In this document: positions 1 through 64,000 of the stretch, in pieces
Layout of the letters: the number at the start of each line of letters is the position of its first letter
How positions within the stretch are numbered: the stretch's first letter is position 1
From: Patescibacteria group bacterium
GTDB lineage: Bacteria; Patescibacteriota; Doudnabacteria; UBA920; O2-02-FULL-48-8
Reading direction: 5' to 3'
NCBI GenBank assembly: GCA_036278915.1
Contig: DASUKB010000002.1
Location: 95,162-159,161 of the forward strand
Length of the DNA stretch: 64,000 nt
The notes under the pieces: model-generated
Told to the model about the DNA's origin: nothing
Database searches by the model: none
The model's input: the letters and a program-made list of their open reading frames with translations, nothing else
Translations under genes and position numbers: made by a program

Positions 1-1161
1 ATTTCCGAAATCTTAAGCCGCGGCGTGGCAGAAGTAATTGACTCCAAGCATCTGGCCGAGAAGCTTCGCGGCAAAAAGAAATTGCGCATCAAACTCGGCA
101 TTGATCCGACTTCTCCCAACATCCACATCGGCCGCGCCATTAATTTATGGAAAATGCGGGCGTTCCAGGATTTGGGCCATACCGCGGTTTTTATTGTCGG
201 CGACTTCACAGGGATTATTGGGGATTCATCGGATAAGGATTCGGAAAGACCGATGTTGACTTTGGAACAAGTGAAGGAAAATGGGAAAACTTATTTTGAA
301 CAAGCTTTTAAAATCCTTGATAAGAAAAAAACAGAAGTCCACCACAACTCGGAGTGGTTGAGCAAATTAAATGTTTTGGAGTTGTCCCGTATTGCGAGCC
401 AGTTTGGACTGCACGAATTTGCCGCTCGCGAAAACATTGCCAGAAGAATGAAGGCTGACAAAAGAGTTTCTTACCTAGAACTAATGTACCCACTATTTCA
501 AGGATATGATTCCGTGGCGGTCAAAGCCGACGTTGAGTTGGGCGGGACCGACCAGAGATTCAATTTGCTGACAGGTCGTGATGTCCAAAAAGATTACAAA
601 CAGGAACCTCAGGATATAATGATGACTGAAATTTTGGAAGGCACTGACGGCCGCAAAATGTCATCCTCTTGGGGCAACGTCATCAATATCACTGACGAGC
701 CAAACGATATGTTCGGCAAAGTCATGAGCATTAAAGATGAACTAATGCCCAAATATTTTGTGCTGGCAACCCGCGTACCCTTGAGCGAAATAAAGAATAT
801 GGAGGACCAGGCCAAATCTGATCCTCGCAATACTAAGATACGATTAGCTACGGAATTAGTGACACTTTACCACGGTAAAAAAGCCGCCAAAGCCGCGGCT
901 GATGAATTTGAAAAAGTCTTTAGCAACAAAGAGCTGCCAACGGACATGCCGGAGGTGAAGGTCAAAGCTTCAAACATCGTAGAAGTAATGATGGAGACAG
1001 GCCTGGTTGAATCCAAGTCCGAAGCCAAACGCTTAATTGAGCAAGGTGGAGTGTCTCTGGATGGTAAAAAAGTCACAGACGAAACCTTGCGCATCCAGCC
1101 CATTACAAAAGACACGGTTTTACAAGTTGGAAAAAGAAAATTCGTAAAACTAGTTAGGTGA
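1..1161 (+). CDS. tyrS: Tyrosine--tRNA ligase, 5'-partial: the frame is open to position 1 and the true start lies upstream of the window
   Basis: HIGR (HIGH-like) and KMSSS (KMSKS-like) class I aaRS motifs; C-terminal S4-like domain; the frame has no stop upstream of the GTG at 25. Confidence 0.9.
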   Translation: MSEILSRGVAEVIDSKHLAEKLRGKKKLRIKLGIDPTSPNIHIGRAINLWKMRAFQDLGHTAVFIVGDFTGIIGDSSDKDSERPMLTLEQVKENGKTYFEQAFKILDKKKTEVHHNSEWLSKLNVLELSRIASQFGLHEFAARENIARRMKADKRVSYLELMYPLFQGYDSVAVKADVELGGTDQRFNLLTGRDVQKDYKQEPQDIMMTEILEGTDGRKMSSSWGNVINITDEPNDMFGKVMSIKDELMPKYFVLATRVPLSEIKNMEDQAKSDPRNTKIRLATELVTLYHGKKAAKAAADEFEKVFSNKELPTDMPEVKVKASNIVEVMMETGLVESKSEAKRLIEQGGVSLDGKKVTDETLRIQPITKDTVLQVGKRKFVKLVR

Positions 1162-1296
1162 AATAAGAAAACCAAGCATACGATCAGGTTTTTTAAGTGA
1201 GGGATGGAATTTTTTGACACTCGACAATTTCCTAAGAAATTGACGCGTGAGCAAAAAACAACTTTGAAGTGCATTTAAAGAGAAGTTTTTTGCGTT

Positions 1297-1788
1297 CTAA
1301 AAATTCCGCCCCGAACGACCTATGCCTGCCCAAGCTACGGCGACAGCGTCTGCTGCGTCGTCTGGCTTGGGTAATTTTTTTAAATTCAAAAGTTTTACGA
1401 TCATAGTTTGAATTTGTTTTTTGTCAGCTTTGCCATAACCCGTGACCGACATTTTGACTTGCAAAGGCGTAATGTCTAGGATTTTTAATCCCGCGGCTGC
1501 GGCAGTGACGAGCACAGCCCCCCGGGCTTGCGCAACACTTATAGCTGTTTTTTGATTGGATATAAAAAACAAGGACTCCACAGCCATAGTCTGCGGTTTC
1601 CACTTCTGGATGATAATTTGCAAATCGGTTTGAATTTCCAAAAGACGCGCGGGTTCGGGATTGCCTGACTTGGTCACTATGCATCCGGCCTCAAGCAGCC
1701 GGATATTTTTTTTGTCCTGTTCAAGTACGGCGAACCCGCATCTTCCGATTCCGGGATCGATGCCTAATATTTTAATAACGGGATTCAT
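1297..1788 (-). CDS. ruvC: Crossover junction endodeoxyribonuclease RuvC
   Basis: N-terminal ILGIDPG...GFAV RNase H-fold motif; 163 aa; lies downstream of yebC as in many bacteria. Confidence 0.85.
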   Translation of the reverse strand: MNPVIKILGIDPGIGRCGFAVLEQDKKNIRLLEAGCIVTKSGNPEPARLLEIQTDLQIIIQKWKPQTMAVESLFFISNQKTAISVAQARGAVLVTAAAAGLKILDITPLQVKMSVTGYGKADKKQIQTMIVKLLNLKKLPKPDDAADAVAVAWAGIGRSGRNF

Positions 1789-2501
1789 AAGTTTACATTT
1801 GTGTGCACATTTATAACATCATCATCTTCTTCTAAAGCTTCGGCTAAGGCATTAATCTTGTCGGCATCAGCTTTGGAGACTTCCAGGCCTTGATTCGGTT
1901 TCATTATGATCTCCGCAGAAGCGATTTTGAAACCCCTCCCTTCCAGATATTTCTTGATTTTTTCCAAATCTACAGGCAAGGTGTAAATTTCCAAACCTTC
2001 TTCGGATTCTTTCACATCCTCCACGCCTTGATCGATGAGTTCCAATTCCAGACCTTCGGTTCCTGCCTGATTTTCCAACAGAATTTGTCCTTTGGATTCA
2101 AACATCCAAGCCACACTGCCCTGTTCGCCCATGCGTCCAGCGTGTTTAGTAAAAATTGTGCGGATGGCCTGAAGAGTGCGGTTGGAATTATCAGTTACAG
2201 CATCCACTATAAATGCGCTGCCCGCCGGGCCGTAGCCTTCATAAGTGACAGATTTTATGGCGTCTTTGCCTTCGCCAGTGCCCCGTTTAATGGCACGGTC
2301 AATATTATCCTTGGGCATGCCGGCTTCTTTGGCTTTTTCCAAAGCCTGACGCAGCTGGAAATTAAACGCAGGATCGCCGCCGCCACCAGTCTGCACCGCG
2401 ATCGTAATATTTTTGGCAACTTTCGTAAACGCCTTGCCTTTTTTGGCATCGGTAACTGCCTTGGCCCGTTTAATTGTCGCCCATTTAGAATGTCCGCTCA
2501 T
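1785..2501 (-). CDS. yebC: YebC/PmpR family DNA-binding transcriptional regulator
   Basis: MSGHSKWATIKRAK... N-terminus is typical of the YebC/TACO1 family; 4-bp overlap with ruvC. Confidence 0.85.
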   Translation of the reverse strand: MSGHSKWATIKRAKAVTDAKKGKAFTKVAKNITIAVQTGGGGDPAFNFQLRQALEKAKEAGMPKDNIDRAIKRGTGEGKDAIKSVTYEGYGPAGSAFIVDAVTDNSNRTLQAIRTIFTKHAGRMGEQGSVAWMFESKGQILLENQAGTEGLELELIDQGVEDVKESEEGLEIYTLPVDLEKIKKYLEGRGFKIASAEIIMKPNQGLEVSKADADKINALAEALEEDDDVINVHTNVNL

Positions 2502-2568
2502 AGAAAATAAAATTACGAATTACGTATTGCGAAGTGCACACGTAATCCGTAATTCGCTAATTCGTAAT
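2502..2568. promoter_or_regulatory. Intergenic inverted repeat rich in CGTAAT/ATTACG units, between the gyrA stop and the yebC start
   Basis: AATTACGAATTACG ... CGTAATTCGCTAATTCGTAATT arms can pair; candidate gyrA terminator or yebC operator. Confidence 0.4.
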
Positions 2569-5025
2569 TTAAATTATTGTCGTAGTTGCTACTTTGTCGC
2601 CAGCATCCAATGTCATGACCTTGATTCCTTGTGTGGCGCGGCCGAGCGTGGAAATTTTGGCTACTGGCGTGCGCAAAGTCTGTCCAAGTTTTGAGATGAC
2701 AACCATATCGTGTTCTTCGGTATTGTTGATGACATGGAGCGAGACGATTTTGCCGGTTTTGGGTGTAACTTTGAGCGTCTTAATTCCCGAACCGCCGCGG
2801 CCTTGGCGCTTGTAGAACTTCAGGTCTGTTTTTTTGCCGAGGCCGTTTTCGGTCACGACGAGAATTTGCAGCTGGTCCTGATTATCTTTTTGGCTGACCA
2901 AATCCATGCTCATGAGCGAATCGCCCTTTCTGATGCGCATGCCACGCACGCCGCTGGCTGCTCGGCCCATAGGTCGAACGTACTTTTCGTCAAAGCGAAT
3001 AGCCTGCCCGGCTTCGGTGGAGAGAATAACGTCGTCGGCGCCATTGGAGTATTTGACCCACTGCAATTCGTCGCCTGCGTGAAGTTTGATGGCTATAAGC
3101 CCGCTGCGGCGGACTTTGGCAAATTCATCAATTGAGGTTTTTTTAATCAAACCCTGTTTGGTGCAGAGAATTAAGAATTGGGCTTGGGTTTTTTTGCCGA
3201 TCGTCAAAATTGACGAAACCATTTCGTTGGCAGGCAGTTCCAGGAAATTAACCAGCGCTTGCCCGCGGGCCGTGCGCGAGGTTTCCGGCAGTTCATAAAC
3301 TTTCGTCTGGAACACCCGGCCCTTGTTGGTGAAGAACAAAATATCGTCGTGAGTGTTGGTGGTCTTGAGCCATTCCACTACATCTTCTTCTTTGGTGGTC
3401 ATACCGATGACACCTTTGCCGCCGCGTCCCTGGCTTTTGTATGTATCGGGCGGCAGCCGTTTGACGTATCCGGATTTGGTGACGATGACTATCGCCTGCT
3501 GTTCGGGGATTAGGTCCTCGGCCTTGAATTCGCCAATGCCGGTTTTCACAACTTGGGTTCGGCGCTCGTCAGCGTACTTTTCCCGGACTTCCAAAAGCTC
3601 AGTTTTTATGAGCGCGCGTTTTTTCTTATCGTTTTTCAGAAGATCTTCTAGTTCAGCGATCAATTTTCTCTTTTCCTTAAGTTCGTCTTCAACCTTTTTG
3701 CGTTCCAGTCCAGCAAGTGCGCGCAATTGCATTTGCAAAATCGCCGTCGCCTGCTTGTCGGAGAGTTTGAATTTGCTCATCAGGGCCGCGTGCGCTTCTT
3801 CGGTGGTGTCCGAAGCGCGGATGGTTTTTATAATCGCGTCGATGTGGTCTAAGGCAATCTTTAGCCCTTCCAGAATATGGGCTCGATCTTTCGCGCGGTT
3901 GAGGTCAAACTGGGTGCGGCGCGTGATGACTTCAAATCGATGCTTGAGATAATATTCCAGGATATTTTTGAGATTCAGAACCTGCGGCTCGATGCCGTCC
4001 ACCAGCGCCAGCATGTTGACGTGGAAAGTTTCCTGCAGTGAGGAATATTTAAACAATTGGTTTAAAATTTTGTTTGGGAGACCGTCTTTTTTGAGGTCAA
4101 TGACGATCCGCACCCCGTCTTTGTCCGACTCGTCGCGCAGGTCGCGGATGCCTTCAATCTTTTTGTCGCGCACAAGCGCGGCAAACTGTTCCAAGAGTGT
4201 GGCTTTATTTACACGATATGGAATCTCAGAAATAATTATTTGATGGTTGCCTTTTTCTTCTATAATTTCCGTTTTGGCGCGCATGACAATCGGCCCTTTA
4301 CCTGTGGCATAGGTTTGCTTGATGGCATTTGAGTCATAAATAATTCCGCCAGTTGGGAAATCTGGACCCTTTACTATTTCCATCAGATCATCGGTCGTGG
4401 ATTCAGGTTCATCGATTAACTTTATGGTCGCGTCTACGATTTCCCCGACGTTGTGCGGCGGAATGTCGGTGGCCATGCCTACGGCAATGCCGAGTGTGCC
4501 GTTGAGCAGCAGCTGCGGCGCTTTGGCCGGCAGAACCTTTGGTTCTTTTTCCGTGGCATCGTAGTTGTCCATCCATTCCACGGTGTCTTTTTCCAGGTCC
4601 TCAAGCATGGTTTCTGCAATCGCAGTCATGCGCGCTTCGGTGTAACGCATGGCGGCTGGCGAATCGCCGTCCATGCTGCCGAAGTTGCCTTGGCCGTCCA
4701 CAAGCATGTAGCGCATCGCAAAGTTTTGCGCCAAGCGGGCCAACGAATCATATACAGCGATGTCGCCGTGAGGGTGGTATTTACCGAGAACTTCTCCGAC
4801 GATTTTGGCGGACTTTGTGGTCTTGACGTTGTGGCGCAGTCCCATGTTGCTCATGGCGTACAGAATGCGGCGGTGTACGGGCTTGAGGCCGTCGCGTACG
4901 TCCGGCAGGGCTCGGGCCACGATTACGCTCATGGCGTAATCCAGATACGATTCCTCCATCTCGCGCTCAATCGGCCGGGCGTTTATAGTCCCGATTGCAA
5001 ATTTTTCGCTGGGTTCTTTGGGCAT
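2569..5025 (-). CDS. gyrA: DNA gyrase subunit A
   Basis: 818 aa; N-terminal topoisomerase IIA domain ([12 protein letters not shown] region) followed by C-terminal beta-pinwheel repeats. Confidence 0.95.
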
Positions 5026-5582
5026 TAGTTCCTCACTTCATCTGGTTTGGGCAGTTTGGATAAATCCAAATTGTCCGTTTCTTTAAAGATGCTGTCCGGG
5101 CTCTGTTCAAAATATAAATTATCAAAAATGATTGTCCCACTGCCGCTAGCGGCAGTGTCAAATGTTAAGATTCCGAATTCCGTGGTGTTGGAAAGGACTT
5201 TTTGGACAAATGGGGCTTGGGTTCGGCCTGTGACTTTAGACGGAGTATAAGTTTGGCCGCTTGCAGTGAGTTTAACATCTGCGGCCGTGGAAAAATTTAG
5301 GATATCAGTGGTGTCGTTATGCACGGAAAAATAAATCAGCAGGTTGCCGCCTGAAACTTCGGCGCTGTCGACGCTTAAGTAATGAGGCGCTGAGTCAGCC
5401 ACAGTCTGCGTAATCGATGAGCTGATGTCGCTGACGTTGATGTTTTTGATTTCCTTCCGAAACGAAGTAAACCAAACGCCGACTACCAATACCACGGCCA
5501 CGCTTGAACCTGCCAACAGAATGCGGTTGCGGGTTTTAAGCGGTTTGTCTTGCAAGTTTTTGATGAATTGGGAAATGTTCAT
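5025..5582 (-). CDS. Hypothetical membrane-anchored protein (N-terminal TM helix, Ser/Thr-rich ectodomain)
   Basis: ORF with hydrophobic segment LLAGSSVAVVLVVGVWF; 1-nt overlap with the gyrA start; no recognisable family. Confidence 0.45.
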   Translation of the reverse strand: MNISQFIKNLQDKPLKTRNRILLAGSSVAVVLVVGVWFTSFRKEIKNINVSDISSSITQTVADSAPHYLSVDSAEVSGGNLLIYFSVHNDTTDILNFSTAADVKLTASGQTYTPSKVTGRTQAPFVQKVLSNTTEFGILTFDTAASGSGTIIFDNLYFEQSPDSIFKETDNLDLSKLPKPDEVRN

Positions 5583-5585
5583 AGA

Positions 5586-6215
5586 TTAGCGTTGTGGCGT
5601 TAGGACAACTGTTTGGGTAGTCTCTCCCACCAGGTCCTTTTTTTTGATTGTGAGCTTTTCCATTTCTTCGGTTTTGCTCCCCATTTCTTTTATGAATTTA
5701 TCGTTTTTTTCAAAGGGCAGCTTCAAACCAGCAGTCATATATGTATGCGGCACGATTATAAATGGTTCCAAGCCCGTGGCAATTTTTGCCGCCTGCTCAA
5801 AATCCAAAACCTGTTTCCCGCCGACCGGCACTAGCACTACGTCTGCACCCTCAAATAACTCTTTTTGTTCATCGGTTAGGGCGGGCTGTTGAATGGGACC
5901 CACAAAGGCGATTCGGATGTCTTCCAATTCAATTGAGTAAATCGTGACATTCCCTAAATCTTTGTTTTCCGCGGACAAACCCATTATAAATGCGCCTTTG
6001 ATGTCGTATTCGCCAGGACCGCGGATGATAAACGGACTGCCTTGAATCGATGAGAAGTTATTGCTCCAGGGGTTTTCAGGGTTGGTGGAAATTACAACAT
6101 CTGCGGCGCCTCGCACGGGCGAAAGCCCGGTGTCGCCGCCAAACGGGTCGGTAATAATTGTAATGTCCTTTCCTGTGATTTTGAAGCTCCCCAAGCCAAA
6201 CCAGGTTATTGTCAT
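5586..6215 (-). CDS. MBL-fold metal-dependent hydrolase (UPF0173-like)
   Basis: MTITWFGLGSFKI... N-terminus and overall ~210 aa architecture of beta-lactamase-fold hydrolases; start taken at MTITW. Confidence 0.55.
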   Translation of the reverse strand: MTITWFGLGSFKITGKDITIITDPFGGDTGLSPVRGAADVVISTNPENPWSNNFSSIQGSPFIIRGPGEYDIKGAFIMGLSAENKDLGNVTIYSIELEDIRIAFVGPIQQPALTDEQKELFEGADVVLVPVGGKQVLDFEQAAKIATGLEPFIIVPHTYMTAGLKLPFEKNDKFIKEMGSKTEEMEKLTIKKKDLVGETTQTVVLTPQR

Positions 6216-6387
6216 GAATCTAGAGCACAATTATGGAGCCAATTTGCTTCGGCCTTTGTGCTATATTTTTAATGTTTCGGGTACGCTTTATTTTAGCAAA
6301 TTTTGGCCCAATTGTGAAGCCGTTTAGGGCTTGATTTTATTCCCTGATTTGAGTATAATTTGGAAGCTTATCAAGAAGGCGTAAGTC

Positions 6388-7557
6388 GTGCATCACAGCG
6401 TGAATGCCCTTACGGTCATCTATTTTATGGCACAAACAGCTACCAGTGTGGCTACTACAATGCAAGAGCTTTTGTCCCAAGAGGGAGTGGACATTAAAGT
6501 TCCCAAAGTCGGCGACGTTTTGGAAGGGAAAATTCTTTCCGTCGGGAAAAACGAGGTTTATATCGATATCGACGGGTTCGGGTTGGGCGTGGTGCGCGGG
6601 CGCGAGCTTTACGACGAAACCGTGAGACTCTCAACTCTTAAAGTCGGCGATATGGTGTTCGCCTCGGTTTTGGAACCGGAAAACAAAGAAGGCAATATTG
6701 AATTGTCGTTCCGCCAAGCCGGCCAGGAACGAGTCTGGCAAACGCTCTCTGACCGCATGCGTTCCCGTGAAGTCATCACGACCAAGATCCTAGACGCCAA
6801 CAAAGGCGGACTTATGGTCGAGGTCAACGGCGTTTTGGGATTCTTACCGGTATCACAACTCTCAAGCGAGCATTATCCGCGAGTGGAAGAAGGCGATAAA
6901 TCCAAAATTCTGGAAATCCTCAAAAGTTATGTTGGTTCCGAATTCGCAGTGCAGATTATTACCGCAGATGCCGAAGAGGAAAAACTGATCGTTTCGGAAA
7001 AAGCCGTAACCGAAGAGGAATTGCGCAGTAAAATTTCCAAACTCAAAATCGGCGACGTCGTGGAAGGCACGGTTTCGGGTATTGTTGACTTCGGCATCTT
7101 TATCAAATTTGGCGATGGACTCGAAGGCTTGGTCCACATTTCCGAACTGGCCTGGTCCCGCATCGAACATCCAAAAGATTTGTACAAAGTTGGTCAGAAA
7201 GTCCAAGCTCAGATTATTTCCGTAGATCGCGACCGAATCTCGCTCTCGGTCAAACGCCTGCAGCCAGACCCTTGGCTTGAATCCATCAAAAAGTACGAAG
7301 TTGGCCAAACCGTCACAGGGAAAGTTACGAAAGTTATGCAGTTTGGAGCGTTCGTGGAACTTGATCCGGATATCTATGGCCTGGTTCACTCTGTGGAGCT
7401 GTCCAATGACGAAGGGAAAAATCCATCGGACATAGTTTCAGTCGGACAGACGTTGGAATTTAAAATTATCTCCATCGAACCCCAGGAACACCGTCTCGGT
7501 CTCTCGCTGCGAGCCCTTACTTCCAAACCAGAAGAGAAAAAAGAAGAAGCCAAATAA
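6388..7557 (+). CDS. rpsA: 30S ribosomal protein S1 (short, four S1 domains)
   Basis: Repeated S1 OB-fold motifs (VGD.VEG.V..I..FG.FV); GTG start with a GAAGG SD; alternative starts at 6427 and 6460 are possible. Confidence 0.85.
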   Translation: MHHSVNALTVIYFMAQTATSVATTMQELLSQEGVDIKVPKVGDVLEGKILSVGKNEVYIDIDGFGLGVVRGRELYDETVRLSTLKVGDMVFASVLEPENKEGNIELSFRQAGQERVWQTLSDRMRSREVITTKILDANKGGLMVEVNGVLGFLPVSQLSSEHYPRVEEGDKSKILEILKSYVGSEFAVQIITADAEEEKLIVSEKAVTEEELRSKISKLKIGDVVEGTVSGIVDFGIFIKFGDGLEGLVHISELAWSRIEHPKDLYKVGQKVQAQIISVDRDRISLSVKRLQPDPWLESIKKYEVGQTVTGKVTKVMQFGAFVELDPDIYGLVHSVELSNDEGKNPSDIVSVGQTLEFKIISIEPQEHRLGLSLRALTSKPEEKKEEAK

Positions 7558-7566
7558 ATAGAAAGC

Positions 7567-7593
7567 CCGCCTCAACCGGCGGGTTTTTTATTG
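7567..7593 (+). terminator. Rho-independent terminator of rpsA
   Basis: GCCCGCC-loop-GGCGGGC stem followed by a T-run. Confidence 0.8.
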
Positions 7594-7807
7594 GAAAAGA
7601 AAGAGCCTCCACTACTGTAGTGAAGGCTTTTGTATTTTGCGTGTCTTTTCGGACCAAGGGCTGACAATTCCCAGGGAACAGATGAAGTCTGGACCAGCGC
7701 CTGATTCATCAACGAGCATTTTTGTGCCGGCTGACCCTCAATTTATGGGGGTTGCTCCAAGGGCTTTATACTCCAAAAACCAGTTTAAGTCAAGATGCCT
7801 ATAGTTT

Positions 7808-7839
7808 AAAAAACGACTCATATGGTTGAGTCGTTTTTT
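7808..7839. terminator. Hairpin with A/T-runs on both sides; terminator for minus-strand gene 7846..8601
   Basis: AAAAAACGACTCA-loop-TGAGTCGTTTTTT. Confidence 0.7.
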
Positions 7840-7845
7840 GTGTTT

Positions 7846-8601
7846 CTACAAACTATTTTCTATCGCTGTTAAATCACTGTATACGGATTGGTTGTTGTCC
7901 ACCCAGTGCTGGGCTGGCGGTTGTTTATATAGGCCGTTCATCTGGGCAAATGTCATTTGAGAGTATTTGATGATGGAATTGGCCGGATAAGTATTGAGGA
8001 ATCTGTTCATGGACAGTATCCCCTCTTCCAGGTTGGAACCCATATACCAAAGATTGGATCCCCCAATTCCCCAGCAATTGGCTTTGTCCACGGGATAATG
8101 TTCGCATAGTCCCGATTCGGCATTGGCCAGGGAAATTATTTTTTTCCAATTATCCAATTGAATCAAGGTCGGGGCATAATTAGCCAGCGGCGAACCTTGC
8201 GCTGCCAAGTAATCATGAAGGCGGTTTTCCAATTCCAACTGGCGGTCAATTTCATTTTGCATTTGTTCGTGCGTGTAAAGTTTTGACAGCTGCAGGTTGA
8301 GCGTATCAATATGCGCGATCTTGTTGCCAATTATAAACACCATAGGTCCAGTTAATGGCGCTTCGGGCACCACAGAAGCAAATGTCTCGTGCGGAAAAGC
8401 CCAAGTCAAAAGACTTACTAATGCAATCAGGGACACAAACTTGTGTCGCAATGGCAAAGTTAAATACGAGGCTTTGAGTTCTTTGGTTTTGGCAGAGGGA
8501 GTCTCTGGCAGCGGATCTATCCTTACGCGCGGTTTTGGGCTCTGTCGCTGGCGTTGAATTTTTCGGATTCCATCCATCATTTGGTTTGGTTTGAATTTCA
8601 A
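7846..8601 (-). CDS. Secreted glucosaminidase-like peptidoglycan hydrolase (GH73-like), paralog 1
   Basis: N-terminal TM/signal region; ESG...NCWGIGG motif resembling the ESGWG...NNLFGIKG of mannosyl-glycoprotein endo-beta-N-acetylglucosaminidase; paralogous to 8964..9572. Confidence 0.5.
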   Translation of the reverse strand: MKFKPNQMMDGIRKIQRQRQSPKPRVRIDPLPETPSAKTKELKASYLTLPLRHKFVSLIALVSLLTWAFPHETFASVVPEAPLTGPMVFIIGNKIAHIDTLNLQLSKLYTHEQMQNEIDRQLELENRLHDYLAAQGSPLANYAPTLIQLDNWKKIISLANAESGLCEHYPVDKANCWGIGGSNLWYMGSNLEEGILSMNRFLNTYPANSIIKYSQMTFAQMNGLYKQPPAQHWVDNNQSVYSDLTAIENSL

Positions 8602-8750
8602 AAATCAGAAATCAGTTCGGCTCAATTCTACCAAAAATACTAACTCCGGTCAACTTTGTATATGTGGATTCATTGTGTAAAAAAATGTGGTACTTCAAAT
8701 ATGAAGTCTTTATTAAATTCAGCAAAAAAGCTATAATAGTTATGATTTGT

Positions 8751-8824
8751 GGTGTCGTGGCCGAGCGGTCAGGCGTGGGTCTGCAAAACCCTTTACACCG
8801 GTTCAACTCCGGTCGACACCTCCA
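8751..8824 (+). tRNA. tRNA-Cys (anticodon GCA)
   Basis: Cloverleaf by eye: acceptor GGTGTCG/CGACACC, anticodon loop CTGCAAA, T-loop TTCAACT, U73 discriminator, CCA encoded; TATAAT box at 8733-8738. Confidence 0.7.
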
Positions 8825-8828
8825 CAAA

Positions 8829-8915
8829 GCCTGGGTGGCGGAACTGGCATACGCATGGGACTTAAAATCCCAGGCCCGCAAGGGATTGAGGGTTCAACTC
8901 CCTCCCCAGGCACCA
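8829..8915 (+). tRNA. tRNA-Leu (anticodon TAA), long variable arm
   Basis: Acceptor GCCTGGG/CCCAGGC, anticodon loop CTTAAAA, long variable arm, T-arm GAGGGTTCAACTCCCTC, CCA encoded. Confidence 0.85.
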
Positions 8916-8936
8916 TAAATATTTTTTATAAATTTA

Positions 8937-8961
8937 AAAGCCCTCCGAATGGAGGGCTTTT
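8937..8961. terminator. Bidirectional rho-independent terminator (tRNA pair on the + strand, gene 8964..9572 on the - strand)
   Basis: AGCCCTCC-GAAT-GGAGGGCT with flanking A/T runs. Confidence 0.8.
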
Positions 8962-8963
8962 AG

Positions 8964-9572
8964 TTATGACGTCTGCAAAGGCAGTTGGCTTATTTCGTTT
9001 AAAATTTTGTTGGCAGCCAAAACCCAGTTAGCGTTTGTATGACCGACATAGCGATGAACCATCTTTTGCGGAGTGTCCAGTCCGTCGGCCACATATTTTT
9101 GGGAAATGATGCGGTTGACGTCGACAATGGCATCATCAAGGTTGTCGTATCGTTTCAGGTTCCAGGCTCCACCAATGCCCCAGCAGTTATTGTACTTGTA
9201 ATGTTTGCACATTGTGGATTCACCGTTTGAGACGGCGACCACAAGTTGCCAGTTATTCTGCGCTAGAAGCGTTGCGGCATGGTCAGCCAGCGGCGAACCT
9301 TTCTTAACCAGATAGTCATGCAGGATAACCACGTTTTGGTTGAAAATTTGCTGTGAGTTGTCTACGTCGGGCAGTTCAGACGAAGCGAGTTGTGCCGTGT
9401 AGTCTCTCGGGATTATAAGTTTTGTTGTGCTGTTTATTTCAAAGACGATTGGCTGTTGGTTTGACGTTTGGGCAGAAGCGGACATCGGCAATAACAGCGA
9501 AGATGTCGCAATGATCAGGAGTATAAATAACGCCCGATCAAAGGTGCTCAAGCGCTCAAATCGGCTTGTCAT
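8964..9572 (-). CDS. Secreted glucosaminidase-like peptidoglycan hydrolase, paralog 2
   Basis: Shares LHDYL..GSPLA...ESxxCxHY...NCWGIGG block with 7846..8601; N-terminal signal peptide. Confidence 0.5.
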   Translation of the reverse strand: MTSRFERLSTFDRALFILLIIATSSLLLPMSASAQTSNQQPIVFEINSTTKLIIPRDYTAQLASSELPDVDNSQQIFNQNVVILHDYLVKKGSPLADHAATLLAQNNWQLVVAVSNGESTMCKHYKYNNCWGIGGAWNLKRYDNLDDAIVDVNRIISQKYVADGLDTPQKMVHRYVGHTNANWVLAANKILNEISQLPLQTS

Positions 9573-9836
9573 CTTTGGAATTCCTTACCAGCAATCTCCC
9601 TTTATAGTTCCCGCCCGCCGAATTTTAGCTCGGAAGGTTATGGGTAAAGGCAGTTGATAGTTTGGTCAGACCTTTATTAAGGACTTAAAGAACAGGTTGC
9701 GGGCTTTTTACAAAAAAGCTTAATTTATTGGGCTTTTTTGTTGCCAACCCCACCCTCCGGAGAGGGATGGGGTACGCAACTATAGATATTAGCATAAAAC
9801 GGGAGTTTTGTCAATAGCTTACGCTTGGATCCTGAA

Positions 9837-9866
9837 ATTGACCAAAGCCCGATTTTTACGTATAAT
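9837..9866 (+). promoter_or_regulatory. Sigma70-type promoter (TTGACC-17-TATAAT) driving the tRNA cluster
   Basis: Near-consensus -35/-10 with 17-nt spacer; tRNA-Leu starts ~19 nt downstream. Confidence 0.7.
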
Positions 9867-9884
9867 TGTTAAGATTTTCCATAT

Positions 9885-9971
9885 GCACGGGTGGCGAAAC
9901 TGGTACACGCACTACCTTGAGGTGGTAGCGCCCGCAAGGGCTTGGAGGTTCGAGTCCTCTCCCGTGCACCA
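9885..9971 (+). tRNA. tRNA-Leu (anticodon GAG)
   Basis: Acceptor GCACGGG/CCCGTGC, anticodon loop TTGAGGT, long variable arm, CCA encoded. Confidence 0.85.
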
Positions 9972-9973
9972 AA

Positions 9974-10050
9974 GGACGCTTAGCTCAGCTGGTTAGAGCG
10001 TCTCGTTTACACCGAGAAGGTCAAAGGTTCGAATCCTTTAGCGTCCACCA
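9974..10050 (+). tRNA. tRNA-Val (anticodon TAC)
   Basis: Acceptor GGACGCT/AGCGTCC, anticodon loop TTTACAC, T-arm AAGGTTCGAATCCTT, CCA encoded. Confidence 0.85.
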
Positions 10051-10198
10051 AAAAATGGTATAATAAGTATCCAAAGGCAGTTGTTTTGAAAACAAATCAA
10101 AAATGCCAACGAAGTGCATTTTTGATTTGAGAGGAGCAACGATCGACCGTAGCACAATTGCGGTTGCAATTTGCGAAGTGTCGATCAGTTGCGACGAC

Positions 10199-10273
10199 GC
10201 CTCGGTAGCTCAGTGGTAGAGCGCAGCCCTGAAGAGGCTGGCGTCGTCAGTTCAATTCTGACCCGAGGCACCA
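10199..10273 (+). tRNA. tRNA-Phe (anticodon GAA)
   Basis: Acceptor GCCTCGG/CCGAGGC, anticodon loop CTGAAGA, CCA encoded; preceded by a 150-nt spacer with its own extended -10 (TGGTATAAT at 10057-10065). Confidence 0.85.
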
Positions 10274-10347
10274 GCAGGTATGGTTTAGTGGTAGAACACG
10301 TCCTTGCCAAGGACGATGCGCGGGTTCGATTCCCGCTACCTGCTCCA
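10274..10347 (+). tRNA. tRNA-Gly (anticodon GCC)
   Basis: Acceptor GCAGGTA/TACCTGC, anticodon loop TTGCCAA, CCA encoded. Confidence 0.85.
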
Positions 10348-10353
10348 GAAAAA

Positions 10354-10379
10354 GGACCCGACTTGTTCGGGTCTTTTTT
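10354..10379 (+). terminator. Rho-independent terminator after the tRNA cluster
   Basis: GACCCGA-loop-TCGGGTC plus T6. Confidence 0.8.
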
Positions 10380-10436
10380 CTTGGAGATAGAAATTTGGTA
10401 TTAGCGGGAGCAGAAAATATTTGTTATAGTGCAGGT

Positions 10437-11663
10437 ATGGATTCTACGTCTGACACAAAAAATATTCAAACCGATTGCTGTATCGCTGGCGGCGGTCCGG
10501 CCGGCATTATGCTCGGCTTTTTACTGGTTCGAGCCGGAGTGGACGTCACTATTTTAGAAAAATGGCCGGATTTTTTTCGCGATTTCCGCGGCGATACCAT
10601 CCATCCTTCCACTATGGATATTTTAAATGAGCTGGGATTGTTGGATGAATTTTTGAAATTGCCGCACCAGGAAATCCCGCGTGTGGTCGCGGCCATTGGC
10701 GACCAGGAAATCACCATCGCGGATTTTGAGCACCTGCACGTGCGCTGTCCGTTTTTGGGATTTATGCCGCAATGGGACTTTTTGAACTTTATCGCAGAGT
10801 ATGGCCGCAAATTTTCCAACTTCCACCTGCTTATGGAAACCGAAGCCCTGGATTTAATTTATGAAAATGGCAAAGCCACAGGTTTAACCGCGCGCAATTC
10901 ATCGGGTACGTTTGATATCCGTGCCAAGCTTGTGGTGGGCGCAGACGGTCGGCACTCGGTGGTCCGTGAAAAATCCCATTTACCTAACCAAAGTTTGGGT
11001 GCGCCCATGGATGTGCTCTGGTTCCGCATCTCGCGCAAAAAATCCGACCCAGTGCCCGTGTTGGGAAGGCTTGAGCGCGGCGAGATGATGATTATGATTG
11101 ACCGCGATGACTATTGGCAGTGCGGGTTTATAATCCCCAAAGGAAATTTTGAGCAAACAAAACAGCAAGGTTTGGGTTCCCTGCATACCAGAATTTTGGA
11201 TCTGGCTCCGTTTTTGGAAAGCCGGTCTCAGGAAATTTCCGATTGGTCACAAGTCAAATTATTGAGCGTCGCCGTGGAGAGGCTTAGCCAGTGGTACCAG
11301 GACGGACTTATTTGCATTGGCGATGCCGCGCATGCCATGTCGCCTATCGGCGGCGTCGGCATTAATTTGGCCATTCAGGATGCGGTTGCCGCAGCTAATA
11401 TTCTCATCCCAGCTTTCCGGCGCGGTGGCCCGAAACTATCAGACTTGCAGGCTATCCAGAAACGTCGGCAACTGCCTACCAAAATTATCCAGCGCATGCA
11501 GATTTATATCCAAAACCATCTCATATACCACGTCGTGGCCGGCGACCTCAAACTTCAAGTCCCCTGGTTTCTTAAACTTTTATCTCGCTTCCCTGCGCTG
11601 CGTAGGATTCCGGCGCGCATGATCGGCGTAGGCTTCCGGCCTGAACACGTAACGCAAAAATAA
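10437..11663 (+). CDS. FAD-dependent monooxygenase/oxidoreductase (UbiH/aromatic hydroxylase-like)
   Basis: GGGPAG dinucleotide-binding motif at the N-terminus and GDAAH motif; start taken at MDSTSD. Confidence 0.7.
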   Translation: MDSTSDTKNIQTDCCIAGGGPAGIMLGFLLVRAGVDVTILEKWPDFFRDFRGDTIHPSTMDILNELGLLDEFLKLPHQEIPRVVAAIGDQEITIADFEHLHVRCPFLGFMPQWDFLNFIAEYGRKFSNFHLLMETEALDLIYENGKATGLTARNSSGTFDIRAKLVVGADGRHSVVREKSHLPNQSLGAPMDVLWFRISRKKSDPVPVLGRLERGEMMIMIDRDDYWQCGFIIPKGNFEQTKQQGLGSLHTRILDLAPFLESRSQEISDWSQVKLLSVAVERLSQWYQDGLICIGDAAHAMSPIGGVGINLAIQDAVAAANILIPAFRRGGPKLSDLQAIQKRRQLPTKIIQRMQIYIQNHLIYHVVAGDLKLQVPWFLKLLSRFPALRRIPARMIGVGFRPEHVTQK

Positions 11664-11690
11664 AACCCCGCAAGCTGCGGGGTTTTATTT
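11663..11690. terminator. Bidirectional rho-independent terminator
   Basis: AAAACCCCGCAAGCTGCGGGGTTTT palindrome between convergent genes. Confidence 0.8.
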
Positions 11691-12045
11691 AGGTCATAGT
11701 CTGCATTGTGCGGTTGGAGGTAAGCGCGCTGGTAAGTCCGAACACAGCGACGATGATTCCCAAAATGACACTGTTGGTCACCACCGCGGAAACGGCGCCA
11801 TGTCCCAAACTGAACGGCGCAATGATCATCCAAAGCCCAAGCAGGAAGTTAATCCATGAAGCCCAGGCCGAATTGGGGGTGCTCATACGGATGATCGCAA
11901 GGATTCCGATAATGATCCCTAAAATCACGGAGTTGGTCGCTGACACGCCCAATCCCGAGTAATTTAAAATAAACGGTGAAATGATCAGCCATATGCCCGC
12001 AAGCAGGTTAATGGTACTTGCGGTATTGGTTGTTGCTCTTGCCAT
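11689..12045 (-). CDS. SPW-repeat-like membrane protein (internal tandem duplication)
   Basis: Two ~40-aa repeats (INLLAGIWLIISPF... and INFLLGLWMIIAPF...) forming 4 TM helices; start taken at MARATT. Confidence 0.5.
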   Translation of the reverse strand: MARATTNTASTINLLAGIWLIISPFILNYSGLGVSATNSVILGIIIGILAIIRMSTPNSAWASWINFLLGLWMIIAPFSLGHGAVSAVVTNSVILGIIVAVFGLTSALTSNRTMQTMT

Positions 12046-12143
12046 AAATATCACCCCCTTCTGATACCAGTCTAAACGAATAGCCCTATTTCTCAAGTGG
12101 CAAATTGAACAGTTTTTCGGAACTTCCGAGCGGCTTTTTTGGT

Positions 12144-12932
12144 TCAGAATGTACGTGTCCGGCCGACTATCATTTTAACGGCGTTGGATTTAACTTCAAC
12201 CTGCAAAGGTGTCGTGCCAAATTCGATTCCTCCCGTGAGGATGGGCATATTTGCAGGCGCGGTAATTTCTAGGGATCTGAGATGTAATACAGTGGCTCCG
12301 GGAATATGTTCCAGCTGTCCGGATTGCAATTCGCCTCGGTGCCTAAACTCCTCCCAACGTGAAAGCCGAGGCACCAGCACAACATCGAGTAGGCCGTCCG
12401 TGGGTAACCCCAAACCCTCATGCGCCTGCGTTTGGCAGTTGACGATTGTGCCGCCGAGCACGTCTGATGATTGGACCCGTAATCCCGGGCTTTGGATTTG
12501 AACTTCAAAAGTCTCTCGGTTTGGGAGAAACCCAAATGACAGCTTCGTCAGGAAATTTTTTCCATTAGCCTTGGCCAAATCCAATTCCTCAACTCGGCGC
12601 AGGGCCAAAGCCTTGCACGCGCCGGCTACATCCGGCAGTCCTAAACCTTGGGCTAGTTCTGATTTTACCAGCGGAATGTAACCGACCGAAACCGGTCTTT
12701 CGCCGACAGAGTTTATAACGTCATCCAGTGTCCGGTCTGAACCGGCCGCGACTATGGTTTTGGCCTGATGAAAAAACGCGGTCTCAACCAGCTGTCGCAC
12801 GGTCCGGATGCCGGTGATCCGCACAATTTCACCGCTGATGTGGTAATCGGAAATACAAGAGTGCAGCTCGTGCTGCACTTTTTCGTATTGCCGCTGGCTT
12901 AATCCGCAAGAATCGACAATGTAATAGTACAT
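12144..12932 (-). CDS. Diacylglycerol/lipid kinase catalytic-domain family protein (YegS-like) with degenerate GGDGT motif
   Basis: VAAGSDRTLDDVINSV aligns to the GGDGT(V/L)NEVVNGL region of DAGK_cat proteins. Confidence 0.5.
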   Translation of the reverse strand: MYYYIVDSCGLSQRQYEKVQHELHSCISDYHISGEIVRITGIRTVRQLVETAFFHQAKTIVAAGSDRTLDDVINSVGERPVSVGYIPLVKSELAQGLGLPDVAGACKALALRRVEELDLAKANGKNFLTKLSFGFLPNRETFEVQIQSPGLRVQSSDVLGGTIVNCQTQAHEGLGLPTDGLLDVVLVPRLSRWEEFRHRGELQSGQLEHIPGATVLHLRSLEITAPANMPILTGGIEFGTTPLQVEVKSNAVKMIVGRTRTF

Positions 12933-12935
12933 GCT

Positions 12936-13304
12936 TCAAACATTAGAACCTTCTAATTTTTGGGCTTCATTTTTTGGTTCCCGCATCTGGCAGTTCCCTA
13001 CAAAATACCCGCCTTCGTGAATGACAATGCGGGTGCAAGTGATGTTGCCTAAAACTTTTCCGGTTTCAAATATCTCCAGAGAATTTTTGACAGTGACATT
13101 GCCTTTGACCACGCCGGCTATGTAGGCGCTTTGTGCCATTAAATCGGCTTCAACTTGCGCCGCAGGGCCGACGTGAATATTTTGCGCTGCTTGCACGCGT
13201 CCACTCACGGTACCATCCAGGCGCACCGTGCCGCTTGATTTCAGTTCGCCTTCCACGCGCATGCCTTGGGCGATGATTGTTTCTAAGGACTCGTTTTTAG
13301 CCAT
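12936..13304 (-). CDS. Bactofilin family polymer-forming cytoskeletal protein
   Basis: Beta-helical repeat pattern (VRLDGTVSGRV..., VKGNVTVKNSLEI..., ITCTRIVIHEGG) typical of the DUF583/bactofilin family. Confidence 0.75.
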   Translation of the reverse strand: MAKNESLETIIAQGMRVEGELKSSGTVRLDGTVSGRVQAAQNIHVGPAAQVEADLMAQSAYIAGVVKGNVTVKNSLEIFETGKVLGNITCTRIVIHEGGYFVGNCQMREPKNEAQKLEGSNV

Positions 13305-13800
13305 TGGCAGCCTCCGAGAGTGCTTTGGTTTCCTCGTCAGTCAGTTTGACGCGGGATTTGCCGGCTTGGATCTCTTTGGAATAGACGCGCGACTCTCCAC
13401 GGCTGTGGAGGACTGTAATCACAAACCCGTTGAGATGGTTGTTGAGCACGGCGAGCGAGAAACTTAAATTCCCCGCTTCCCCGAACTGCGAATACCGTAC
13501 GAATCCCATGCGCTGGAAATTTTTTTCGTTACTGGTTCGCAAAGATTCGGTCTGGTTATTGAGGTCAACCGCCGCCGCATTGAGTTTTTTTAATTCCTCG
13601 TCGTGCTCGGCCATTAAGAATTCTAAATTTCGCTTCATGCCTTGGGAATAAAAATGCCGGCGCACGGAATCAAGCTTTTGAATTCGGAAAAATTGCCAGA
13701 TGACCACTATCAGCAGCAGTAGGCTCAATCCTAAATTGGCGTACAATATATTTTCGGTTGTCATTAAGCACATTATAATGCTTTGGCCGGGCTTGGACAA
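13297..13800 (-). CDS. Membrane-anchored coiled-coil protein (possibly DUF4446-like); start ambiguous
   Basis: N-terminal TM helix plus coiled-coil segment; 8-nt overlap with the bactofilin gene suggests an operon. Confidence 0.4.
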   Translation of the reverse strand: MSKPGQSIIMCLMTTENILYANLGLSLLLLIVVIWQFFRIQKLDSVRRHFYSQGMKRNLEFLMAEHDEELKKLNAAAVDLNNQTESLRTSNEKNFQRMGFVRYSQFGEAGNLSFSLAVLNNHLNGFVITVLHSRGESRVYSKEIQAGKSRVKLTDEETKALSEAANG

Positions 13801-14030
13801 TCCCCGGCTTTTTGATATACTGACCGCACTTAAACCAATTCACATGCCCAAAAATATTTCTATATCCGCTGAATCTGACGCGCAGGAATATCGCCAGGTC
13901 CGCCGCGACCTGATATTTGTAATCGTCATGAACATTATATTCTTCGGCGTCTTGCTCGGACTATATTTCTATAATCGTTCCACCGGATCCGTGGATTCAT
14001 TCTTCTCCCACCTCCTGAAATTCTAAATCG

Positions 14031-14217
14031 GGGCCCGTAGTAAAGTGCTACACGGCATTCGCACTCGCCTGCCTTACTTGTGGCGGGGATATAGTAAAGT
14101 GGCATTACGCCGCATTCGCATTGCGGAGGCGAGAGTTCGATTCTCTCTATCTCCACCAGAAGTAAGGTCGGGGGCAGGTCGCAGAGGCGGGAGTTCGATT
14201 CTCCACGGGTCCACCAG
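14031..14217 (+). other. Composite tRNA-Ala locus: 5' fragment of an Ala-like tRNA (14031-14069), complementary arm, intact tRNA-Ala(CGC), complementary arm, 3' fragment with T-arm and CCA (14179-14217)
   Basis: Outer ends GGGCCCG...CGGGTCC-A-CCA can pair as an acceptor stem with G3:U70; arms CCTGCCTTACTT and AAGTAAGG..GGCAGG are complementary. Confidence 0.6.
14085..14158 (+). tRNA. tRNA-Ala (anticodon CGC), intact inner copy
   Basis: Acceptor GGGGATA/TATCTCC with G3:U70, anticodon loop TTCGCAT, T-arm GAGAGTTCGATTCTCTC, CCA encoded. Confidence 0.8.
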
Positions 14218-14221
14218 AAAA

Positions 14222-14326
14222 GCTCGGACATCAGTTTTTTTCGGACACGTCCCGCTTGGCGCGGGACTAAATGCTCGGCCATTGGAATGGCCTCGCAGTT
14301 GTCCTCAAAAAACTGCTGTCCTCGCT
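14222..14326. repeat. Left copy of a ~105-bp inverted repeat (IR-L) starting 5 nt after a tRNA CCA end
   Basis: Reverse complement matches 17440-17543 with ~3 mismatches; contains internal palindromes GTCCCGC-TTGGC-GCGGGAC and GGCCATT-GG-AATGGCC. Confidence 0.9.
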
Positions 14327-14349
14327 CAAAAAATTAGTTATCTGTTTTC

Positions 14350-14375
14350 AAAAAACCGCCAGAAGGCGGTTTTTA
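14350..14375. terminator. Bidirectional rho-independent terminator at the 3' end of the Mur ligase gene
   Basis: AAAAAACCGCC-AGAA-GGCGGTTTTT. Confidence 0.8.
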
Positions 14376-15701
14376 AGTTTGCACTAATTTATGTAATTCT
14401 TCGCGTACAATAGTTCGTTCGTCCCAGGGTATCGCACCGTTTTTCGTCATCATGGTCTGCTCTGCTCCTTTGCCTGCAATGATTAGGACATCCCCCGCTT
14501 TTGCCAGCGATAGGGCCTTGGCAATGCCGCCGCGGCGATCCGGATTGCGGAATAGTGTTTGCCCGATGATTTTGCCGTGCGCTACGGCCGCGTCTGCTAT
14601 TTCGTGAATTATATCCTGCGGATTATCATCGTAGGGGTCTTCGTTAGTGACCACAACGAGATCCGATTTTTTGGCGGCGGTTTCGCCCATTTGCGCTCGT
14701 TTGGCGCGGTCGCGTCCCCCGCCCTGGCCGCCGGTGACTAGGATAACGCGATTTGTCCCTGCAATTTTTCTGGCTGCATCAAGTACGGTGTTTAGGCTTA
14801 AATTTTCGTGAGCATAGTCCACGATCACCGTGAAATTCTGACCTTCGTCGATTTTTTCCATGCGACCAGGAATTATTTTTACATTGGAAATCCCTGTCCT
14901 GGTGGCATCTCCTTGAAGTTTAAGCGTTTCAGCCAAAGCCAAAGCTGGCAGCGCGTTGTAGACATTAAATTTTCCGAGCACCGAGAGATGCGCTGGTTTA
15001 TTTTTTACATCAAAATCCACACCCTCCGAGGTTTCCCGAATATTTTCCGCAACGATGTCCGCTTTTGGATTTAAGCCGTAAGTAATTTTCAAATCAGCTG
15101 GAAAATTGTAAAAGAATTCTTTGCGGGGATCGTCGTAATTTATAATACTCACCCGCTTTACGTACTTGCCATTCAGTTGTTTGGCGTTTTCCATGAGCGA
15201 TGCAAACAATTTGCCCTTGGTCTGTTTGTAATTGTCAAAACTTCCGCCGTGCGATTCCAAATGTTCGGGTGAAAGATTTGTAAACACCGCACAATCAAAG
15301 ATAATTCCCACGTGGCGGTACATCAGAATCCCCTCGCTCGTTACCTCAAGCACCGCGTGCGTACAGCCGGAGTGAACCATTTCCGAAAGCATCTTCTGCA
15401 GCCGGAACGGCCCGGGCATGGTCATATGCATATTATTGAGCAGTTCCCTGTCCCCTAACTTTAGATTTGCTGTGCCAATTTGTCCTGTTTTGAATCCGGC
15501 AGCCGTGAGTACGCTCCAAATGAAATTCGCAGATGACGTTTTACCTTTTGTGCCGGTAATCCCAATGACGTACATTTTCCTGGACGGATTGCCATACAGT
15601 ATGCAGGCCGCTCGCGCCAACAAATAATGGTAGGTCTGAAGCACAAACTTTGGCGTCAGCTTTCTGATGATTTTTTTTAATTTATGCAATGTGTTCATCA
15701 A
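14373..15701 (-). CDS. Mur ligase family protein (MurE-like)
   Basis: GITGTKGKTS P-loop of Mur ligases, DYAHE motif, C-terminal Mur ligase domain; lies inside the IR-bounded cassette. Confidence 0.7.
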   Translation of the reverse strand: MMNTLHKLKKIIRKLTPKFVLQTYHYLLARAACILYGNPSRKMYVIGITGTKGKTSSANFIWSVLTAAGFKTGQIGTANLKLGDRELLNNMHMTMPGPFRLQKMLSEMVHSGCTHAVLEVTSEGILMYRHVGIIFDCAVFTNLSPEHLESHGGSFDNYKQTKGKLFASLMENAKQLNGKYVKRVSIINYDDPRKEFFYNFPADLKITYGLNPKADIVAENIRETSEGVDFDVKNKPAHLSVLGKFNVYNALPALALAETLKLQGDATRTGISNVKIIPGRMEKIDEGQNFTVIVDYAHENLSLNTVLDAARKIAGTNRVILVTGGQGGGRDRAKRAQMGETAAKKSDLVVVTNEDPYDDNPQDIIHEIADAAVAHGKIIGQTLFRNPDRRGGIAKALSLAKAGDVLIIAGKGAEQTMMTKNGAIPWDERTIVREELHKLVQT

Positions 15702-16998
15702 AGTCGCGATATCCGGCTATAAGGCCCAAACTTAAGAAGAAAAGTAATTGTCCCTGCTGAATTGTAACAAGAAAATGGTCAAACAGCGACATAATCAGCA
15801 AACTGCCGCCTAAAATTAATAATGTGAAACGCAAAAGCGTCGGCGAAGAAGCTGCCAGCCGAACTGCAATGACAATCAAATAGCTTAAGAACAATATCAA
15901 TCCCAAAATTCCCATGCTGGCTGCAATGTAAATAAAAATATTATGCGGTGGCTGATAATCCCAAGGTTGCATGTTAAACTTGGTAACCATGGTTTGGATG
16001 TAATTGCCTAAACCTGTACCCCATGGGTGATTTCGTAAAATCTGTAATCCAATATTGTTGTAGGTCCCGCGATCTATATATGAATTCGTACTGGAGATAT
16101 TGGAAACTCGGCCAAATAGCAAGTTGTGCCAGGAGACAAGGATTATGAAACAAGAAATTACAGCAGAAGTTATTATTTGCACATAAATTCTCCATTTTGT
16201 CAAGGAAAAGTTATAAATTATATAAATTAGGGTTGTCAGAGCTGCAATTAGCCAAGACACTCGTGAAAAGCTTAGAAATATTCCCACGATAAGTAAAATG
16301 CTTCCAATCCCCAATAAAATACGGGTGTTTTGGTTTGTTTCACGTGAGACATACCAATATCCCATAATTAAACTCAAGCATAAAAATGCGCCGAATATAT
16401 TGGGATGGGGGAATGTACCGTAGGCTCGAATGACTTTACCACCCATAAAATCCAAAGTAGCTAATCCGCCTGTTCCCAAAGGAGCAATATATTCGCCTAA
16501 GAGACGCAATCCGATATCGTGTTGCATATGAAACTGGATTATTCCAAGTACAGCTTGAAAAATTCCAGATAGATACAATATGCCAGCTGTAATTCGGAAG
16601 AACATAAGATTTCGGAACGTACTGGCCACATAAAAGACCAGAAATATAAACTCAACCAGTTTAAATAAGCTATAAACTTCAAAAAAACTGTGTTGCACAT
16701 GCAACCAGCCAATTAATGATGTGAATATTAAGCCTAATGTAAGCCAAAAGATGGGATTACGTAAGTTTAACGTTGTTTTAAAAGTTTTTATGTTTTCCAC
16801 AAGAAACGCTACGAAACAGCAGATCAATAAAAGATCAGAAATATATAAGAAAATTGCCAAGTACGAAGAAAAATAGCCGTGAATGTAAGCTGATTCTGGT
16901 TGGTAGATTACACGCAGGTTAAAAGGAATGGTTATTAGAAAAGCCCAAAAAAATATCTGATTAATTTTTTGAGCTTTAATAATTGACAAAATAGACAT
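15682..16998 (-). CDS. O-antigen ligase/polymerase (Wzy_C/WaaL) family membrane protein
   Basis: ~11-12 predicted TM helices with a large periplasmic loop; markedly AT-rich (~33% GC) versus ~48% in surrounding genes. Confidence 0.55.
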   Translation of the reverse strand: MSILSIIKAQKINQIFFWAFLITIPFNLRVIYQPESAYIHGYFSSYLAIFLYISDLLLICCFVAFLVENIKTFKTTLNLRNPIFWLTLGLIFTSLIGWLHVQHSFFEVYSLFKLVEFIFLVFYVASTFRNLMFFRITAGILYLSGIFQAVLGIIQFHMQHDIGLRLLGEYIAPLGTGGLATLDFMGGKVIRAYGTFPHPNIFGAFLCLSLIMGYWYVSRETNQNTRILLGIGSILLIVGIFLSFSRVSWLIAALTTLIYIIYNFSLTKWRIYVQIITSAVISCFIILVSWHNLLFGRVSNISSTNSYIDRGTYNNIGLQILRNHPWGTGLGNYIQTMVTKFNMQPWDYQPPHNIFIYIAASMGILGLILFLSYLIVIAVRLAASSPTLLRFTLLILGGSLLIMSLFDHFLVTIQQGQLLFFLSLGLIAGYRDFDEHIA

Positions 16999-17095
16999 AT
17001 TTATGTTCTAATTTGAAAATTAATCATGAATGGTTGTGAATTTAAGATTTATGCTGTATTATAAGGTTCATTTCCATAGGAGGAGGTGATAAAAA

Positions 17096-17326
17096 GTGGG
17101 TAGTTTACGTCGTTGTACGGAGTTGAAAGACTTGGGTGCAATTTTGCTAAGCGAAAGTGTTGCAAGCAAGACCGAGACAGAACATCTTGCGGATCGGATC
17201 CGCGCCTGGATTGGTGAAGCTTCGGCTAATAGCTGTGCGCAAGCAGGACCGTTTGCAATTGCCATAAGGTCTCTAATGGTGGCATTGCGGCAGAAAGCTG
17301 AAGAGTTGTCCAAGCCGGAGGCGTGA
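17096..17326 (+). CDS. Small hypothetical protein (76 aa) with strong SD (AGGAGGTG), GTG start
   Basis: ORF preceded by AGGAGG 11 nt upstream; followed by a terminator at 17348-17388. Confidence 0.4.
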   Translation: MGSLRRCTELKDLGAILLSESVASKTETEHLADRIRAWIGEASANSCAQAGPFAIAIRSLMVALRQKAEELSKPEA

Positions 17327-17347
17327 TGTCCCACCACCAATTTCGGT

Positions 17348-17388
17348 AACGCCAGTGTTTTGTTTACAAGCACTGGCGTCTTTATTTT
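17348..17388 (+). terminator. Rho-independent terminator
   Basis: CGCCAGTG-loop-CACTGGCG followed by a T-rich tail. Confidence 0.7.
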
Positions 17389-17439
17389 GCCAACTTTTTA
17401 TTAGCGAGAGACAGATATTTTTGAGGATAAGATTCTTAA

Positions 17440-17543
17440 GCGAGGACAGCAGTTTTTTGAGGACAACTGCGAGGTCTTTCCAATGGCCGAGCATTTAGTC
17501 CCGCGGCAAGCGGGACGTGTCCGAAAAAAACTGATGTCCGAGC
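17440..17543. repeat. Right copy of the ~105-bp inverted repeat (IR-R)
   Basis: Reverse complement of 14222-14326; followed after 6 nt by a tRNA-Pro 3'-end fragment in inverted orientation. Confidence 0.9.
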
Positions 17544-17549
17544 GTTCTC

Positions 17550-17568
17550 TGGTCGGGGTGCTGGGAAT
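17550..17568 (-). repeat. 19-nt duplicate of the tRNA-Pro 3' end (TGGTCGGGGTGCTGGGAAT), direct repeat with 17697-17715
   Basis: Exact 19-nt match covering CCA, the acceptor 3' strand and part of the T-arm. Confidence 0.85.
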
Positions 17569-17696
17569 CTCATTCGCCGCTTATGCGGCTCTTCCAGGGC
17601 AACGTCAAAACGTTCACTGAACGTTTTGCCGACGTTCGGCTGCGGCTTAAGCCTTGCCTCACTTATGCCCGTTCAATTCCCAGAACATTGGATTTT

Positions 17697-17770
17697 TGGT
17701 CGGGGTGCTGGGAATTGAACCCAGTCTACACGAACCCGAATCGTGCGTACTACCGGTATACGACACCCCG
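17697..17770 (-). tRNA. tRNA-Pro (anticodon CGG)
   Basis: Reverse complement reads CGGGGTG...anticodon loop TTCGGGT...T-arm CTGGGTTCAATTCCCAG...CACCCCG-A-CCA. Confidence 0.8.
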
Positions 17771-17809
17771 TGGTCATCGCAGACATTATATTATTTTTTG
17801 ACACAAAAG

Positions 17810-17834
17810 AAAACCGCCTTATCAGCGGTTTTTT
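17810..17834 (-). terminator. Rho-independent terminator downstream of gene 17858..18367
   Basis: AAAACCGCC-TTATCA-GCGGTTTTTT. Confidence 0.75.
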
Positions 17835-17857
17835 GGACTCTGATTATTTACTGTTCA

Positions 17858-18367
17858 CTATTTACGAAGCAAATACCAAAGACAGGGGAGTACCGTGACT
17901 ACTTGAGTGGCAATCCCAAGTGGCCAGAACCGAGACATAGGGAAGTGGGCACGCCATGTTTCATGAATTGCCAAGTGGAGTGTGTGGAACTGTTTAAAAA
18001 GGGAGAATTGGTGCAGTTTTTTGGCCCAAAGCGGAAGATTGTCAACCAAATCTGGCAGATATCCGCCGCCTGCACCCCAGGCAAACATGGAGAAGAAATT
18101 AAAATTGTCCCGATAATGCCAAATTACTAACACAATTAAGAACGCAAGCAGGGAATCGGCAATAGCAAATGTGAGGAGGCCTTTGGACCATTGAATTTCT
18201 CCATCCGGAGATAATGGTGGATTAATCGGGCCGTCGAGATGGGGGAGAAGATCACAAACTAAATGGGATGCGATGCCTGTAGCCAGACCCAAAGCGGGAT
18301 TTTGTGAAACGGCACCCACGGCTACACCAACTGCGCCGCCGATAATAACATGAGAAGTGGCAATCAT
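17858..18367 (-). CDS. Membrane-bound metal-dependent hydrolase, YdjM/DUF457-like
   Basis: MIATSHVIIGGAVG...HLVCDLLPHLD His-rich N-terminus and 3-4 TM helices resemble the SOS-regulated YdjM family. Confidence 0.45.
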   Translation of the reverse strand: MIATSHVIIGGAVGVAVGAVSQNPALGLATGIASHLVCDLLPHLDGPINPPLSPDGEIQWSKGLLTFAIADSLLAFLIVLVIWHYRDNFNFFSMFAWGAGGGYLPDLVDNLPLWAKKLHQFSLFKQFHTLHLAIHETWRAHFPMSRFWPLGIATQVVTVLPCLWYLLRK

Positions 18368-18672
18368 ATAAAGTAAAAAGTTAGAAGTGAGAAGTTGAAA
18401 GTCTGCGGACCCAAGTATTATAAAGCATAAAAAAGAACCGCTCTCATCCGGAAGGACAAGTAGCGGTTCGAAATTGGTCAGGCTTGTGGCTGGAAGCGCT
18501 CACTGGCGTAAACGCCGGTGAGGACAAGGGCAGCCAACGGGCACAGGGATAAAAACTTGCTGTCCCAGCGCATGTACGGTGAAACGAGGACAACGACGGC
18601 AACCACTAAAGCTGGTTGCAGCAGCAGCCATGCGAAGCCGAGGGCCATGCGATGCGGTTTCACGGTGAGTTC

Positions 18673-18891
18673 CTACTTCTGGTAGAAACTCTTGCTGGCC
18701 CAGACCATGGCCGCAGCGACTACGACGAAGGCCGGGATCTTGATGGCCAGGCTGAGACCAGAGTGTCCCACCAGGTCGCAAATCCCTGACAGTTCGATGA
18801 GAACCAGGAACAGTAGGAGCAACTCTCCAAGTTGCACCAGTCGAGGCTGGATTGGGTGGGTTTCCGACAGGTTTTTTGCATGCTCCTCCAT
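18673..18891 (-). CDS. Small hypothetical membrane protein in the GC-rich patch (start uncertain)
   Basis: ORF with two hydrophobic helices; local GC ~58-60%. Confidence 0.25.
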   Translation of the reverse strand: MEEHAKNLSETHPIQPRLVQLGELLLLFLVLIELSGICDLVGHSGLSLAIKIPAFVVVAAAMVWASKSFYQK

Positions 18892-19046
18892 GTGACCCCT
18901 CCTTGAAACGAACTTATCAATTCTACACCTGCCTAATTGCTTCGTCAACAAAAAAAGAAACCCCGCACCAGTCCAGTCAGTTGACCGGACGGTACGGGGC
19001 AAGCCGCAGCGACGTTGTACATTTAAGTACGCATGCTGCGGTGTGT

Positions 19047-19760
19047 TCACGCCTGAGTGGGTGGGGTAAACGACACCAGGTGGTGTAGCGGATGGTGGGC
19101 GTAGCGAGCCGCAATCTCCCGGACCAGCCAGATTTTTGGATTGGCTGGTCCGGACTGGATCGATCTCGAATCAAATTCAGTCACGTTCTGCTCGGGCACG
19201 ATTGGAGAGATGCCCATCTTCCAAGCAATCGCGAGCGCGCGCACGAGCATGGCTTTGTGCGCGATGATCGCCGGCCTGCTGCACCCGCGCAACTTGGAAA
19301 TGCGGATGCATTCCTGCATGCCGTCGACGGTTGAGAAGTACGGTTTGTCCGCAGGCGGCCAGAAGGGAATGATCGGCGCGGTGGACTCTTCAATCCACTG
19401 CGGATCATCCTTGAGCATGGCCAGCGGGACCTCGAACTGGGCAATCATGGGGATGCCTGGTTTCCAGAAATCCAGGATGTTGGCAGCCACATGGGCCAAT
19501 GCCAGGTTTGGTCGGCCCGGATCGAGCCCCCGCGCATTGAGCAATTTCAATGCGTCCAGGTCGTTGCCTTTGGTCTTTTCACGGACCTTGGCAATTTCGG
19601 CGCCGAGTTCAGTGTCGGTGTAGGTGTTGCGACCGAACGCAAACACCCACAAGCAGTCTGCGTCCCGGATGTTGCCGAGACTCGGGCACGCGTTCTTCCA
19701 CGGTCGGAAGTAATCGTGCCGCACGCGTGCGACGGTTTCGGCGTCAATGGCTTGTGCCAC
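19047..19760 (-). CDS. Hypothetical protein (237 aa), GC-rich, no recognisable family
   Basis: Long ORF with composition distinct from the flanking housekeeping genes. Confidence 0.4.
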   Translation of the reverse strand: MAQAIDAETVARVRHDYFRPWKNACPSLGNIRDADCLWVFAFGRNTYTDTELGAEIAKVREKTKGNDLDALKLLNARGLDPGRPNLALAHVAANILDFWKPGIPMIAQFEVPLAMLKDDPQWIEESTAPIIPFWPPADKPYFSTVDGMQECIRISKLRGCSRPAIIAHKAMLVRALAIAWKMGISPIVPEQNVTEFDSRSIQSGPANPKIWLVREIAARYAHHPLHHLVSFTPPTQA

Positions 19761-19830
19761 TGTTTCCTCCTAAATTTTCAGAGAGCAGTCACACGATTGT
19801 GACTTCGCAGTTTAGCAGATTGAAGGCGAT

Positions 19831-19859
19831 TTGTCAATCATACGGATTTTCTGTAAAAT
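19831..19859 (+). promoter_or_regulatory. Sigma70-type promoter (TTGTCA-17-TAAAAT) upstream of the composite tRNA-Arg locus
   Basis: Consensus-like boxes with 17-nt spacer. Confidence 0.6.
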
Positions 19860-19882
19860 GAAGTTCGCAAGGTAAGTCTCGA

Positions 19883-20071
19883 GCCCTCGTAGCTCAATGG
19901 ATACCCGCCCGACTCGCCTGACGGTCTCGTAGCTCAATGGATAGAGCAGCGCCGTCCTAAGGCGTTGATGCCGGTTCGACTCCAGCCGAGGCCACCAGAG
20001 GAGTCAGGCGGGCGGGGAGCAGGCCCGATCCTTTGGGCAAGATGGGGGTTCGATTCCCTTTGAGGTCGCCA
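19883..20071 (+). other. Composite tRNA-Arg locus: outer Arg-like tRNA interrupted in its D-loop (after 19903) by arm + intact tRNA-Arg(CCT) + arm; the outer copy resumes at 20017
   Basis: 18-nt direct repeat CTCGTAGCTCAATGGATA (19886-19903 and 19926-19943); arms CCCGCCCGACTCGCCTGAC and GTCAGGCGGGCGGG are complementary; outer ends GCCCTCG / TGAGGTC-G-CCA pair at 6 of 7 positions. Confidence 0.6.
19923..19997 (+). tRNA. tRNA-Arg (anticodon CCT), inner copy
   Basis: Acceptor GGTCTCG/CGAGGCC, anticodon loop GTCCTAA, T-loop TTCGACT (one C-A mismatch in the T-stem), CCA encoded. Confidence 0.7.
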
Positions 20072-20102
20072 AAAAAGGTCGAAACCATAAAAATAAAATT
20101 AT

Positions 20103-20354
20103 ATGCATCTGCAAAACTACTTTGGCTCGTACGCCAATCCTTACAATATAAAGTTCCTCGGTCCGATTATCGCAATCGTGATTGTCTGGAGTTTTATATG
20201 GAAGGCTTTGGCTCTGTGGCGGGCCGCGCGCAATGGCGCAAAAGTTTGGTACATCGTGCTGCTGATTGTAAATACTCTGGGCATACTTGAAATTTTGTAT
20301 CTGTATGTCTTCAGCAAGCGAAAAGCCACTCTGCCGCCGCCAACGCAAATGTAA
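20103..20354 (+). CDS. Small two-TM membrane protein (83 aa), hypothetical
   Basis: ORF with two hydrophobic helices. Confidence 0.4.
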   Translation: MHLQNYFGSYANPYNIKFLGPIIAIVIVWSFIWKALALWRAARNGAKVWYIVLLIVNTLGILEILYLYVFSKRKATLPPPTQM

Positions 20355-20438
20355 TTTTTGGTAAAATCAAAATCGAGAATTAAATTGAACCAAACGGATT
20401 CAAACGGTTTTGATTTTCGGTCCGGTGTGCAAATTGCG

Positions 20439-20513
20439 GGCCCTTAGCTCATTTGGTAGAGCGCTTCCATGGCATGGAAGAGGTGACCGGTTCGAGCCCG
20501 GTAGGGTCCACCA
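20439..20513 (+). tRNA. tRNA-Ala (anticodon GGC)
   Basis: Acceptor GGGCCCT/AGGGTCC with G3:U70, anticodon loop ATGGCAT, T-arm ACCGGTTCGAGCCCGGT, CCA encoded. Confidence 0.85.
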
Positions 20514-20593
20514 AAAAAGACTTCAAGAATTTTCGTGGGGTCTTTTTTGTTGCCGATTGTCTAACAGGTTTTACTCTCCTATAATGCGGTTAA

Positions 20594-21286
20594 ATGCAAT
20601 TTCCCACCTACAAAAACGAAACAGAAAAACAAGCCTTGGGTTTTTTGCGCGTGGCCGGATGCGACGAAGTGGGGATTGCCCCGCTTGCCGGCCCGGTGGT
20701 GGCCGCAACTGTAATTCTTGACCCAGCGACCATAGGTAGGCAGCGAAGCAAAAGCAAATGGTGGTACCGCGTGCGCGATTCCAAAACCACAAATGAAAAT
20801 GAAAGACAGGATTTGGTGGCGTTTATACAAGACCATTGTTTGGATTTGGGTGTGGGCATTGTCGGCAGGGAATTGATAGACGAAATTAATATCCACCAGG
20901 CCGCGATGCTGGCAATGAAAAGATCCGTGGACAGCCTACGCACTGCCCCCGATTTTTTATTTTTGGATGGGTTGCATAAAATAAAATCTATCTCTTTGTC
21001 GCAGCAGGCAGTTGTGGACGGCGACGCAAAAATACTTTCAATTTCTGCGGCGTCAATCGTCGCCAAGGTTGCACGTGACCGCGCGCTGAGAAATTTACAT
21101 GAACAATTTCCGCAATTCGGATTTGATAAGCACAAAGGATATCCAACGAAGCTGCATCGCGCAGCGATCATTGAGTGTGGGCTTACACCGGAGCACCGTA
21201 CAAGCTTTGGATTTGTGCAACTGTATCTTAAAAAAATGCAATCCGTGAGGTATTTTCAGAAAGCCTTTAGTTTGGTAAACTTATAG
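20594..21286 (+). CDS. rnhB: Ribonuclease HII
   Basis: GCDEVG...DSK catalytic motifs of RNase HII; 230 aa. Confidence 0.9.
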   Translation: MQFPTYKNETEKQALGFLRVAGCDEVGIAPLAGPVVAATVILDPATIGRQRSKSKWWYRVRDSKTTNENERQDLVAFIQDHCLDLGVGIVGRELIDEINIHQAAMLAMKRSVDSLRTAPDFLFLDGLHKIKSISLSQQAVVDGDAKILSISAASIVAKVARDRALRNLHEQFPQFGFDKHKGYPTKLHRAAIIECGLTPEHRTSFGFVQLYLKKMQSVRYFQKAFSLVNL

Positions 21287-21291
21287 AACTA

Positions 21292-21382
21292 TGGAGACGT
21301 GCCGGAGTGGTTGAACGGGCCGGTTTCGAAAACCGGTAAAGGTTAACGCCTTTCAGAGGTTCGAATCCTCTCGTCTCCGCCA
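21292..21382 (+). tRNA. tRNA-Ser (anticodon CGA), long variable arm
   Basis: Acceptor GGAGACG/CGTCTCC, anticodon loop TTCGAAA, long variable arm, T-arm AGGTTCGAATCCT, CCA encoded. Confidence 0.85.
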
Positions 21383-21424
21383 AGAAAAATTTTTTATGAC
21401 GAACGATTTAATCATACTCAACGA

Positions 21425-21997
21425 ATGAAACGATTTGATTTGCCTGTAAAATTTTTTCGGACCGACAAGGATTGGGAAAAATGGCTCGCCAAGAATTACC
21501 ATAAACGAGACGGCATCTGGCTTAAATTTTATAAGAAGAGATCGGGCGTTGCCTCACTCAAATATGACGGAGCATTGGACGTGGCGCTTTGCTACGGCTG
21601 GATTGATGGCCAATTGAAAAGTTTTGACGAGCAGGCATACTTACAACGGTTCACGCCTCGCCGTAAAGGGAGTATCTGGTCCAAGCGAAACACAGAACAT
21701 ATCGCACGGCTCAAAAGGGCGGGCCGCATGAAACCATCTGGAATGATCGCAGTGAAACTGGCCAAGGCCTCGGGTGCGTGGGAGCGGGCATACAAAAGCC
21801 CCAGCCAAATGAGGATGCCCGAGGATTTTTTGGCCCTGTTAAACAAGAACAAAACTGCCAAAGAATTTTTTGCGACTTTAAATAAAGCGAATACTTACGC
21901 AATTGCCTGGCGAATACAGAACGTGAAGCCGGAAAACCGCGCGCGCCGTATCGGGGAAATAATTAAAATGCTATCTAAAAAGCAGAAACTACATTAA
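21425..21997 (+). CDS. YdeI/OmpD-associated family protein (DUF1801-like)
   Basis: WEKWLAKNY...GIWLKFYKK...ALCYGWIDGQ...QRFTPRR signature of the YdeI/OmdA family. Confidence 0.7.
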   Translation: MKRFDLPVKFFRTDKDWEKWLAKNYHKRDGIWLKFYKKRSGVASLKYDGALDVALCYGWIDGQLKSFDEQAYLQRFTPRRKGSIWSKRNTEHIARLKRAGRMKPSGMIAVKLAKASGAWERAYKSPSQMRMPEDFLALLNKNKTAKEFFATLNKANTYAIAWRIQNVKPENRARRIGEIIKMLSKKQKLH

Positions 21998-21998
21998 G

Positions 21999-22427
21999 AT
22001 GTCATATCAAGCGAAATCCGAGACTACAATTAACGCACCAATTGAGAAAGTCTGGCAAACACTTACGGATCCCGAATTGGTGAAACAGTGGCTGTTTGGC
22101 ACGGAGATGTCTGTCAGCGAATGGGCAGTTGGCGGGAAAATAAGTTATAAAGGAGTTTGGGAAGGCAAAACTTACGAAGATAAAGGCGAGATTTTGGAAC
22201 TTGTACCAGAGCAAAAATTAGCGAGCACTTACTGGAGCGGCATGTCGGGTTTGCCGGATGTGCCGGAAAATTATCAAAAGGTGAGTTATATCCTTTCTGA
22301 AGCAAATGATGGAACAAAACTGACCATTATCCAAGAAGGTAATCCAACAGAGGAATCGGCCAAGCATTCGGAAAGCAATTGGAACACCGTTTTGGAAAGT
22401 TTCAAAAAATTAGCGGAAAATTCATAA
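21999..22427 (+). CDS. SRPBCC domain protein (AHSA1/polyketide cyclase-like)
   Basis: INAPIEKVWQTLTDPELVKQW N-terminus typical of Activator-of-Hsp90-ATPase-like SRPBCC proteins. Confidence 0.7.
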   Translation: MSYQAKSETTINAPIEKVWQTLTDPELVKQWLFGTEMSVSEWAVGGKISYKGVWEGKTYEDKGEILELVPEQKLASTYWSGMSGLPDVPENYQKVSYILSEANDGTKLTIIQEGNPTEESAKHSESNWNTVLESFKKLAENS

Positions 22428-22430
22428 ATA

Positions 22431-22457
22431 AAAAAACTCCCGGAAAGGGAGTTTTTT
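22431..22457. terminator. Bidirectional rho-independent terminator
   Basis: AAAAAACTCCC-GGAAA-GGGAGTTTTTT. Confidence 0.85.
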
Positions 22458-22467
22458 AGAGCCGTTA

Positions 22468-22797
22468 TTAAAAGTTGAAGTTTTTGGCAAAGCCGCCGAT
22501 TATTGGAAGCTCTTTTTCCTGGCCATTGACCGCATTCATAATACCAAGAATCATAAGCACGAATACGCAGAGCCAGAGCAGCCAGCCGATAACTGGGATC
22601 CAAAAGAAAACCGAACCCAAAACCCAGACAATCAGCAGGGCCAATCCTTGCTTGGCGTGGAATTTAACAAATGGATCGTGACGGGAATCGGACACCAGCG
22701 GGATTATGACCAAGATGCCAATGTACGATAGGAGTGCCATGCCGGAATTTTTACCGTGGTTGGCGTGGTGAGATTGATGTTCGTGATTGGGTTCCAT
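22468..22797 (-). CDS. DUF4870 family membrane protein
   Basis: YIGILVIIPL...FVKFHAKQGLALLIV motif of DUF4870; His-rich N-terminus. Confidence 0.65.
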   Translation of the reverse strand: MEPNHEHQSHHANHGKNSGMALLSYIGILVIIPLVSDSRHDPFVKFHAKQGLALLIVWVLGSVFFWIPVIGWLLWLCVFVLMILGIMNAVNGQEKELPIIGGFAKNFNF

Positions 22798-22893
22798 AAG
22801 TTGTTATTAATATTTGCCTTTACTATATAACATTTAATTGCTTGCAGCAATAAGTCCAATTTACCAAAGTTCAAGGATAGGTAAAATTTTGGT

Positions 22894-23466
22894 ATGATAT
22901 TCATAGGACTGGCCGGGCCCTCGGGCGCGGGCAAAACAACATTGGCAAATTACCTGGCGACTTACTTTGGCAACGAATTTGAGCACATCCGCCTGGATGA
23001 CTATTTGCGCGACCCGGCGGAGTTTCCCAGGCAAGGAAAATTTAGAAATTGGGAGCACCCGAATAATTACAAATTTGATTTGCTTTTGTCCCATCTGCAA
23101 AAACTGCGGGAGGGCAGGGAAGTTTTGAGCAGGAATTTCACCTGGCGACCAGAAGAATTGCCTTACGAATTCTATCTGAAACCAAAAAAATATATTTTGA
23201 TTGAAGGCGCACTGGCCTTGGCCGACGAAAGATTGGTCTCAATTTTTGACAGAAAAATCTATCTGGATGTGCCAGTTGAAGTAATGCTGGCCCGCCGCGC
23301 CAAGCGCATGGGTAAATCTTTCGATCCCGAATACGACCGCGAGGTCGTAGTGCCTGAATTTGAACGACACGGCATGATCCAAAAAATTCACGCCGACCAT
23401 ATAGTGGACGGGACAAAGGATCCTAATACCGTTGCCCGGACTGTGCGCGATTTGATCGCAGAATAA
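22894..23466 (+). CDS. Uridine kinase-like P-loop NTPase
   Basis: GLAGPSGAGKTTLA Walker A; PRK/uridine kinase fold size. Confidence 0.65.
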   Translation: MIFIGLAGPSGAGKTTLANYLATYFGNEFEHIRLDDYLRDPAEFPRQGKFRNWEHPNNYKFDLLLSHLQKLREGREVLSRNFTWRPEELPYEFYLKPKKYILIEGALALADERLVSIFDRKIYLDVPVEVMLARRAKRMGKSFDPEYDREVVVPEFERHGMIQKIHADHIVDGTKDPNTVARTVRDLIAE

Positions 23467-23472
23467 AGTTCA

Positions 23473-23516
23473 CCCTCACCCCGACCCCTCTCCCTTGAGG
23501 GAGAGGGGAGTTCTAA
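23473..23516. repeat. Repeated palindromic element, copy 1 (CCCCGACCCCTCTCCC-TTGA-GGGAGAGGGGAGTTCTAA), ends 1 nt before the glycosyltransferase ATG
   Basis: 10-bp perfect hairpin; ~40 nt shared with 28764-28809. Confidence 0.8.
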
Positions 23517-24668
23517 ATGAATATGACTAAAACTAAAATTCTAATTTTACACACATCTGTAGGCCACGGCATCAAAACCACGGCTTACAATTTAGCAGAA
23601 ACTCTGGGGCACGATCCGGAGTTTGAGATCCGCGTGGAAGACATAGGCCGGGTCGAGGCTTCGGTATTTGCCAAAAGCATAGAAGCCGCGTACAAGAAAA
23701 TCATGGACCGGTTTGGGGGATTGTGGGGATTTTTATACCGTTCGCGCTTGGTGCTTGGCATAATGATGCCGCTGCGCAAATTTATAGCATCGTTCCAGTC
23801 TAAAAAAACTTTAGAATTACTGCGGCAATTCCAGCCGGCGATTGTAATCTCCACGCAAGCTGTTTCAACTGGCATAATTGCCTACCTGAAATCAAAGGAT
23901 TTGTACCGCGGACGATTGGTGGCCGTGTTTTCGGATTATCATTTGCATCCGTTTTGGTGTTTTGATGAGGTGGATCTATACTTTTGCAATCTGGCCGAAC
24001 AAGCCGAAGGCCTAAAGCGTCTAAATGTGCCTGTGGAAAAAATTGCAATCACGGGTTTGTTTGTTGCCGAGAAGTTTTATAAACCAATCGACCGCCAGCA
24101 GGCTTGCCAAGACCTGGGGCTGCTTCTGACCATGCCTAAAGTCTTGCTGTTCTCTGGTGCCCGGCCCAGGATGTCCAATAAAGAAATTTTTCTCGCGCTG
24201 CTGCGCAGCCCGAAAAGCTTTCAGGTTATTGCCATCTGCGGCAACAATATGGAGCTTAAATCGGAATTGGAAAAAATTTCCGCGCCCAAAAATCATCCGG
24301 TTAAAATTTACGGCTATACCGATTCCGTGGCCGAGCTTATGTCCGCTGCCGACGTGCTGGTAGGCAAAACTGGGGGACCGACTATGGGAGAGGCGGTTCT
24401 AAAAAAATTGCCTTTGGTTCTAACCGATATCGCGCCGGGTCATGAACAAGAAAATTTGGAATTTTTGGTCAGACACGGCGTGGCTCATTACGGCCGGATC
24501 CCGCGCGAGGTCGTATTTTTGGTGGAGGAGATCTTGGACGGAAGGAAAGCCACCAATTGGGAGCAAGCATTCCGTACAATCATTAAACCGGAAGGAACGG
24601 TGGGCGCAATAGAGGCGCTCCACGCGATTAGACCGCGCGCTTTGGTGCGGAATTACCAGGAGCAGTAA
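23517..24668 (+). CDS. MGDG-synthase-family glycosyltransferase (diacylglycerol glycosyltransferase, GT28-like)
   Basis: KILILHTSVGHGIKTTAYNL N-terminal MGDG_synth domain and C-terminal GT-B domain. Confidence 0.7.
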   Translation: MNMTKTKILILHTSVGHGIKTTAYNLAETLGHDPEFEIRVEDIGRVEASVFAKSIEAAYKKIMDRFGGLWGFLYRSRLVLGIMMPLRKFIASFQSKKTLELLRQFQPAIVISTQAVSTGIIAYLKSKDLYRGRLVAVFSDYHLHPFWCFDEVDLYFCNLAEQAEGLKRLNVPVEKIAITGLFVAEKFYKPIDRQQACQDLGLLLTMPKVLLFSGARPRMSNKEIFLALLRSPKSFQVIAICGNNMELKSELEKISAPKNHPVKIYGYTDSVAELMSAADVLVGKTGGPTMGEAVLKKLPLVLTDIAPGHEQENLEFLVRHGVAHYGRIPREVVFLVEEILDGRKATNWEQAFRTIIKPEGTVGAIEALHAIRPRALVRNYQEQ

Positions 24669-24726
24669 CGATTAGATCCCGGCTGCGTTGGGATTACGTT
24701 TAATTAGATAAAGTTAAGGGTTCAAT

Positions 24727-24755
24727 TTGACACAAGCATCCGGATTTACTACTAT
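24727..24755 (+). promoter_or_regulatory. Sigma70-type promoter (TTGACA-17-TACTAT) upstream of hsp20
   Basis: Consensus -35 with 17-nt spacer. Confidence 0.5.
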
Positions 24756-24781
24756 CTAACTACAATATTATTGAAATCCAT

Positions 24782-25276
24782 ATGGCCAAGGACAAAAATT
24801 TGATAAACAAACTTATGGGCACGCAGGAAATTTCCGACGAAGAAGGAAACAGCTATCCTGTCAGCGAGGATGAGACAGAGGAGACAGAGTCTGCGGCCAT
24901 ATCGGCCCAGCAGCAACCTTCCGAAGACTGGCTGTCCGAGTACGAAGGTCAGTTGACCATAGACATGTATCAGACCAAGGACAACGTTGTCATAAAGTCA
25001 ACGATTGCGGGAGTGAAGGGTGACGACATTGATGTTACGATAGCCAACGACATGGTAACTATCCGCGGCGAGCGCAAAAAGGATTTTGAAGCATCAAGCG
25101 AAGATTATTTTTATCAGGAATGTTATTGGGGATCATTTTCCCGCTCCGTGGTGCTGCCGGTGGACGTGGACATAGATAATGTTTCGGCCGACCTCAAGGA
25201 CGGAATTCTGACTGTAATTTTACCCAAGGCTGCCAAAGCCAAAGCCAAAAAGATTCGAGTCGGCTCCAAGGTCTAA
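24782..25276 (+). CDS. Hsp20/alpha-crystallin family small heat shock protein
   Basis: Alpha-crystallin domain (LTIDMYQTKDNVVIK...GILTVILPK); acidic N-terminus. Confidence 0.85.
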   Translation: MAKDKNLINKLMGTQEISDEEGNSYPVSEDETEETESAAISAQQQPSEDWLSEYEGQLTIDMYQTKDNVVIKSTIAGVKGDDIDVTIANDMVTIRGERKKDFEASSEDYFYQECYWGSFSRSVVLPVDVDIDNVSADLKDGILTVILPKAAKAKAKKIRVGSKV

Positions 25277-25286
25277 TTTATAAACC

Positions 25287-25317
25287 TAAAAAACCGAGAT
25301 CAATATCTCGGTTTTTT
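25287..25317 (+). terminator. Rho-independent terminator after hsp20
   Basis: AAAACCGAGAT-CAATA-TCTCGGTTTTTT. Confidence 0.85.
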
Positions 25318-25424
25318 GATACTTGATTTTTCTCTGAAAATCTGGCAGAATAATTTGTACCCCTGATAGGAGAGGGAAATAATGAAGATCTTCGGAGAGA
25401 GGAATTCTATTTTGAAGAGAACCT

Positions 25425-27353
25425 ATGGACATTTCAAGTTTATCTAGACAACTCAATATGTCAGTGGCACAGCTGCGGGCTCGTATGGGCCAGGCTGGTT
25501 TTCGCGTGTCTCCCAAAGCGAATAAAATTGACAACCTCTTGGCTAAGCAAGTCCTCAATGCGCTGGCTTACAAACCGAAACCGGAAGTCCATTTAACCGA
25601 GCCGCGGGAAGTGAGTCTGCCAAAGGTTATGAGCGTCAAAGAATTTGCTCAGATTTTGGCTTTGGATGTGACTGTGGTCATGAAGAAACTGATCCAAAAC
25701 GGCGTTATGGCCACTATCAACGAGGAGATTGACTACGATACCGCCGCAATTGTGGCATCCGATTTGGGATTTAATGTTTCCGAAACTAAGCAAGCGACTA
25801 CGCGATTGGGATTGGGCTTTGTCAACGACGCGATTGCTGATGAATTGAAAGCACAGCCGGACGCGTTTATAACGAGACCTCCGATCGTGGCGGTTATGGG
25901 TCACGTTGACCACGGCAAAACTACTCTTTTGGACACGATCCGCAAAACTAAAGTCGTGGAGCGTGAATCCGGCGGTATCACGCAGCATATCGGCGCATAC
26001 CAAGTGGCGCATAACGGCAAGCCTGTAACGTTTCTGGATACGCCCGGACACGAAGCGTTCTCGGCCATGCGCGCCCGCGGTGCCAACGTCACGGACATTA
26101 TAGTTTTGGTCGTGGCCGCAGACGACGGAGTCAAACCTCAGACTATAGAAGTTATCAACCGAGCCAAACTTACGAGTACGCCTTTGATCGTCGCCATGAA
26201 TAAAGTAGATAAGCCCGATGCCAACCCCGAGCGCGTGAAAAAAGAATTATCCGATTATGGGGTTTTAATTGAAGAGTGGGGTGGGTCAGTCCCTGTGGCT
26301 AAAATTTCCGGCTTGACTGGCCAGGGCGTAGACGAACTGCTGGAATTAATTCTGTTGCAGGCCGAAGTTTTGGATTTGAAAGCCAACCCAAGCGGCCAGA
26401 CGCTCGCCACCGTTATTGAGTCGAGACTTTCGCGCACACAAGGCCCGACTGCCACAGTGCTCGTGCAAAATGGCACCCTGAAAGTTTCAGACATCATTGC
26501 TTTGGGACGTGCTTATGGACGGGTTCGGAGCATGGAAGACTCTTCTGGTAAAAAATTAAAACAGGCGCAACCCTCCCAACCAGTGCTCCTTACCGGACTT
26601 TCGGAAGTGCCGCAAGTTGGCGATATTTTGCGGATTTATCCGACCGTTGAGGCAGCCAGAGCTCAGGCTTTGGAAGTCGTCAAATCCGAACGCGCGAAAA
26701 AATTTCAGACTTCATCCAGACTCAATGTTACAGGCAAGGATTTGAATTTGATTATCAAGGCCGATGTGCTAGGAAGTCTTGAGGCTATCAATGACGCCCT
26801 CAACAAATTGAAAAACAACGAAGTCAAAGTTAACGTTCTCGAGCAGGGCGTGGGAGAAATCAACGAGAATGATATTTTGCGCGCGCAGTCGGCCAATGGC
26901 GTTATCATTGGCTTCCATACCAGGCTTAACGCCCAGGCGGCGAAATTGGCGCAGTCGCGCCAGGTGCCAGTGCAGCTTTACGACATCATTTACGAATTGG
27001 TGGAAGATCTCACGCGCCAGGTTATAGACATGCTCACGCCGGAGGTTATGCGCACGGACCTGGGTCGGGCCAAAATTTTGGCCGTGTTTCGCACGGAAAA
27101 AGACAAAATGATCGTTGGCGGCCAGGTGGCGGAAGGCAAAATTAAAGAAAAAACTTCCGTTGAGATCAAACGCGGTGAAGAAATTGTCGGACGCGGTCAG
27201 ATTACAGAATTGCAACAAAACAAAATCAAAGCCAGCGAGGTTTTGAGGGGTTCGGAGTTTGGCGTAAGCATCAAAACCACGACCAATATTTTGGAAGGCG
27301 ACGTGCTTATAATTTACGAAGAGTCCGTGCGAAAGCGGGGATTGGAAGGATAG
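25425..27353 (+). CDS. infB: Translation initiation factor IF-2
   Basis: [13 protein letters not shown]1 motif, [12 protein letters not shown]; 642 aa. Confidence 0.95.
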
Positions 27354-27359
27354 TTAGCC

Positions 27360-27692
27360 ATGTCCAGAAGAACTGAAAAAGTTGCAGCAACATTACAAGA
27401 GCAGTTAGGCTTACAGATCAATAAGCTCGAACTGCCTTTTTTGACGACGATTTCCAAGGTGGAAGTCACGCCAGACTTAAAGCACGCCAAGGTTTGGATT
27501 ACCGTTTTTTCCGACAAGCCAGAGGACGAAACGGCTGTTTTGGAAAGTTTGGCCGAACATAAATATGAATTGCAAGGGGAGATGTATAAATACTTCGAAA
27601 GCAAAAACGTGCCCCGCATACACTTTGAACTTGATCACTCCGAACAATACTCCGATCACATAAACAAATTACTTAAAGAAACAGAAGAATAA
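27360..27692 (+). CDS. rbfA: Ribosome-binding factor A
   Basis: 110 aa KH-like RbfA fold; canonical position after infB. Confidence 0.85.
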   Translation: MSRRTEKVAATLQEQLGLQINKLELPFLTTISKVEVTPDLKHAKVWITVFSDKPEDETAVLESLAEHKYELQGEMYKYFESKNVPRIHFELDHSEQYSDHINKLLKETEE

Positions 27693-27799
27693 TTTCATAA
27701 ATCGGTTTATTCATATATCAAACCCAAGAGGCTTGCCAGGATTGGGTTTTTTTGTTAATATGTTTGGCTATGCTGATTTCCAATTCCACTAAAGTTGAT

Positions 27800-28732
27800 A
27801 TGAAAAAAGCCCTGCGGCTTATAAATTCGTCGCAGCGGATTTTTTTGACCACGCACGAAGGCACGGACGGCGATGATTTGGGAAGCCTCTTGGCCATGCG
27901 CCAGGTTTTAATTAAGCTTGGGAAAAAAGTTTCCGCTGCCGTGCACAAAGGCGTACCGCAATATTTGGAATTTTTGTCAGGTTCAAACCAGGTTGGCGAC
28001 AAACTTTCCAATATTGAATTTGATTTGCTTATCACTTTTGGGTGCAATCAAATTGAGCGCACCGGACTATTCGCGCTCAAAAATTATAAAGGACCAGTGA
28101 TAAACTTTGACCATCATCCCGACAACAAGCTGTTCGGTACAATTAACATCGTCGAACCCTCCACTTCGTCAGTTGCGGAGCTGATGTATTATTTTTTTCA
28201 AGTTTGTGATCTGCCCGTGGACCAAAACACTGCCACCTGCCTGCTGACTGGAATTTTTACGGATACGGGCGGGTTCCGGCACGCCAACACCACGGCCGAA
28301 GCTTTGGCTGTGGTCTCGGAGCTTATGTCGCGAGGTGCCCGCGTGGAAAAAATTTCGCGCATTATCCAGGGCCGCAAAAACCCGGCCGGTATCCGCATTT
28401 GGACCCGCGCTTTGGAAAACACGCGCTTTGACTCGCGACGCCAGATGATTTACAGCGTGCTCACCGCCGAAGACTTTGCCGCGGCCCGCGCCACGGATGA
28501 CGATCTCGGATCATTTGTAAATTTTTTGATTTCTATTCCGCAAGCTAAATTCGCCATGCTTCTGCGCCAGGACGGGGACGTTGTGCGGGGGAGTTTGCGT
28601 TCCGAGCTGGATCGTGGCACGGACGTCAACAAAATCGCGCGAATTTTCGGCGGCGGCGGACACGAACTGGCTTCCGGATTCAAAGTCCGCGGGCATTTGG
28701 TCAAAAAGGGGAATGGTTGGAGAATAGTTTGA
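27800..28732 (+). CDS. nrnA: DHH-family phosphoesterase (NrnA-like oligoribonuclease/pAp phosphatase)
   Basis: DHH (FDHH) and DHHA1 (GGGH) motifs; infB-rbfA-nrnA synteny; start taken at MKKALRL. Confidence 0.8.
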   Translation: MKKALRLINSSQRIFLTTHEGTDGDDLGSLLAMRQVLIKLGKKVSAAVHKGVPQYLEFLSGSNQVGDKLSNIEFDLLITFGCNQIERTGLFALKNYKGPVINFDHHPDNKLFGTINIVEPSTSSVAELMYYFFQVCDLPVDQNTATCLLTGIFTDTGGFRHANTTAEALAVVSELMSRGARVEKISRIIQGRKNPAGIRIWTRALENTRFDSRRQMIYSVLTAEDFAAARATDDDLGSFVNFLISIPQAKFAMLLRQDGDVVRGSLRSELDRGTDVNKIARIFGGGGHELASGFKVRGHLVKKGNGWRIV

Positions 28733-28763
28733 TTTTGTGCTAAAATAAATAAGAAATTTATTT

Positions 28764-28809
28764 CCACCTCTCCCCCGACCCCTCTCCTGGAAGGAGAGGG
28801 GAGTTCTAA
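28764..28809. repeat. Repeated palindromic element, copy 2 (CCCCGACCCCTCTCC-TGGAA-GGAGAGGGGAGTTCTAA), 14 nt upstream of the ftsK ATG
   Basis: 9-bp hairpin; flanks shared with copy 1. Confidence 0.8.
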
Positions 28810-28823
28810 TCTGAAGTAAACAA

Positions 28824-30986
28824 ATGGCTCGCAGACGAAACCAAACTCAAACCAGCCAGGTTGCTTTTAAACGGCCGCAGCTCAATCTCAAAAAAGAAAC
28901 GCGAATCGGCGTGGCTGTGGTCTTTTTCATTGTGCTGGCGATTTTGTTTACGCTTAGCTTATTTGGTGCGGCGGGTAAATTCGGCGAAGTAGCCAACGAT
29001 GTGCTCAAACTGGCTTTCGGCTGGGTGGCCTATGTCGTGCCAGTTATATTTTTGATGGTCGCGGTGGCTCTGATGCGCCGCAACGACGAACAGGAAGCCA
29101 ACACGGTTTCGACTCACGCCTATGTCGGCGCCGTACTTTTGACTTTGACTCTGACTGGTTTTTTGCACCTGTTGGTGATCCGGACCAATGTCGACGCGGC
29201 TTTTGATTTGGTGCGTGCCGGCCGCGGCGGCGGTTACCTGGGGGTTCTGACTTCCTACCCGCTTATGCGCGTGGCTGGATTTGTTGCCACACTTGTGATT
29301 TTGGTGGCGGGCATCATTATTAGTTTATTTGTGACATTTAATATTTCTTTCATGTCGCTCTTCCGTAAAAAACCAGCGGGCGAGCAGGCTGGAAAAATTG
29401 CTCCTAAGCCTTTGAAAATCAACAATGCCGCAGTGGCCGGATTTACCAAAGAGCCCGTGGACAGCCGGGCGAACAAACCTTCCGAAGTCGTGGTCAACAC
29501 GCCTTCCGATGACAAGCCTTTGATGAAACTCAACACAAGACCGCCGGCCGCGGACAAGAATTGGAAATTTCCGCCTATAGATTTGTTGGACGATGCCAAA
29601 ACGCGCGTGGATTCCGGCAATATCGAAGCTAATGTTTCGATCATCCAAAAAACTTTGTCGGATTTTGGTATTGAAGTAGAGATGGGCGAGGTCAATGTCG
29701 GCCCGACCGTGACCCAGTACACGCTGCGGCCGGCCACGGGCGTGAAGCTGTCGCAAATCGGCGCGCTCCAAAACGATTTGGCGCTGGCTCTGGCCGCTTC
29801 AAGCATCCGCATGGAGTTGCCAATTCCCGGCAAGGGATTAGTCGGCCTTGAGGTTCCAAACAAGTCCAATGCCACTGTCCGCATCCGCGAGATTATTTCC
29901 TCCTCTGTATTTGCAGAAAGCTCATCGAAACTGGCATATTCGCTTGGCCGCGACGTAGCCGGACATCCCATAATTGCTGATTTGTCCAAAATGCCTCATT
30001 TGCTGATTGCCGGCGCCACGGGCTCGGGCAAATCCGTGGGCGTCAATTCCATGCTTATAAGTTTCCTGTACCGGGCCACGCCCTCGGAAGTGAAAATGAT
30101 TTTGGTGGACCCCAAGCGCGTGGAACTATCCATGTACAACGGTCTGCCGCATTTGCTGACGCCGGTAATCACCGACCATCAGCAAGCCGTAAATGCTTTG
30201 CGCTGGACAGTGCTTGAGATGGATCGCCGCTACAAAATGCTCCAGGAAGTCCATAAGCGCAACATTGGCGAATTCAACCAATCGAGTCTTATAAAGATGC
30301 CGTACTTGGTAGTGGTTGTTGATGAATTGGCGGACCTTATGAGCGTGGCGCAAAACGAAGTTGAGGCAGCCATTGTCCGTCTGGCGCAAATGGCCCGCGC
30401 CGTAGGCATTCATTTGGTGCTGGCCACACAGCGGCCGAGCGTGGACGTCATCACGGGTTTGATTAAAGCCAACATCACCGCGCGCATGGCGTTTGCCGTG
30501 GCATCGCAAGTGGATTCGCGCACTATCTTGGATATGTCGGGCGCGGAAAAATTGCTCGGCCAAGGCGATATGCTCTATATAACTTCCGATCTGCCCAAAC
30601 CCAAGCGCGTGCAGGGTACGTATGTCGGCGAAAAGGAAATCCAAAAAGTTACGGAGTTTATCAAAGAACAAGCCGGGGACGTAATCTACGACGAACAGAT
30701 TTTGGAAAAACCGGCACGTGCAAGCGGCGCACCGGGTTATGATTCGGACGGCGACGAAGATGAATTGATGCAAGAAGCAACACAGATTGTGCAACAAGCC
30801 GGCAAGGCATCGGCATCACTGCTGCAGCGAAGGTTGCGCGTGGGATATGCGCGCGCCGCAAGACTTCTGGATATAATGGAAGAAAAAGGAATTGTCGGTC
30901 CGGCCGACGGCGCCAAACCGCGTGAAGTTTATGGTACTCAAGGTTCCGGCGAGAACGGCGAATCAACTATTGATGATTTCCAGTAA
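28824..30986 (+). CDS. ftsK: DNA translocase FtsK/SpoIIIE
   Basis: N-terminal TM domain, GATGSGKS Walker A, C-terminal gamma (winged-helix) domain. Confidence 0.95.
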   Translation: MARRRNQTQTSQVAFKRPQLNLKKETRIGVAVVFFIVLAILFTLSLFGAAGKFGEVANDVLKLAFGWVAYVVPVIFLMVAVALMRRNDEQEANTVSTHAYVGAVLLTLTLTGFLHLLVIRTNVDAAFDLVRAGRGGGYLGVLTSYPLMRVAGFVATLVILVAGIIISLFVTFNISFMSLFRKKPAGEQAGKIAPKPLKINNAAVAGFTKEPVDSRANKPSEVVVNTPSDDKPLMKLNTRPPAADKNWKFPPIDLLDDAKTRVDSGNIEANVSIIQKTLSDFGIEVEMGEVNVGPTVTQYTLRPATGVKLSQIGALQNDLALALAASSIRMELPIPGKGLVGLEVPNKSNATVRIREIISSSVFAESSSKLAYSLGRDVAGHPIIADLSKMPHLLIAGATGSGKSVGVNSMLISFLYRATPSEVKMILVDPKRVELSMYNGLPHLLTPVITDHQQAVNALRWTVLEMDRRYKMLQEVHKRNIGEFNQSSLIKMPYLVVVVDELADLMSVAQNEVEAAIVRLAQMARAVGIHLVLATQRPSVDVITGLIKANITARMAFAVASQVDSRTILDMSGAEKLLGQGDMLYITSDLPKPKRVQGTYVGEKEIQKVTEFIKEQAGDVIYDEQILEKPARASGAPGYDSDGDEDELMQEATQIVQQAGKASASLLQRRLRVGYARAARLLDIMEEKGIVGPADGAKPREVYGTQGSGENGESTIDDFQ

Positions 30987-31210
30987 GTTGACAACTTGAT
31001 TGCTTGGGTCTAGGATTAATTCACAAGTGAATATCTCAAAGCGGCTCATCCACCTACGCACCACGTGCTTCGGCGGACAAGAAGGCCGCTTTTGTTTATC
31101 CCCACACCTTTCGTCAAGTGGAGGAGTAAGCGCAAAAAAGGTGGGGATTTATGGTATTATGTGAGTATTGAAATTGGACTACCGCAAAAAATGCGGTAGT
31201 CCAAAAAGCA

Positions 31211-32242
31211 ATGTGCAAAAAGTGCAACAATTCAAAATATATGGAAAAACAAGAAAATAAGGGTGAAATCATCATATACAAGTCAGATTCTGGTCCAGAG
31301 CTTCAAATAAAACTGGAGAACGATTCGGTTTGGCTGACACAGGCTCAAATGGCTGAGCTGTTTGATAGGGACAGGGATACTATTTCGGAGCATATTCAGC
31401 ATGTCTATAAAACCGCAGAACTAAGCCCAAATTCAGTTACCCGGAAATTCCGGGTAACTGCCCGTGATGGTAAAAGCTATAATGTTGAGCACTATAATCT
31501 CGATATGATTATCTCGGTGGGTTATCGGGTGAATTCCAAACGTGGCACACAGTTTCGTATCTGGGCAACTAAACACCTTCGTGGTTATTTGCTTAAAGGT
31601 TATTTGATAAACGAGAGAAGGTTGCGGGAAAATCAGGATGCCAAATTAAAAGAATTACAACAAGCACATCTTTTGATTCAACAAGCGCTTGAAAGCAGAC
31701 GGTTGGATGGATTTGAAAAGGAATTGGTTAACATCATCACTGATTATACAAATACCTGGATTGTGCTCAACGAGTACGACAGTGGAAAGCTGAAAATTTC
31801 TGATGTCAGTAAAAACAAGACGAGCTATTTGGATTTTGGAAAGGTCACGGATTCCGTAAGTCGTTTTAAAAACAGACTGCAGGCAAACAAACTGGCAACA
31901 GCTGATTTTGGGAAACCAAATGGAAACAAACTGCAAAAGATCCTGACCCGCGTCAAACAAAATTTGGATGGGGTTGATGTTTATCCTTCAGCCGAAGAAA
32001 AAGGCGCGCACTTATTTTATTTTCTCATTTCAGAAAAACCGTTTGCCGACGGCAATAAACGTATCGCATCTCTAATTTTTATTTTATTCCTCATTGAAAA
32101 TCATTTGTTGTACAACCGCAAAGGCGAGCGCCGCATTAACGATTCAGCATTGGCCGCGCTGGCGTTGCTTGTGGCTGAATCCAAACCGTCGCAGAAGGAT
32201 GTCATGGTAAAATTAATTGTGAATTTGATAAATAAAAAGTAA
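31211..32242 (+). CDS. RhuM-family virulence-like protein fused to a Fic/Doc (death-on-curing) domain with an atypical motif
   Basis: N-terminal WLTQAQMAELF...YNLDMIISVGYRVNSKRGTQFRIWAT (RhuM family); C-terminal KPFADGNKRIA aligns to the Doc HxFx(D/N)GNKR motif but with Lys in place of the catalytic His; low GC (~40%). Confidence 0.7.
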   Translation: MCKKCNNSKYMEKQENKGEIIIYKSDSGPELQIKLENDSVWLTQAQMAELFDRDRDTISEHIQHVYKTAELSPNSVTRKFRVTARDGKSYNVEHYNLDMIISVGYRVNSKRGTQFRIWATKHLRGYLLKGYLINERRLRENQDAKLKELQQAHLLIQQALESRRLDGFEKELVNIITDYTNTWIVLNEYDSGKLKISDVSKNKTSYLDFGKVTDSVSRFKNRLQANKLATADFGKPNGNKLQKILTRVKQNLDGVDVYPSAEEKGAHLFYFLISEKPFADGNKRIASLIFILFLIENHLLYNRKGERRINDSALAALALLVAESKPSQKDVMVKLIVNLINKK

Positions 32243-32260
32243 ACAGTAAGTAGTAAACAG

Positions 32261-33202
32261 ATGTCGGAACCCTTGTTCAAATCAAAACCAATTAAGATTG
32301 ATACTCTCGGGGCTTATTTAAAACAGCTGCGAGAGAAATTAAATTTGGACATTAAGACTGTCAGTCTTTTGACGCAGATCAAACCCGCGTATTTGGAAAA
32401 TCTTGAATCCGGGAATTATGAAAAATTGCCGGCTGATGTGTATATCCGCGGGTTTATCAAAAATTTATCGCAGCTTTACCGCGTGGAGGAGGAGCCGCTC
32501 GTGGAGCAATTCGAAAAAGAGCACGGCTTTGCCAAAGCTCACAGCGTACGGGCCGCCCTCCACCCGAAACGCGCTTGGTTTACGCCAAGAATGATCATCA
32601 TTTTGAGTTCTGTGGCATTGTTTCTGGCCGGGTTTATATATGTAGCCACGCAGGTGAGCTCGGTTCTGACGCCGCCGAAACTGACCATAGATGAGCCTGC
32701 GGGCGATGAAACTATTACCGGCAACAGCGTGGTTATCTCCGGCAATGCGGAAATCGGATCGGATGTGGCCATAAATGACCAGGCCGTGTTTTTGGATCCC
32801 AATGGCCAGTTCAATGAAAATGTCATTTTAAGCGACGGCATTAACATCATCCAAATCACGGCCAAAAACAGATTCAATAAAGCTACCACAGTCACACGAC
32901 AGATCAATGCTCAAATTCCAACCACGGCGCCGCAGACTCCGGCCAGCCCCGTGAACTTAACTATCGTCATTGGTCCGAATCCGGCCTGGCTTTCTATTGA
33001 GGCCGACGGCGTCACGCTCCAACGCGGGACGATGCTGGCCGGTTCCACAAAAACTATTTCGGCCAATGACGAAATTGTTTTGACTTCTGCCAATGCCGGT
33101 TCAACGCAGGTTCTCTACAACGGCAAAGATTTGGGCAAGCTTGGACGCGAGGGCGAAGTCATCCGCAATGTGGAATTTAATTCTCAGACTGCAAGTCCAT
33201 AA
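32261..33202 (+). CDS. rodZ: RodZ-like cytoskeleton protein (XRE-type HTH, TM, DUF4115)
   Basis: N-terminal HTH (LGAYLKQLREKLNLDIKTVS...), single TM, C-terminal DUF4115-like beta-rich domain. Confidence 0.65.
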   Translation: MSEPLFKSKPIKIDTLGAYLKQLREKLNLDIKTVSLLTQIKPAYLENLESGNYEKLPADVYIRGFIKNLSQLYRVEEEPLVEQFEKEHGFAKAHSVRAALHPKRAWFTPRMIIILSSVALFLAGFIYVATQVSSVLTPPKLTIDEPAGDETITGNSVVISGNAEIGSDVAINDQAVFLDPNGQFNENVILSDGINIIQITAKNRFNKATTVTRQINAQIPTTAPQTPASPVNLTIVIGPNPAWLSIEADGVTLQRGTMLAGSTKTISANDEIVLTSANAGSTQVLYNGKDLGKLGREGEVIRNVEFNSQTASP

Positions 33203-33296
33203 ATGGTTGCATAATTAACAGGCGGGCTTTATACTAAACCTACCAAAAAAATTCAGCGGCAGTTCCGATATAACCGGAACAGGAAAGAAAAAATTT

Positions 33297-34325
33297 ATGA
33301 CCAAGGGCAGCAACAAAATAGAAGCTTCGGGAAATTTGGAGGAGACGCTTGCGTCTATCCGTGACAAATTTGGCGAAGGCGCAATTATGACCTTATCGAA
33401 AGCGCGCTCTATGGATGTCGAGACGATTGCCACCGGATCGATCTCGCTCGACTTGGCTTTGGGAGGCGGCATCCCGCGCGGACGCATTATAGAAATTTTC
33501 GGACCAGAAGGGTCTGGCAAAACAACTTTGGCTATGCACGTTATCGCTGAAATTCAAAAGGACGGCGGCGTGGCCGCGTTCGTGGATGCCGAACACGCGC
33601 TCGATCCGGAACGGGCCAAAGCCGTGGGTGTGAAGATAGATAAACTTTTGATTTCGCAGCCCGACTCCGGCGAGCAAGCCTTGGATATTGTGGAAGCGTT
33701 GGTGCGGTCGAATTCCGTGGACATCATTGTCGTCGATTCGGTGGCCGCGCTCACGCCGCGCGCCGAACTTGAAGGCGAGATGGGCGACTCGCATATGGGG
33801 TTGCACGCGCGATTAATGTCGCAAGCGCTTCGAAAATTGACCAGCATAATTTCCAAATCAAAATCCACGGTAATCTTCATCAACCAGATCCGTATGAAGA
33901 TCGGCGTTATGTTCGGCAACCCCGAAACCACAACCGGCGGCAAGGCCTTGCCGTTCTACACTTCGGTGCGCATCGAAATCCGCCGCCTGGCACAGATTAA
34001 GCAGGGCGAACAGATCGTAGGCAACCGCGTGAAGGCCAAGGTTGTGAAAAATAAGGTGGCGCCGCCGTTCCGGTCCACGGAGTTTGATATTATGTTTTCG
34101 GAAGGCGGCATCTCGTACGCCGGAGACCTGCTCGATACAGCCGCCCGCTACAATATCGTGGCCAAATCGGGGAATACATTCAGTTTTGGTGAAACGAAAC
34201 TCGGAGTGGGCCGTGAAAACGCGAAAAAATACCTACTGGATAACCCAAAGCTAGCAAAAGAGCTAGACAAAGCGGTCCGGCTGAAGTCTAAGACCATAGA
34301 ATTTGGTGAAACTTCCGCGGTGTAA
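33297..34325 (+). CDS. recA: Recombinase RecA
   Basis: GPEGSGKTT Walker A, L1/L2 loop regions, 342 aa. Confidence 0.97.
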
Positions 34326-34361
34326 GCCTTAAATTCCGAATCAAAACTCCAACATTTATAA

Positions 34362-34397
34362 AATTGCTCCTGAAAATTGACAGGAGCAATTTTTTTT
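34362..34397 (+). terminator. Rho-independent terminator of recA (AATTGCTCCTG-loop-CAGGAGCAATT plus T7)
   Basis: 11-bp stem and T-run; the stem also contains the TTGACA of the next promoter. Confidence 0.85.
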
Positions 34398-34405
34398 GCT
34401 ATAAT
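34377..34405 (+). promoter_or_regulatory. Consensus sigma70 promoter TTGACA-17-TATAAT with extended -10 (TGCTATAAT), embedded in the recA terminator
   Basis: Perfect -35 and -10 hexamers, 17-nt spacer; no ORF of 60 aa or more downstream for ~600 nt. Confidence 0.75.
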
Positions 34406-34413
34406 GTCTTCAG

Positions 34414-34895
34414 AACATTAAAAACCGAATATAAATCACTGGCCGAATAAGGATAGGAGAGAATTTTCAGTTCTCAAGCGCACGTTTGTGGGCTGTAAGT
34501 TCTTTCACTATTCGTCATAGCTGTTCTAATCCAGCTGCTTGAAAAACAAAAATAAAAAATCAAAAAGTTTTATATAAACAAACAAAAATAAAACAAAAAG
34601 TTTGAGGTCTCACGACCATAAGAACAGTGATTGAACCAATGCTTATAAAGCGATTAGATATATGAGCAGCAAAAAGGTTTCTGATCTAACATGTTTACCT
34701 CTGTTCCAGGCTTTGGAGCTGAAAGCAACAAAATTTTGCTTTAAGCCCCGTAACCTGAGAACGGAGATAAGCTGAGAACAGAGATCTCCGCAGCGGTATC
34801 ACGCTACATAATTTATATATTGGGCGGTTCGATACCGCTGCTATCCAATTTTACTTAGCAGCCAAATTTACAGTCTTCAACGGAAGGCTTTTTTG
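34414..34895 (+). ncRNA. Candidate non-coding RNA (~480 nt) of unknown class between recA and the dksA-like gene
   Basis: ORF-free 680-bp gap in a compact genome; consensus promoter upstream; 11-bp inverted repeat GCAGCGGTATC...GATACCGCTGC enclosing a T-arm-like GGCGGTTCGATACCGC; weak terminator-like hairpin plus T-run near 34871-34895; class not assignable by eye. Confidence 0.35.
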
Positions 34896-34947
34896 TTTAC
34901 CCAATAAACTCCCTTCTCCTAAATTAGGAGAAGGGTCGGAGATGAGG

Positions 34948-34978
34948 TATTTGGTCTGATGCTGTAAATTTGCTATAA
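34948..34978 (+). promoter_or_regulatory. Sigma70-type promoter with extended -10 (TTGGTC-17-TGCTATAAT) for the dksA-like gene
   Basis: TATAAT at 34973-34978. Confidence 0.6.
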
Positions 34979-35002
34979 TATTTTTAAATTAACCAAGATG
35001 AT

Positions 35003-35362
35003 ATGATCTCCAAAGAACTAATTGAAGAAAATAAACAAAAATTGCTTGCCGAGCAAAAACAAATTCGCGCTGTGCTAAATCGCGAAGATATCAAAGACGG
35101 CAAGGGTGAGTTTCCCGGCGACTACAAACCAAAATATGATGAGCTTGGAAACGAGGAAGGGGATAACGCTTCCGAAGTTGAAAATTTTAGCAACCAGCTC
35201 GGCGTCACCGAAAGCTTGGAAAGCAAACTCAAGAAAGTCGAATGGGCTTTAGCGCGAATTGAAAATGGCACATACGGCGTATGCGCCGAAGGAGATGAGA
35301 TAGAAGAAGATCGTTTGCGTGCTCTGCCAACAGCCGAGACTTGCGTTAGACACGCGCAGTAA
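35003..35362 (+). CDS. DksA/TraR family C4-type zinc-finger-like protein (degenerate Cys pattern)
   Basis: Coiled-coil N-terminus and C-terminal YGVCAEGDEIEEDRLRALPTAETCVRH resembling the TraR/DksA finger with only two Cys. Confidence 0.6.
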   Translation: MISKELIEENKQKLLAEQKQIRAVLNREDIKDGKGEFPGDYKPKYDELGNEEGDNASEVENFSNQLGVTESLESKLKKVEWALARIENGTYGVCAEGDEIEEDRLRALPTAETCVRHAQ

Positions 35363-35389
35363 ACAGTAATCAGGACAGGAAGCAGAATT

Positions 35390-35863
35390 ATGAAAAACAA
35401 ACTCTTTGTTTACTGTTTACTGCTTGCTGTTCTCTTGTTTGTAGACCAAATCACGAAGGCGATTTTTGCCAATCGTGATTTTTATTTTCTGGGCATGCAT
35501 TTCCATCTCGTAAAAAATTATGGACTATCGTTTGGTTTGAATTTCGGCAACGCCTTGGATTTGGGAATCATCGTAGCGGCGCTTGTGGCGTTCCTGGTTT
35601 ATCTATTTGTCAATTCCAGTTCTGGAAAAATTAATTATGGCGTGCTCCTGGTGGTAGCCGGCGCTGCAGGAAATTTGATAGATCGGCTGCGATTGGGGTT
35701 TGTGCGGGATTTTTGGGATATCCGACTGGGATTTACATTTAATTTTGCCGATGCTTTGATTTTTATTGGGTTGCTTATGCTGTTGTTCGGCAAAGATTAC
35801 AGTAAAACATCGCCGAATGCGGATAGTAATACAGACGCCATGCGCCAAATGCCTCAAAATTGA
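35390..35863 (+). CDS. lspA: Lipoprotein signal peptidase (signal peptidase II)
   Basis: Four TM helices; GNLIDR and FNFADA conserved LspA motifs. Confidence 0.85.
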   Translation: MKNKLFVYCLLLAVLLFVDQITKAIFANRDFYFLGMHFHLVKNYGLSFGLNFGNALDLGIIVAALVAFLVYLFVNSSSGKINYGVLLVVAGAAGNLIDRLRLGFVRDFWDIRLGFTFNFADALIFIGLLMLLFGKDYSKTSPNADSNTDAMRQMPQN

Positions 35864-35964
35864 GTTATGCTGCGAAGGTTTTTTGGCAAATTTACTGATG
35901 ACTTAAAATTTCGGGCCGTGTAGGATGAAAAAGTCATTAGTATGGAAGGAGGTGTTTACAAAAT

Positions 35965-36084
35965 ATGGCAGAACGAAAGAGAAGCGGCCGGGGCTGGTTT
36001 GGGGATAGCGTAGGACACGCCAAAGCCGGACGTCTAGGTGGGCGCGCACGCGGCAGAAACAGGAATAATTCAAGTTCAAGTTAA
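35965..36084 (+). CDS. Small KGG-motif general stress protein (39 aa), absent from the ORF track
   Basis: GGAAGGAGGTG SD 6 nt before the ATG; MAERKRSGRGWFGDSVGHAKAGRLGG resembles the GWFGD.EGHSEAGRKGG KGG stress repeat. Confidence 0.5.
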   Translation: MAERKRSGRGWFGDSVGHAKAGRLGGRARGRNRNNSSSS

Positions 36085-36137
36085 AGCCCCAATTTATTTT
36101 ATGGAGAGACAAACAGACGGTTTTAAAAATCGCCTGT

Positions 36138-36166
36138 TTGTTATGTAAGAGGAAACAAGTTATAAT
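36138..36166 (+). promoter_or_regulatory. Sigma70-type promoter (TTGTTA-17-TATAAT) for the composite tRNA-Ile unit
   Basis: 17-nt spacer; followed by a small hairpin CAGAAAG-TTAAAT-CTTTCTG plus T4. Confidence 0.6.
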
Positions 36167-36200
36167 ATGGCAGAAAGTTAAATCTTTCTGTTTTAATTTA

Positions 36201-36367
36201 AGCGGTAGAACAAATGTCTTACCCGCCCGACCGAACGACTTTATGGGCATGTAGCTCAGCGGTAGAGCAAATGTCTTATACACATTGGGTCCCTGGTTCG
36301 AATCCAGGCATGCCCACCATAATTTCAATCAATCGTTCGGTCGTTCGGAATCCTTCCTGGCCCACCA
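36201..36367 (+). other. Composite tRNA-Ile locus: 21-nt 5' fragment homologous to D-loop-to-anticodon of tRNA-Ile (36201-36221), arm CCCGCCCGACCGAACGAC, intact tRNA-Ile(TAT), arm GTCGTTCGGTCG..., 3' fragment TTCGGAATCCTTCCTGGCCCACCA
   Basis: AGCGGTAGAACAAATGTCTTA matches AGCGGTAGAGCAAATGTCTTA within the intact tRNA; arms are mutually complementary; the 5' arm begins CCCGCCCGAC, as at the Arg locus. Confidence 0.6.
36245..36319 (+). tRNA. tRNA-Ile (anticodon TAT)
   Basis: Acceptor GGGCATG/CATGCCC, anticodon loop CTTATAC, T-arm CCTGGTTCGAATCCAGG, CCA encoded. Confidence 0.75.
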
Positions 36368-36407
36368 ATAAACAAGTGTCAGTTCTGCAAACAAAATGTA
36401 CTTTGTG

Positions 36408-36429
36408 GAAAACCCGGATAGGGTTTTTT
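36408..36429 (+). terminator. Rho-independent terminator after the tRNA-Ile unit
   Basis: AAAACCCGGATAGGGTTTTTT. Confidence 0.75.
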
Positions 36430-36487
36430 ATTTTGCCTTATTTTCTTAATATTTAGGAGCTCTTGACAGTAGGTGAACGATCGTATA

Positions 36488-36545
36488 CCATAAGGTCATG
36501 GAAAGTAAAACGAAGGAATCGGTGGCTTTGGGAGCCGCCCCAAAC
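36488..36545 (+). promoter_or_regulatory. Long imperfect palindrome in the lexA leader (CGAAGGAATCGGTGGCTTTGGG-AGCCGCC-CCAAACCAACTGATTCCTTCG)
   Basis: ~21-bp arms with a 7-nt loop, ~35 nt upstream of the lexA ATG; candidate operator or RNA structure. Confidence 0.4.
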
Positions 36546-36576
36546 CAACTGATTCCTTCGAACTTCCTACAAAATT

Positions 36577-37191
36577 ATGAATTCACTTACCCCTCGCCAA
36601 AAACAATTATTAGACTTACTCACCGATGAAATTCGCACGAAAGGCTTACCGCCGTCGATTTCGGAGATCGCCCAAAACCTCCGCCTTAAATCTAAAAACG
36701 CAGTGGCAAAGCTGCTCCGGGTTCTGGAAGATAAAGGATTTATCCGCCGTTCTGGCAAGGCCCGCGGGATTGAAGTCTTAAATCCCGAAGGAGAACCAAT
36801 CGGCCTGGGCACAATCAGCCTGCCGCTTATCGGTCGCATTACTGCCGGACTCCCAATGTTGGCCGAAGAGCAGATCGAAGATTGGCTCAACCTGCCAGCA
36901 AGCCTGGTCCGCGGACGCAAGGATGTATTTCTGCTTAAAGTCCAGGGACACAGTATGAAGGACGCAGGCATTCTTGACCGCGATTTGGTTATTGTAAAAC
37001 AGCAGAAAATTGCCGAGATAAATGATATAGTTGTGGCGCTGCTCGAGGACGAAGCCACAGTTAAACGCTTGGTCAAAAAAGACAGTCGGTTCTATTTAAA
37101 AGCAGAGAATAAAGAGTACCCAAACATCTACCCTGAGCATGAATGGTCGATCCAGGGAAAAGTAATCGGCGTGATCCGCCGGATGGAATAA
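36577..37191 (+). CDS. lexA: LexA repressor
   Basis: N-terminal winged HTH, Ala-Gly cleavage region, S24 peptidase Ser (GHSMKDAG) and Lys dyad. Confidence 0.9.
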   Translation: MNSLTPRQKQLLDLLTDEIRTKGLPPSISEIAQNLRLKSKNAVAKLLRVLEDKGFIRRSGKARGIEVLNPEGEPIGLGTISLPLIGRITAGLPMLAEEQIEDWLNLPASLVRGRKDVFLLKVQGHSMKDAGILDRDLVIVKQQKIAEINDIVVALLEDEATVKRLVKKDSRFYLKAENKEYPNIYPEHEWSIQGKVIGVIRRME

Positions 37192-37195
37192 TCTT

Positions 37196-37378
37196 ATGTC
37201 GGAATTTGAACAACAGAAAACTGATCTCGCCAGCCAGGTTCGGGGGCTTTGCGCCCACTGCAGCAATGGCGTAGACCACAGCTGCAAAATTAAAACTCTG
37301 GCAGAGCAGATAACCAGCCTTTCCGGCGTGCCGCTTATAGTCAACAATCGTTTTAATGGATTGCTCTTTACGAATTAA
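37196..37378 (+). CDS. Small Cys-containing hypothetical protein (60 aa) immediately downstream of lexA
   Basis: ATG 5 nt after the lexA stop; CAHCSNGVDHSC motif; candidate SOS-co-transcribed small protein. Confidence 0.35.
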   Translation: MSEFEQQKTDLASQVRGLCAHCSNGVDHSCKIKTLAEQITSLSGVPLIVNNRFNGLLFTN

Positions 37379-37400
37379 AATTTATTAATCAATTACACAT

Positions 37401-37631
37401 ATGGAATTTGCACCATCACTCTTTTCAACCCGGGTTCATAATGGCGCCAGGACATTCTTCGTGGATGTTAAGTCCGCCAAAAACAACAAGCCTTACCTTA
37501 AGATTACAGAATCTTCAATTAGCAAGGAAGGCGAGAAGAAAAAAAGCTACATGACAGTGTTTGAAAATGAGATCAACGATTTCAAGCAAGCTGTGGAACA
37601 GGCTGTGGGGTTCGTCAACCAAAGCAAATAA
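37401..37631 (+). CDS. DUF3276-like (PUR-alpha-like) nucleic-acid-binding protein
   Basis: ARTFFVDVKSAKNNKPYLKITES resembles the DUF3276 signature (TYFFDVK...YLTITES). Confidence 0.5.
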   Translation: MEFAPSLFSTRVHNGARTFFVDVKSAKNNKPYLKITESSISKEGEKKKSYMTVFENEINDFKQAVEQAVGFVNQSK

Positions 37632-37634
37632 GCA

Positions 37635-37668
37635 AAAACTCCGAAGCGCAGGACTTTCGGAGTTTTTT
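37635..37668 (+). terminator. Rho-independent terminator
   Basis: AAAACTCCGAAG-loop-CTTTCGGAGTTTTTT. Confidence 0.85.
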
Positions 37669-37679
37669 AAATTAATTTT

Positions 37680-39197
37680 ATGCCAAACAAAGTATATTCT
37701 GCCTCCGTGCTCGGACTTTCGGCATCCCTGGTGGAAGTCGAAGTCGGGATCCTCTCTGGCCTCCCCGCTACAATCGTTGTGGGGTTGCCAGATGCGGCAG
37801 TGCAGGAGTCGCGCGAACGCGTGAAATTTGCCATCAAGAATTCCAACTGCATCTATCCTTATAGCCGCGTGGCTATTAACTTAGCTCCTGCAGACCTGCA
37901 CAAAAACGGCACTCATTATGATTTGCCGATTGCCTTAGCAATCCTCATTAGTTCGAACCAATTAAGCTTTGACCCCAGCGATAAATTATTTGTAGGGGAG
38001 CTGGCTTTAGATGGCGCCATCCGGCCAGTCTCAGGAGTCCTGCCAATGGTTTTGATGGCTAGGGATTTGGGCATGAAGACCGTATTTGTGCCCAAAGACA
38101 ACAGCCGCGAGGCGAGCCTTGTTTCGGGCATAGAAATTATCCCGGTGGAGAGCCTACTGCAGCTTATTGGATTTTTACAAAAACTTCTACAAGTCGAACC
38201 GCTCGCACCCACGGATTGGCGGTCGATTTTAAATAAAACGGAAGTGGCTTTAGACATGCAATTAATCCGAGGTCAGGAATCTGCCAAACGTGCGTTGGAA
38301 ATTGCCGCGGCTGGCGGACATAATATTCTACTTTCCGGACCTCCTGGTACTGGCAAAACTCTACTAGCCCGAGCGCTGCCTTCAATTCTCCCGCGGCCGA
38401 CCGTGGAAGAAGTTTTGGAGATCACAAAAATTTACAGCGTGACTGGCCTGCTGAACGTCAATAAAACTCTGGTTACCGCCCGCCCATTCCGTAGCCCTCA
38501 TCATACCACTTCCGGCGTGGCCTTAGTCGGCGGCGGCTCGGTGCCGAAACCTGGTGAAATTTCGTTATCGCACCGCGGGGTATTATTTTTGGATGAGTTT
38601 CCGGAATTTTCCAGAAGCGTGCTGGAGAATTTACGTCAGCCGCTAGAAGACGGGGTCGTAACCGTGGCCCGCGCTTCCGGCACGGTAACGTTTCCGGCGC
38701 AGTTTACTTTGATTGCCGCGCAAAACCCCTGCCCGTGTGGTTACTACTCGGACCCGACCAAAGCTTGCATCTGTACTCCCGCGCAAATTATGAAATACCA
38801 AAAAAAGATCTCGGGCCCGCTTTTGGATCGCATAGATTTGCACGTGGAGGTGGGGAGAGTGGAATATGATAAATTATCCTCCGATGCCAATGGCGAAAAT
38901 TCCCAGGAAATCCAGAAGCGCGTGCAGAGAGCGCGCGATATACAAACCAAGCGTTTCAAAAATTCCCAGGTCAAAACCAATTCGGAAATGAGCATTAAGG
39001 AGATTAAAGATTTCTGCAAACTCGATGAGACTGAACAACAATTTATGAAAGCCGCAGTTATAAAGATGTATCTTTCCGCCCGCTCATATCACAGGATTCT
39101 AAAACTTGGCCGGACAATAGCGGATTTGGCTGGCAGTCCGAAACTTCAACTCAACCATCTGGCTGAGGCGCTGCAGTACCGACCCAAAGTAGAATAA
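37680..39197 (+). CDS. comM: YifB/ComM family Mg-chelatase-like AAA+ ATPase
   Basis: N-terminal Lon-protease-like domain, GPPGTGKT Walker A, C-terminal ChlI domain; 505 aa. Confidence 0.85.
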   Translation: MPNKVYSASVLGLSASLVEVEVGILSGLPATIVVGLPDAAVQESRERVKFAIKNSNCIYPYSRVAINLAPADLHKNGTHYDLPIALAILISSNQLSFDPSDKLFVGELALDGAIRPVSGVLPMVLMARDLGMKTVFVPKDNSREASLVSGIEIIPVESLLQLIGFLQKLLQVEPLAPTDWRSILNKTEVALDMQLIRGQESAKRALEIAAAGGHNILLSGPPGTGKTLLARALPSILPRPTVEEVLEITKIYSVTGLLNVNKTLVTARPFRSPHHTTSGVALVGGGSVPKPGEISLSHRGVLFLDEFPEFSRSVLENLRQPLEDGVVTVARASGTVTFPAQFTLIAAQNPCPCGYYSDPTKACICTPAQIMKYQKKISGPLLDRIDLHVEVGRVEYDKLSSDANGENSQEIQKRVQRARDIQTKRFKNSQVKTNSEMSIKEIKDFCKLDETEQQFMKAAVIKMYLSARSYHRILKLGRTIADLAGSPKLQLNHLAEALQYRPKVE

Positions 39198-39271
39198 CAA
39201 TTCAGATAATCTGCCCAATTGCATATGTTTTGCACAGAATTTAGAATCTTGGAGTCATTAAATCAAACCTT

Positions 39272-40234
39272 ATGTCCAAGAAAGTGCGCAAAGCAATTAT
39301 ACCCGCAGCTGGTTACGGCACGAGATTTCTGCCAGCGACCAAGGCTCAGCCTAAGGAGATGCTGCCCGTGGTTGACAAACCCATCATCCAGTATGTCGTT
39401 GAAGACGCCGTTTCGGCTGGAATCGAAGATATCATTATCGTGACTGGCTGGCATAAACGAAGCATTGAAGACCATTTCGACTATCCTTTTGAACTGGAAA
39501 AACGATTGGAAGCCTCGGGCAAAGAGTCGGAATTGGAGCAGATCCGAAAAATAGCGGAAATGGCAAATTTCCATTACGTCCGACAGAAGGGTCCGCTGGG
39601 CAATGCCACGCCAATTTGGAATGCCCGCCATATTGTGGGCGACGAACCGTTTCTGGTGCTGTGGGGTGATGAATTTATAGATGCCCATCCGACCAGATCG
39701 CAACAGCTGACCGCGGCTTACGAAAAACTGGGAGGAAGCGCCGTGCTGGCTGCAATACGCAAAAATTCCCCCGAAGATTATAAACGCTACGGTTACGCCG
39801 CGGGTAAGGAACTGGAAAGCGGGGTTTTGAAAATTGAAGATATTGTGGAAAAACCCGGGGTGGGGAAGATTGATTCTCCATACGCAGTAGTCTCGGCGGC
39901 CGTTTATGATCCGGAAATGTTCAGTGCCATCGAAGAAGCTATGCGAGACTTTGAGGCTGGTAAACTTTCCCGAGAGTTGGTGTATGTGGATGCAGTGAAT
40001 ATATTGCTTAAGCGTCAGAAAGCCTGCTGGGCCGTGGAAATTCAAAACGGCAAATATTACGACTGTGGCAACAAATTGGAATATCTAAAAACCGTAGTTG
40101 AAATGGGACTGCAGCATCCAGATTTGAAAAAAGACTTTTTGCGATATTTGGTAGATATGACAGAGTTGCTCCGGACCCAGGAACAGTCTAAAGCGGAGGG
40201 CCTATTACAAAGAATAATCACAAAGCAGATCTAA
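39272..40234 (+). CDS. galU: UTP--glucose-1-phosphate uridylyltransferase
   Basis: KAIIPAAGYGTRFLPATKAQPKEMLPVVDKP N-terminal signature. Confidence 0.85.
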   Translation: MSKKVRKAIIPAAGYGTRFLPATKAQPKEMLPVVDKPIIQYVVEDAVSAGIEDIIIVTGWHKRSIEDHFDYPFELEKRLEASGKESELEQIRKIAEMANFHYVRQKGPLGNATPIWNARHIVGDEPFLVLWGDEFIDAHPTRSQQLTAAYEKLGGSAVLAAIRKNSPEDYKRYGYAAGKELESGVLKIEDIVEKPGVGKIDSPYAVVSAAVYDPEMFSAIEEAMRDFEAGKLSRELVYVDAVNILLKRQKACWAVEIQNGKYYDCGNKLEYLKTVVEMGLQHPDLKKDFLRYLVDMTELLRTQEQSKAEGLLQRIITKQI

Positions 40235-40296
40235 TTACCTTTCTATTTGACTCAACTTGAAAAAAAACCAGGATTGTTGTATAGTAATCTTGGCTT

Positions 40297-41613
40297 TTGG
40301 ACATGTTTGAAATCAAAATGAACAGAAAATACTATATAATTGGCGGCGTCATTTTATTTTTGATTATTATCATAGTTGTTTTGCTCGTGGCCACAAGTGG
40401 CAAAAAGCCGCAGGCTGCCGGGCCAATCACGCTGACTTGGTGGAAAACTTTTGAGACCTCGGACAACGTCCAGCAATTGATTGCCGATTATGAAAAAACT
40501 CACAAGAATGTCACAATAAATTACGTCAAAAAAGACGAAACCACCTATGAACAGGACTTGCTTGAGGCTTACGCCTCGGGTACGGCTCCGGATATTTTAT
40601 CCATCCACAATGATTGGCTGCCGCAGGAAGCAGACAAACTAGCACCTGATCCAACCGGCGATGTTCGCAGCTATAAAACGACATTTGTAGATGTGGCTGC
40701 GGATGATTTCATAAAAGACAATCAAATTTTTGCCGTACCTATGAACGTTGATGTCATGGCGTTGTACTACAACAAAGACATCCTCAACTCCGCTAACGTC
40801 CTGCCACCTAAAACCTGGAGTGAGTTGGTCTCTGACGTTCCGAAGATTACTCAACTCACAAAACCCGGGACTTTTACGCGATCGGGAATTGCGTTTGGGA
40901 CTGCGGCCAATGTTAACCGCGCTGTAGATATCATGTCTCTGCTTATGTTGCAAAATGGTACGCAATTTTATAACGATTCCTACTCAGGCGCTACATTTGA
41001 TCAGACTCAAACAAGTGCAGGCGGGGACAGCGTCAACCCTGGCGCCGTGGCGCTCCAATACTACACGCAGTTTGCAGACCCAGCCAAAACCGTTTACACC
41101 TGGAATGCCCGCTCCGATAACAATGTTGACTCTTTCACACAAGGCAGGGTGGGTATGATGCTATCGTATTTTTACATGGAACCGCAGATCCAATCCAAAG
41201 CGCCCACGCTCAATTGGGACGTGGCGCCCGTACCCCAGCCTTCAACTGACAGCGTGCAAATTAATTTTGCCAATTATTGGGGCGAGGCCGTGAATAAAAA
41301 TTCTCCAAATGTGCAAGCGGCCTGGGATTTCTTGAATTTTATAACCAGCCATGATGAATTGAGCGCATATTACAAGCAACACCAGTTGGTGTCTTCGCGC
41401 AAGGACATTTTACAGACTCAAATGTCGGACCCGACACTTGGGGTTTTTGCCGAAGAAGCGCTGAGCGCGAAGTCCGTATACAAAAAAGACGCGGACGGAT
41501 TTGAAACAGTGTTTTCCAAAATGATAGACGATGTCTCGCAGCGCGGACTCACGCCGGAAGAAGCGGCTACTAACGCGGCACAGCAGATAGACTTGCAATT
41601 GCAGCAGCATTAG
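40297..41613 (+). CDS. Extracellular solute-binding protein (ABC transporter SBP family 1, sugar-type) with N-terminal TM anchor
   Basis: TM helix followed by a ~400-aa periplasmic-binding-protein-like domain (LTWWKT..., ALYYNKD motifs). Confidence 0.65.
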   Translation: MDMFEIKMNRKYYIIGGVILFLIIIIVVLLVATSGKKPQAAGPITLTWWKTFETSDNVQQLIADYEKTHKNVTINYVKKDETTYEQDLLEAYASGTAPDILSIHNDWLPQEADKLAPDPTGDVRSYKTTFVDVAADDFIKDNQIFAVPMNVDVMALYYNKDILNSANVLPPKTWSELVSDVPKITQLTKPGTFTRSGIAFGTAANVNRAVDIMSLLMLQNGTQFYNDSYSGATFDQTQTSAGGDSVNPGAVALQYYTQFADPAKTVYTWNARSDNNVDSFTQGRVGMMLSYFYMEPQIQSKAPTLNWDVAPVPQPSTDSVQINFANYWGEAVNKNSPNVQAAWDFLNFITSHDELSAYYKQHQLVSSRKDILQTQMSDPTLGVFAEEALSAKSVYKKDADGFETVFSKMIDDVSQRGLTPEEAATNAAQQIDLQLQQH

Positions 41614-41646
41614 CTGTGATATAATTTAGGAAGCACATTTCACCAA

Positions 41647-42042
41647 ATGAAAGCAAAAACAAAGATTATATCGATCGTATTGCCTTGGATTTTGGCTTAC
41701 CATTCTGTACTGGCCAAGCCATTTGTGGGACCTTTGGTCCAATGCGGAACGGGAAAAAATTCGGAATGCACTTCTGCGGACTTGCTTAATCTCGTCTTCA
41801 TTGTCATAAATTTTTTGGTTGGGTCTGCGGCAATATTGGCCATGGCCTATATAGTTTACGGCGGCATCCAAATGGTTATCTCATCCGGCAATGAAGATGG
41901 TGTGAAGAAAGCCAAAAGCACAATGGTTAATGCCATAATCGGCTTAGTGATGGTTATCCTATCCTATCTTATAATCACCTCCATAACGTCCTACTTTACC
42001 GGCCAGTCATTCGACACCTTGCAGAAATCATTGTCGCTATGA
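41647..42042 (+). CDS. TrbC/VirB2-like small pilin family protein, paralog 1
   Basis: Signal peptide plus two hydrophobic helices with the shared core AILAMAYIVYGGIQMV..GNE...KKAKST.VNAIIGLV.VILSY.II. Confidence 0.5.
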   Translation: MKAKTKIISIVLPWILAYHSVLAKPFVGPLVQCGTGKNSECTSADLLNLVFIVINFLVGSAAILAMAYIVYGGIQMVISSGNEDGVKKAKSTMVNAIIGLVMVILSYLIITSITSYFTGQSFDTLQKSLSL

Positions 42043-42650
42043 ATTTTCTCTCCATCCCGAATTGGATTGTTTCCGCTAGCGCCGCGCCTTGTATGCCGAG
42101 CGGGGGGAGTTTATGCAACCCCTTGCAAGGCGGCGTCAACGTTCCAGATGTGCCAACTCTTTTGACCCATGTTTTGAATGACCTCGGGGGAGTGATCGGT
42201 CTGGTAGCTATTGCCATGGTGGTGTACGCCGGGTTTCGCATGGTGACGGCCAATGGCGAACAGCACTCAATTGATAAAGCCAAACAGATTTTGAAGTATT
42301 CGGTGTACGGGTTCGTGGCATCCGTGATGGCTTACGCCGCTGTAGTGGCGGTGGAAAATTTTATCGGCGTGCAGGACCCAAACTACGACAGCTCTCAGCC
42401 TCAAAATCCTCTCCAGCAGTTTGGCAACCTCAAAGTCTTTACCGAGCAGATGATCCAAAATATCTTACTGGTTATCGGAGCTGTATCTCTGCTCATGATT
42501 ATAATTAACGGCTTCCGGTATATGACAGCCCGTGGTAATGACGAACAGGTGAGTACGGCCAGGCGTGCTCTGACCTGGGCCATAGCCGGACTGGCGATAT
42601 CTTTATTTGCGTATACAATAGTAAGCGCTGTAGCAAAACTAATTTCATGA
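42039..42650 (+). CDS. TrbC/VirB2-like pilin family protein, paralog 2 (two tandem copies of the core domain)
   Basis: Core motif present twice (VVYAGFRMVTANGEQ... and IINGFRYMTARGNDEQ...); 4-nt overlaps with neighbours. Confidence 0.5.
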   Translation: MNFLSIPNWIVSASAAPCMPSGGSLCNPLQGGVNVPDVPTLLTHVLNDLGGVIGLVAIAMVVYAGFRMVTANGEQHSIDKAKQILKYSVYGFVASVMAYAAVVAVENFIGVQDPNYDSSQPQNPLQQFGNLKVFTEQMIQNILLVIGAVSLLMIIINGFRYMTARGNDEQVSTARRALTWAIAGLAISLFAYTIVSAVAKLIS

Positions 42651-42997
42651 AAAAAATCACAAAATTTGTTTCCTGGTTGACTTCTGGACTCATATTTATG
42701 GCTGTGACTGTGAAAAACCCCGCGCCGGGTTTATTCAGCGATCTTTTTGGCGATAGTCCGGAGATCAAAAATATTATTCCTCAGATTATCTCCATAGTTT
42801 TGGGATTTGCTGGACTCGTGGCCATAGCTTATGTCATTTTGGGGGGATTTCAGCTGGTTACTTCGCGCGGCAGTTCTGAACAAGCCGAAAAGGGGCGCAA
42901 AACGTTAACAAATGCTATAATAGGTCTAGTCATCATTATACTGTCATATGTAATTGTCAGTATTGTGACTAATGCCGCATTTGGCAATGTTGGATAA
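42647..42997 (+). CDS. TrbC/VirB2-like pilin family protein, paralog 3
   Basis: AIAYVILGGFQLVTSRGSSEQ...TNAIIGLVIIILSYVIVSIVTN. Confidence 0.5.
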   Translation: MKKITKFVSWLTSGLIFMAVTVKNPAPGLFSDLFGDSPEIKNIIPQIISIVLGFAGLVAIAYVILGGFQLVTSRGSSEQAEKGRKTLTNAIIGLVIIILSYVIVSIVTNAAFGNVG

Positions 42998-43083
42998 TTA
43001 ATTAATTTAATCAACAATTCAAAGGTCGAAGAAACAAAAGATCCGCCTACGCATAAAGCTTTGGCGGACAGGAAGGAATAAAT

Positions 43084-43470
43084 ATGAAAAAATACTCACA
43101 TAAAATAGCTCAAATTGGTTCAGTAGTTTTGGGGTTTGTGGTTGCCTTAAGTCCGATGTTGGCATTTGCCCAGTTGCATTTGCCTGATGCCGGCGGTACT
43201 GGTTTGTCCAATACCTTCGGTGGTGCGACCACGCTTTCCGGATTGATTTTGGAAGTGATTAATATTATCCTCGCTCTTGCCGGTTTGATCGCTGTGCTTA
43301 TTCTTATAATCGGCGGTTTCCGCTACGTCACAAGTTTTGGCAACGAAGAGGCTGTAGGCAAAGCCAAAAAAATGATCATCAACGCCATTATCGGCATTAT
43401 CATCATCATCTTGGCATTTGTGATCGTACGCGTGGTGACCAACGTCTTTATCAACCCAAGCAATATCTAA
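43084..43470 (+). CDS. TrbC/VirB2-like pilin family protein, paralog 4
   Basis: Signal peptide (AFA-QL); ILIIGGFRYVTSFGNEE...INAIIGIIIIILAFVIVRVVTN. Confidence 0.5.
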   Translation: MKKYSHKIAQIGSVVLGFVVALSPMLAFAQLHLPDAGGTGLSNTFGGATTLSGLILEVINIILALAGLIAVLILIIGGFRYVTSFGNEEAVGKAKKMIINAIIGIIIIILAFVIVRVVTNVFINPSNI

Positions 43471-43471
43471 G

Positions 43472-43855
43472 ATGTTCAAACTGAAAAGATTAAAATATTC
43501 ATTGCTATCACTGGCGCTTGCTTTTCCAGGAATTGCGTTCGCGGCCGCGAGTCAGATCATCAACTCCAACGACAACCCGGGCGGCATTCTGCCTACAGGT
43601 ATTTTTGGTCACCAAGCAACAATCGGCGGAACAATTCTTGGGATCATTCAAATACTTCTGGGGATAGTTGGGTTAATCTCTGTGGCTATGATTATTTACG
43701 GTGGCTTCCGTTATACAACTGCGGGTGGCAATGATGAAGTCACGAAGTCGGCCAAGAAAACTATTATCAATGCTATTATTGGTCTCGTGATTGTAATTTT
43801 GTCGTATGTCATCGTGACAATTGTCACAAATCTCGCATTCGGTACTGTCGGTTGA
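43472..43855 (+). CDS. TrbC/VirB2-like pilin family protein, paralog 5
   Basis: Signal peptide (AFAAA); MIIYGGFRYTTAGGNDE...INAIIGLVIVILSYVIVTIVTN. Confidence 0.5.
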   Translation: MFKLKRLKYSLLSLALAFPGIAFAAASQIINSNDNPGGILPTGIFGHQATIGGTILGIIQILLGIVGLISVAMIIYGGFRYTTAGGNDEVTKSAKKTIINAIIGLVIVILSYVIVTIVTNLAFGTVG

Positions 43856-43913
43856 TTTTCCCAAAAAAATGAGCCGGGAACCTGTAAACAGGTCCCGGCT
43901 TTTTGGTTGCCCA

Positions 43914-44828
43914 TCATCTGCTTGCCACTTGCAGAAATAGGGGATGTCCGTCGGTGTAGTAATCGGAGCGAATCGTAACGAAGCTTTGAAAAAGCAATCG
44001 TCCGTCCGCGGTTTTGAATTTGAGCAGGTATGAGCCTGCCTCAATTCTGTACCCGTCGTTGAACCAGTTGTTGTGCTTGGTCACGGGCCCTTCGTCCGAC
44101 TCAATGGCGGAAAGCACTTTGCCGTTGCGCGGGTCCACGGGCATGGAATACATGCTTACGTCAGTGGAGTCAGGCAAGCCCGCAGCTTGAAGCCTTGAAC
44201 GTACCAGGCGAACCGTCGTCTGGTAGTCAATCTTGACCTTGCCCATAACACAGCGTCTGTTGCCCGGGAAGTCCTGGCACGGCTCCGGCGATAGGATCTG
44301 GTAGCCGTAGTAGCCGCCGCCATAGACTCTGGCACCACGGGCGTAGCCGTAACCGTAAACCGAGTAATTCTCCTGCGCCCGTTCCATACGGTTGCAGTAG
44401 ACGTACTGGTCCGGCGTTCCGGGAAACGGCCCGCTTTGGATGCAGGCTTGGAATGGATTGTACACCCTAGGTGCGGCTGCTACGATCCGTGTAGAAGGAT
44501 GATCTGCAACTGCTGTTTCGGTTCTGGCGGGCTGCGGATTCGTGAGCCGGATGTGAATCTTGTCGCCGGAAATGCGAGCTTCGAACCCTAGCGGCGAGAG
44601 GATCCGTGCCAGCGCGGCGTCCAGGGAGAGTCCACGCACGTCGTTGGTGACAGCGAGATCTTCCATGGGTGAATCCGGCACGACGAAGTACGGGTGATTC
44701 GGATCGCTGAAGTGATGCGCGATCGCCACGACTGCTACGGAAAGCGGCGTGCGGTTGAACTGCAACGATTGAGCCTGCGCGTTTGCCGCCCACACCAGGA
44801 CCGCCATCAACACGATAAATTTTTTCAT
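43914..44828 (-). CDS. Secreted hypothetical protein with Gram-negative-type signal peptide and STN-like N-terminal domain; Gly/Tyr-rich segment
   Basis: MKKFIVLMAVLVWAANAQA signal; GC ~58%; YGYGYARGARVYGGGYYGYQ low-complexity segment. Confidence 0.4.
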   Translation of the reverse strand: MKKFIVLMAVLVWAANAQAQSLQFNRTPLSVAVVAIAHHFSDPNHPYFVVPDSPMEDLAVTNDVRGLSLDAALARILSPLGFEARISGDKIHIRLTNPQPARTETAVADHPSTRIVAAAPRVYNPFQACIQSGPFPGTPDQYVYCNRMERAQENYSVYGYGYARGARVYGGGYYGYQILSPEPCQDFPGNRRCVMGKVKIDYQTTVRLVRSRLQAAGLPDSTDVSMYSMPVDPRNGKVLSAIESDEGPVTKHNNWFNDGYRIEAGSYLLKFKTADGRLLFQSFVTIRSDYYTDGHPLFLQVASR

Positions 44829-44934
44829 AAACCCCTCCTTGGGGCGTATTGGTTACAAAGGATTTGTAACTTAGTATACTACCACAAATTTGAGTTTTTG
44901 TCAATGCTAGTAAATAAAAAATGGATACGGCCCC

Positions 44935-45768
44935 TTAGGGTCGTATCCATTGAATATGTGGTTGATCTGATTGCGTTTTGGCGCGCCCAGACTGTGTTTG
45001 TTTGTCCTCCTTGAGATTTGGCGCAGGGCTGTCGGCTGGATCCGTCAGCGCCGTGAACGTGAAATTTCCGCGGTCGTGGTGGTTGGATTGTCCTGTACCT
45101 TCCCAACCGCGACACCAGTAGGGGATGTTCACGATGACCTGAAAGTCGTGTCCCGAATACGGCACCGGATGACAGCCGCTGTGGATGACAAACGTCTTGT
45201 TGACGTCGTGGTCCACGCGTCCCAGGAAAGCCATCATTGGAAAGCGATGGTCAAACGGCTCGTACGCATCGATAGACGAAACGTCAGCGCCATCGGGGCT
45301 AATGTCTATGACCTGCCCCTCCTGCTCGTACATGACGTTTTGGACGACACCGCTGGCGCAAAGGACTTCGCCTTCAAAAAGGTCCGTGAAGGTATCCGTC
45401 CAGTAGGCAAGCCTTGCGTCCACGCTTGTGACTGGTCCCTGGTGCACCCTACGCCCTTTGGCATCGGCTTTTAGCTTTTCTAAGGCCACAACCGTTGAGC
45501 GCGATTTGTACGCGTCTGTCTTTAGCTCATCGTACAACACCGCACCCGGATCGTCTTTCTTGGCAATTTCCGCGGCGTCTTTGGACCCAATAACCTCGCC
45601 CATGTGGTTGCCGATGGCTTTTTGTACTTGCCTCCCGCGTTGATTGATTTGTCGCAACACGGGAAACTGAGGATCAGTGAAGCCAAACTCCTGCCAATCC
45701 ACGCCGTAGGTGTAAACAAGAAAGAGGATTGTACCGACCAGCCCGATCCAGCCGAGCTTGGATCTCAT
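44935..45768 (-). CDS. Hypothetical protein with N-terminal TM anchor (GC-rich island)
   Basis: ORF in a GC-rich block; 4-nt overlap with the upstream gene. Confidence 0.4.
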   Translation of the reverse strand: MRSKLGWIGLVGTILFLVYTYGVDWQEFGFTDPQFPVLRQINQRGRQVQKAIGNHMGEVIGSKDAAEIAKKDDPGAVLYDELKTDAYKSRSTVVALEKLKADAKGRRVHQGPVTSVDARLAYWTDTFTDLFEGEVLCASGVVQNVMYEQEGQVIDISPDGADVSSIDAYEPFDHRFPMMAFLGRVDHDVNKTFVIHSGCHPVPYSGHDFQVIVNIPYWCRGWEGTGQSNHHDRGNFTFTALTDPADSPAPNLKEDKQTQSGRAKTQSDQPHIQWIRP

Positions 45769-46550
45769 TTTTTACCTCCCTTATCATCAGACTTCTTCTG
45801 TTCTTGAGGTCCCGAAAGCAGCATAACCATCCAGAATAGAATTGCCAGAATGGTCATCAAGCCCGGGCCAAGGGCAATTGCTCGAGTGTAGGCAATGTTC
45901 GCAATCCGTGAAATTGGGTTGAAAACGAAACTACCCGTGATGATGAGCCATGGTATGGCAAGCAGGCCCGCGAACCAAGCAGTGGGTGAGCCTTGACCCC
46001 ACTTCGTTGACGAAAGCACGAGGATAATCGTGAGAAGCAACCATATGCCAGCCCATGAGCTCTGGCCCCAGAGTTCTGCAAAAGAAAGAAAAGCAATTAT
46101 GCAGAGTTCGGCCAGAACAGCCCAGAAAGTCCATCTGGCGGCTTCCTTCAGAGTCTGCATTTGCCGAGCGCGCTCGAAGTTCAGATCGTAGGTCACGTCG
46201 ATATGGTCTTCGTGATGTACTGCCTTGGGTGTGAAGCCTCGATCTTTTGTGAAAAGATCAAAGAGGGCATCCACTGCAACCATAAACAGCGCAATCTCAG
46301 CAGAATCAGGATTGATCAGGATCAAGGCGGCAATCGGCAGATAAAGGAACGCGGTGTAAGGAACCAACATTTTGTCGATGAGGTTCACAAGTACCGCTAA
46401 TCCCAAAACCAGGAATGACCAGACCAGAAACAATAGTACTCGTCTAGTCAAAGTCTTGATCGTGTTCAGGCTCCAGTCCTTGCCCGCTCCAAAGATTTGG
46501 GCGGTCAGATGACCGGATTCAGGAAGGGGATTGGCGTCTCTCGTAGGCAT
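45765..46550 (-). CDS. Hypothetical polytopic membrane protein (GC-rich island)
   Basis: 6 or more hydrophobic helices; Lys-rich C-terminus. Confidence 0.4.
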   Translation of the reverse strand: MPTRDANPLPESGHLTAQIFGAGKDWSLNTIKTLTRRVLLFLVWSFLVLGLAVLVNLIDKMLVPYTAFLYLPIAALILINPDSAEIALFMVAVDALFDLFTKDRGFTPKAVHHEDHIDVTYDLNFERARQMQTLKEAARWTFWAVLAELCIIAFLSFAELWGQSSWAGIWLLLTIILVLSSTKWGQGSPTAWFAGLLAIPWLIITGSFVFNPISRIANIAYTRAIALGPGLMTILAILFWMVMLLSGPQEQKKSDDKGGKK

Positions 46551-46574
46551 CGAAAACTCCTGAAGTTGTTGGGG

Positions 46575-47198
46575 TTAGTTTTTCTGCCAGCCGAAGATGT
46601 AGCGAAACACGCTTCCACCGTAGCGCGCAGTTTGTTTTATACGATACCGCTCTCGGCGAAGTTTGATCTCGTCTGCCTTCAACATGAAGAAATCACCTAG
46701 TGCTTGGCCTTGTGATGCAAGTTGCTCCGTTGTGGTTTTTGCACGGGAACCAATATAGAGAGATTTTTTTAGAACTTTGCGTCTCTCGTCATCACTTGGT
46801 AACCCGGCCAAGTATTGCAGAAATGCCACTCGCTGTTTTGCCGCTTCGTCTCCCTTGCCTGTTTTAGCAGTATGGACGACGAATTCAGCATCTTCTTCGT
46901 CGGAAAGGTTGCTTAGGAATTGTCGGATGGTCTCTTCGCTTTTGGCATCAGAGAGCTTCAGTTGAGTTATGGCCATGACAAAATCGTGTCGGTCGCCACC
47001 TGTTGCCTCAACTTTTCCCTCAACCTCCCGCGAAGTTTTTTGTTCGAGGGGGTTTGAAATGAGACCCCCGAAGATACCTTTGAGGGCGCTTTTGATGAGT
47101 TGCTCAATGCCTGACCAGAGACCTAGGGCAAACAGTGTGTTGATCAGGTGACCTTCACCTACGGTGACGCTGTTTTTTGGATCTTGCGGAATTTCCAT
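46575..47198 (-). CDS. Hypothetical protein (GC-rich island)
   Basis: ORF, first gene of a four-gene minus-strand block. Confidence 0.4.
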   Translation of the reverse strand: MEIPQDPKNSVTVGEGHLINTLFALGLWSGIEQLIKSALKGIFGGLISNPLEQKTSREVEGKVEATGGDRHDFVMAITQLKLSDAKSEETIRQFLSNLSDEEDAEFVVHTAKTGKGDEAAKQRVAFLQYLAGLPSDDERRKVLKKSLYIGSRAKTTTEQLASQGQALGDFFMLKADEIKLRRERYRIKQTARYGGSVFRYIFGWQKN

Positions 47199-47290
47199 GA
47201 CGCACCTCTAAATTGTGAAGGAGCTGATTACAGCTCCGAGGTTAGCGAAAGCGGAGTTGCAACATGCAAGTATAGGAAATTTTTGCCGTT

Positions 47291-47319
47291 TTGTCAAGTG
47301 TTCGTATATTTGTTAGAAT
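47291..47319 (+). promoter_or_regulatory. Sigma70-type promoter (TTGTCA-17-TAGAAT) for tRNA-Leu(TAG)
   Basis: 17-nt spacer, tRNA starts ~18 nt downstream. Confidence 0.6.
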
Positions 47320-47336
47320 CACACATATACGTAAGC

Positions 47337-47421
47337 CGGGGTGGTGAAACTGGCAGACACGCAAGGTTTAGGACCTTGTACCCGAAAGGGTGTGCAGGTT
47401 CAATTCCTGTCCCCGGCACCA
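47337..47421 (+). tRNA. tRNA-Leu (anticodon TAG), long variable arm
   Basis: Acceptor GCCGGGG/CCCCGGC, anticodon loop TTTAGGA, T-arm CAGGTTCAATTCCTG, CCA encoded. Confidence 0.85.
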
Positions 47422-47509
47422 AATATAAATTAGTCAGTTTGGTAAGTTGACATCATAGATAAACCCCAGTAAAATTTTTAGGCATTAATCTTAGTGGACC
47501 AAAAAGCTC

Positions 47510-49399
47510 ATGAGTAAATTTTTTCGCAATCTTCTTATAGTGTTTGCTATTTTTATCATTATCGCTGCGGGTTTTACCTTGTTTCATTCATCTGGCGATA
47601 ACGGCAGTCCGGTTTCCATCTCGCAACTGGCGGATGAAGTGAATTCGGGCAACGTCAGTAAAATTGAGGTCTCCGGAGATGACCTGACCATTCATCTCAA
47701 GGACGGCAGTATGCAGACTTCAACTAAGGAAACCGAAGTCGCGCTTTCGGAAACACTCAAAAATTATGGTGTAGATTCGGGTAAAGTCAAAGATACCGAA
47801 ATTGACATCAAGTCCGGTGGTTCGTCATCGTTTTTATACTCAACCCTGCTGGAGTTCCTGCTTCCAGTTCTGGCTATCGGCGGATTCATTTGGTTTATGA
47901 TGCGCCAGGTGCAGGGTAACAATAACCGCGCAATGTCGTTTGGCCAGTCCTCGGCTAAAGTTTTGGAAAACTCTGACCGGCGGAAGCGCGTGACTTTTGC
48001 GGACGTGGCGGGTGTGAAGGAAGCCAAGGAAGAATTGAAAGAGATTGTGGAATTTTTGCGCTTCCCTCAGAAATTTTTTAGCCTCGGCGCGCGCATTCCC
48101 AAAGGCGTGTTGCTGCTGGGACCTCCGGGCGTAGGCAAAACTATAATGGCTCGGGCCGTGGCCGGGGAAGCCAACGTGCCGTTCTTCCATATTTCCGGTT
48201 CTGAATTCGTAGAAATGTTTGTGGGCGTAGGCGCATCGCGCGTGCGGGATTTGTTTAAGAAAGCCAAGCGTTCGGCACCTTGTATAATTTTCATTGATGA
48301 AATTGATGCCGTTGGACGCCAGCGCGGCGCAGGTTTAGGCGGTTCGCACGACGAACGCGAGCAGACTCTAAATCAGATTTTGGTGGAGATGGACGGTTTT
48401 GATAATGAGACCAATGTTATAGTTATCGCCGCCACCAACCGGCCGGATGTTTTGGACCCGGCGCTCATGCGCCCGGGACGGTTTGACCGGCAGGTTGTTT
48501 TAGATCCGCCGGACATAAACGACCGTGAAGCAATCCTCAAAGTCCATGCCAAGGGTAAGCCCCTGGGCGCGGATGTGAATATGCGTCAGATTGCGGAACG
48601 TACTCCTGGATTTTCCGGCGCGGATTTGGCTAACCTTATGAACGAGGGCGCAATCCTTGCCGCCCGCCGAAACCAAAAGGAAGTCTTCCAGATTGATCTC
48701 TACCAAGCTATAGAAAAAGTCATGCTCGGCCCAGAACGCAAGAGCCATCTGATGTCCAAAAAGGAAAAAGAGATTGCCGCTTGGCACGAAGCTGGACACG
48801 CTTTGGTGGCGACAATCTTGCCGCATGCCGACCCGGTGCATAAAGTTTCCATAGTTTCGCGCGGCCGCGCCGCAGGCTACACCATGAAGCTGCCGGCTGA
48901 GGACAAAAACCTGCATTCCAAGTCGGAATTCGTGGCGGATTTGGCGGTGTCTTTGGGCGGCTATGCCACTGAGCAGACAATATTTCAGGAAATTACCACT
49001 GGCGCTTCGAGCGACCTGAAGGTAGCCACCAACCTGGCCCGGCAGCTCGTGACGCGCTACGGCATGTCGAATCTTGGGCCTATGACGTTTGGGGAATCGC
49101 ACGATATGATCTTTTTGGGCCGCGACATTGCTGAACAAAAAAATTATTCCGAAAATGTCGCTGCCAAAATTGACGAAGAGATCTCCGGATTTATCGGCCG
49201 CGCGTATCAGACAGCGCTTGACGTTATCAAAAAATATCATAAACACCTTAAGACCATAGCCGACCGGCTTATGGAGGTGGAAACCATTGAGCGCGAAGAA
49301 TTTGAATCACTCGTGGCAGACGTGATCCCGAAAGAAAAGATGCTCAAACCAGGCCAGGCAGATCTGCCCGGCAACCTTCCTACGCCAGCGGTGGTGTAG
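47510..49399 (+). CDS. ftsH: ATP-dependent zinc metalloprotease FtsH
   Basis: Two N-terminal TMs, AAA+ [13 protein letters not shown] zinc-binding motif. Confidence 0.95.
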
Positions 49400-49403
49400 T
49401 AGC

Positions 49404-50300
49404 ATGATCGATTACGCCAAAATTTTTAAACAGGCTCTCCATTTGCTTGCAGGCAACAAGTTCTTCTGGGGATTGGGCCTGTTTTTGGCTTGGGGTTCGG
49501 TGGTAAACCAATTGTCTTACCAGCTGGATTGGAATGATTCTGCGTCCCATCTGTCCGCACCCCAAGATAATTTTATTTGGCTAGCATTGGCAGGAATCGT
49601 CGTGATTGTGATCTTGGTCATGATGTTTTTCCGTTGTCGGACAGCAATTATTTTGGCAACGAAAGCGCGAATGGAAAATAAACCAACGGGGTTTGGCCAA
49701 AGCTTCCGCCAGGCCCGCGTATTTTATGACAGGGTTTTTGGAGTCGCGTTTTACACGATGCTAATTTTATTGGCCGCGGGCATAATTTTGTTTGGGCCAG
49801 TGTTGTATTTACATTCGGTAAATCTATCCGGTCGCGCGGCAATTTTGGGTATCTTGGCACTGGTCATAGTTGTGCCTTTGGCGATAATTGCAAGCCTTAT
49901 CAATAACCTGGCGCCAATGTTTATTGTTTTTTACAATATGAAAATCCGCGAAGCCGTATCCATTACATTCGATATGATCAAAAAGTCCTGGCCCGTGCTA
50001 TTGGTGTTCAGTATTTGGCTGGCGATAATTGCCACTGCTGCGGAATACATTTTGGTCCTAATCTGGGATTCTTGGGTTGTTTTTTCCCGCCCTTTATTTT
50101 ATAATGCCGGAGGGTTTCACCTTTCAATTGTCAGCGCGGCACTGGGTGCCATAATGATTATCGCTCTTATTATTCTGACTGGAGCGATAGCGGCTTATCA
50201 GCAGATTTGTTGGACTTTGCTTTTTTCCGAAATGGTTCGGCCTGAGAAAATTGAAGAGAAGGAAGTCTTGCCTGCTTCGGAGGCTGTACAGGGTGGCTAA
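49404..50300 (+). CDS. Hypothetical polytopic membrane protein (possibly GP-PDE-membrane-domain-like)
   Basis: 7 or more hydrophobic helices; no catalytic motif recognised. Confidence 0.4.
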   Translation: MIDYAKIFKQALHLLAGNKFFWGLGLFLAWGSVVNQLSYQLDWNDSASHLSAPQDNFIWLALAGIVVIVILVMMFFRCRTAIILATKARMENKPTGFGQSFRQARVFYDRVFGVAFYTMLILLAAGIILFGPVLYLHSVNLSGRAAILGILALVIVVPLAIIASLINNLAPMFIVFYNMKIREAVSITFDMIKKSWPVLLVFSIWLAIIATAAEYILVLIWDSWVVFSRPLFYNAGGFHLSIVSAALGAIMIIALIILTGAIAAYQQICWTLLFSEMVRPEKIEEKEVLPASEAVQGG

Positions 50301-50316
50301 ATTCGCGCGAAGATAC

Positions 50317-50391
50317 GGACGGTTAGCTCAGTGGTAGAGCATCTCTTTGACGTAGAGAGGGTCGCTGGTTCGATCCCAGCACCGTCCACCA
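50317..50391 (+). tRNA. tRNA-Val (anticodon GAC)
   Basis: Acceptor GGACGGT/ACCGTCC, anticodon loop TTGACGT, T-arm GCTGGTTCGATCCCAGC, CCA encoded. Confidence 0.85.
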
Positions 50392-50447
50392 GGGAAGGTT
50401 CTCCGCCAACAATAACTATCCTTATGAGGCGGATCCGCCTCAGGCGG

Positions 50448-50500
50448 AAAGTCCTCTACCGTCCACCAGAAAACGCTCGGGCCAGAAAAATTTTTTCCCG
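50448..50500 (+). repeat. 12-nt duplicate of the tRNA-Val 3' end (ACCGTCCACCA) followed by GAAAACGCTCGGG...TTTTTTCCCGAACGC, a degenerate copy of the IR-L start
   Basis: Compare CCACCA-GAAAA-GCTCGGACATCAGTTTTTTTCGGACACG at 14212-14248. Confidence 0.6.
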
Positions 50501-50690
50501 AACGCAAAAATCTAGAATTTTTATACACCTTAAGGTGGATTTTTGCTCTATTGCAATTTCTGAGGAAATCACAAGGAGTCGGAAAAATTTTTCTGGTCCT
50601 CGCTTAGAATTAATTAAGAATTAGGGGCTCGGATCAGTTGGGAAAGGGTTCTTAACTGTTTCGTACTTCGAAATTCCAGAAAGAATTTCA

Positions 50691-51374
50691 ATGGGTTTAC
50701 CAGAACTGGAAAATAAAATCAAAATCCAATTCAAGGACAAGAATTTGCTGCAGTCGGCTCTGACGCATCGTTCGTATCTTAATGAAAACCGTAAATGGCC
50801 GCTGCCACACAACGAACGCCTGGAGTTTTTGGGCGACGCAGTGCTGGAGCTGGTTACCACCGAATATCTGTACCGGAATTTTCCCAATCCCGAAGGCGAA
50901 CTGACGAACCTTCGTTCGGCTCTTGTGAATTATAAGATGCTGTCGGAGGTTGCGCAGAACCTGGGGCTGGAAGAGTATATTTTGTTGTCTAAAGGCGAAG
51001 CGCGCGACACTGGCCGGGCCCGGCAGGTGATTTTGGCCAATGCTATGGAGGCGCTAATCGGCGCCATTTACCTGGACGCGGGATCTGATGTTGTGCGCGA
51101 ATTTATCGATGGCTGCGTGATAACGCAGCTTGAATCTATATTGGCCGGCGGCAAAGTTTTGGATCCAAAAAGCAAATTCCAGGAACTGACGCAGGAGAAA
51201 TTGGGCATCACGCCGCATTACAAAGTCCTTGCGGAGTGGGGACCGGATCATTCCAAGACTTTTGAAGTCGGAGTGTTTGTGGGAGAGCGGCAGGTGGCCA
51301 AAGGCGTGGGTTCAAGCAAACAGGAAGCAGAAATTTCCGCAGCCGAAAACGGCTTGAAAGTAAAAGAATTGTAA
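50691..51374 (+). CDS. rnc: Ribonuclease III
   Basis: ERLEFLGDAVL RNase III signature and C-terminal dsRBD. Confidence 0.9.
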   Translation: MGLPELENKIKIQFKDKNLLQSALTHRSYLNENRKWPLPHNERLEFLGDAVLELVTTEYLYRNFPNPEGELTNLRSALVNYKMLSEVAQNLGLEEYILLSKGEARDTGRARQVILANAMEALIGAIYLDAGSDVVREFIDGCVITQLESILAGGKVLDPKSKFQELTQEKLGITPHYKVLAEWGPDHSKTFEVGVFVGERQVAKGVGSSKQEAEISAAENGLKVKEL

Positions 51375-51425
51375 TGCGATACGAAAATTTGCACATGGAA
51401 TTCGTAGATTAGTATCGCAAATAAA

Positions 51426-53558
51426 ATGTATCTTAAAAGACTAGAATTACAGGGCTTCAAATCATTTGCGCACAAAACTGTTTTGGACTTTGAACCCGGC
51501 ATGACGGCCGTGGTCGGCCCAAACGGCTCGGGCAAATCCAATGTCGCGGATGCTATCCGCTGGGTCATGGGCGAACAGTCCATGAAGCTTTTGCGCAGCA
51601 AAAAAAGCGAAGACATAATCTTTGCCGGCTCTGATCGCAAATCCAAATTGTCCGTGGCCGAGGTGGCTCTAGTTTTTGACAATCGCGACCGAAAGATTCC
51701 CGTGGAATATTCAGAAGTTGAAATCCGACGCAGGATTTTTCGCAATGGGGAATCCGAATACCTTATGAACAGCAGCCGTGTCCGGCTTCTGGACGTGGTG
51801 GATGCGCTTATGCGCTCGGGGTTTGGCGCGACGAACTATGCAGTTATCGGCCAGGGGACTATCGACCAGATGATTTTGGCAGGTCCAGCCGAGATTAAAA
51901 ATCTCGTAGAGGAAGCGGCTGGTGTGAAGCCCTACTATATTAAACGTGAACGAACTACCCGCAGGCTGGCGCAGACGGAAGAAAATTTGTCTCGCGTATC
52001 GGAATTAATGAGCGAAATTGAACCGAGGCTCAAAAGCCTGCGGCGGCAAGCCAAGCGCATGGAAGAGCGAGAAGTTGTGGCCACGGAGCTCAAACGACTA
52101 CAGTCCCAATACTTCGGTCATGGGCTGCAAGTCCTCGAGATCGGGCTCGCCCAAGTACTGCAAAAGTTAGGAGCCAGAGAACAGGAAGTTGAGAAATTAG
52201 CACGGGAAATTTCCGGATTCCGCAAAACACTTGAAACCGAAGAACAGCAATCCGGCCGCACCGACAGTTTTCTTACGGAACTGGATGAAAAATTAAAGCT
52301 TTTGGAGGAAAAACGTCTGGCTCTAGCCGAGTCTTTGGCGGAAGTCCGCGGCAAACTCAAGGTTGAATCTCCGGCTGCGAAAAATTTTTCAGAATTCCAA
52401 AGGCAATTTGAACAGATCCTGGAAAATTTGCACCCTGAAACCGTGGACGAAATCAAGAAACAGCTTCGCGAACTCGTCGTGCGCTTTAGCCAGTCTTCAA
52501 ATCAAGATTTGACATCTAAGCAAAAAACTTTGACCACGGAACTTTCGCAGATTGTCCGGGACATGGAGGAGCAAAAGACCGCCCGCCAGCAGCTTTTGTC
52601 CCAGGAACGAGAAAAGAAAAGTTTTTTGACCAATGAGGAGAAAAATTTTCGGTTCAAATCCGCGGAGTTGGCCAGGCTTAAAGACGAACAAAATTCATTG
52701 CTGGTTGAGAAGGCCCGGTTTGATACCAAGCTTGAAGGTTTGCAAAAAGAAATTACCGAGGCGCTTGGGGCGGAGGACTTGTCGGCTTACAAAAAATTGC
52801 ATTTGGAGGAAGGTGTCTCCGAGCGCATTGCCAAACTTAAGCGCCAGATGGAACTTATTGGCGGCGTAGACGAATCTACGCTCGTGGAGTTTCGCGAGAC
52901 CGAGGAAAGATTTAATTACCTATCCAGCCAGTCCGGCGATTTAACCCGAAGCTTGGGAGATTTGAAAAATATTATAGAAGAACTGGACCAGGTCATTAAA
53001 ACTCAATTTGATGACGCGTTTGTAAAAATTTCTGAAAAGTTTGTGGAGTATTTCAGAATTTTGTTCAACGGCGGCCGGGCGCAATTAAGCTTGCTTAAAG
53101 CCTCAGCCGAAACGGGCGAGGACATGGCTGAAATTTCAGAAGAGGATGAACCTGAAATCAGCGTCGACGGCGTGCGTAAAAAAAAGGCGGCCAAAGAAAT
53201 TGCGGGCATAGAAATTAAAGCCACGCCGCCAGGAAAAAAACTTTCCACTATAGCGGCGCTCTCGGGCGGGGAGCGCGCACTGACTGCGATTGCCATGCTT
53301 TGCGCGATGCTGGCTTCGTACCCTTCGCCGTTTGTGGTCCTGGACGAAGTTGATGCGGCTTTGGATGAGGCCAACTCCATCCGGTTTGCCAAAATTTTGG
53401 GGACACTGGCACACCAGACGCAGTTTGTAACTATTACACATAATCGCGAAACTATGCGCCAAGCCCACACGCTCTATGGCGTGACCATGTCGGACGAAGG
53501 TATTTCCAAAATTCTGTCGATAAAGCTTGAACAAGCAGAGAAAGTGGGCACCCGCTAA
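51426..53558 (+). CDS. smc: SMC-like chromosome segregation ATPase (short, 710 aa)
   Basis: GPNGSGKSN Walker A, long coiled coils, LSGGERALTAIAML signature, VVLDEVDAALD Walker B; about 60% of the canonical SMC length. Confidence 0.7.
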   Translation: MYLKRLELQGFKSFAHKTVLDFEPGMTAVVGPNGSGKSNVADAIRWVMGEQSMKLLRSKKSEDIIFAGSDRKSKLSVAEVALVFDNRDRKIPVEYSEVEIRRRIFRNGESEYLMNSSRVRLLDVVDALMRSGFGATNYAVIGQGTIDQMILAGPAEIKNLVEEAAGVKPYYIKRERTTRRLAQTEENLSRVSELMSEIEPRLKSLRRQAKRMEEREVVATELKRLQSQYFGHGLQVLEIGLAQVLQKLGAREQEVEKLAREISGFRKTLETEEQQSGRTDSFLTELDEKLKLLEEKRLALAESLAEVRGKLKVESPAAKNFSEFQRQFEQILENLHPETVDEIKKQLRELVVRFSQSSNQDLTSKQKTLTTELSQIVRDMEEQKTARQQLLSQEREKKSFLTNEEKNFRFKSAELARLKDEQNSLLVEKARFDTKLEGLQKEITEALGAEDLSAYKKLHLEEGVSERIAKLKRQMELIGGVDESTLVEFRETEERFNYLSSQSGDLTRSLGDLKNIIEELDQVIKTQFDDAFVKISEKFVEYFRILFNGGRAQLSLLKASAETGEDMAEISEEDEPEISVDGVRKKKAAKEIAGIEIKATPPGKKLSTIAALSGGERALTAIAMLCAMLASYPSPFVVLDEVDAALDEANSIRFAKILGTLAHQTQFVTITHNRETMRQAHTLYGVTMSDEGISKILSIKLEQAEKVGTR

Positions 53559-53562
53559 ATTT

Positions 53563-54183
53563 ATGTTCTCTACTGCCTTACATTCGGTCACGCAATTTAT
53601 TATCCAAACTATAAGTACGCTCGGTTATGTTGGCGTGACTGGTCTTATGGCTTTGGAGTCTGCTGCCGTGCCGCTCCCGTCTGAAGTTATTATGCCGTTT
53701 GCAGGATTTTTGGCTGCCGCCGGACGATTCAATTTGTTTGGCCTTGCGTTAGCCGGCGCGGCGGGTTCGCTCATCGGGTCCTGGGTTACTTATGCAATAG
53801 GATATTTCGGCGGTCGGCCGCTAGTGATGCGTTATGGCAAATATATTTTGATATCGCACCATGACTTGGATTTGTCAGAAAAATTTTTCCAAAAGTTCGG
53901 AGCCTGGTCGACATTCATAGGCCGGATGCTTCCGATTGTCAGGACATTTATTTCCATTCCTGCAGGCATTGCCGAAGAGCCGCTAGTGCCGTTTACCTTG
54001 GCGGCCTTTGCCGGGTCATTTATTTGGTCTTATTTTTTGGCCGCGCTTGGCCGAAATCTTGGCGACCATTATACTGTTTTGGAAACATATTTCCGCAAGT
54101 TTGATCTAGTAATCGTTCTCTTGGTGGTCGTGTTTGTGGCTTGGTGGATTCGCAGACATTGGAAGGAGCGTCTGCGGGGTTGA
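53563..54183 (+). CDS. DedA/TVP38 family membrane protein
   Basis: GYVGVTGLMALESAAVPLPSE...G.FIGRMLPIVRTFISIPAG DedA signature; start taken at MFSTAL after the smc stop. Confidence 0.75.
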   Translation: MFSTALHSVTQFIIQTISTLGYVGVTGLMALESAAVPLPSEVIMPFAGFLAAAGRFNLFGLALAGAAGSLIGSWVTYAIGYFGGRPLVMRYGKYILISHHDLDLSEKFFQKFGAWSTFIGRMLPIVRTFISIPAGIAEEPLVPFTLAAFAGSFIWSYFLAALGRNLGDHYTVLETYFRKFDLVIVLLVVVFVAWWIRRHWKERLRG

Positions 54184-54234
54184 CCAAAGCCCCCCACTTT
54201 GTTATACTGTGCAGGTTATTGAAAGGAATTACCC

Positions 54235-54579
54235 ATGCTCACGATTCGATTACAACGGACAGGAACCAAGAACAAACCGGCATTTCGGCTCGTTTTGGCT
54301 GAGAAAGAAAAAGCCGCAGGAAAGAAATTTTTAGAAGTGCTCGGCCATTATAACCCAAGATCCAAAGCCTTTGGCATCAAAGATGAAGAAAGACTTAAGT
54401 ATTGGATGGGTCAGCATGTGGAATTGTCTCCGTCCGTGCACAATTTGTTGATTGAAAAAAAACTGACCGAGGGCAAAAAAGTTAAAGCCTGGAAGCCCAA
54501 AAAATCGGCAGAAACAGCTGCCGCAGCAGAAGCGCCGAAACCGCAAGAGCCGACCCCGGCCGCTGAACCTACCGCCTAA
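54235..54579 (+). CDS. rpsP: 30S ribosomal protein S16 with Ala/Pro-rich C-terminal extension
   Basis: MLTIRLQRTGTKNKPAFRLV N-terminus. Confidence 0.9.
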   Translation: MLTIRLQRTGTKNKPAFRLVLAEKEKAAGKKFLEVLGHYNPRSKAFGIKDEERLKYWMGQHVELSPSVHNLLIEKKLTEGKKVKAWKPKKSAETAAAAEAPKPQEPTPAAEPTA

Positions 54580-54729
54580 AATATTTTTTAACCTCGGAAA
54601 CCCGGGGTTTTTACTTGCAAAGGTTGACACATCTGCGCCAAAAATGTAAACTAGGCTTACAAAGATCGGCTTTTTAGTCCAGAGCGCAGATCTTACACGT
54701 TCTTTAAGACAAGTAATTTTGAAACGGCA

Positions 54730-55056
54730 ATGGAACAAGATCAGGAATTTGTTGAATATCTGGTCCGTGCCTTGGTTGACCATCCGGACGATGTCAAAAC
54801 CGAGCGCACTGTGGATGAGATGGGGGTGTTGATTACGCTGCATTTAAATCCCGAGGACATGGGGCAGGTTATCGGCCGACAGGGTCAGACTGCTAAATCG
54901 ATCCGAACGCTTTTGCGAGTTGTGGGAGCCAAACATAAATCACGAGTCAATTTAAAGATTCATGAGCCGGAAGGTTCCCGAAGGCCTCACCAATCTTCCC
55001 GAGAAGAAGCACCTGAACGCGAACTCTCCGCAGACATAGACGACTTCAAACTCTAA
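54730..55056 (+). CDS. KH-domain RNA-binding protein (YlqC/UPF0109-like)
   Basis: GxxG KH loop (IGRQGQTAKSIR); conserved position between rpsP and trmD. Confidence 0.75.
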   Translation: MEQDQEFVEYLVRALVDHPDDVKTERTVDEMGVLITLHLNPEDMGQVIGRQGQTAKSIRTLLRVVGAKHKSRVNLKIHEPEGSRRPHQSSREEAPERELSADIDDFKL

Positions 55057-55091
55057 AATAAAACCCCAGGCAAACCCTGGGGTTTTGAAAT

Positions 55092-55823
55092 ATGAAATCG
55101 ACACGAAGTGTCGTCCCGGACGTGATCCGGGATCTATTTAAGCGTATGAAATTTATAATTCTCACATTATTCCCGGAGGCTTTTGAATCTTACTTAAACG
55201 TAAGTTTGCTTAGCCGCGCCCAGGCGCATCACCTTATAGATGTCCAAACGTATAATCTACGCGATTGGGGAGAGGGCGTGCATAAATCAGTTGATGCCAG
55301 GCCTTACGGCGGTGGCGCTGGCATGGTTTTGCGAGTGGATATTATTGATAAAGCGCTGAAAAGTTTGAAAGCTAAAAAAGGTAAAAAGGGGCAGATGATT
55401 GCCTTAATGACTCCGCAGGGCAAAGTTTTCAAACAAACCGACGCGCGCAAGCTTTTGAAACTGAAAACCTTAGTGCTTATTTGCGGCCGTTACGAAGGGT
55501 TCGACGAGCGGATCCGAAACTTAGTTGATGCTGAAATTTCCCTCGGCGACTTTGTGCTCACTGGCGGCGAGATTCCGGCCATGGCTGTTTTGGATGCGGT
55601 TGCCAGATTGGTTCCCGGCGTGGTTGGTAAAGAAGCATCGCTTGCCGAGGAAAGTTTTTCGGAAAAGCTTTTAGAATATCCACAGTACACCAGACCGGAA
55701 GTATTCAATAAGAAAAGGGTGCCAAATGTCCTTTTGTCAGGCAACCACGCCAAAATCAACGAGTGGCGCAGCACCGAGGCGCTTAAGCGCACCACAAAAC
55801 GAAGACCGGATTTACTAAAATGA
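55092..55823 (+). CDS. trmD: tRNA (guanine37-N1)-methyltransferase
   Basis: SPOUT-fold TrmD signature (ILTLFPEAF, GGGAGMVL, GRYEGFDERI). Confidence 0.9.
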   Translation: MKSTRSVVPDVIRDLFKRMKFIILTLFPEAFESYLNVSLLSRAQAHHLIDVQTYNLRDWGEGVHKSVDARPYGGGAGMVLRVDIIDKALKSLKAKKGKKGQMIALMTPQGKVFKQTDARKLLKLKTLVLICGRYEGFDERIRNLVDAEISLGDFVLTGGEIPAMAVLDAVARLVPGVVGKEASLAEESFSEKLLEYPQYTRPEVFNKKRVPNVLLSGNHAKINEWRSTEALKRTTKRRPDLLK

Positions 55824-56713
55824 GACTGGATAAATATTTAGTTGAAAAAATCCCAAATATTTCGCGCTCAAGGATTCAGCAGACCATCAAAGATACCGGG
55901 GTTTTGGTTAATGGCGAAAAAATTCTAGAGCCCGATTTTGAAATAACAGAAACTCATGAAGTTTTATTGCCGGAATTTAAGACTGATGATTTGAAGCCAA
56001 GTGATATTGAATTGAAAGTTGTTTTTGAAAATAATGATTTGGCTGTTATAGATAAACCAGCGGGAATGGTGGTGCACCCGGGTGCCGGCAATACCGAAGA
56101 TACCTTAGCCAATGCATTGCTTGCCAAGTATCCCGGTATTGAAAAGGTGGGTGAGCCGCATCGGCCGGGGATAGTGCACCGTTTGGACGAAGACACCTCC
56201 GGACTCATTGTGATTGCCAAAACCCAAGCCGCGTATGATTACCTCAAGCAAATGTTTTTGGACAGAAGCGTAGACAAAGAGTATCTGGCTTTGGTCCGCG
56301 GAACGCCAAATAAGCACGGCATAATCGATGCGCCTTTGGAACGCGTACCGCTTAAGCAAAAAATGTCCGTCAGAGACGGATCCGCCTCCGGCGGAAAGAT
56401 TAAACAAGCCATTACTGAATATTTTTTAGTTGCCTCCGACCTCTCTTTACAATTTTCCCTGATTCGTGTAAAATTGCATACAGGTCGCACACACCAGATT
56501 CGTGCGCATTTGGCGCACATTGGCCATCCAATTATCGGCGACGCAGTCTATGGGAGCAAATCCGATTTGGTCGGCAGGCAGTTTCTGCACGCATATAAAT
56601 TGAAATTTAAATTAATGGACAGAACCTGGATTGAACTGGTGAGTACACTTCCAGCAGATCTCAAAGAGGCCTTGTCCCAATTAAACATATCATATGATGA
56701 TCAACTCATTTAA
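55820..56713 (+). CDS. RluA-family pseudouridine synthase with N-terminal S4 domain (RluD-like)
   Basis: HRLDEDTSGLIVIAKT catalytic Asp motif. Confidence 0.85.
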   Translation: MRLDKYLVEKIPNISRSRIQQTIKDTGVLVNGEKILEPDFEITETHEVLLPEFKTDDLKPSDIELKVVFENNDLAVIDKPAGMVVHPGAGNTEDTLANALLAKYPGIEKVGEPHRPGIVHRLDEDTSGLIVIAKTQAAYDYLKQMFLDRSVDKEYLALVRGTPNKHGIIDAPLERVPLKQKMSVRDGSASGGKIKQAITEYFLVASDLSLQFSLIRVKLHTGRTHQIRAHLAHIGHPIIGDAVYGSKSDLVGRQFLHAYKLKFKLMDRTWIELVSTLPADLKEALSQLNISYDDQLI

Positions 56714-57035
56714 ACCAGAACAGCTCAAAGAAGTGCCAGTGCTTAAGGCTGGCTACATAGTGCGCGTCCACCAAAAAATTACGGATGTATCATCCGACGG
56801 CAAAGAAAAGCAGCGCATCCAGATTTTTGAAGGCCAAGTTATAGGCACTCGCGGCGGCAAAGCCATCAACGGCACGGTCACGGTGCGCAAGATCGCCTCC
56901 GGCGTGGGCGTGGAACGCATTTTTCCGATCCATTCGCCAAGTATCGAAAAAATCGAAGTCGTGAAAGCCACCCCGGCGCGTAAAGCTAAACTGTACTACA
57001 CTCGGGCCGGCAAAGAAGCGAAAGTCAGAGAATAA
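56694..57035 (+). CDS. rplS: 50S ribosomal protein L19
   Basis: 113 aa; GDIVRV-like OB fold; position after trmD. Confidence 0.85.
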   Translation: MMINSFKPEQLKEVPVLKAGYIVRVHQKITDVSSDGKEKQRIQIFEGQVIGTRGGKAINGTVTVRKIASGVGVERIFPIHSPSIEKIEVVKATPARKAKLYYTRAGKEAKVRE

Positions 57036-57037
57036 AA

Positions 57038-57065
57038 ATTACCTCCTAAAACCACCCCACTCAGG
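57038..57065 (+). terminator. Rho-independent terminator after rplS
   Basis: AAACCACCC-CACTCA-GGGTGGTTTTT. Confidence 0.85.
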
Positions 57066-57124
57066 GTGGTTTTTCTTGTAAGCTGGCGTTATTTGTGCTT
57101 TAATTATCTGGAGAAAGCACAAAA

Positions 57125-57682
57125 ATGACACAAACAAACCAGATACAAAAACAAGGTTTTACCCTGATTGAGCTTTTGGTGGTGATTGCCATTATCGGTT
57201 TATTATCATCTACGGTAATGACCACGGTTTCAGTGGCCCGGAGCAAATCACGCGATGCCCGCAGGGAAGCCGATGCATTGAATTTGCTCAATGCCCTGGC
57301 TTTAGAAGAAAGCACACGAGGCAAGTTGCCTTGCCATAAGGATTACGACAGTTCCGAAAATTCAAATGGTTCTGTCAATCAGAAATTTATGAAATTTTTA
57401 GTAACAGATGGTTATCTGGCCCAAACTCCGCGCGATCCGCTCAATAAAGGAATTTATACATATTCCTATATGACTTTTTCAAATGTAAAAAAAGGTCCTT
57501 GCGGTGCGGTGGCCTACATTGACTACACCACAGAAAACCCGATCACGAGCTGTGTCGGCGGCGGAGTATTGATCAATAATAACCACTGCCATATATTTTT
57601 TCCGAGTCCCCCAAACTGTCCAAATTGGACAGATGCCGATTTATCCGACTGTAAACTCAAGGACAAGAAAAATGATTATTAA
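57125..57682 (+). CDS. Type IV pilin / pseudopilin with Cys-rich C-terminal domain
   Basis: Prepilin N-terminal motif QGFTLIELLVVIAIIGLL (class III signal); 8 Cys in the C-terminal half. Confidence 0.8.
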   Translation: MTQTNQIQKQGFTLIELLVVIAIIGLLSSTVMTTVSVARSKSRDARREADALNLLNALALEESTRGKLPCHKDYDSSENSNGSVNQKFMKFLVTDGYLAQTPRDPLNKGIYTYSYMTFSNVKKGPCGAVAYIDYTTENPITSCVGGGVLINNNHCHIFFPSPPNCPNWTDADLSDCKLKDKKNDY

Positions 57683-57707
57683 AAAAACCGCCATATGACG
57701 GTTTTTT
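57681..57707. terminator. Bidirectional rho-independent terminator
   Basis: AAAAAAACCGCC-ATATGA-CGGTTTTTT. Confidence 0.85.
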
Positions 57708-57715
57708 AAGGATCT

Positions 57716-57925
57716 TTATACCATGCTGGCAGAGTTGATCCGGCCGCGATCCTGGCGTAATTTATCGATTTGATTTTTCAGGGCGAGTACCTCGGCATCC
57801 ACCACTTCGCCGCTTGCCGCGCGTTTACGCAGTTCTTCCAGTTTTTGCTCGGCTTCTGCGAGAACGCGGTCATTATCGTTCAAAGCGCGGAGGCCTGAAC
57901 CTTCGTAACCTATTTCACTTCTCAT
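57716..57925 (-). CDS. Small coiled-coil hypothetical protein (69 aa)
   Basis: ORF 1 nt downstream of the sod stop; heptad-like charged pattern. Confidence 0.35.
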   Translation of the reverse strand: MRSEIGYEGSGLRALNDNDRVLAEAEQKLEELRKRAASGEVVDAEVLALKNQIDKLRQDRGRINSASMV

Positions 57926-57926
57926 T

Positions 57927-58553
57927 TTAGATTAGTTTAAGGACATTCCAGAAGGCACCGATATAGTCGGCGCGCCTGTTTTGATATTTGAGGTAATATG
58001 CATGCTCCCAAACATCGAGGCCCAGCACTGGCGTGTGGCCGTGTAGAAGGGGCGAGTCCTGGTTGGGTAGTCCATGCAAGTGCAATTTTCCGGATTCGTC
58101 GCGCGCCAGGAAAGCCCAGCCTGAGCCGAACTGTTTGGCAGCAATTTCCGAAAACTGTTTTTTGAAATCGTCAACGGATCCGAATGTCTCGATAATTTCC
58201 GAAACTAATTTTTCATCTTTAGTACCGGCCGGGTCAAGGAGTTTCCAAAACAGCGAGTGATTTGCATGCCCGCCGCCTTGGTTCCTGATGGCCAATTTTG
58301 TAGTGTCATCAACTTTGAGGGACTCTAAGTTTTTGAGGAGATCTTCTGCGCTCATCTGTTGGAGATCCGAGTGGTTTTCTAGCGCCGCATTGAGCTTGTC
58401 GATATAAGCCTGATGATGCTTAGTGTAATGAATTTCCATCGTTTTGGCATCTATATACGGCTCTAGAGCATCGTAGGCATATGCAAGTTTGGGCAGTTCA
58501 AATTTCATAAGTATTAACCCTTTCTTTTTTAATTCCTTTTTTATATTAAGCAA
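57927..58553 (-). CDS. Fe/Mn superoxide dismutase
   Basis: HYTKHH, GSGWAFL, DVWEHAYY metal-ligand motifs. Confidence 0.9.
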   Translation of the reverse strand: MLNIKKELKKKGLILMKFELPKLAYAYDALEPYIDAKTMEIHYTKHHQAYIDKLNAALENHSDLQQMSAEDLLKNLESLKVDDTTKLAIRNQGGGHANHSLFWKLLDPAGTKDEKLVSEIIETFGSVDDFKKQFSEIAAKQFGSGWAFLARDESGKLHLHGLPNQDSPLLHGHTPVLGLDVWEHAYYLKYQNRRADYIGAFWNVLKLI

Positions 58554-58587
58554 CTAGAATGCTGGCGTCAATACATTTTCTACCAGA

Positions 58588-58616
58588 TTGCAGTAGAAGT
58601 TGGTTTATGGTATAGT
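58588..58616 (+). promoter_or_regulatory. Sigma70-type promoter (TTGCAG-17-TATAGT, extended -10 TGGTATAGT) with ~220-nt leader upstream of rny
   Basis: 17-nt spacer; leader contains palindrome TGGCCACGAGGCCA. Confidence 0.5.
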
Positions 58617-58840
58617 GAAAGCGCTTTAACTGGCCACGAGGCCACTTAAGTACATATTTTCTTCAGCTTACTTATATAAATTTCAAAGTTTGTTGATCTG
58701 ATCACATGGTTTTACGGCTTGTATCTAATTTTGACTCAAAAATAACCCTTTCTCATCTAAGAGAGGCGTATTTGGTTTAGCAGCTTAGAACAAACTTCAA
58801 AACACATTCAGAAACCAAGCTTTGGATTGGAAAGGTTTTT

Positions 58841-60358
58841 ATGTTGTTTGTATACATAATCATTGCTATTGCTGCGGGGCTTGGTGCCGGTTACTATTTG
58901 CGCAAGCTCCAGATTGCCGGCAAAGTCAATTCAATTGAAGCCAAAGTTTCCAAGGCTTTAGACGAGGCGCACACCAAAGAAAAGGAAATTTTATTGGAGG
59001 CCAAATCACGCGCCATTGAGATAGTCGATCAGGCCAAAAAAAGCGAACAAGAATTTCGCAATCAAATTTTAAAGACCGAAGACCGTTTAAGCAAAAAAGA
59101 TTCAGATTTGGACCGCAAGCTTTCGGAACTGGAACAGACTCGTTCCAACCTGGCCAAAAAGCAGGACGAGCTGGCCTCTTCTCATGAGGAATTGAAAACC
59201 ATCCGCGCCCGGCAGATGGAGCAATTGCAGAAAATCTCAAACCTCACGCCAGAGGATGCCAAACGAGTGCTTCTGGAAGCCACGGAGAAAAATATGCGCG
59301 AGGAACTAGCCGGGCTTACACGTAAACTGATTACCAATGCCCGCGAAGATGCGGACAAAAAAGCTCGAGAAATCGTAAGTCTGGCCATTCAGCGCTGTGC
59401 CTCGGAAGTTACCAGTGAAATGACGACTACCGCAGTAGCGCTTCCTTCGGAAGAAATGAAAGGACGCATCATCGGCAAAGAGGGCCGCAACATCCGAACA
59501 TTTGAACAGATGCTCGGGGTTGAGGTTATCGTGGATGATACGCCCGATGTGGTCGTGATTTCTGGATTCAATTCGGTTCGCCGTCACATCGCCAAAATTG
59601 CTTTGGAGAAATTGATTCAAGACGGCCGTATTCATCCGGCCAAAATCGAAGAGGCTACCGAGAAAGCCAAAAAAGAAATCGCGGAGCAGATCAAAGAGGC
59701 GGGGGAGGCCGCAGTTTACGAACTCGGCATTGCCAATTTTCCAGCCAAACTGGTCCAACTTATAGGCCGGCTCAAATTCCGCACCAGCTATGGCCAGAAC
59801 GTGCTCAAGCACTCCGTTGAAATGGCCAAGCTGGCAGCGCTTATGGCCGAAGAGGTCGGCGCCGATATCCAGACAGTCAAACAAGGCGCACTTTTGCACG
59901 ATATAGGCAAGGCTTTAGATCAGGATATGGAAGGTACACACGTGGAGATCGGCAAACAAATTGCCAAAAAATTCAATTTGCCTGAAAAAATCGTCAACGC
60001 AATTGAGGCCCACCACGGCGACGTTGAATATGGGTCCATTGAAGCCGCAATTGTGGACGCGGCTGACAATATTTCTGGCGCTCGTCCCGGGGCCCGGCGC
60101 GATACTTATGAAAATTACGTTAAACGGTTGGAAGAACTGGAAAGCGTGGCCTCAAGCTTTGAGGGAGTGGATCGCGTTTATGCCATCCAGGCCGGCCGCG
60201 AAATCCGTGTGTTTGTCCGGCCCGAGAAAGTCGACGACTGGTCGGCGACTAAGCTTGCGCGCGACATAGCCAACAAGATCGAACAGGATCTTAAATTTCC
60301 AGGTGAAATCCGCGTGATGGTGATTCGGGAGACAAGAGTGGTTGAATATGCAAGATAA
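58841..60358 (+). CDS. rny: Ribonuclease Y
   Basis: N-terminal TM, coiled coil, KH domain (GRIIGKEGRNIR), HD domain (HDIGK). Confidence 0.9.
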   Translation: MLFVYIIIAIAAGLGAGYYLRKLQIAGKVNSIEAKVSKALDEAHTKEKEILLEAKSRAIEIVDQAKKSEQEFRNQILKTEDRLSKKDSDLDRKLSELEQTRSNLAKKQDELASSHEELKTIRARQMEQLQKISNLTPEDAKRVLLEATEKNMREELAGLTRKLITNAREDADKKAREIVSLAIQRCASEVTSEMTTTAVALPSEEMKGRIIGKEGRNIRTFEQMLGVEVIVDDTPDVVVISGFNSVRRHIAKIALEKLIQDGRIHPAKIEEATEKAKKEIAEQIKEAGEAAVYELGIANFPAKLVQLIGRLKFRTSYGQNVLKHSVEMAKLAALMAEEVGADIQTVKQGALLHDIGKALDQDMEGTHVEIGKQIAKKFNLPEKIVNAIEAHHGDVEYGSIEAAIVDAADNISGARPGARRDTYENYVKRLEELESVASSFEGVDRVYAIQAGREIRVFVRPEKVDDWSATKLARDIANKIEQDLKFPGEIRVMVIRETRVVEYAR

Positions 60359-60412
60359 AACGCTTGGGCAAGAATTTTTTGCCCGAACACAAACCCTCAA
60401 TAATAAAAAATT

Positions 60413-61231
60413 ATGTTAAAAATTATTTTTTTTGGTGATATTTGTGGAGAACCGGGACGGCGTGCGGTAAAGCAGTCTCTGCCGGAAATTTTGGATACCC
60501 AGCAACCGGACCTGGTTTTGGCCAACGTAGAAAACCTGGCGCACGGCAAAGGCGTGACTGTCAAAACTTTGGAGGAATTGATTCGCGCCGGCATTTCCGG
60601 ATTCACCGGCGGCAATCATATTTTTTCCAAACGTGACTTCACGGATGAAGTCTTCTCTAAATACGGGAAGATCCTGGTACGACCGACAAACATACCTGAT
60701 ACTTATTCGGGATCCGAAAGTATCTTTTTGGAAACCAAAAAAGGCAAGGTTTTGGTGGGCAATTTTTTGGGACAGGTTTTTATGGACCGGCAATTTCATG
60801 ATCCTATCGGCTCGCCATTTGAGCAGATTCAGAATTGGCTGACCAGTAATCAGATCGAAAATCCCGTGGCGACTATCATAGATTTCCATGCCGAAGCCAC
60901 GAGCGAAAAAGTTGCGTTCGGGTATTTTCTGGACGGCAAAGTTTCGGCCATGCTTGGCACGCACACCCATATACCCACGGCAGATTATAAAGTCCTGCCA
61001 GCAGGTACGGCATATATTACCGACGTTGGCATGTGCGGCGCAGCCGGTTCTGTGCTTGGAGTCGAGAAAGAACTGTCGCTGGCTCGGTTTACCACAGGCA
61101 CCCATGTGGCATTTGACATTCCCAAAGATGTGTCGTCTGCCGAATTAAGTTATGTTATTATAGATATAGATGAAACTAATGGCCGGGCCGCTCAAATTCA
61201 GGGCGTGCACCGGATAATTAAACTCAAATAA
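60413..61231 (+). CDS. ymdB: YmdB-family metallophosphoesterase (TIGR00282)
   Basis: FFGDICGEPGR...NVENLAHGKG; conserved rny-ymdB synteny. Confidence 0.8.
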   Translation: MLKIIFFGDICGEPGRRAVKQSLPEILDTQQPDLVLANVENLAHGKGVTVKTLEELIRAGISGFTGGNHIFSKRDFTDEVFSKYGKILVRPTNIPDTYSGSESIFLETKKGKVLVGNFLGQVFMDRQFHDPIGSPFEQIQNWLTSNQIENPVATIIDFHAEATSEKVAFGYFLDGKVSAMLGTHTHIPTADYKVLPAGTAYITDVGMCGAAGSVLGVEKELSLARFTTGTHVAFDIPKDVSSAELSYVIIDIDETNGRAAQIQGVHRIIKLK

Positions 61232-61768
61232 ATGCCGCAGCCAAAAAGTTTTCTTGCGCCAAAACAGGTGCTGTTTAATGCCGAAATCGGCCGGGGCCAG
61301 ACCGTGGTAGATTTGGGAGCGGGTAATGGATTTTTTGCCCTGGCAGCGGCCCAGGCAGTGGGGCCGGAAGGGCATGTGTATGTGGTTGATATTCTTGAAA
61401 AATCTTTGGAACATGTCGCGTCGGAATCCCGAAGGCAGAACTTAGGAAATATCAGTACCATTCGCCATGATCTGGAAAAACCGGGCATGGAACAAGTTGC
61501 AGCAGGCAGTGCCGACGTTGTGATTGTAGCCAATGTCCTGCATCAAATCAAAAATACAGCCGGCCTAATAGCAGAGATTTACCGCTTGCTTAAAACTGGC
61601 GGTCGCGTGTGTATTTTGGATTGGAACGGTGAGCCATCGGTATTCGGCCCCAGGTCGTCCCGGCGAGTGTCGGAAGACAATGTCCGGGAAATGTTTGCGA
61701 AGGCTCTGAAATTTGAGCGTAAGGTTGACGGCGGCCAATTTCATTTTGGATTAATCTTCGTAAAATAA
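61232..61768 (+). CDS. Class I SAM-dependent methyltransferase
   Basis: VVDLGAGNGFF motif I. Confidence 0.7.
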   Translation: MPQPKSFLAPKQVLFNAEIGRGQTVVDLGAGNGFFALAAAQAVGPEGHVYVVDILEKSLEHVASESRRQNLGNISTIRHDLEKPGMEQVAAGSADVVIVANVLHQIKNTAGLIAEIYRLLKTGGRVCILDWNGEPSVFGPRSSRRVSEDNVREMFAKALKFERKVDGGQFHFGLIFVK

Positions 61769-61769
61769 C

Positions 61770-62165
61770 ATGACATTTGATAAATTTTTTTGGTTTTCAC
61801 AGCCAAGCTTAATTTTGACCTCAGCCGATAAAGAGCTGCTTTGGATATTTGCAGGTCTGACCCTGCTTGGGATTATTTTCAAAATTGCAGAAGCGGTGAT
61901 GCATCATGCGGTCCTGGTCAAACTCTATGGTAAACTAGGCGCGGCGACCTTCTGGATGGGCATCTCGGGTCTGATTTGGTATGTTTTGCGCTACGAGAAC
62001 ACGCCAGTACTGGCCGACCGCTACTGGGCCGGATTGACCTTGCTTTGTTTTATCATCTGGCTCTTGGCTATTGTTTGGTTTGTTTTCACCAAGTTCCGCG
62101 TAGAGAAGCGCGAATATGATCGTCAGATGCTCAACAGCCGGTATATCCCTGGGTCCCGAAAATGA
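61770..62165 (+). CDS. Hypothetical membrane protein (3-4 TM)
   Basis: ORF with hydrophobic helices; translationally coupled to neighbours. Confidence 0.4.
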   Translation: MTFDKFFWFSQPSLILTSADKELLWIFAGLTLLGIIFKIAEAVMHHAVLVKLYGKLGAATFWMGISGLIWYVLRYENTPVLADRYWAGLTLLCFIIWLLAIVWFVFTKFRVEKREYDRQMLNSRYIPGSRK

Positions 62166-62530
62166 ACCTCGGTCAACAGGGGGAGATGTTGGTGGCAAAG
62201 CATTACGAGAATTTAGGCTTCCGGATTTTGGACCGTAATTTTATTTTTCCTAAAGGCAAACAAACCGGTGAGCTGGATCTGGTGGCTCTCAAAGACGGGG
62301 AATTGGTGTTTGTGGAAGTTAAAACCCGAAGCAGTGCCAAGTTTGGCGGCCCGTTTGAATCCGTAGATTTGGGCAAGCAGCGGAAATTGGTGAAGATGAC
62401 TAAACTTTACCTGCAATTGCACCCGGAATTGAGGGACAAAAATTACCGCATTGACGTAGCTGCCGTGGATATTGACAACCAGCATGAACCTGTTATAATA
62501 CTTCCGAACGCTGTTGAAGACACCTACTAA
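62162..62530 (+). CDS. yraN: YraN family (UPF0102) endonuclease-like protein
   Basis: GE..A..YL...G..IL.RN......GE.DLV......LVFVEVK.R signature. Confidence 0.8.
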   Translation: MNLGQQGEMLVAKHYENLGFRILDRNFIFPKGKQTGELDLVALKDGELVFVEVKTRSSAKFGGPFESVDLGKQRKLVKMTKLYLQLHPELRDKNYRIDVAAVDIDNQHEPVIILPNAVEDTY

Positions 62531-62556
62531 ACGAGCCTTAAGCTCGTTTCTTTTTT
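62529..62556 (+). terminator. Rho-independent terminator after yraN
   Basis: AAACGAGC-CTTA-AGCTCGTTTCTTTTTT. Confidence 0.85.
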
Positions 62557-62587
62557 CAAATGAATTAAACTCAAGGAAGTAAAACAA

Positions 62588-63727
62588 ATGAATGATCAAT
62601 TTGAACAGGCATTAAACCAGATTGCTGAAGAAAAAGATATCAGCAAAGACGAAATTCTCAAAATGATTGAGGTCTCTTTGGCCGCGGCTTTTCGCAAGGA
62701 CTACGGCAAGAAAGACCAAAATATTGTTGTGGAGTTTTTGCCAGAAACCATGGGCACGAAAATTTTTGATGTTAAGAAAGTCGTAGAAGTCGTGGAAGAT
62801 CCGGTTAAAGAAATGTCTTTGGAGGATGCTAAAGTGCATAAGAAAAACGTCAAGGTCGGCGATGAGATCAAAATGGACATCACGCCCAAAACCGGGGCCA
62901 AGTTTGGCCGCATTGCGGCCCAGACTGCCAAGCAGGTTATTGTCCAGAAAATCCGCGAAGCCGAGCGAGGTGTAATGTTTTCTGACTACAAAGCCAAAGA
63001 ACGCCAGCTGGTGAACGGTATGGTTCAGCGCATTGAGGGTGACACGGTCTTGGTTGATTTGGGCAAGGCCACCGGCGTATTGTTCCCATCCGAACAGATC
63101 CGCGGCGAAAAATATTCTATAGGCGCCAGGGTCAAAGTTTTGATTCTGCACGTTGAGCCCACGGCCAAGGGTCCGAAAATTACGCTCTCGCGTTCGCATC
63201 CGGACGTGGTCAGGCGCTTGTTTGAAATCGAAGTTCCGGAAATTGCCAATGGCATTGTGGAAGTCAAATCAATTGCTCGTGAGGCCGGCAGCCGCACCAA
63301 GATTGCGGTCTGGTCTTCGCAGGACGGCGTGGATGCCATAGGCGCCTGCGTCGGGCAGCGAGGCACGCGCGTGCAGGTGGTTATGGGAGAGCTTGCGGGA
63401 GAAAAAATCGACATTATCTCCTGGAGCGAAGATCCGGTAAAATTCATAGCCAATTCTCTGTCGCCGGCCAAAATTCTGAACGTGACCTTGGACGAAGAAT
63501 CCAAGGAGGCCAAAGTTGGAGTGCTTTCAGACCAGCTGTCTTTGGCTATAGGCAAGGCCGGGCAAAATGTCCGGCTGGCCGCGCGCTTAACCGGTTGGAA
63601 AATTGATATTATTGAAGAAAAATTAGACGGTAATAATGAAGCCAAACCCGAAGCAGAAGTTTCGGAACCTGAAGTTTCCGAAGCTGCTGACTCCCGACAG
63701 CCGGAAGGAGAGCCAAGCAATGTCTAA
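62588..63727 (+). CDS. nusA: Transcription termination/antitermination factor NusA
   Basis: N-terminal domain, S1 domain, two KH domains; acidic C-terminus. Confidence 0.9.
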
Positions 63728-64000
63728 CGATAGAATTTCGGCACAACTTGTGCCTATGGTCGTGGAAAAATCCCAGTTTGGGGAACGGGCGTTTGATATC
63801 TACTCCCGCCTGCTCCGCGAAAACATAATTTTTTTGGGTGATGTCATCGACGACCATATCGCTAACCTGGTGATTGCCCAACTTTTGTTTTTGGACGCAG
63901 AGAACCCAAAAAAGGACATCCGGCTCTATATCAATTCGCCGGGCGGATCCGTCACCGCGGCCATGGCCATTTACGATACCATGCAGTACGTCAAACCTGA
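63720..64000 (+). CDS. clpP: ATP-dependent Clp protease proteolytic subunit, 3'-partial (runs off the window)
   Basis: [24 protein letters not shown]...[11 protein letters not shown]-terminal ClpP signature; 8-nt overlap with nusA. Confidence 0.85.

Follow-up and report, generated by a model that had tools for sequence, protein, structure and literature searches.

The window, the whole 64-kb stretch of DNA analysed here, is part of a Patescibacteria metagenome-assembled genome, and was compared with Doudnabacteria relatives (the sequences compared are designated by L numbers). It includes genes for IF-2, LexA, RecA, RNase HII, RNase III and a Mur ligase. An assignment to phage DNA was rejected, as megablast against phage records gave no match and the gene content is chromosomal.

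At three loci in the window, specific for Ala (CGC), Arg (CCT) and Ile (TAT), a canonical tRNA lies between complementary arms, which themselves lie within the two halves of a tRNA having the same anticodon (Table 1). All coordinates and sequences quoted for these loci in the original prediction were found to be correct on re-check. The insert at each window locus is ~115 nt with complementary ends; insert lengths span 113–136 nt, of which the inner tRNA accounts for 74–77 nt. Scars of tRNA-targeted insertion are present at 5 of the 14 tRNA loci in the window.

Table 1. Parts of the three nested tRNA loci (putative cassettes and the genes that they interrupt) and their positions in the window.
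Locus	Feature	Position	Strand	Basis
Ala	Outer (resident) tRNA-Ala(CGC), 5' part, positions 1-37	14031..14063	+	Alignment to uninterrupted L001:15523-15596
Ala	Cassette left arm CTCGCCTGCCTTACTT	14064..14079	+	Pairs with 14160-14178 in minimum-free-energy fold
Ala	Inner intact tRNA-Ala(CGC), putative cargo	14085..14158	+	ARAGORN; Rfam tRNA 67.2 bits
Ala	Cassette right arm AAGTAAGGTCGGGGGCAGG	14160..14178	+	Sequence and fold
Ala	Outer tRNA-Ala, 3' part, positions 38-76 including CCA	14179..14216	+	Alignment to L001
Arg	Promoter-like site TTGTCA-17-TAAAAT, 5' of outer tRNA-Arg	19831..19859	+	Promoter scan; conserved in L122
Arg	Outer tRNA-Arg(CCT), 5' part, positions 1-21, D-loop end ...AATGGATA	19883..19903	+	21/21 versus L122
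Arg	Left arm CCCGCCCG-ACTCG-CCTGAC	19904..19922	+	Fold; 18/19 versus L122
Arg	Inner intact tRNA-Arg(CCT), putative cargo	19923..19997	+	ARAGORN; Rfam 55.8 bits
Arg	Right arm GTCAGG-CGGGCGGG	20003..20016	+	14/14 versus L122; neighbouring spacer 0%
Arg	Outer tRNA-Arg, 3' part, positions 22-76	20017..20071	+	Alignments; restarts exactly at D-stem strand GAGC
Ile	Promoter-like site TTGTTA-17-TATAAT, 5' of locus	36138..36166	+	Promoter scan
Ile	Outer tRNA-Ile(TAT) remnant, D-loop to anticodon position 35 (AGCGGTAGAACAAATGTCTTA)	36201..36221	+	Break point common to L146
Ile	Left arm CCCGCCCGACCGAACGAC	36222..36239	+	Left half of L137-type palindrome
Ile	Inner intact tRNA-Ile(TAT), putative cargo	36245..36319	+	ARAGORN; Rfam 74.5 bits
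Ile	Right arm ATCGTTCGGTCGTTCGG	36332..36348	+	Right half of L137-type palindrome, terminal GCGGG absent
Ile	Outer tRNA-Ile 3'-end remnant (AATCCTTCCTGGCCCACCA)	36349..36367	+	Sequence comparison
Ile	Terminator-like site (this locus only)	36405..36431		Terminator scan

Structure of the Ala, Arg and Ile loci

ARAGORN and Rfam called the inner tRNAs at the three loci and not the outer halves. A single tRNA per locus in a covariance scan is the outcome that the original prediction had named as speaking against it; this outcome was obtained but is not decisive, because covariance models are blind to a tRNA gene split by >100 nt. As standard tRNA finders see the inner genes only, nested loci are invisible to routine pipelines. 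Searched against Rfam at a permissive threshold, the three loci revealed no credible family besides tRNA. The predicted arm helices are present in the minimum-free-energy folds of all three loci, with z-scores against dinucleotide shuffles of -5.2 (Ala), -2.4 (Arg) and -2.6 (Ile).

With the insert removed, the outer tRNA-Ala is identical at 66 of 74 positions to the syntenic uninterrupted tRNA-Ala(CGC) of L001. The acceptor stem, in which GGGCCCG forms the 5' strand, is identical in both strands and includes G3:U70, and the T arm differs from that of L001 only by one base missing in the 3' strand. The D-loop is 3 nt shorter than that of the orthologue, and there are two mismatches in the 3' strand of the anticodon stem. 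The alignment places the insertion point at 37/38 of the outer tRNA, which refines the boundary proposed originally. Target-site duplication is ambiguous here, as TCGC occurs on both sides of the insert, and relaxed ARAGORN runs over all splice junctions did not discriminate between them, since nearly every junction yielded some call. The left arm is followed by a spacer, GTGGC (14080-14084), and its clamp is similar to CCCGCCTGCC of the Ile cassette in L146. The Ala arms share a superfamily with those of Arg and Ile. Relative to the resident type, the inner tRNA-Ala carries changes in its acceptor, anticodon and T stems that are paired between the two strands.

The Arg insert (19904-20016; 113 nt) is at 21/22. 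Its left arm consists of an 8-nt GC clamp, a 5-nt bulge and a second helix strand that directly adjoins the inner tRNA, and a spacer, GAGGA (19998-20002), precedes the right arm. Readings of the arm bulge as a K-turn or a bulge-helix-bulge (BHB) motif were rejected on inspection. There is no target-site duplication, as the flanking AATGGATA and GAGC rejoin to the exact intact sequence. The outer tRNA is identical at 65 of 76 positions to tRNA-Arg(CCT) of L001; however, its 3' part has a 1-nt insertion and two substitutions in the anticodon loop, and C2:U71 is mismatched. Deletion of the insert gave tRNA-?(cc) in ARAGORN, with an anticodon loop of 6 nt. Given their agreement with L001, the outer Ala and Arg fragments do not resemble tRNA by chance.

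At the Ile locus the insertion point, 35/36, is within the anticodon. Of the outer tRNA, positions 1-13 and those from 36 to about 57 are gone, leaving remnants of 21 and 19 nt. The three outer copies in the window are damaged and probably non-functional, as had been suspected in the original prediction.

The same prediction assigned to each locus its own promoter and terminator, and this was confirmed in part. Promoter-like sites were found at Arg and Ile, in both cases upstream of the outer 5' fragment, and a terminator-like site at Ile. Scans of the Ala locus found neither a promoter- nor a terminator-like site, and no terminator-like site was found at the Arg locus. The Arg promoter hexamers are kept in L122, where the remaining flank is only ~39% identical. 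No promoter-like site lies inside the inserts; as far as such sites indicate, the cassette has no promoter of its own.

These break points bear on one of the options proposed earlier, a functional split tRNA, in which RNase P and RNase Z free the inner tRNA and the outer halves are held by the arms as a two-piece tRNA. The arms together with the acceptor and D stems could bind the halves, and since the Arg break is in the D-loop, the anticodon arm could stay whole there in principle. However, the inserts in tRNA-Ile (35/36) and in tRNA-Cys of L001 (33/34) cut in or beside the anticodon, that in tRNA-Ala breaks the anticodon loop, and the outer tRNA-Arg of the window has the shortened loop described above. 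The Arg insert also adjoins A20/A21, and ArgRS uses A20 as a major identity element. In most lineages the outer copies are decaying, and a complete functional tRNA is not reconstituted from the outer pieces at Arg or Ile of the window. A split tRNA is thus very improbable.

Empty and filled sites and conservation of the arms

Ca. Doudnabacteria relatives carry uninterrupted tRNAs at the equivalent positions, and these resemble the outer halves rather than the inner tRNAs. Hence, the outer tRNA is the resident gene and the inner one arrived with the insert. The inner tRNAs differ from the uninterrupted tRNAs of L001 through compensatory stem changes. Further empty sites were found in L131 (Ala) and L144 (Ile). 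In the reverse case, tRNA-Cys is nested in L001, with arms CCGACCCAAAATTT and AAATTTTGGCGTCGG, and intact in the window. In the close relative L146, tRNA-Ile is interrupted at exactly the 35/36 site used in the window, by another cassette (arms CCCGCCTGCCACGCC and GGCATGGCGGGCAGG) with a different inner tRNA.

The window being from a metagenome-assembled genome, in which tRNA repeats can mis-assemble, the loci could be collapsed or chimeric tandem tRNA copies. However, the nested architecture with precise junctions recurs in independent assemblies (L122, L125, L130, L146-L148 and L001; NCBI, ENA and JGI samples) from differing projects and assemblers. In addition, inner and outer copies differ in sequence and are therefore not collapsed copies of one gene. 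An assembly artefact is hardly credible.

The arms recur at tRNA genes. In 1.28 Mb of CPR DNA there are three occurrences of CCCGCCCGAC, all located precisely where a tRNA is broken, and all nine matches to the 20-mer TCAATGGATACCCGCCCGAC in a metagenome collection are at tRNA-Arg loci. In the independent metagenome contigs L122, L125 and L130, the arrangement CCCGCCCGAC(T/A)CGCCTGAC ... GTCAGG(C/T)GGGCGGG is at 21/22 around differing Arg-CCT or Arg-TCT tRNAs, and its left half is retained in L123/L126 and L127. Identity between the window and L122 is 32/33 in the arms and 21/21 in the outer 5' part, as compared with 87% in the inner tRNA, 0% in the spacer and 35–41% in the flanks; in the inner tRNA, acceptor-stem pairing is preserved by compensatory changes. 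A scan of viral contigs with GGATACCCGCCCGAC gave 41 matches, none of which is at a tRNA; all are fortuitous and fall in coding DNA.

Terminal inverted repeats are present at all loci and conserved across lineages, as in MITEs. The arm sequences differ among the three window loci, and L122, L146 and the hairpin-only copies described below, like the Arg locus, have no target-site duplication; lack of a target duplication and arms varying by locus are unlike a classical MITE.

Scars formed without a dedicated element, by att duplication followed by deletion or by break repair or gene conversion from a foreign tRNA gene, would be another origin for the loci. Plain 3'-end duplications do occur at other window tRNAs (Pro, 17550-17568; Val, 50458-50468), and inner and outer copies in L130, L074 and L129 are identical over long stretches, so gene conversion operates there. 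However, 5' fragments are present besides 3' fragments at all three window loci, the inserts are short, and a Pfam search of the genes neighbouring these loci revealed no integrase, which agrees with the earlier view that they are not integrase att duplications. The arms form a conserved family whose members occupy an identical nucleotide position in unrelated lineages, which random repair would not yield; gene-conversion scars alone, another earlier option, therefore fail to account for them. An origin without a dedicated element is quite improbable.

The remaining option, that a tRNA-carrying element entered a homologous tRNA gene, is supported by the empty and filled orthologous sites, by conserved arms around varied cargo, by a common insertion site in independent lineages and by the decay of the outer copies. 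The three window loci are thus probably resident tRNA genes split by non-autonomous mobile cassettes that have inverted-repeat ends and a tRNA as cargo. In this best reading, the nested loci are probably neither introns nor split tRNAs nor artefacts.

Hairpin-only palindromes and GIY-YIG genes

The GC-clamped ends also occur as hairpin-only palindromes of 35–48 nt in both orientations. L136 has two identical hairpin copies in opposite orientation. In L131, one palindrome lies in frame within a Wzy-like gene at a place where the window orthologue is without ~10 aa. The Ile arms of the window are the two halves of an L137-type palindrome. Each hairpin-bearing tRNA seen has an accompanying intact copy.

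Genes of an 80-aa GIY-YIG family were found with the same layout at 7/7 distinct loci (L124, L129, L133, L136, L137, L138 and L142), the order being tRNA 5' fragment, palindrome, ORF and full tRNA. The palindrome sits in the D-loop of the tRNA 5' fragment, just 5' of the ORF. An endonuclease gene is also inside the insert at tRNA-Pro of L001, whereas the window cassettes carry no ORF.

Some results weigh against a mobile element. Neither transposase nor integrase genes were found in the 64-kb window or within 10 kb of the nested tRNA-Ile of L146. The family is low-copy, with three diverged cargo copies in 64 kb. The GIY-YIG family was searched for by tblastn and with a four-sequence HMM, and was found neither in the window, nor in 79 of 80 Mur-ligase loci, nor within 10 kb of the nested tRNA-Ile of L146. 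With a covariance model of the hairpin, 1.29 Mb of sequence yielded no copies beyond those already known, and the window had none of the hairpin-only kind.

The palindromes also bear on a tRNA-containing 'intron' acting at the RNA level, in which the arm helix would flag the insert for excision and the outer halves would then be rejoined, giving two tRNAs per transcript. The outer tRNA-Arg of L122 and tRNA-Ile of L146 are complete and perfect once the insert is removed; such intact outer genes are also expected of an element excised from RNA, and count against the mobile reading. Also in favour of the intron, the arms are conserved, the Ala insert occupies the canonical tRNA-intron position, and the junctions are precise to the nucleotide and coincide with the base of a strong helix. 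However, breaks or truncations affect most outer copies (the three of the window and those of L125, L130, L123/L126 and L127). On this improbable reading, the decayed outer copies of the window would be secondary losses that followed from redundancy. As originally predicted, these are not group I introns: Rfam revealed no group I core at the gathering threshold or at E<=10, the inserts are much shorter than the ~200 nt or more of such introns, and the interrupted genes in the window are damaged whereas a group I intron leaves the tRNA functional. A BHB motif has 3-nt bulges 4 bp apart, whereas the Ile junction of L146 is helix, 4+3-nt internal loop and helix, and the Arg junction loops are 8 nt and 0 nt. 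That the same palindrome is found in either orientation, and once within the reading frame of a protein gene, is the behaviour of a DNA element, and the intact companions of hairpin-bearing tRNAs also argue against an RNA-level intron. We know of no protein-dependent tRNA splicing pathway in bacteria. Were this improbable reading true, one nested gene would give two tRNAs in a bacterium via protein-dependent splicing.

Proposed mechanism, comparison with known elements and significance

In the preferred reading, that of a mobile cassette, a small non-coding element with GC-rich inverted-repeat ends would carry a complete tRNA gene with the same anticodon from another lineage. Its arms would represent a family of GC-clamped palindromes (CCCGCCCG...CGGGCGGG and variants) whose insertion is exact, leaves the target unduplicated and is mostly into tRNA loops; the insertion sites seen are 21/22 in the D-loop and 33/34, 35/36 and 37/38 in the anticodon loop. 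The inner tRNA would be transcribed from the resident tRNA promoter in a precursor consisting of outer 5' part, arm, tRNA, arm and outer 3' part, from which it may be released by the ordinary tRNA end-processing enzymes. The interrupted resident gene would be redundant, non-functional and decaying. tRNA genes are usually single-copy in CPR genomes. An insertion into a single-copy tRNA gene would persist only with a replacement, and therefore the cargo would always match the target. ORF-bearing relatives combine the palindrome with the 80-aa GIY-YIG nuclease gene and a replacement tRNA, and the nuclease, acting in trans, is the likeliest candidate for the mobilising or homing enzyme of the cassettes.

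Integrative elements bounded by attL and attR likewise target tRNA genes, compensate with tRNA sequence and leave tRNA fragments. However, their duplication is confined to the 3' part, and they span kilobases and encode an integrase, whereas the cassette provides a full tRNA in ~115 nt with 5' and 3' remnants flanking it. Short mobile palindromes include Rickettsia palindromic elements, yeast mitochondrial GC clusters, REP/RAYT and MITEs. The cassettes resemble these in being small non-coding inverted repeats that occur in either orientation, can lie within the reading frame of a protein gene (L131) and are probably mobilised in trans as well. They differ in their low copy number, lack of target duplication, strong preference for tRNA loops and capacity to carry a whole tRNA gene in the apical loop. 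We know of no report of a tRNA cargo in a short mobile palindrome. Elements of this kind are covered in a review (PMC10969869).

The GIY-YIG gene embedded among tRNA genes recalls SegB of phage T4, a free-standing GIY-YIG homing endonuclease that promotes inheritance of the adjacent tRNA region (PMC2330249). Cleavage has been demonstrated for SegB, which is full-size and site-specific, and its gene lies between tRNA genes with no palindrome or nested tRNA (PMC2330249); the 80-aa proteins are the catalytic domain only and are known from sequence alone. The mobile endonuclease ORF elements (mORFs) in atp6 of Allomyces macrogynus and in atp6, atp9, cox2 and nad3 of Glomus bring a substitute for the gene part that they displace (PMC3630166). 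[quoted passage not shown] Unlike mORFs (PMC3630166), the cassettes target a bacterial tRNA gene and replace it whole, and those in the window are ORF-less, bounded by arms and placed inside the old gene with remnants on both sides. Intervening sequences at several tRNA positions are also shared with archaeal tRNA genes disrupted by mobile BHB introns (PMC3293823, PMC4090602) and with group I introns in tRNAs of Patescibacteria, the phylum of the window (PMC13011429). Both kinds of intron are spliced and the gene stays functional, whereas here there is no BHB or group I core and the genes decay.

A full-text literature search found no description of the nested tRNA cassette arrangement, its incomplete coverage leaving novelty unproved. 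A family of mobile elements that target tRNA genes and bring their own replacement is apparently undescribed. If the mobile-cassette reading is true, CPR/Patescibacteria host an element that invades essential single-copy tRNA genes and spares the host by means of a replacement tRNA, a strategy of self-replacement previously documented for parts of mitochondrial protein genes. The 80-aa GIY-YIG nucleases and the conserved GC-clamped palindrome would be a candidate new enzyme-element pair, loosely analogous to REP/RAYT. The cassettes would account for tRNA fragments and for seeming anomalies of tRNA annotation in CPR genomes, and would be a route for horizontal replacement of tRNA genes. Given the proportion of scarred tRNA loci in the window, tRNA-targeted insertion may strongly shape how these reduced genomes evolve.

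Organisation of the nested tRNA loci

The window DNA is chromosomal and of CPR/Patescibacteria origin, and includes genes for IF-2, LexA, RecA, RNase HII, RNase III, Mur ligase and bactofilin. The closest genomes are Candidatus Doudnabacteria MAGs; the Mur ligase is 71% identical to that of the syntenic contig L001, and LexA is 88–91% identical to that of many Doudnabacteria. ARAGORN found 14 tRNA genes, all of which encode CCA.

At three loci, an interrupted (outer) tRNA gene contains a cassette made of a left arm, an intact (inner) tRNA and a right arm. The sequences and coordinates originally reported for them were rechecked and are correct. A single canonical tRNA, the inner one, was reported per locus by Rfam and ARAGORN, and the predicted arm helices are present in the minimum-free-energy structures of the Ala, Arg and Ile loci (shuffle z-scores −5.2, −2.4 and −2.6, respectively). 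The Arg insert lies immediately 5' of the D-stem strand GAGC, and the Ile insert within the anticodon. The original prediction that each locus has its own promoter and terminator held in part: promoter-like sites were found at Arg and Ile, upstream of the outer 5' fragment, and a terminator-like site at Ile only. None of the three window inserts was found to contain a promoter-like site.

Window coordinates of the nested tRNA loci; insert positions follow tRNA numbering
Locus	Outer 5' part	Left arm	Inner tRNA	Right arm	Outer 3' part	Insert
Ala	14031–14063	14064–14079	14085–14158	14160–14178	14179–14216	37/38
Arg	19883–19903	19904–19922	19923–19997	20003–20016	20017–20071	21/22
Ile	36201–36221	36222–36239	36245–36319	36332–36348	36349–36367	35/36

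L001 carries uninterrupted tRNA-Ala(CGC) and tRNA-Arg(CCT) genes at the equivalent positions. Once the insert is deleted, the outer Ala copy matches the L001 gene at 66 of 74 positions, with the same acceptor stem including G3:U70 and one base missing from the T arm, and the outer Arg copy at 65 of 76. The inner Ala and Arg tRNAs differ from the L001 genes by paired changes in both strands of the acceptor, anticodon and T stems. The Ala site is also uninterrupted in a second relative (L131), as is the Ile site in L144. The reverse polymorphism was found for tRNA-Cys, which is intact in the window and nested in L001 (arms CCGACCCAAAATTT / AAATTTTGGCGTCGG, insert at 33/34), where the 3' remnant matches the window Cys gene. 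As judged by sequence comparison, the outer copy is the resident gene at the window loci.

Without its insert, outer Arg forms a cloverleaf in which the anticodon loop has 6 nt (ARAGORN 'tRNA-?(cc)') and C2 is mismatched with U71. Outer Ala has a D-loop 3 nt shorter and two mismatches in the anticodon stem, and only 21 + 19 nt are left of outer Ile. The three outer copies are probably non-functional. The suggestion of a split or permuted tRNA in two pieces fails, and is highly improbable, as the insertions disrupt the anticodon or the anticodon loop and the outer copies have suffered damage.

Conservation of the arms and repeated occupation of one site

The sequence CCCGCCCGAC was found at three places in 1.28 Mb of CPR DNA, all of which coincide exactly with a tRNA break point. 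In a metagenome scan, a 20-mer across the Arg D-loop/arm junction was found at nine loci, all tRNA-Arg. Contigs L122, L125 and L130 share the window Arg architecture, with left arm CCCGCCCGAC(T/A)CGCCTGAC and right arm GTCAGG(C/T)GGGCGGG, and carry differing Arg-CCT or Arg-TCT tRNAs as cargo. An assembly artefact, whose probability is negligible, was ruled out by recurrence of the same architecture in independent assemblies. Scars of integrase att sites or of random repair are very unlikely, as they leave both the 5' fragments and the conserved arms unexplained.

The 5' fragment, left arm and tRNA are retained in L123/L126 and L127, and the right side is lost. In L127 (contig Ga0113563_10257874), the outer 5' fragment and left arm are followed by a tRNA-like sequence in which the 5' and 3' acceptor strands, GTCCCCA and CAAGAGC, do not pair. 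ARAGORN called no tRNA at this locus, which appears to be an inner/outer recombinant formed after loss of the right arm.

The window Arg locus was compared with L122 segment by segment. Identity is 35–41% in flanking DNA, where the promoter hexamers are conserved, and 0% in the spacer adjoining the right arm. The left arm matches at 18/19 positions, the right arm at 14/14 and the outer 5' part at 21/21. The inner tRNAs are 87% identical with compensatory acceptor-stem changes, and the outer 3' parts 87% identical, all differences being lesions in the window copy. A neutral relic of a single ancient insertion would not be expected to give such a pattern. It fits resident genes that were functional until separate hits, and also arms kept by selection for mobility or processing.

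L146 (Ca. Doudnabacteria RIFCSPLOWO2_02_FULL_49_13, record MFEU01000009.1; LexA 89% identical to that of the window) has a 136-nt cassette in tRNA-Ile(TAT) at 35/36, the same position as in the window. Its arms, CCCGCCTGCCACGCC / GGCATGGCGGGCAGG, and inner tRNA are both unlike those of the window. The GC-rich clamp at the arm ends, CCCGCCTGCC / GGCGGGCAGG, resembles the window Ala arms CTCGCCTGCC / GGGGGCAGG; hence, all three window cassettes are assigned to one superfamily. Arm interiors differ between subfamilies, with complementarity kept.

Palindromes, GIY-YIG genes and other tRNA-associated repeats

Three of the nine metagenome matches represent two distinct loci, L124 (duplicate L128) and L129. 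In these and in L074, no tRNA lies between the clamps, and the same 21/22 site holds a 35–36-nt palindrome, CCCGCCCG ACTGA .. TCAGT CRTT CGGGCGGG. In L124 and L129, the outer gene resumes to the anticodon region, where it is broken by an ORF of 80 aa that comprises a GIY-YIG catalytic domain alone (PF01541, E = 5e-15 and 2e-12) and precedes a complete tRNA-Arg. Five homologues with context (56–69% identity) are associated with Ala-TGC, Thr-TGT (twice), Ala-GGC and Lys-TTT. All five loci consist of a promoter, tRNA positions 1–21 (1–13 in L136), the palindrome, GAGC plus a few bases, the GIY-YIG ORF and a complete tRNA of the same species. The 3' end of the ORF overlaps the tRNA, and in most loci the stop is the U8-A9-G10 (TAG) of the tRNA, as noted for L133, L136, L137, L138, L142 and L124. 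In L133, L138 and L142, the right clamp GGGG joined to the D-stem strand GAGC yields GGAG 8 nt 5' of the ATG; thus, the palindrome could also gate translation of the ORF.

Both orientations of the palindrome were seen (L133 versus L138), and L136 has two identical copies in opposite orientation. In L131, a 36-nt GC-clamped palindrome (2032–2067) lies in frame as codons 220–231 (PARTTDSVQSGG) of a gene for a Wzy_C/O-antigen-ligase-like membrane protein, whose window orthologue (15682–16998, − strand) is ~10 aa shorter exactly at this site. Therefore, the palindrome behaves as a DNA-level mobile element. This argues against an intron of tRNA-in-tRNA type excised from RNA. Such excision would account for the precise junctions and for the outer genes of L122 (Arg) and L146 (Ile), which are perfect once the insert is removed, but is unlikely given that most outer copies are broken, that no group I core was found at the loci with Rfam at a permissive threshold and that the geometry is not bulge-helix-bulge.

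The window Ile arms are halves of the L137-type palindrome split open by a tRNA, and the window Arg arms and the hairpin-only form have the first 11 nt and the terminal GTCAG..CGGGCGGG in common. The interior of the palindrome can pair in two ways that exclude each other, in the order a b .. a' b', and each pairing shows one compensatory change. A search with a covariance model built on the palindrome detected no hairpin-only element in the window, and over 1.29 Mb it recovered only copies that were already known; hence, the family is low-copy. The search for GIY-YIG genes was negative for the window, for 79 of the 80 Mur-ligase loci and for the region within 10 kb of the nested Ile locus of L146.

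In L001, tRNA-Pro and tRNA-Phe are each directly preceded by a GIY-YIG ORF (7872–8260, − strand; 17722–18174). At tRNA-Pro, an outer 5' fragment, CGGGGTGGAGTATGCCGG, leads into a GC-rich D-loop hairpin of another kind; at tRNA-Phe, there are long hairpins but no recognisable tRNA fragment. In L142/L143, a LAGLIDADG_3-domain ORF (1998–2672), a second homing-endonuclease-type gene at this locus, lies ~190 nt downstream of the GIY-YIG/tRNA-Lys unit.

Other repeats adjoin tRNA genes. Window tRNA-Pro(CGG) (17697–17770, − strand) is followed by a 128-nt insert, which holds an inverted T-arm-like segment, and then by 19 nt that repeat the 3' end of the gene exactly (17550–17568). The insert is 79% identical over 108 nt to L001:18434–18539, located between tRNA-Gly(GCC) and a copy of the tRNA-Gly 3' end. 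These look like a second, distinct family of tRNA-targeted inserts with a T-loop site. The 3' end of a different tRNA-Val allele persists as a remnant (...GTCCTCTACCGTCCACCA; exact 11-mer at 50458–50468) 66 nt downstream of tRNA-Val(GAC) (50317–50391), with a perfect 16-nt palindrome, GAGGCGGATCCGCCTC, between them from 50426; no 5' remnant is visible. A 54-nt inverted repeat pair (14213–14265 / 17500–17553; 94% identity), including the GC hairpin GTCCCGC..GCGGGAC, lies directly 3' of the CCA of outer tRNA-Ala and of the tRNA-Pro 3' remnant. After the Val remnant comes a related motif, CCAGAAAACGCTCGG, and after several L001 tRNAs, ACGCTCGG. Remnants lacking GC-clamped arms are found in L060 (6850–7140), where tRNA-Ser(GGA) has a promoter and a terminator of its own and is flanked by 25-nt 5' and 17-nt 3' fragments of another Ser gene, and in L007 (3880–3997), where tRNA-Ile(TAT) is preceded at a distance of 16 nt by a 22-nt 5' fragment. 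A conserved non-coding stretch near tRNA-Leu genes (window 9610–9680; L001 ~19380–19450, − strand) starts CCCGCCCG(C/G)CGAATTTT(A/G)GCTCG.AAGGT.ATGGGTA.AG.C and matched no Rfam family.

Proposed origin of the cassettes

The original prediction of a tRNA-carrying element that inserts in homologous tRNA genes is supported by the empty sites, conserved arms, repeated site and decay of outer copies. The inverted-repeat cassettes with their tRNA cargo, ~115 nt long in the window, occupy a precise position inside the cognate resident gene, with no evident target duplication; relatives have empty orthologous sites, one site is occupied by different cassettes, and the interrupted gene decays. The window loci are likely to be mobile, self-compensating tRNA cassettes within decaying resident genes. 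The small GIY-YIG nuclease is proposed only tentatively as the mobilising enzyme.

The same logic is seen in mitochondrial mobile endonuclease ORFs, which supply a replacement for the displaced gene part while the native remnant matches the sister species (PMC3630166). Unlike homing-ORF elements, the cassettes have no resident endonuclease gene. An association of a GIY-YIG gene with tRNA genes has a precedent in T4 SegB (PMC2330249). The palindrome is similar to RPE, GC-cluster, REP and MITE elements (review PMC10969869), but the cassettes lack the target duplication of MITEs. Group I introns occur in Patescibacteria tRNAs (PMC13011429), whereas the cassettes have no core or motif of these or other tRNA introns. 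The cassettes are therefore assigned to no single known family. No description of a tRNA nested in a cognate tRNA gene, or of a palindrome/GIY-YIG/tRNA unit, was found in the literature searched, the coverage of which is incomplete.

The cassette would be a non-autonomous member of the palindromic element family, mobilised via DNA cleavage and repair, the evident candidate enzyme being the GIY-YIG nuclease of 80 aa. The promoter-less inner tRNA would be transcribed from the resident promoter and freed by RNase P and 3' processing. Insertion in a single-copy tRNA gene would survive only when a matching tRNA is brought along, and the nested allele may also spread among relatives via homologous recombination in the outer halves and neighbouring genes.

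What the first reader, a model, noticed from the sequence alone, without database searches (positions are those of the whole stretch)
14213..17568. 3.3-kb cassette bounded by ~105-bp near-perfect inverted repeats that abut inward-pointing tRNA 3' ends
IR-L (14222-14326) and IR-R (17440-17543) are reverse complements with only ~3 mismatches. Each contains two internal palindromes (GTCCCGC-TTGGC-GCGGGAC and GGCCATT-GG-AATGGCC). Both IRs are joined to a tRNA 3' terminus by the same linker: ...GGGTCCACCA-GAAAA-GCTCGG on the left, and on the right the inverse of CACCCCGACCA-GAGAAC-GCTCGG (a tRNA-Pro 3' fragment). The cargo is a Mur-ligase-like gene, a strongly AT-rich (~33% GC) O-antigen-ligase/polymerase-like membrane protein, and a 76-aa ORF with its own terminator. 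No recombinase or transposase is present. A third, degenerate copy of the trailer (CCACCA-GAAAA-CGCTCGGG...TTTTTTCCCGAACGC) follows a duplicated tRNA-Val 3' end at 50448-50500. This looks like a non-autonomous mobile or invertible cell-envelope cassette whose ends are defined by tRNA 3' termini. Alternatively it is a conserved structured tRNA-trailer element at convergent tRNA operons.
Basis: seen in the sequence. Interest (0 to 1): 0.75.

Follow-up and report, generated by a model that had tools for sequence, protein, structure and literature searches.

The report
Palindromic repeats behind tRNA genes
The supposed 3.3-kb mobile cassette is a conserved cell-wall gene block that lies between two copies of a small hairpin-forming repeat which, in this group of ultra-small bacteria, was found only just behind tRNA genes.

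Summary
The inverted repeat is real: 114 nt, 95% complementary, 3 mismatches in the 104-nt core. It is not the end of a cassette. The window comes from a Patescibacteria (CPR) genome close to Ca. Doudnabacteria. The "cargo" (small ORF, Wzy_C, MurE) is a core gene block found in the same order in eight related contigs. Seven of them keep its orientation to the DUF4446 block. All six that reach the other flank keep its orientation there.

Each arm is one copy of a roughly 105-135-nt palindromic element, called PE here. It has an invariant foot, AC-GC-TC-GG...CC-TC-GC-T, a co-varying outer stem and one or two inner hairpins. A scan of 1.1 Mb holding 138 tRNAs found eight distinct PEs. Every one starts 5-6 nt from a tRNA boundary. 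Seven follow a CCA end and one abuts a tRNA 5' end on the other strand. None lies anywhere else.

Filled and empty orthologous sites, serial insertions and 84-97%-identical copies behind different tRNAs point to a non-autonomous, site-specific mobile hairpin repeat. No mobilising enzyme was found.

The "tRNA 3' fragments" come from two other elements: a replacement tRNA-Ala inserted into the native gene, and a structured insert in the tRNA-Pro T-loop. Inversion by RecA remains possible but could not be tested.

The parts
14031..14063 (+). 5' half (positions 1-37) of the native, now disrupted tRNA-Ala(CGC) pseudogene
   Evidence: Joined to 14179-14216 it matches the native tRNA-Ala(CGC) of relative L004 at 67/74 positions, with the same GGGCCCG/CGGGTCC acceptor stem. 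It has a 3-nt deletion in the D arm.
14064..14178 (+). 'N' insert in the anticodon loop of the native gene: left arm 14064-14084, functional replacement tRNA-Ala(CGC) 14085-14158, right arm 14159-14178
   Evidence: ARAGORN and Rfam call the inner tRNA. It is 71/74 identical to the tRNA-Ala of L008 but only 62/74 to the native L004 type. The flanking arms are complementary (CCTTACTT/AAGTAAGG and CCTGCC/GGCAGG).
14179..14216 (+). 3' half of the native tRNA-Ala pseudogene, ending in CCA. This is the 'tRNA 3' terminus' of the finding.
   Evidence: Direct repeat D1 is 79% identical to the inner tRNA's 3' part. Alignment to L004 native.
14222..14326 (+). PE1 (IR-L): type-A palindromic element. Foot GC-TC-GG / CC-TC-GC-T, 27-nt outer stem, two inner hairpins. 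It follows a 5-nt linker GAAAA (14217-14221).
   Evidence: Absent from the orthologous tRNA-Ala trailer in L002, L004, L005 and L006.
14350..14373 (.). Bidirectional terminator-like hairpin at the end of murE (AAAAAACCGCCAGAAGGCGGTTTT)
   Evidence: Inverted repeat I6. The same hairpin lies between murE and tRNA-Ala in L005, which has no PE.
14373..15701 (-). murE (UDP-MurNAc-tripeptide synthetase), a core gene that overlaps the Wzy_C stop by 20 nt
   Evidence: Pfam Mur_ligase_M 1.6e-40 and Mur_ligase_C 1.1e-23. 5404 homologues; the nearest are 71-74% identical and labelled Ca. Doudnabacteria.
15682..16998 (-). Wzy_C / O-antigen-ligase-like membrane protein, always directly upstream of murE
   Evidence: Pfam Wzy_C 3.8e-16. 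The same gene pair occurs in L002, L004, L005, L006, L008, L092 and L093. Its GC is below the locus mean in all of them.
17096..17326 (+). 76-aa ORF, a weakly conserved orthologue of the 71-82-aa ORF found in the same place in relatives. Its terminator-like hairpin is at 17349-17379.
   Evidence: Alignment with the shared motif (R/Q)I(K/R)AW(I/L).
17439..17543 (-). PE2 (IR-R): type-A palindromic element, 97% identical to PE1. It follows a 6-nt linker GAGAAC (17544-17549).
17550..17568 (-). 19-nt duplicate of the tRNA-Pro 3' end, from the T-loop to CCA (ATTCCCAGCACCCCGACCA)
   Evidence: Direct repeat D6, 100% identical to 17697-17715.
17569..17696 (-). 'Element B': a structured insert. It has a 5' guide (17671-17686) that is the reverse complement of the tRNA-Pro T-arm, and a conserved multi-helix core.
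   Evidence: Inverted repeat I8. 79% identical over 108 nt to L004:18437-18542 behind tRNA-Gly. Homologues in L006 and L093. 11 of 29 pairs are compensatory in 4 sequences. No Rfam match.
17697..17770 (-). tRNA-Pro(CGG). The tRNA-Pro/B/PE2 module is inverted relative to all seven relatives.
   Evidence: Orientation in L002, L004, L005, L006, L008, L092 and L093.
50317..50391 (+). tRNA-Val(GAC), followed by a 66-nt insert and an 11-nt duplicate of its 3' end (50458-50468)
50475..50603 (+). PE3: third element. It has the same foot (GC-TC-GG...CC-TC-GC) and the same Y shape but an unrelated interior. It follows the linker GAAAAC and lies in front of rnc (50691-51374).

Best explanation
The two arms are two copies of a small palindromic repeat, called PE here. 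PE belongs to a lineage-restricted family in Doudnabacteria-like Patescibacteria. Its left end always lies 5-6 bp from a tRNA gene boundary, normally just after the encoded CCA. The copies are inverted only because tRNA-Ala and tRNA-Pro converge on the block between them. That block (small ORF, Wzy_C, MurE) is ancestral housekeeping DNA, not cargo.

Shown: the anatomy of PE, its exclusive tRNA linkage, filled versus empty orthologous sites, stacked old copies, and near-identical copies behind different tRNAs.

Inferred: PE is a non-autonomous, site-specific mobile hairpin element. It is probably copied or inserted as a folded hairpin or cruciform. A trans-acting, still unidentified enzyme probably recognises its invariant foot. 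On the tRNA strand the foot is a 2-bp GC clamp plus a TC/TC internal loop; on the other strand the loop is a tandem G.A (CGAG/CGAG). The tRNA trailer is a safe site, because tRNA processing removes the insert from the transcript. PE1 behind tRNA-Ala is a recent copy of the older PE behind tRNA-Pro.
For: (1) Synteny. The order small ORF / Wzy_C / MurE ... 60-aa ORF / DUF4446 / bactofilin / DAGK recurs in L002, L005, L006, L007, L008, L092 and L093 with the window's relative orientations. L004 has the DUF4446 block inverted but shares the other flank. MurE is the ordinary CPR MurE.

(2) tRNA linkage. An unbiased scan for the foot plus a palindrome covered 1.10 Mb, 95 sources and 138 tRNAs. It returned 8 distinct elements, each beginning 5-6 nt from a tRNA boundary or the CCA of a tRNA fragment, and nothing else. 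blastn with all PEs found no fragments away from tRNAs.

(3) Filled versus empty sites. tRNA-Phe and tRNA-Gly abut in the window and L002 but are separated by a PE in L004. tRNA-Cys and tRNA-Leu(UAA) are 4 nt apart in the window and L005 but hold a reversed PE in L006. L005 has tRNA-Ala, terminator and murE without PE1.

(4) Turnover at one site. tRNA-Pro carries type A in the window, type C in L004, type D in L005 and L006, and no PE in L008, L092 and L093. L005 has, in order behind the CCA, an intact type D, the 3' 40 nt of a type A, and a decayed type-D interior.

(5) One subfamily at unrelated tRNAs. Type-C interiors are 84-89% identical between L004-Pro, L004-Phe and L006-Cys/Leu. PE1 and PE2 are 97% identical, and the similarity ends at the element borders.

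(6) Structure. The foot is invariant in 8 of 8 copies. In the basal helix 7 of 11 pairs change on both sides, and 89.5% of cells are paired against 69.9% in shuffles and 33-51% in slid registers.

(7) Two PEs lie inside co-oriented tRNA clusters, which argues against a terminator role.
Against: No transposase, recombinase, HUH, GIY-YIG or HNH gene was found among 59 window ORFs, so the mobilising activity is entirely inferred. Copy number is low: 3 copies in 64 kb and at most 2 per related locus. No variable target-site duplication can be defined, because the flanking CTCG direct repeat is identical in all copies. Insertions in L004 and L006 come with 19-27 extra nt, so the empty and filled sites are not clean. 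Conserved pairing, fixed spacing from CCA and a 7-of-8 orientation bias would also fit a functional co-transcribed RNA module spread by gene conversion. Only about 185 kb of closely related sequence could be examined.
Confidence: 0.62

Rival explanations
1. One reading: the 3.3-kb segment is a composite, non-autonomous mobile cassette, or a programmed invertible segment, whose ends are the two inverted repeats.
For: There are 114-nt arms at 95% identity, 3.1 kb apart. Perfect runs of 37, 28 and 36 nt, read, are long enough for RecA, and recA is present at 33297-34325. Short-read contigs break inside the arms, so the orientation is not independently fixed by those contigs.
Against: The cargo is a core, syntenic block present in all eight related contigs, none of which has flanking PE pairs. 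It lies in the same orientation as in the relatives on both flanks. murE is a single-copy cell-wall gene. The low GC of Wzy_C is a property of the gene in every relative. No invertase or transposase is present. PE occurs singly elsewhere.
Confidence: 0.07
2. PE is a functional RNA module of tRNA transcripts. It could be a 3'-processing or RNase III site, an insulator, or a bidirectional terminator. It would be inherited vertically and homogenised by gene conversion rather than being mobile.
For: Spacing is fixed at 5-6 nt after CCA, and 7 of 8 copies are co-oriented with the tRNA. The Y-shaped fold is conserved, with compensatory changes. PE1 and PE2 lie between convergent genes. PE3 lies in the 5' region of rnc, which encodes RNase III. 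The long A/U-rich outer stem would be an RNase III substrate; this last point rests on general knowledge and is an inference.
Against: Only 8 of about 70 tRNAs in the close set carry a PE, and orthologous tRNAs differ in presence and subfamily. One copy is reversed. In the tRNA direction no U-run follows the hairpin. Two copies split tRNA pairs that are otherwise contiguous and co-oriented. G.U pairs are rare and show no strand bias, 9 against 10 of about 340 pairs. The strand antisense to the tRNA folds better in 8 of 8 copies. Stacked decayed copies occur in L005. There is no Rfam family.
Confidence: 0.22
3. The repeats are attachment-site relics of a tRNA-integrating genomic island (attL/attR), or an assembly artefact.
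For: Duplicated tRNA 3' ends next to both arms resemble att duplications.
Against: The two duplicated ends belong to different tRNAs (Ala and Pro) and are inverted, not direct. The duplications are explained by the N insert and by element B, which recur at other tRNAs without any island. No integrase is present. Independent contigs reproduce all junctions at 100% identity.
Confidence: 0.03

Closest known systems
Bacterial MITE-like palindromic repeats (Correia/NEMIS of Neisseria, ERIC/IRU of enterobacteria, RUP of Streptococcus pneumoniae, Rickettsia palindromic elements); comparison from general knowledge
   Same: Size is about 100-150 bp. They are long imperfect palindromes, or have terminal inverted repeats. 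They encode no protein, sit in intergenic DNA, form subfamilies, are present or absent between relatives, and sometimes nest into one another.
   Different: PE has strict site specificity: 5-6 bp from a tRNA boundary in 8 of 8 copies. It has an invariant non-palindromic foot (TC/TC loop). The arms co-vary instead of keeping a fixed transposase-binding sequence. Copy number is low. There is no variable target duplication and no related IS.
REP/BIME elements mobilised by RAYT (Y1/HUH) transposases; GTAG- and CGTC-tagged palindromes (PMC3733652, PMC2817692: abstracts as listed)
   Same: They are hairpin-forming extragenic repeats with a short conserved tag at the foot and variable, compensating stems. 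A structure-specific single-strand enzyme is the presumed mobiliser.
   Different: REPs are 20-40 bp, occur in more than 100 copies and carry GTAG or CGTC at one end. PE is 104-134 nt and branched, its foot is ACGCTCGG/CCTCGCT, it has few copies and it is tRNA-linked. No RAYT was seen.
Integron attC sites (general knowledge)
   Same: They are imperfect palindromes of 57-141 bp with conserved ends, a variable and sometimes branched centre, and unpaired bases that mark one strand.
   Different: The attC cores R''/R' (RYYYAAC/GTTRRRY) are absent. There is no IntI and no cassette array, and PE is tied to tRNA ends.
tRNA-gene-targeting integrative elements and Tn7-like/CAST transposons that insert downstream of tRNA genes (general knowledge)
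   Same: They use the tRNA 3' region as a safe, conserved landing site at a fixed distance.
   Different: Those are elements of several to many kb with integrase or transposase genes and with direct att repeats or Tn7 ends. PE is about 105 bp and has none of these.
Rho-independent terminators behind tRNA genes
   Same: Both are stable hairpins right after the tRNA. Ordinary terminators occupy the same position behind tRNA-Gly and tRNA-Ala(GGC) in this window.
   Different: PE is branched and four to five times longer. No T-run follows it in the tRNA direction, and it can sit between contiguous, co-oriented tRNAs.

Membership tests
MITE (miniature inverted-repeat transposable element) | Small (about 50-500 bp), non-coding | tested here: met
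   104-134 nt with no ORF.
MITE (miniature inverted-repeat transposable element) | Terminal inverted repeats | tested here: met
   Outer arms are 81-100% complementary. However, the arm sequences differ between copies and co-vary.
MITE (miniature inverted-repeat transposable element) | Target-site duplication that differs from copy to copy | tested here: inconclusive
   All copies are flanked by the same direct CTCG (ACG-CTCG-[palindrome]-CTCG-CT). This looks like part of the element, and empty sites in relatives lack ACGCTCGCT.
MITE (miniature inverted-repeat transposable element) | Multiple dispersed copies in one genome | tested here: inconclusive
   Three copies in 64 kb: two type A and one other subfamily. 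The whole genome was not available.
MITE (miniature inverted-repeat transposable element) | A parent IS or transposase sharing the ends | tested here: not met
   None among 59 window ORFs or in the related loci. The rest of the genome could not be searched.
REP / RAYT system | 20-40-bp palindrome with a GTAG or CGTC tag at one end | tested here: not met
   PE is 104-134 nt with the foot ACGCTCGG...CCTCGCT. The family definition is taken from the PMC3733652 abstract listed.
REP / RAYT system | High copy number and a RAYT (Y1 transposase) gene in the genome | not testable with these tools
   Only 64 kb of the genome is available. No Y1_Tnp hit occurs in it.
Integron attC | R''/R' core sites RYYYAAC ... 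GTTRRRY and an adjacent intI or cassette array | tested here: not met
   The ends are GCTCGG/CCTCGC and there is no integrase.
Intrinsic (rho-independent) terminator | GC-rich hairpin followed directly by a U-run on the transcribed strand | tested here: not met
   The scan lists hairpins at 17349-17379 and 17832-17810 but not the PEs. PE1 is followed by CAAAAAA and PE2 by TTAAGAA.
Composite transposon or invertible (invertase-controlled) segment | Cargo variable between relatives, and a recombinase gene or recombinase sites | tested here: not met
   The cargo is syntenic in eight related contigs, and no recombinase is present.
Composite transposon or invertible (invertase-controlled) segment | Both orientations present in the population | not testable with these tools
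Logan contigs stop inside the arms.
Any described RNA family (Rfam 15) | Covariance-model match | tested here: not met
   Only tRNAs reach the gathering score. Nothing credible appears at E<=5 over 13900-17900.

The most novel reading that the evidence does not exclude
PE, element B and the tRNA-replacing N inserts may be three faces of one lineage-specific system of protein-less hairpin or guide elements that home to tRNA genes. PE lands 5-6 bp behind the CCA. B lands in the T-loop and carries an RNA guide complementary to the ligated T-loop junction. N lands in the anticodon or D loop and brings a replacement tRNA of the same anticodon. All would be mobilised by an unknown structure- or RNA-guided activity. 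The conserved PE foot (tandem G.A / TC-TC loop) would be its recognition or cleavage site.
Probability: 0.15. Interest if true: 0.85.

Novelty: new variant of a known kind. Interest (0 to 1): 0.45.

Why it matters
The practical result is negative. This is not a mobile or switchable cell-envelope cassette, and the murE-Wzy_C pair should be annotated as core genes.

The positive result is a small repeat family, not found in Rfam 15 or in the held papers, with unusually strict targeting of tRNA gene ends in genome-reduced Patescibacteria. If it is mobile, its conserved asymmetric foot offers a handle for finding the enzyme that moves it. That enzyme could be a new structure-specific nuclease or recombinase.

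These repeats, together with the B and N inserts, also break short-read assemblies at tRNA genes. They create tRNA pseudogene halves that can mislead tRNA counts and genomic-island predictions in CPR genomes.

Tried and rejected
1. An exact-protein look-up of the 442-aa MurE found nothing. The recorded gene call is the 400-aa version.
2. The GTDB-representative scan with a type-A arm pattern found only the L005 contig. The source species is not in that collection, so genome-wide copy counting failed.
In hindsight a PE pattern would have been more informative.
4. Viral-contig scans with type A and type C patterns gave 0 hits. The element-B core gave three chance hits inside ORFs. The PE foot pattern gave one chance hit and one unrelated GC-rich contig.
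5. Phage and plasmid BLAST found nothing relevant.
6. Rfam at gathering score and at E<=5 found only tRNAs.
7. Pfam on 59 ORFs to look for a transposase, integrase or homing endonuclease found none. tblastn with the GIY-YIG and LAGLIDADG ORFs of relatives found no hit in the window.
8. A G.U strand-bias test meant to separate RNA-level from DNA-level selection was uninformative: 9 against 10.
9. The idea that Wzy_C was horizontally acquired because of its low GC was rejected.
10. The att-relic idea was rejected because the duplicated ends belong to different tRNAs and are explained by the N and B inserts.
11. Literature searches for tRNA-linked palindromic elements or disrupted tRNAs in Patescibacteria found nothing on this. 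The paper on group I introns in Patescibacteria tRNAs (PMC13011429, abstract and outline read) concerns anticodon-loop group I introns.

Full report
**Observation**

The inverted repeat exists as described. The repeat finder gives arms 14219-14332 and 17433-17546: 114 nt, 95% complementary, 3100 nt apart. The 104-nt cores (14222-14325 plus strand, 17440-17543 minus strand) differ at three positions, 14259, 14288 and 14290. A pattern built from the ends matches only these two places, against 0.00 expected in shuffles.

Each arm is itself a quasi-palindrome. A 27-nt outer stem (81-86% self-complementary) encloses two small hairpins. The fold is Y-shaped, with z-scores of -3.5 to -7.9 on either strand.

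Three Logan contigs from run SRR25158533 are 100% identical to window 11001-14251, 14297-17468 and 17514-20482. They end about 30 nt inside the arms, which is what a k=31 assembler does at a repeat. The repeat is therefore genuine. Those contigs say nothing about the orientation of the middle segment.

**What the organism and the "cargo" are**

The MurE homologues closest to the window protein (71-74% identity) carry Ca. Doudnabacteria or Patescibacteria labels. The protein has thousands of CPR homologues annotated as UDP-MurNAc-tripeptide synthetase.

I fetched the MurE neighbourhood from relatives: L002/L003, L004 (GCA_019659055.1), L005 (GCA_964580495.1), L006/L007 (GCA_016307145.1), L008, L092 and L093/L094. 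In every one a 71-84-aa ORF, Wzy_C and murE lie together. Wzy_C and murE overlap by a few bases where the genes were called that way. A 60-aa ORF, DUF4446, bactofilin and a DAGK-like gene follow on the murE side.

The relative orientations equal those of the window in seven of eight contigs. L004 has the DUF4446 block inverted, but on the other flank it keeps the window's orientation of the block relative to tRNA-Arg/Ala/Ser. The 60-aa ORF just upstream of tRNA-Ala (window 13847-14026) is highly conserved, and the 76-aa ORF is weakly conserved. Wzy_C has a lower GC than its surroundings in every relative, 0.34-0.42.

The 3.3-kb segment is therefore an ancestral core block in its ancestral orientation. 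It is not mobile cargo.

**What the repeat is**

The same kind of element appears in the relatives. I call it PE.

Reading the DNA behind every tRNA and then scanning all 1.10 Mb of fetched sequence (95 sources, 138 tRNAs) gave eight distinct elements and nothing else. The scan looked for GCTCG...CTCGC enclosing complementary arms. The eight are:

- PE1, PE2 and PE3 in the window
- one behind tRNA-Pro and one behind tRNA-Phe in L004
- one behind tRNA-Pro in L005
- one behind tRNA-Pro in L006
- one between tRNA-Cys and tRNA-Leu(UAA) in L006

All read (A)C-GC-TC-GG[stem ... stem]CC-TC-GC-T. The GCTCGG starts 5-6 nt after the CCA in seven copies. In the eighth, which is reversed, it starts 5 nt from the 5' end of tRNA-Leu on the other strand.

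The foot is a 2-bp GC clamp, an invariant TC/TC internal loop, then GG/CC. It is identical in all eight copies. Beyond it the helix changes sequence but stays paired. Seven of 11 pairs change on both sides. Paired cells are 89.5%, against 69.9% in shuffles and 33-51% in slid registers.

The same GCTCGG...CCTCGC motif recurs inside some elements. Examples are window 14274-14297 and hairpin 2 of the L004-Phe copy.

There are at least four subfamilies: A in the window, the PE3 type, C in L004 and L006, and D in L005 and L006. None of the 80 more distant CPR loci (MurE identity 54% or less) has a PE. Rfam has no matching family.

**Mobile or fixed?**

Several comparisons show gain and loss.

- tRNA-Phe and tRNA-Gly abut in the window and in L002. 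In L004 a PE separates them.
- tRNA-Cys and tRNA-Leu(UAA) are 4 nt apart in the window and in L005. In L006 a reversed PE separates them.
- L005 has the same tRNA-Ala / shared terminator / murE arrangement as the window, but without PE1.
- The native tRNA-Ala of L002 and L004 is followed by a gene or by a simple terminator.

tRNA-Pro carries type A in the window, type C in L004, type D in L005 and L006, and no PE in L008, L092 and L093. In L005 the DNA behind tRNA-Pro holds, in order, an intact type D, the last 40 nt of a type A (84-90% identical to the window's PE) and a decayed type-D interior. These look like successive insertions at one point, with the newest next to the CCA.

Type-C interiors are 84-89% identical at three different tRNAs in two genomes. 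PE1 and PE2 are 97% identical, and the similarity ends at the element borders.

I conclude that PE is copied to new tRNA ends as a discrete unit. PE1 is a recent copy of the older PE at tRNA-Pro.

No enzyme that could do this was found. Fifty-nine window ORFs gave only housekeeping Pfam families: TyrRS, RuvC, YebC, S1, RNase HII, RecA, LexA, RNase III, TrmD and others. The GIY-YIG and LAGLIDADG ORFs seen near tRNAs in relatives have no counterpart in the window. The mechanism is therefore inferred: a folded hairpin or cruciform whose conserved asymmetric foot is recognised in trans.

Three observations weigh against a purely RNA-level role. G.U pairs are rare and unbiased between strands (9 against 10 of about 340). 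The strand antisense to the tRNA folds slightly better in 8 of 8 copies. Two copies split contiguous, co-oriented tRNA pairs. They do not exclude such a role.

**Why the arms abut "tRNA 3' fragments"**

On the left, 14031-14063 plus 14179-14216 are the two halves of the native tRNA-Ala(CGC). They match the L004 gene at 67/74 positions and have the same acceptor stem. A 115-nt insert splits them after position 37 of the anticodon loop. That insert consists of a complete, different tRNA-Ala(CGC) between complementary arms. The inner tRNA is 71/74 identical to the L008 allele. PE1 follows the CCA of the old gene.

On the right, tRNA-Pro is followed by a 128-nt structured insert, element B, and then by a 19-nt copy of the tRNA from the T-loop to CCA. 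PE2 follows that old CCA.

Both kinds of insert recur at other tRNAs here and in relatives (see the items noticed in passing).

The tRNA-Pro module (tRNA, B, PE2) is inverted in the window relative to all seven relatives, where tRNA-Pro points away from the Wzy_C-murE block. This local inversion, plus the new PE1, created the present inverted-repeat configuration.

**Can the segment invert?**

The arms have perfect runs of 37, 28 and 36 nt, and recA is present. Occasional homologous inversion is therefore plausible. There is no invertase, and the observed orientation is the ancestral one. Reads could not be examined. I leave this as untested and unlikely to be programmed.

**Comparison with known systems**

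PE works most like a MITE or REP-type palindromic repeat. It fails several membership tests:

- there is no variable target duplication and no parent IS
- the arms co-vary rather than being conserved
- it lacks the REP tags GTAG/CGTC and the 20-40-bp size (PMC3733652, abstract listed)
- it lacks the attC cores
- no U-run follows it in the tRNA direction

What sets it apart is the exclusive placement 5-6 bp from tRNA gene boundaries and the invariant TC/TC (tandem G.A) foot. I rate it a new variant of a known kind.

**Verdict**

- Observation: confirmed.
- Cassette interpretation: not supported.
- Trailer-element alternative: largely right, but best refined to a site-specific mobile repeat (confidence about 0.6).
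- Interest: moderate. It is raised mainly by the company PE keeps, namely the guide-bearing B element and the tRNA-replacing N inserts. These deserve their own study.

Noticed in passing
window 14031-14216; 19880-20075 (tRNA-Arg CCT 19923-19997); 36200-36370 (tRNA-Ile TAT 36245-36319). Also L004 tRNA-Cys, L005 tRNA-Arg and tRNA-Ala(cgc), L006/L007 tRNA-Ala(cgc), L008 tRNA-Ala(cgc), L092 tRNA-Ala(cgc), L093 tRNA-Pro, tRNA-Ala(cgc) (multiply nested) and tRNA-Leu(taa): 'N' inserts. A complete tRNA, flanked by GC-rich inverted arms (often CCCGCCCGAC ... GTCGGGCGGG), lies inside a decayed copy of a tRNA with the same anticodon. The split is in the anticodon loop (Ala after position 37, Ile 35/36) or in the D-loop (Arg). 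The outer halves match the native allele of relatives and the inner tRNA matches another lineage's allele. Stems of at least 8 bp flank 9 of 70 tRNAs in the close set against 1 of 56 in distant CPR loci. They look like selfish tRNA-replacement cassettes. I found no description of them in the held literature.
   Followed up: partly
window 17569-17696 (minus strand); L004 ~18390-18560; L006 ~15255-15412 (minus); L093 ~16210-16354 (minus); short form in L008 behind tRNA-Arg (6750-6839, minus); variant behind tRNA-Leu(taa) in L005: 'Element B', an insert of about 110-130 nt behind a tRNA. Its 5' end is the exact reverse complement of that tRNA's T-loop/T-stem (CTGGGAATTGAAC for Pro, GGAATCGAAC for Gly and Arg, GGAGTCGAAC for Leu). 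It has a conserved core, GGGCAGAAGYGAG..., and several co-varying helices: 11 of 29 pairs are compensatory in 4 sequences. It usually ends in G and is followed by a duplicate of the tRNA from the T-loop to CCA. The guide resembles the P1/P10 internal guide of group I introns, but the element is far too small for one. No Rfam match.
   Followed up: partly
window 17439-17770 compared with L002, L004, L005, L006, L008, L092, L093: The tRNA-Pro / element B / PE2 module is inverted in the window relative to all seven relatives. The flanking genes (the 169-aa ORF with its terminator, and the 76-aa ORF) keep their orientation. The breakpoints lie at the tRNA 5' end and at the distal end of PE2.
   Followed up: partly
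L002 and L003, position 1 (>=10 Logan contigs): Contigs of a 74%-identical relative from many samples all break in the T-loop of tRNA-Pro (...GGGTTC|). This is consistent with a duplicated tRNA-Pro 3' end, as in element B, in that genome too.
   Followed up: no
L004 7928-8182 and 17845-18090; L006 6010-6231; L093 16970-17614: Small free-standing GIY-YIG ORFs (73-84 aa) and a LAGLIDADG ORF lie directly next to tRNA genes in relatives. In L004 both PE-bearing tRNAs have a GIY-YIG ORF just upstream. There is no homologue in the window.
   Followed up: partly
L005 5810-5925 (minus strand), behind tRNA-Ala(GGC): The ordinary terminator hairpin behind tRNA-Ala(GGC) is interrupted by an ~80-nt insert with two hairpins (TGTCCGAC-TTT-GTCGGACA and TCTCCCGC-TTT-GCGGGCGAGA). 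It may be another small hairpin element family.
   Followed up: no
L093 ~7190-7240 and ~13600-13650 (minus strand): A ~35-nt hairpin, CCCGTAGTGA(A/T)GC...GC(T/A)TCTACTAT(T/C)GGG, is inserted in the decayed outer tRNA-Pro and tRNA-Ala copies. This is a third small insert type without tRNA cargo.
   Followed up: no
window 50392-50457: Between tRNA-Val(GAC) and the 11-nt duplicate of its 3' end lies a 66-nt insert containing GAGGCGGATCCGCCTCAGGCGGA. It resembles the variant insert behind tRNA-Leu(taa) in L005 (GGAATCCGCCAGCAGGCGGATGAGGCGG).
   Followed up: no
window 50475-50603 and 50691-51374: PE3, with a ~19-bp A/U-rich outer stem, lies in the 5' region of rnc (RNase III). This could be coincidence, or it could be a substrate for autoregulatory cleavage.
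   Followed up: no
window 41647-43855: Five tandem small genes with the T4SS_pilin (PF18895) domain lie behind a solute-binding protein gene.
   Followed up: no
window 31211-32242: An ORF combines an N-terminal RhuM-family domain with a C-terminal Fic/DOC domain.
   Followed up: no
L099 4420-4600 (IMGVR_UViG_3300037851_000296): A GC-rich phage-like contig has ACGCTCGGGCAC ... GTGCCCTCGCT enclosing two strong hairpins. Further TGCCCTCGCT and CGCTCGGGC half-sites lie 10-12 nt away on either side. It is not near a tRNA. The hit number is at chance level for the pattern, but the clustered half-sites are odd.
   Followed up: partly
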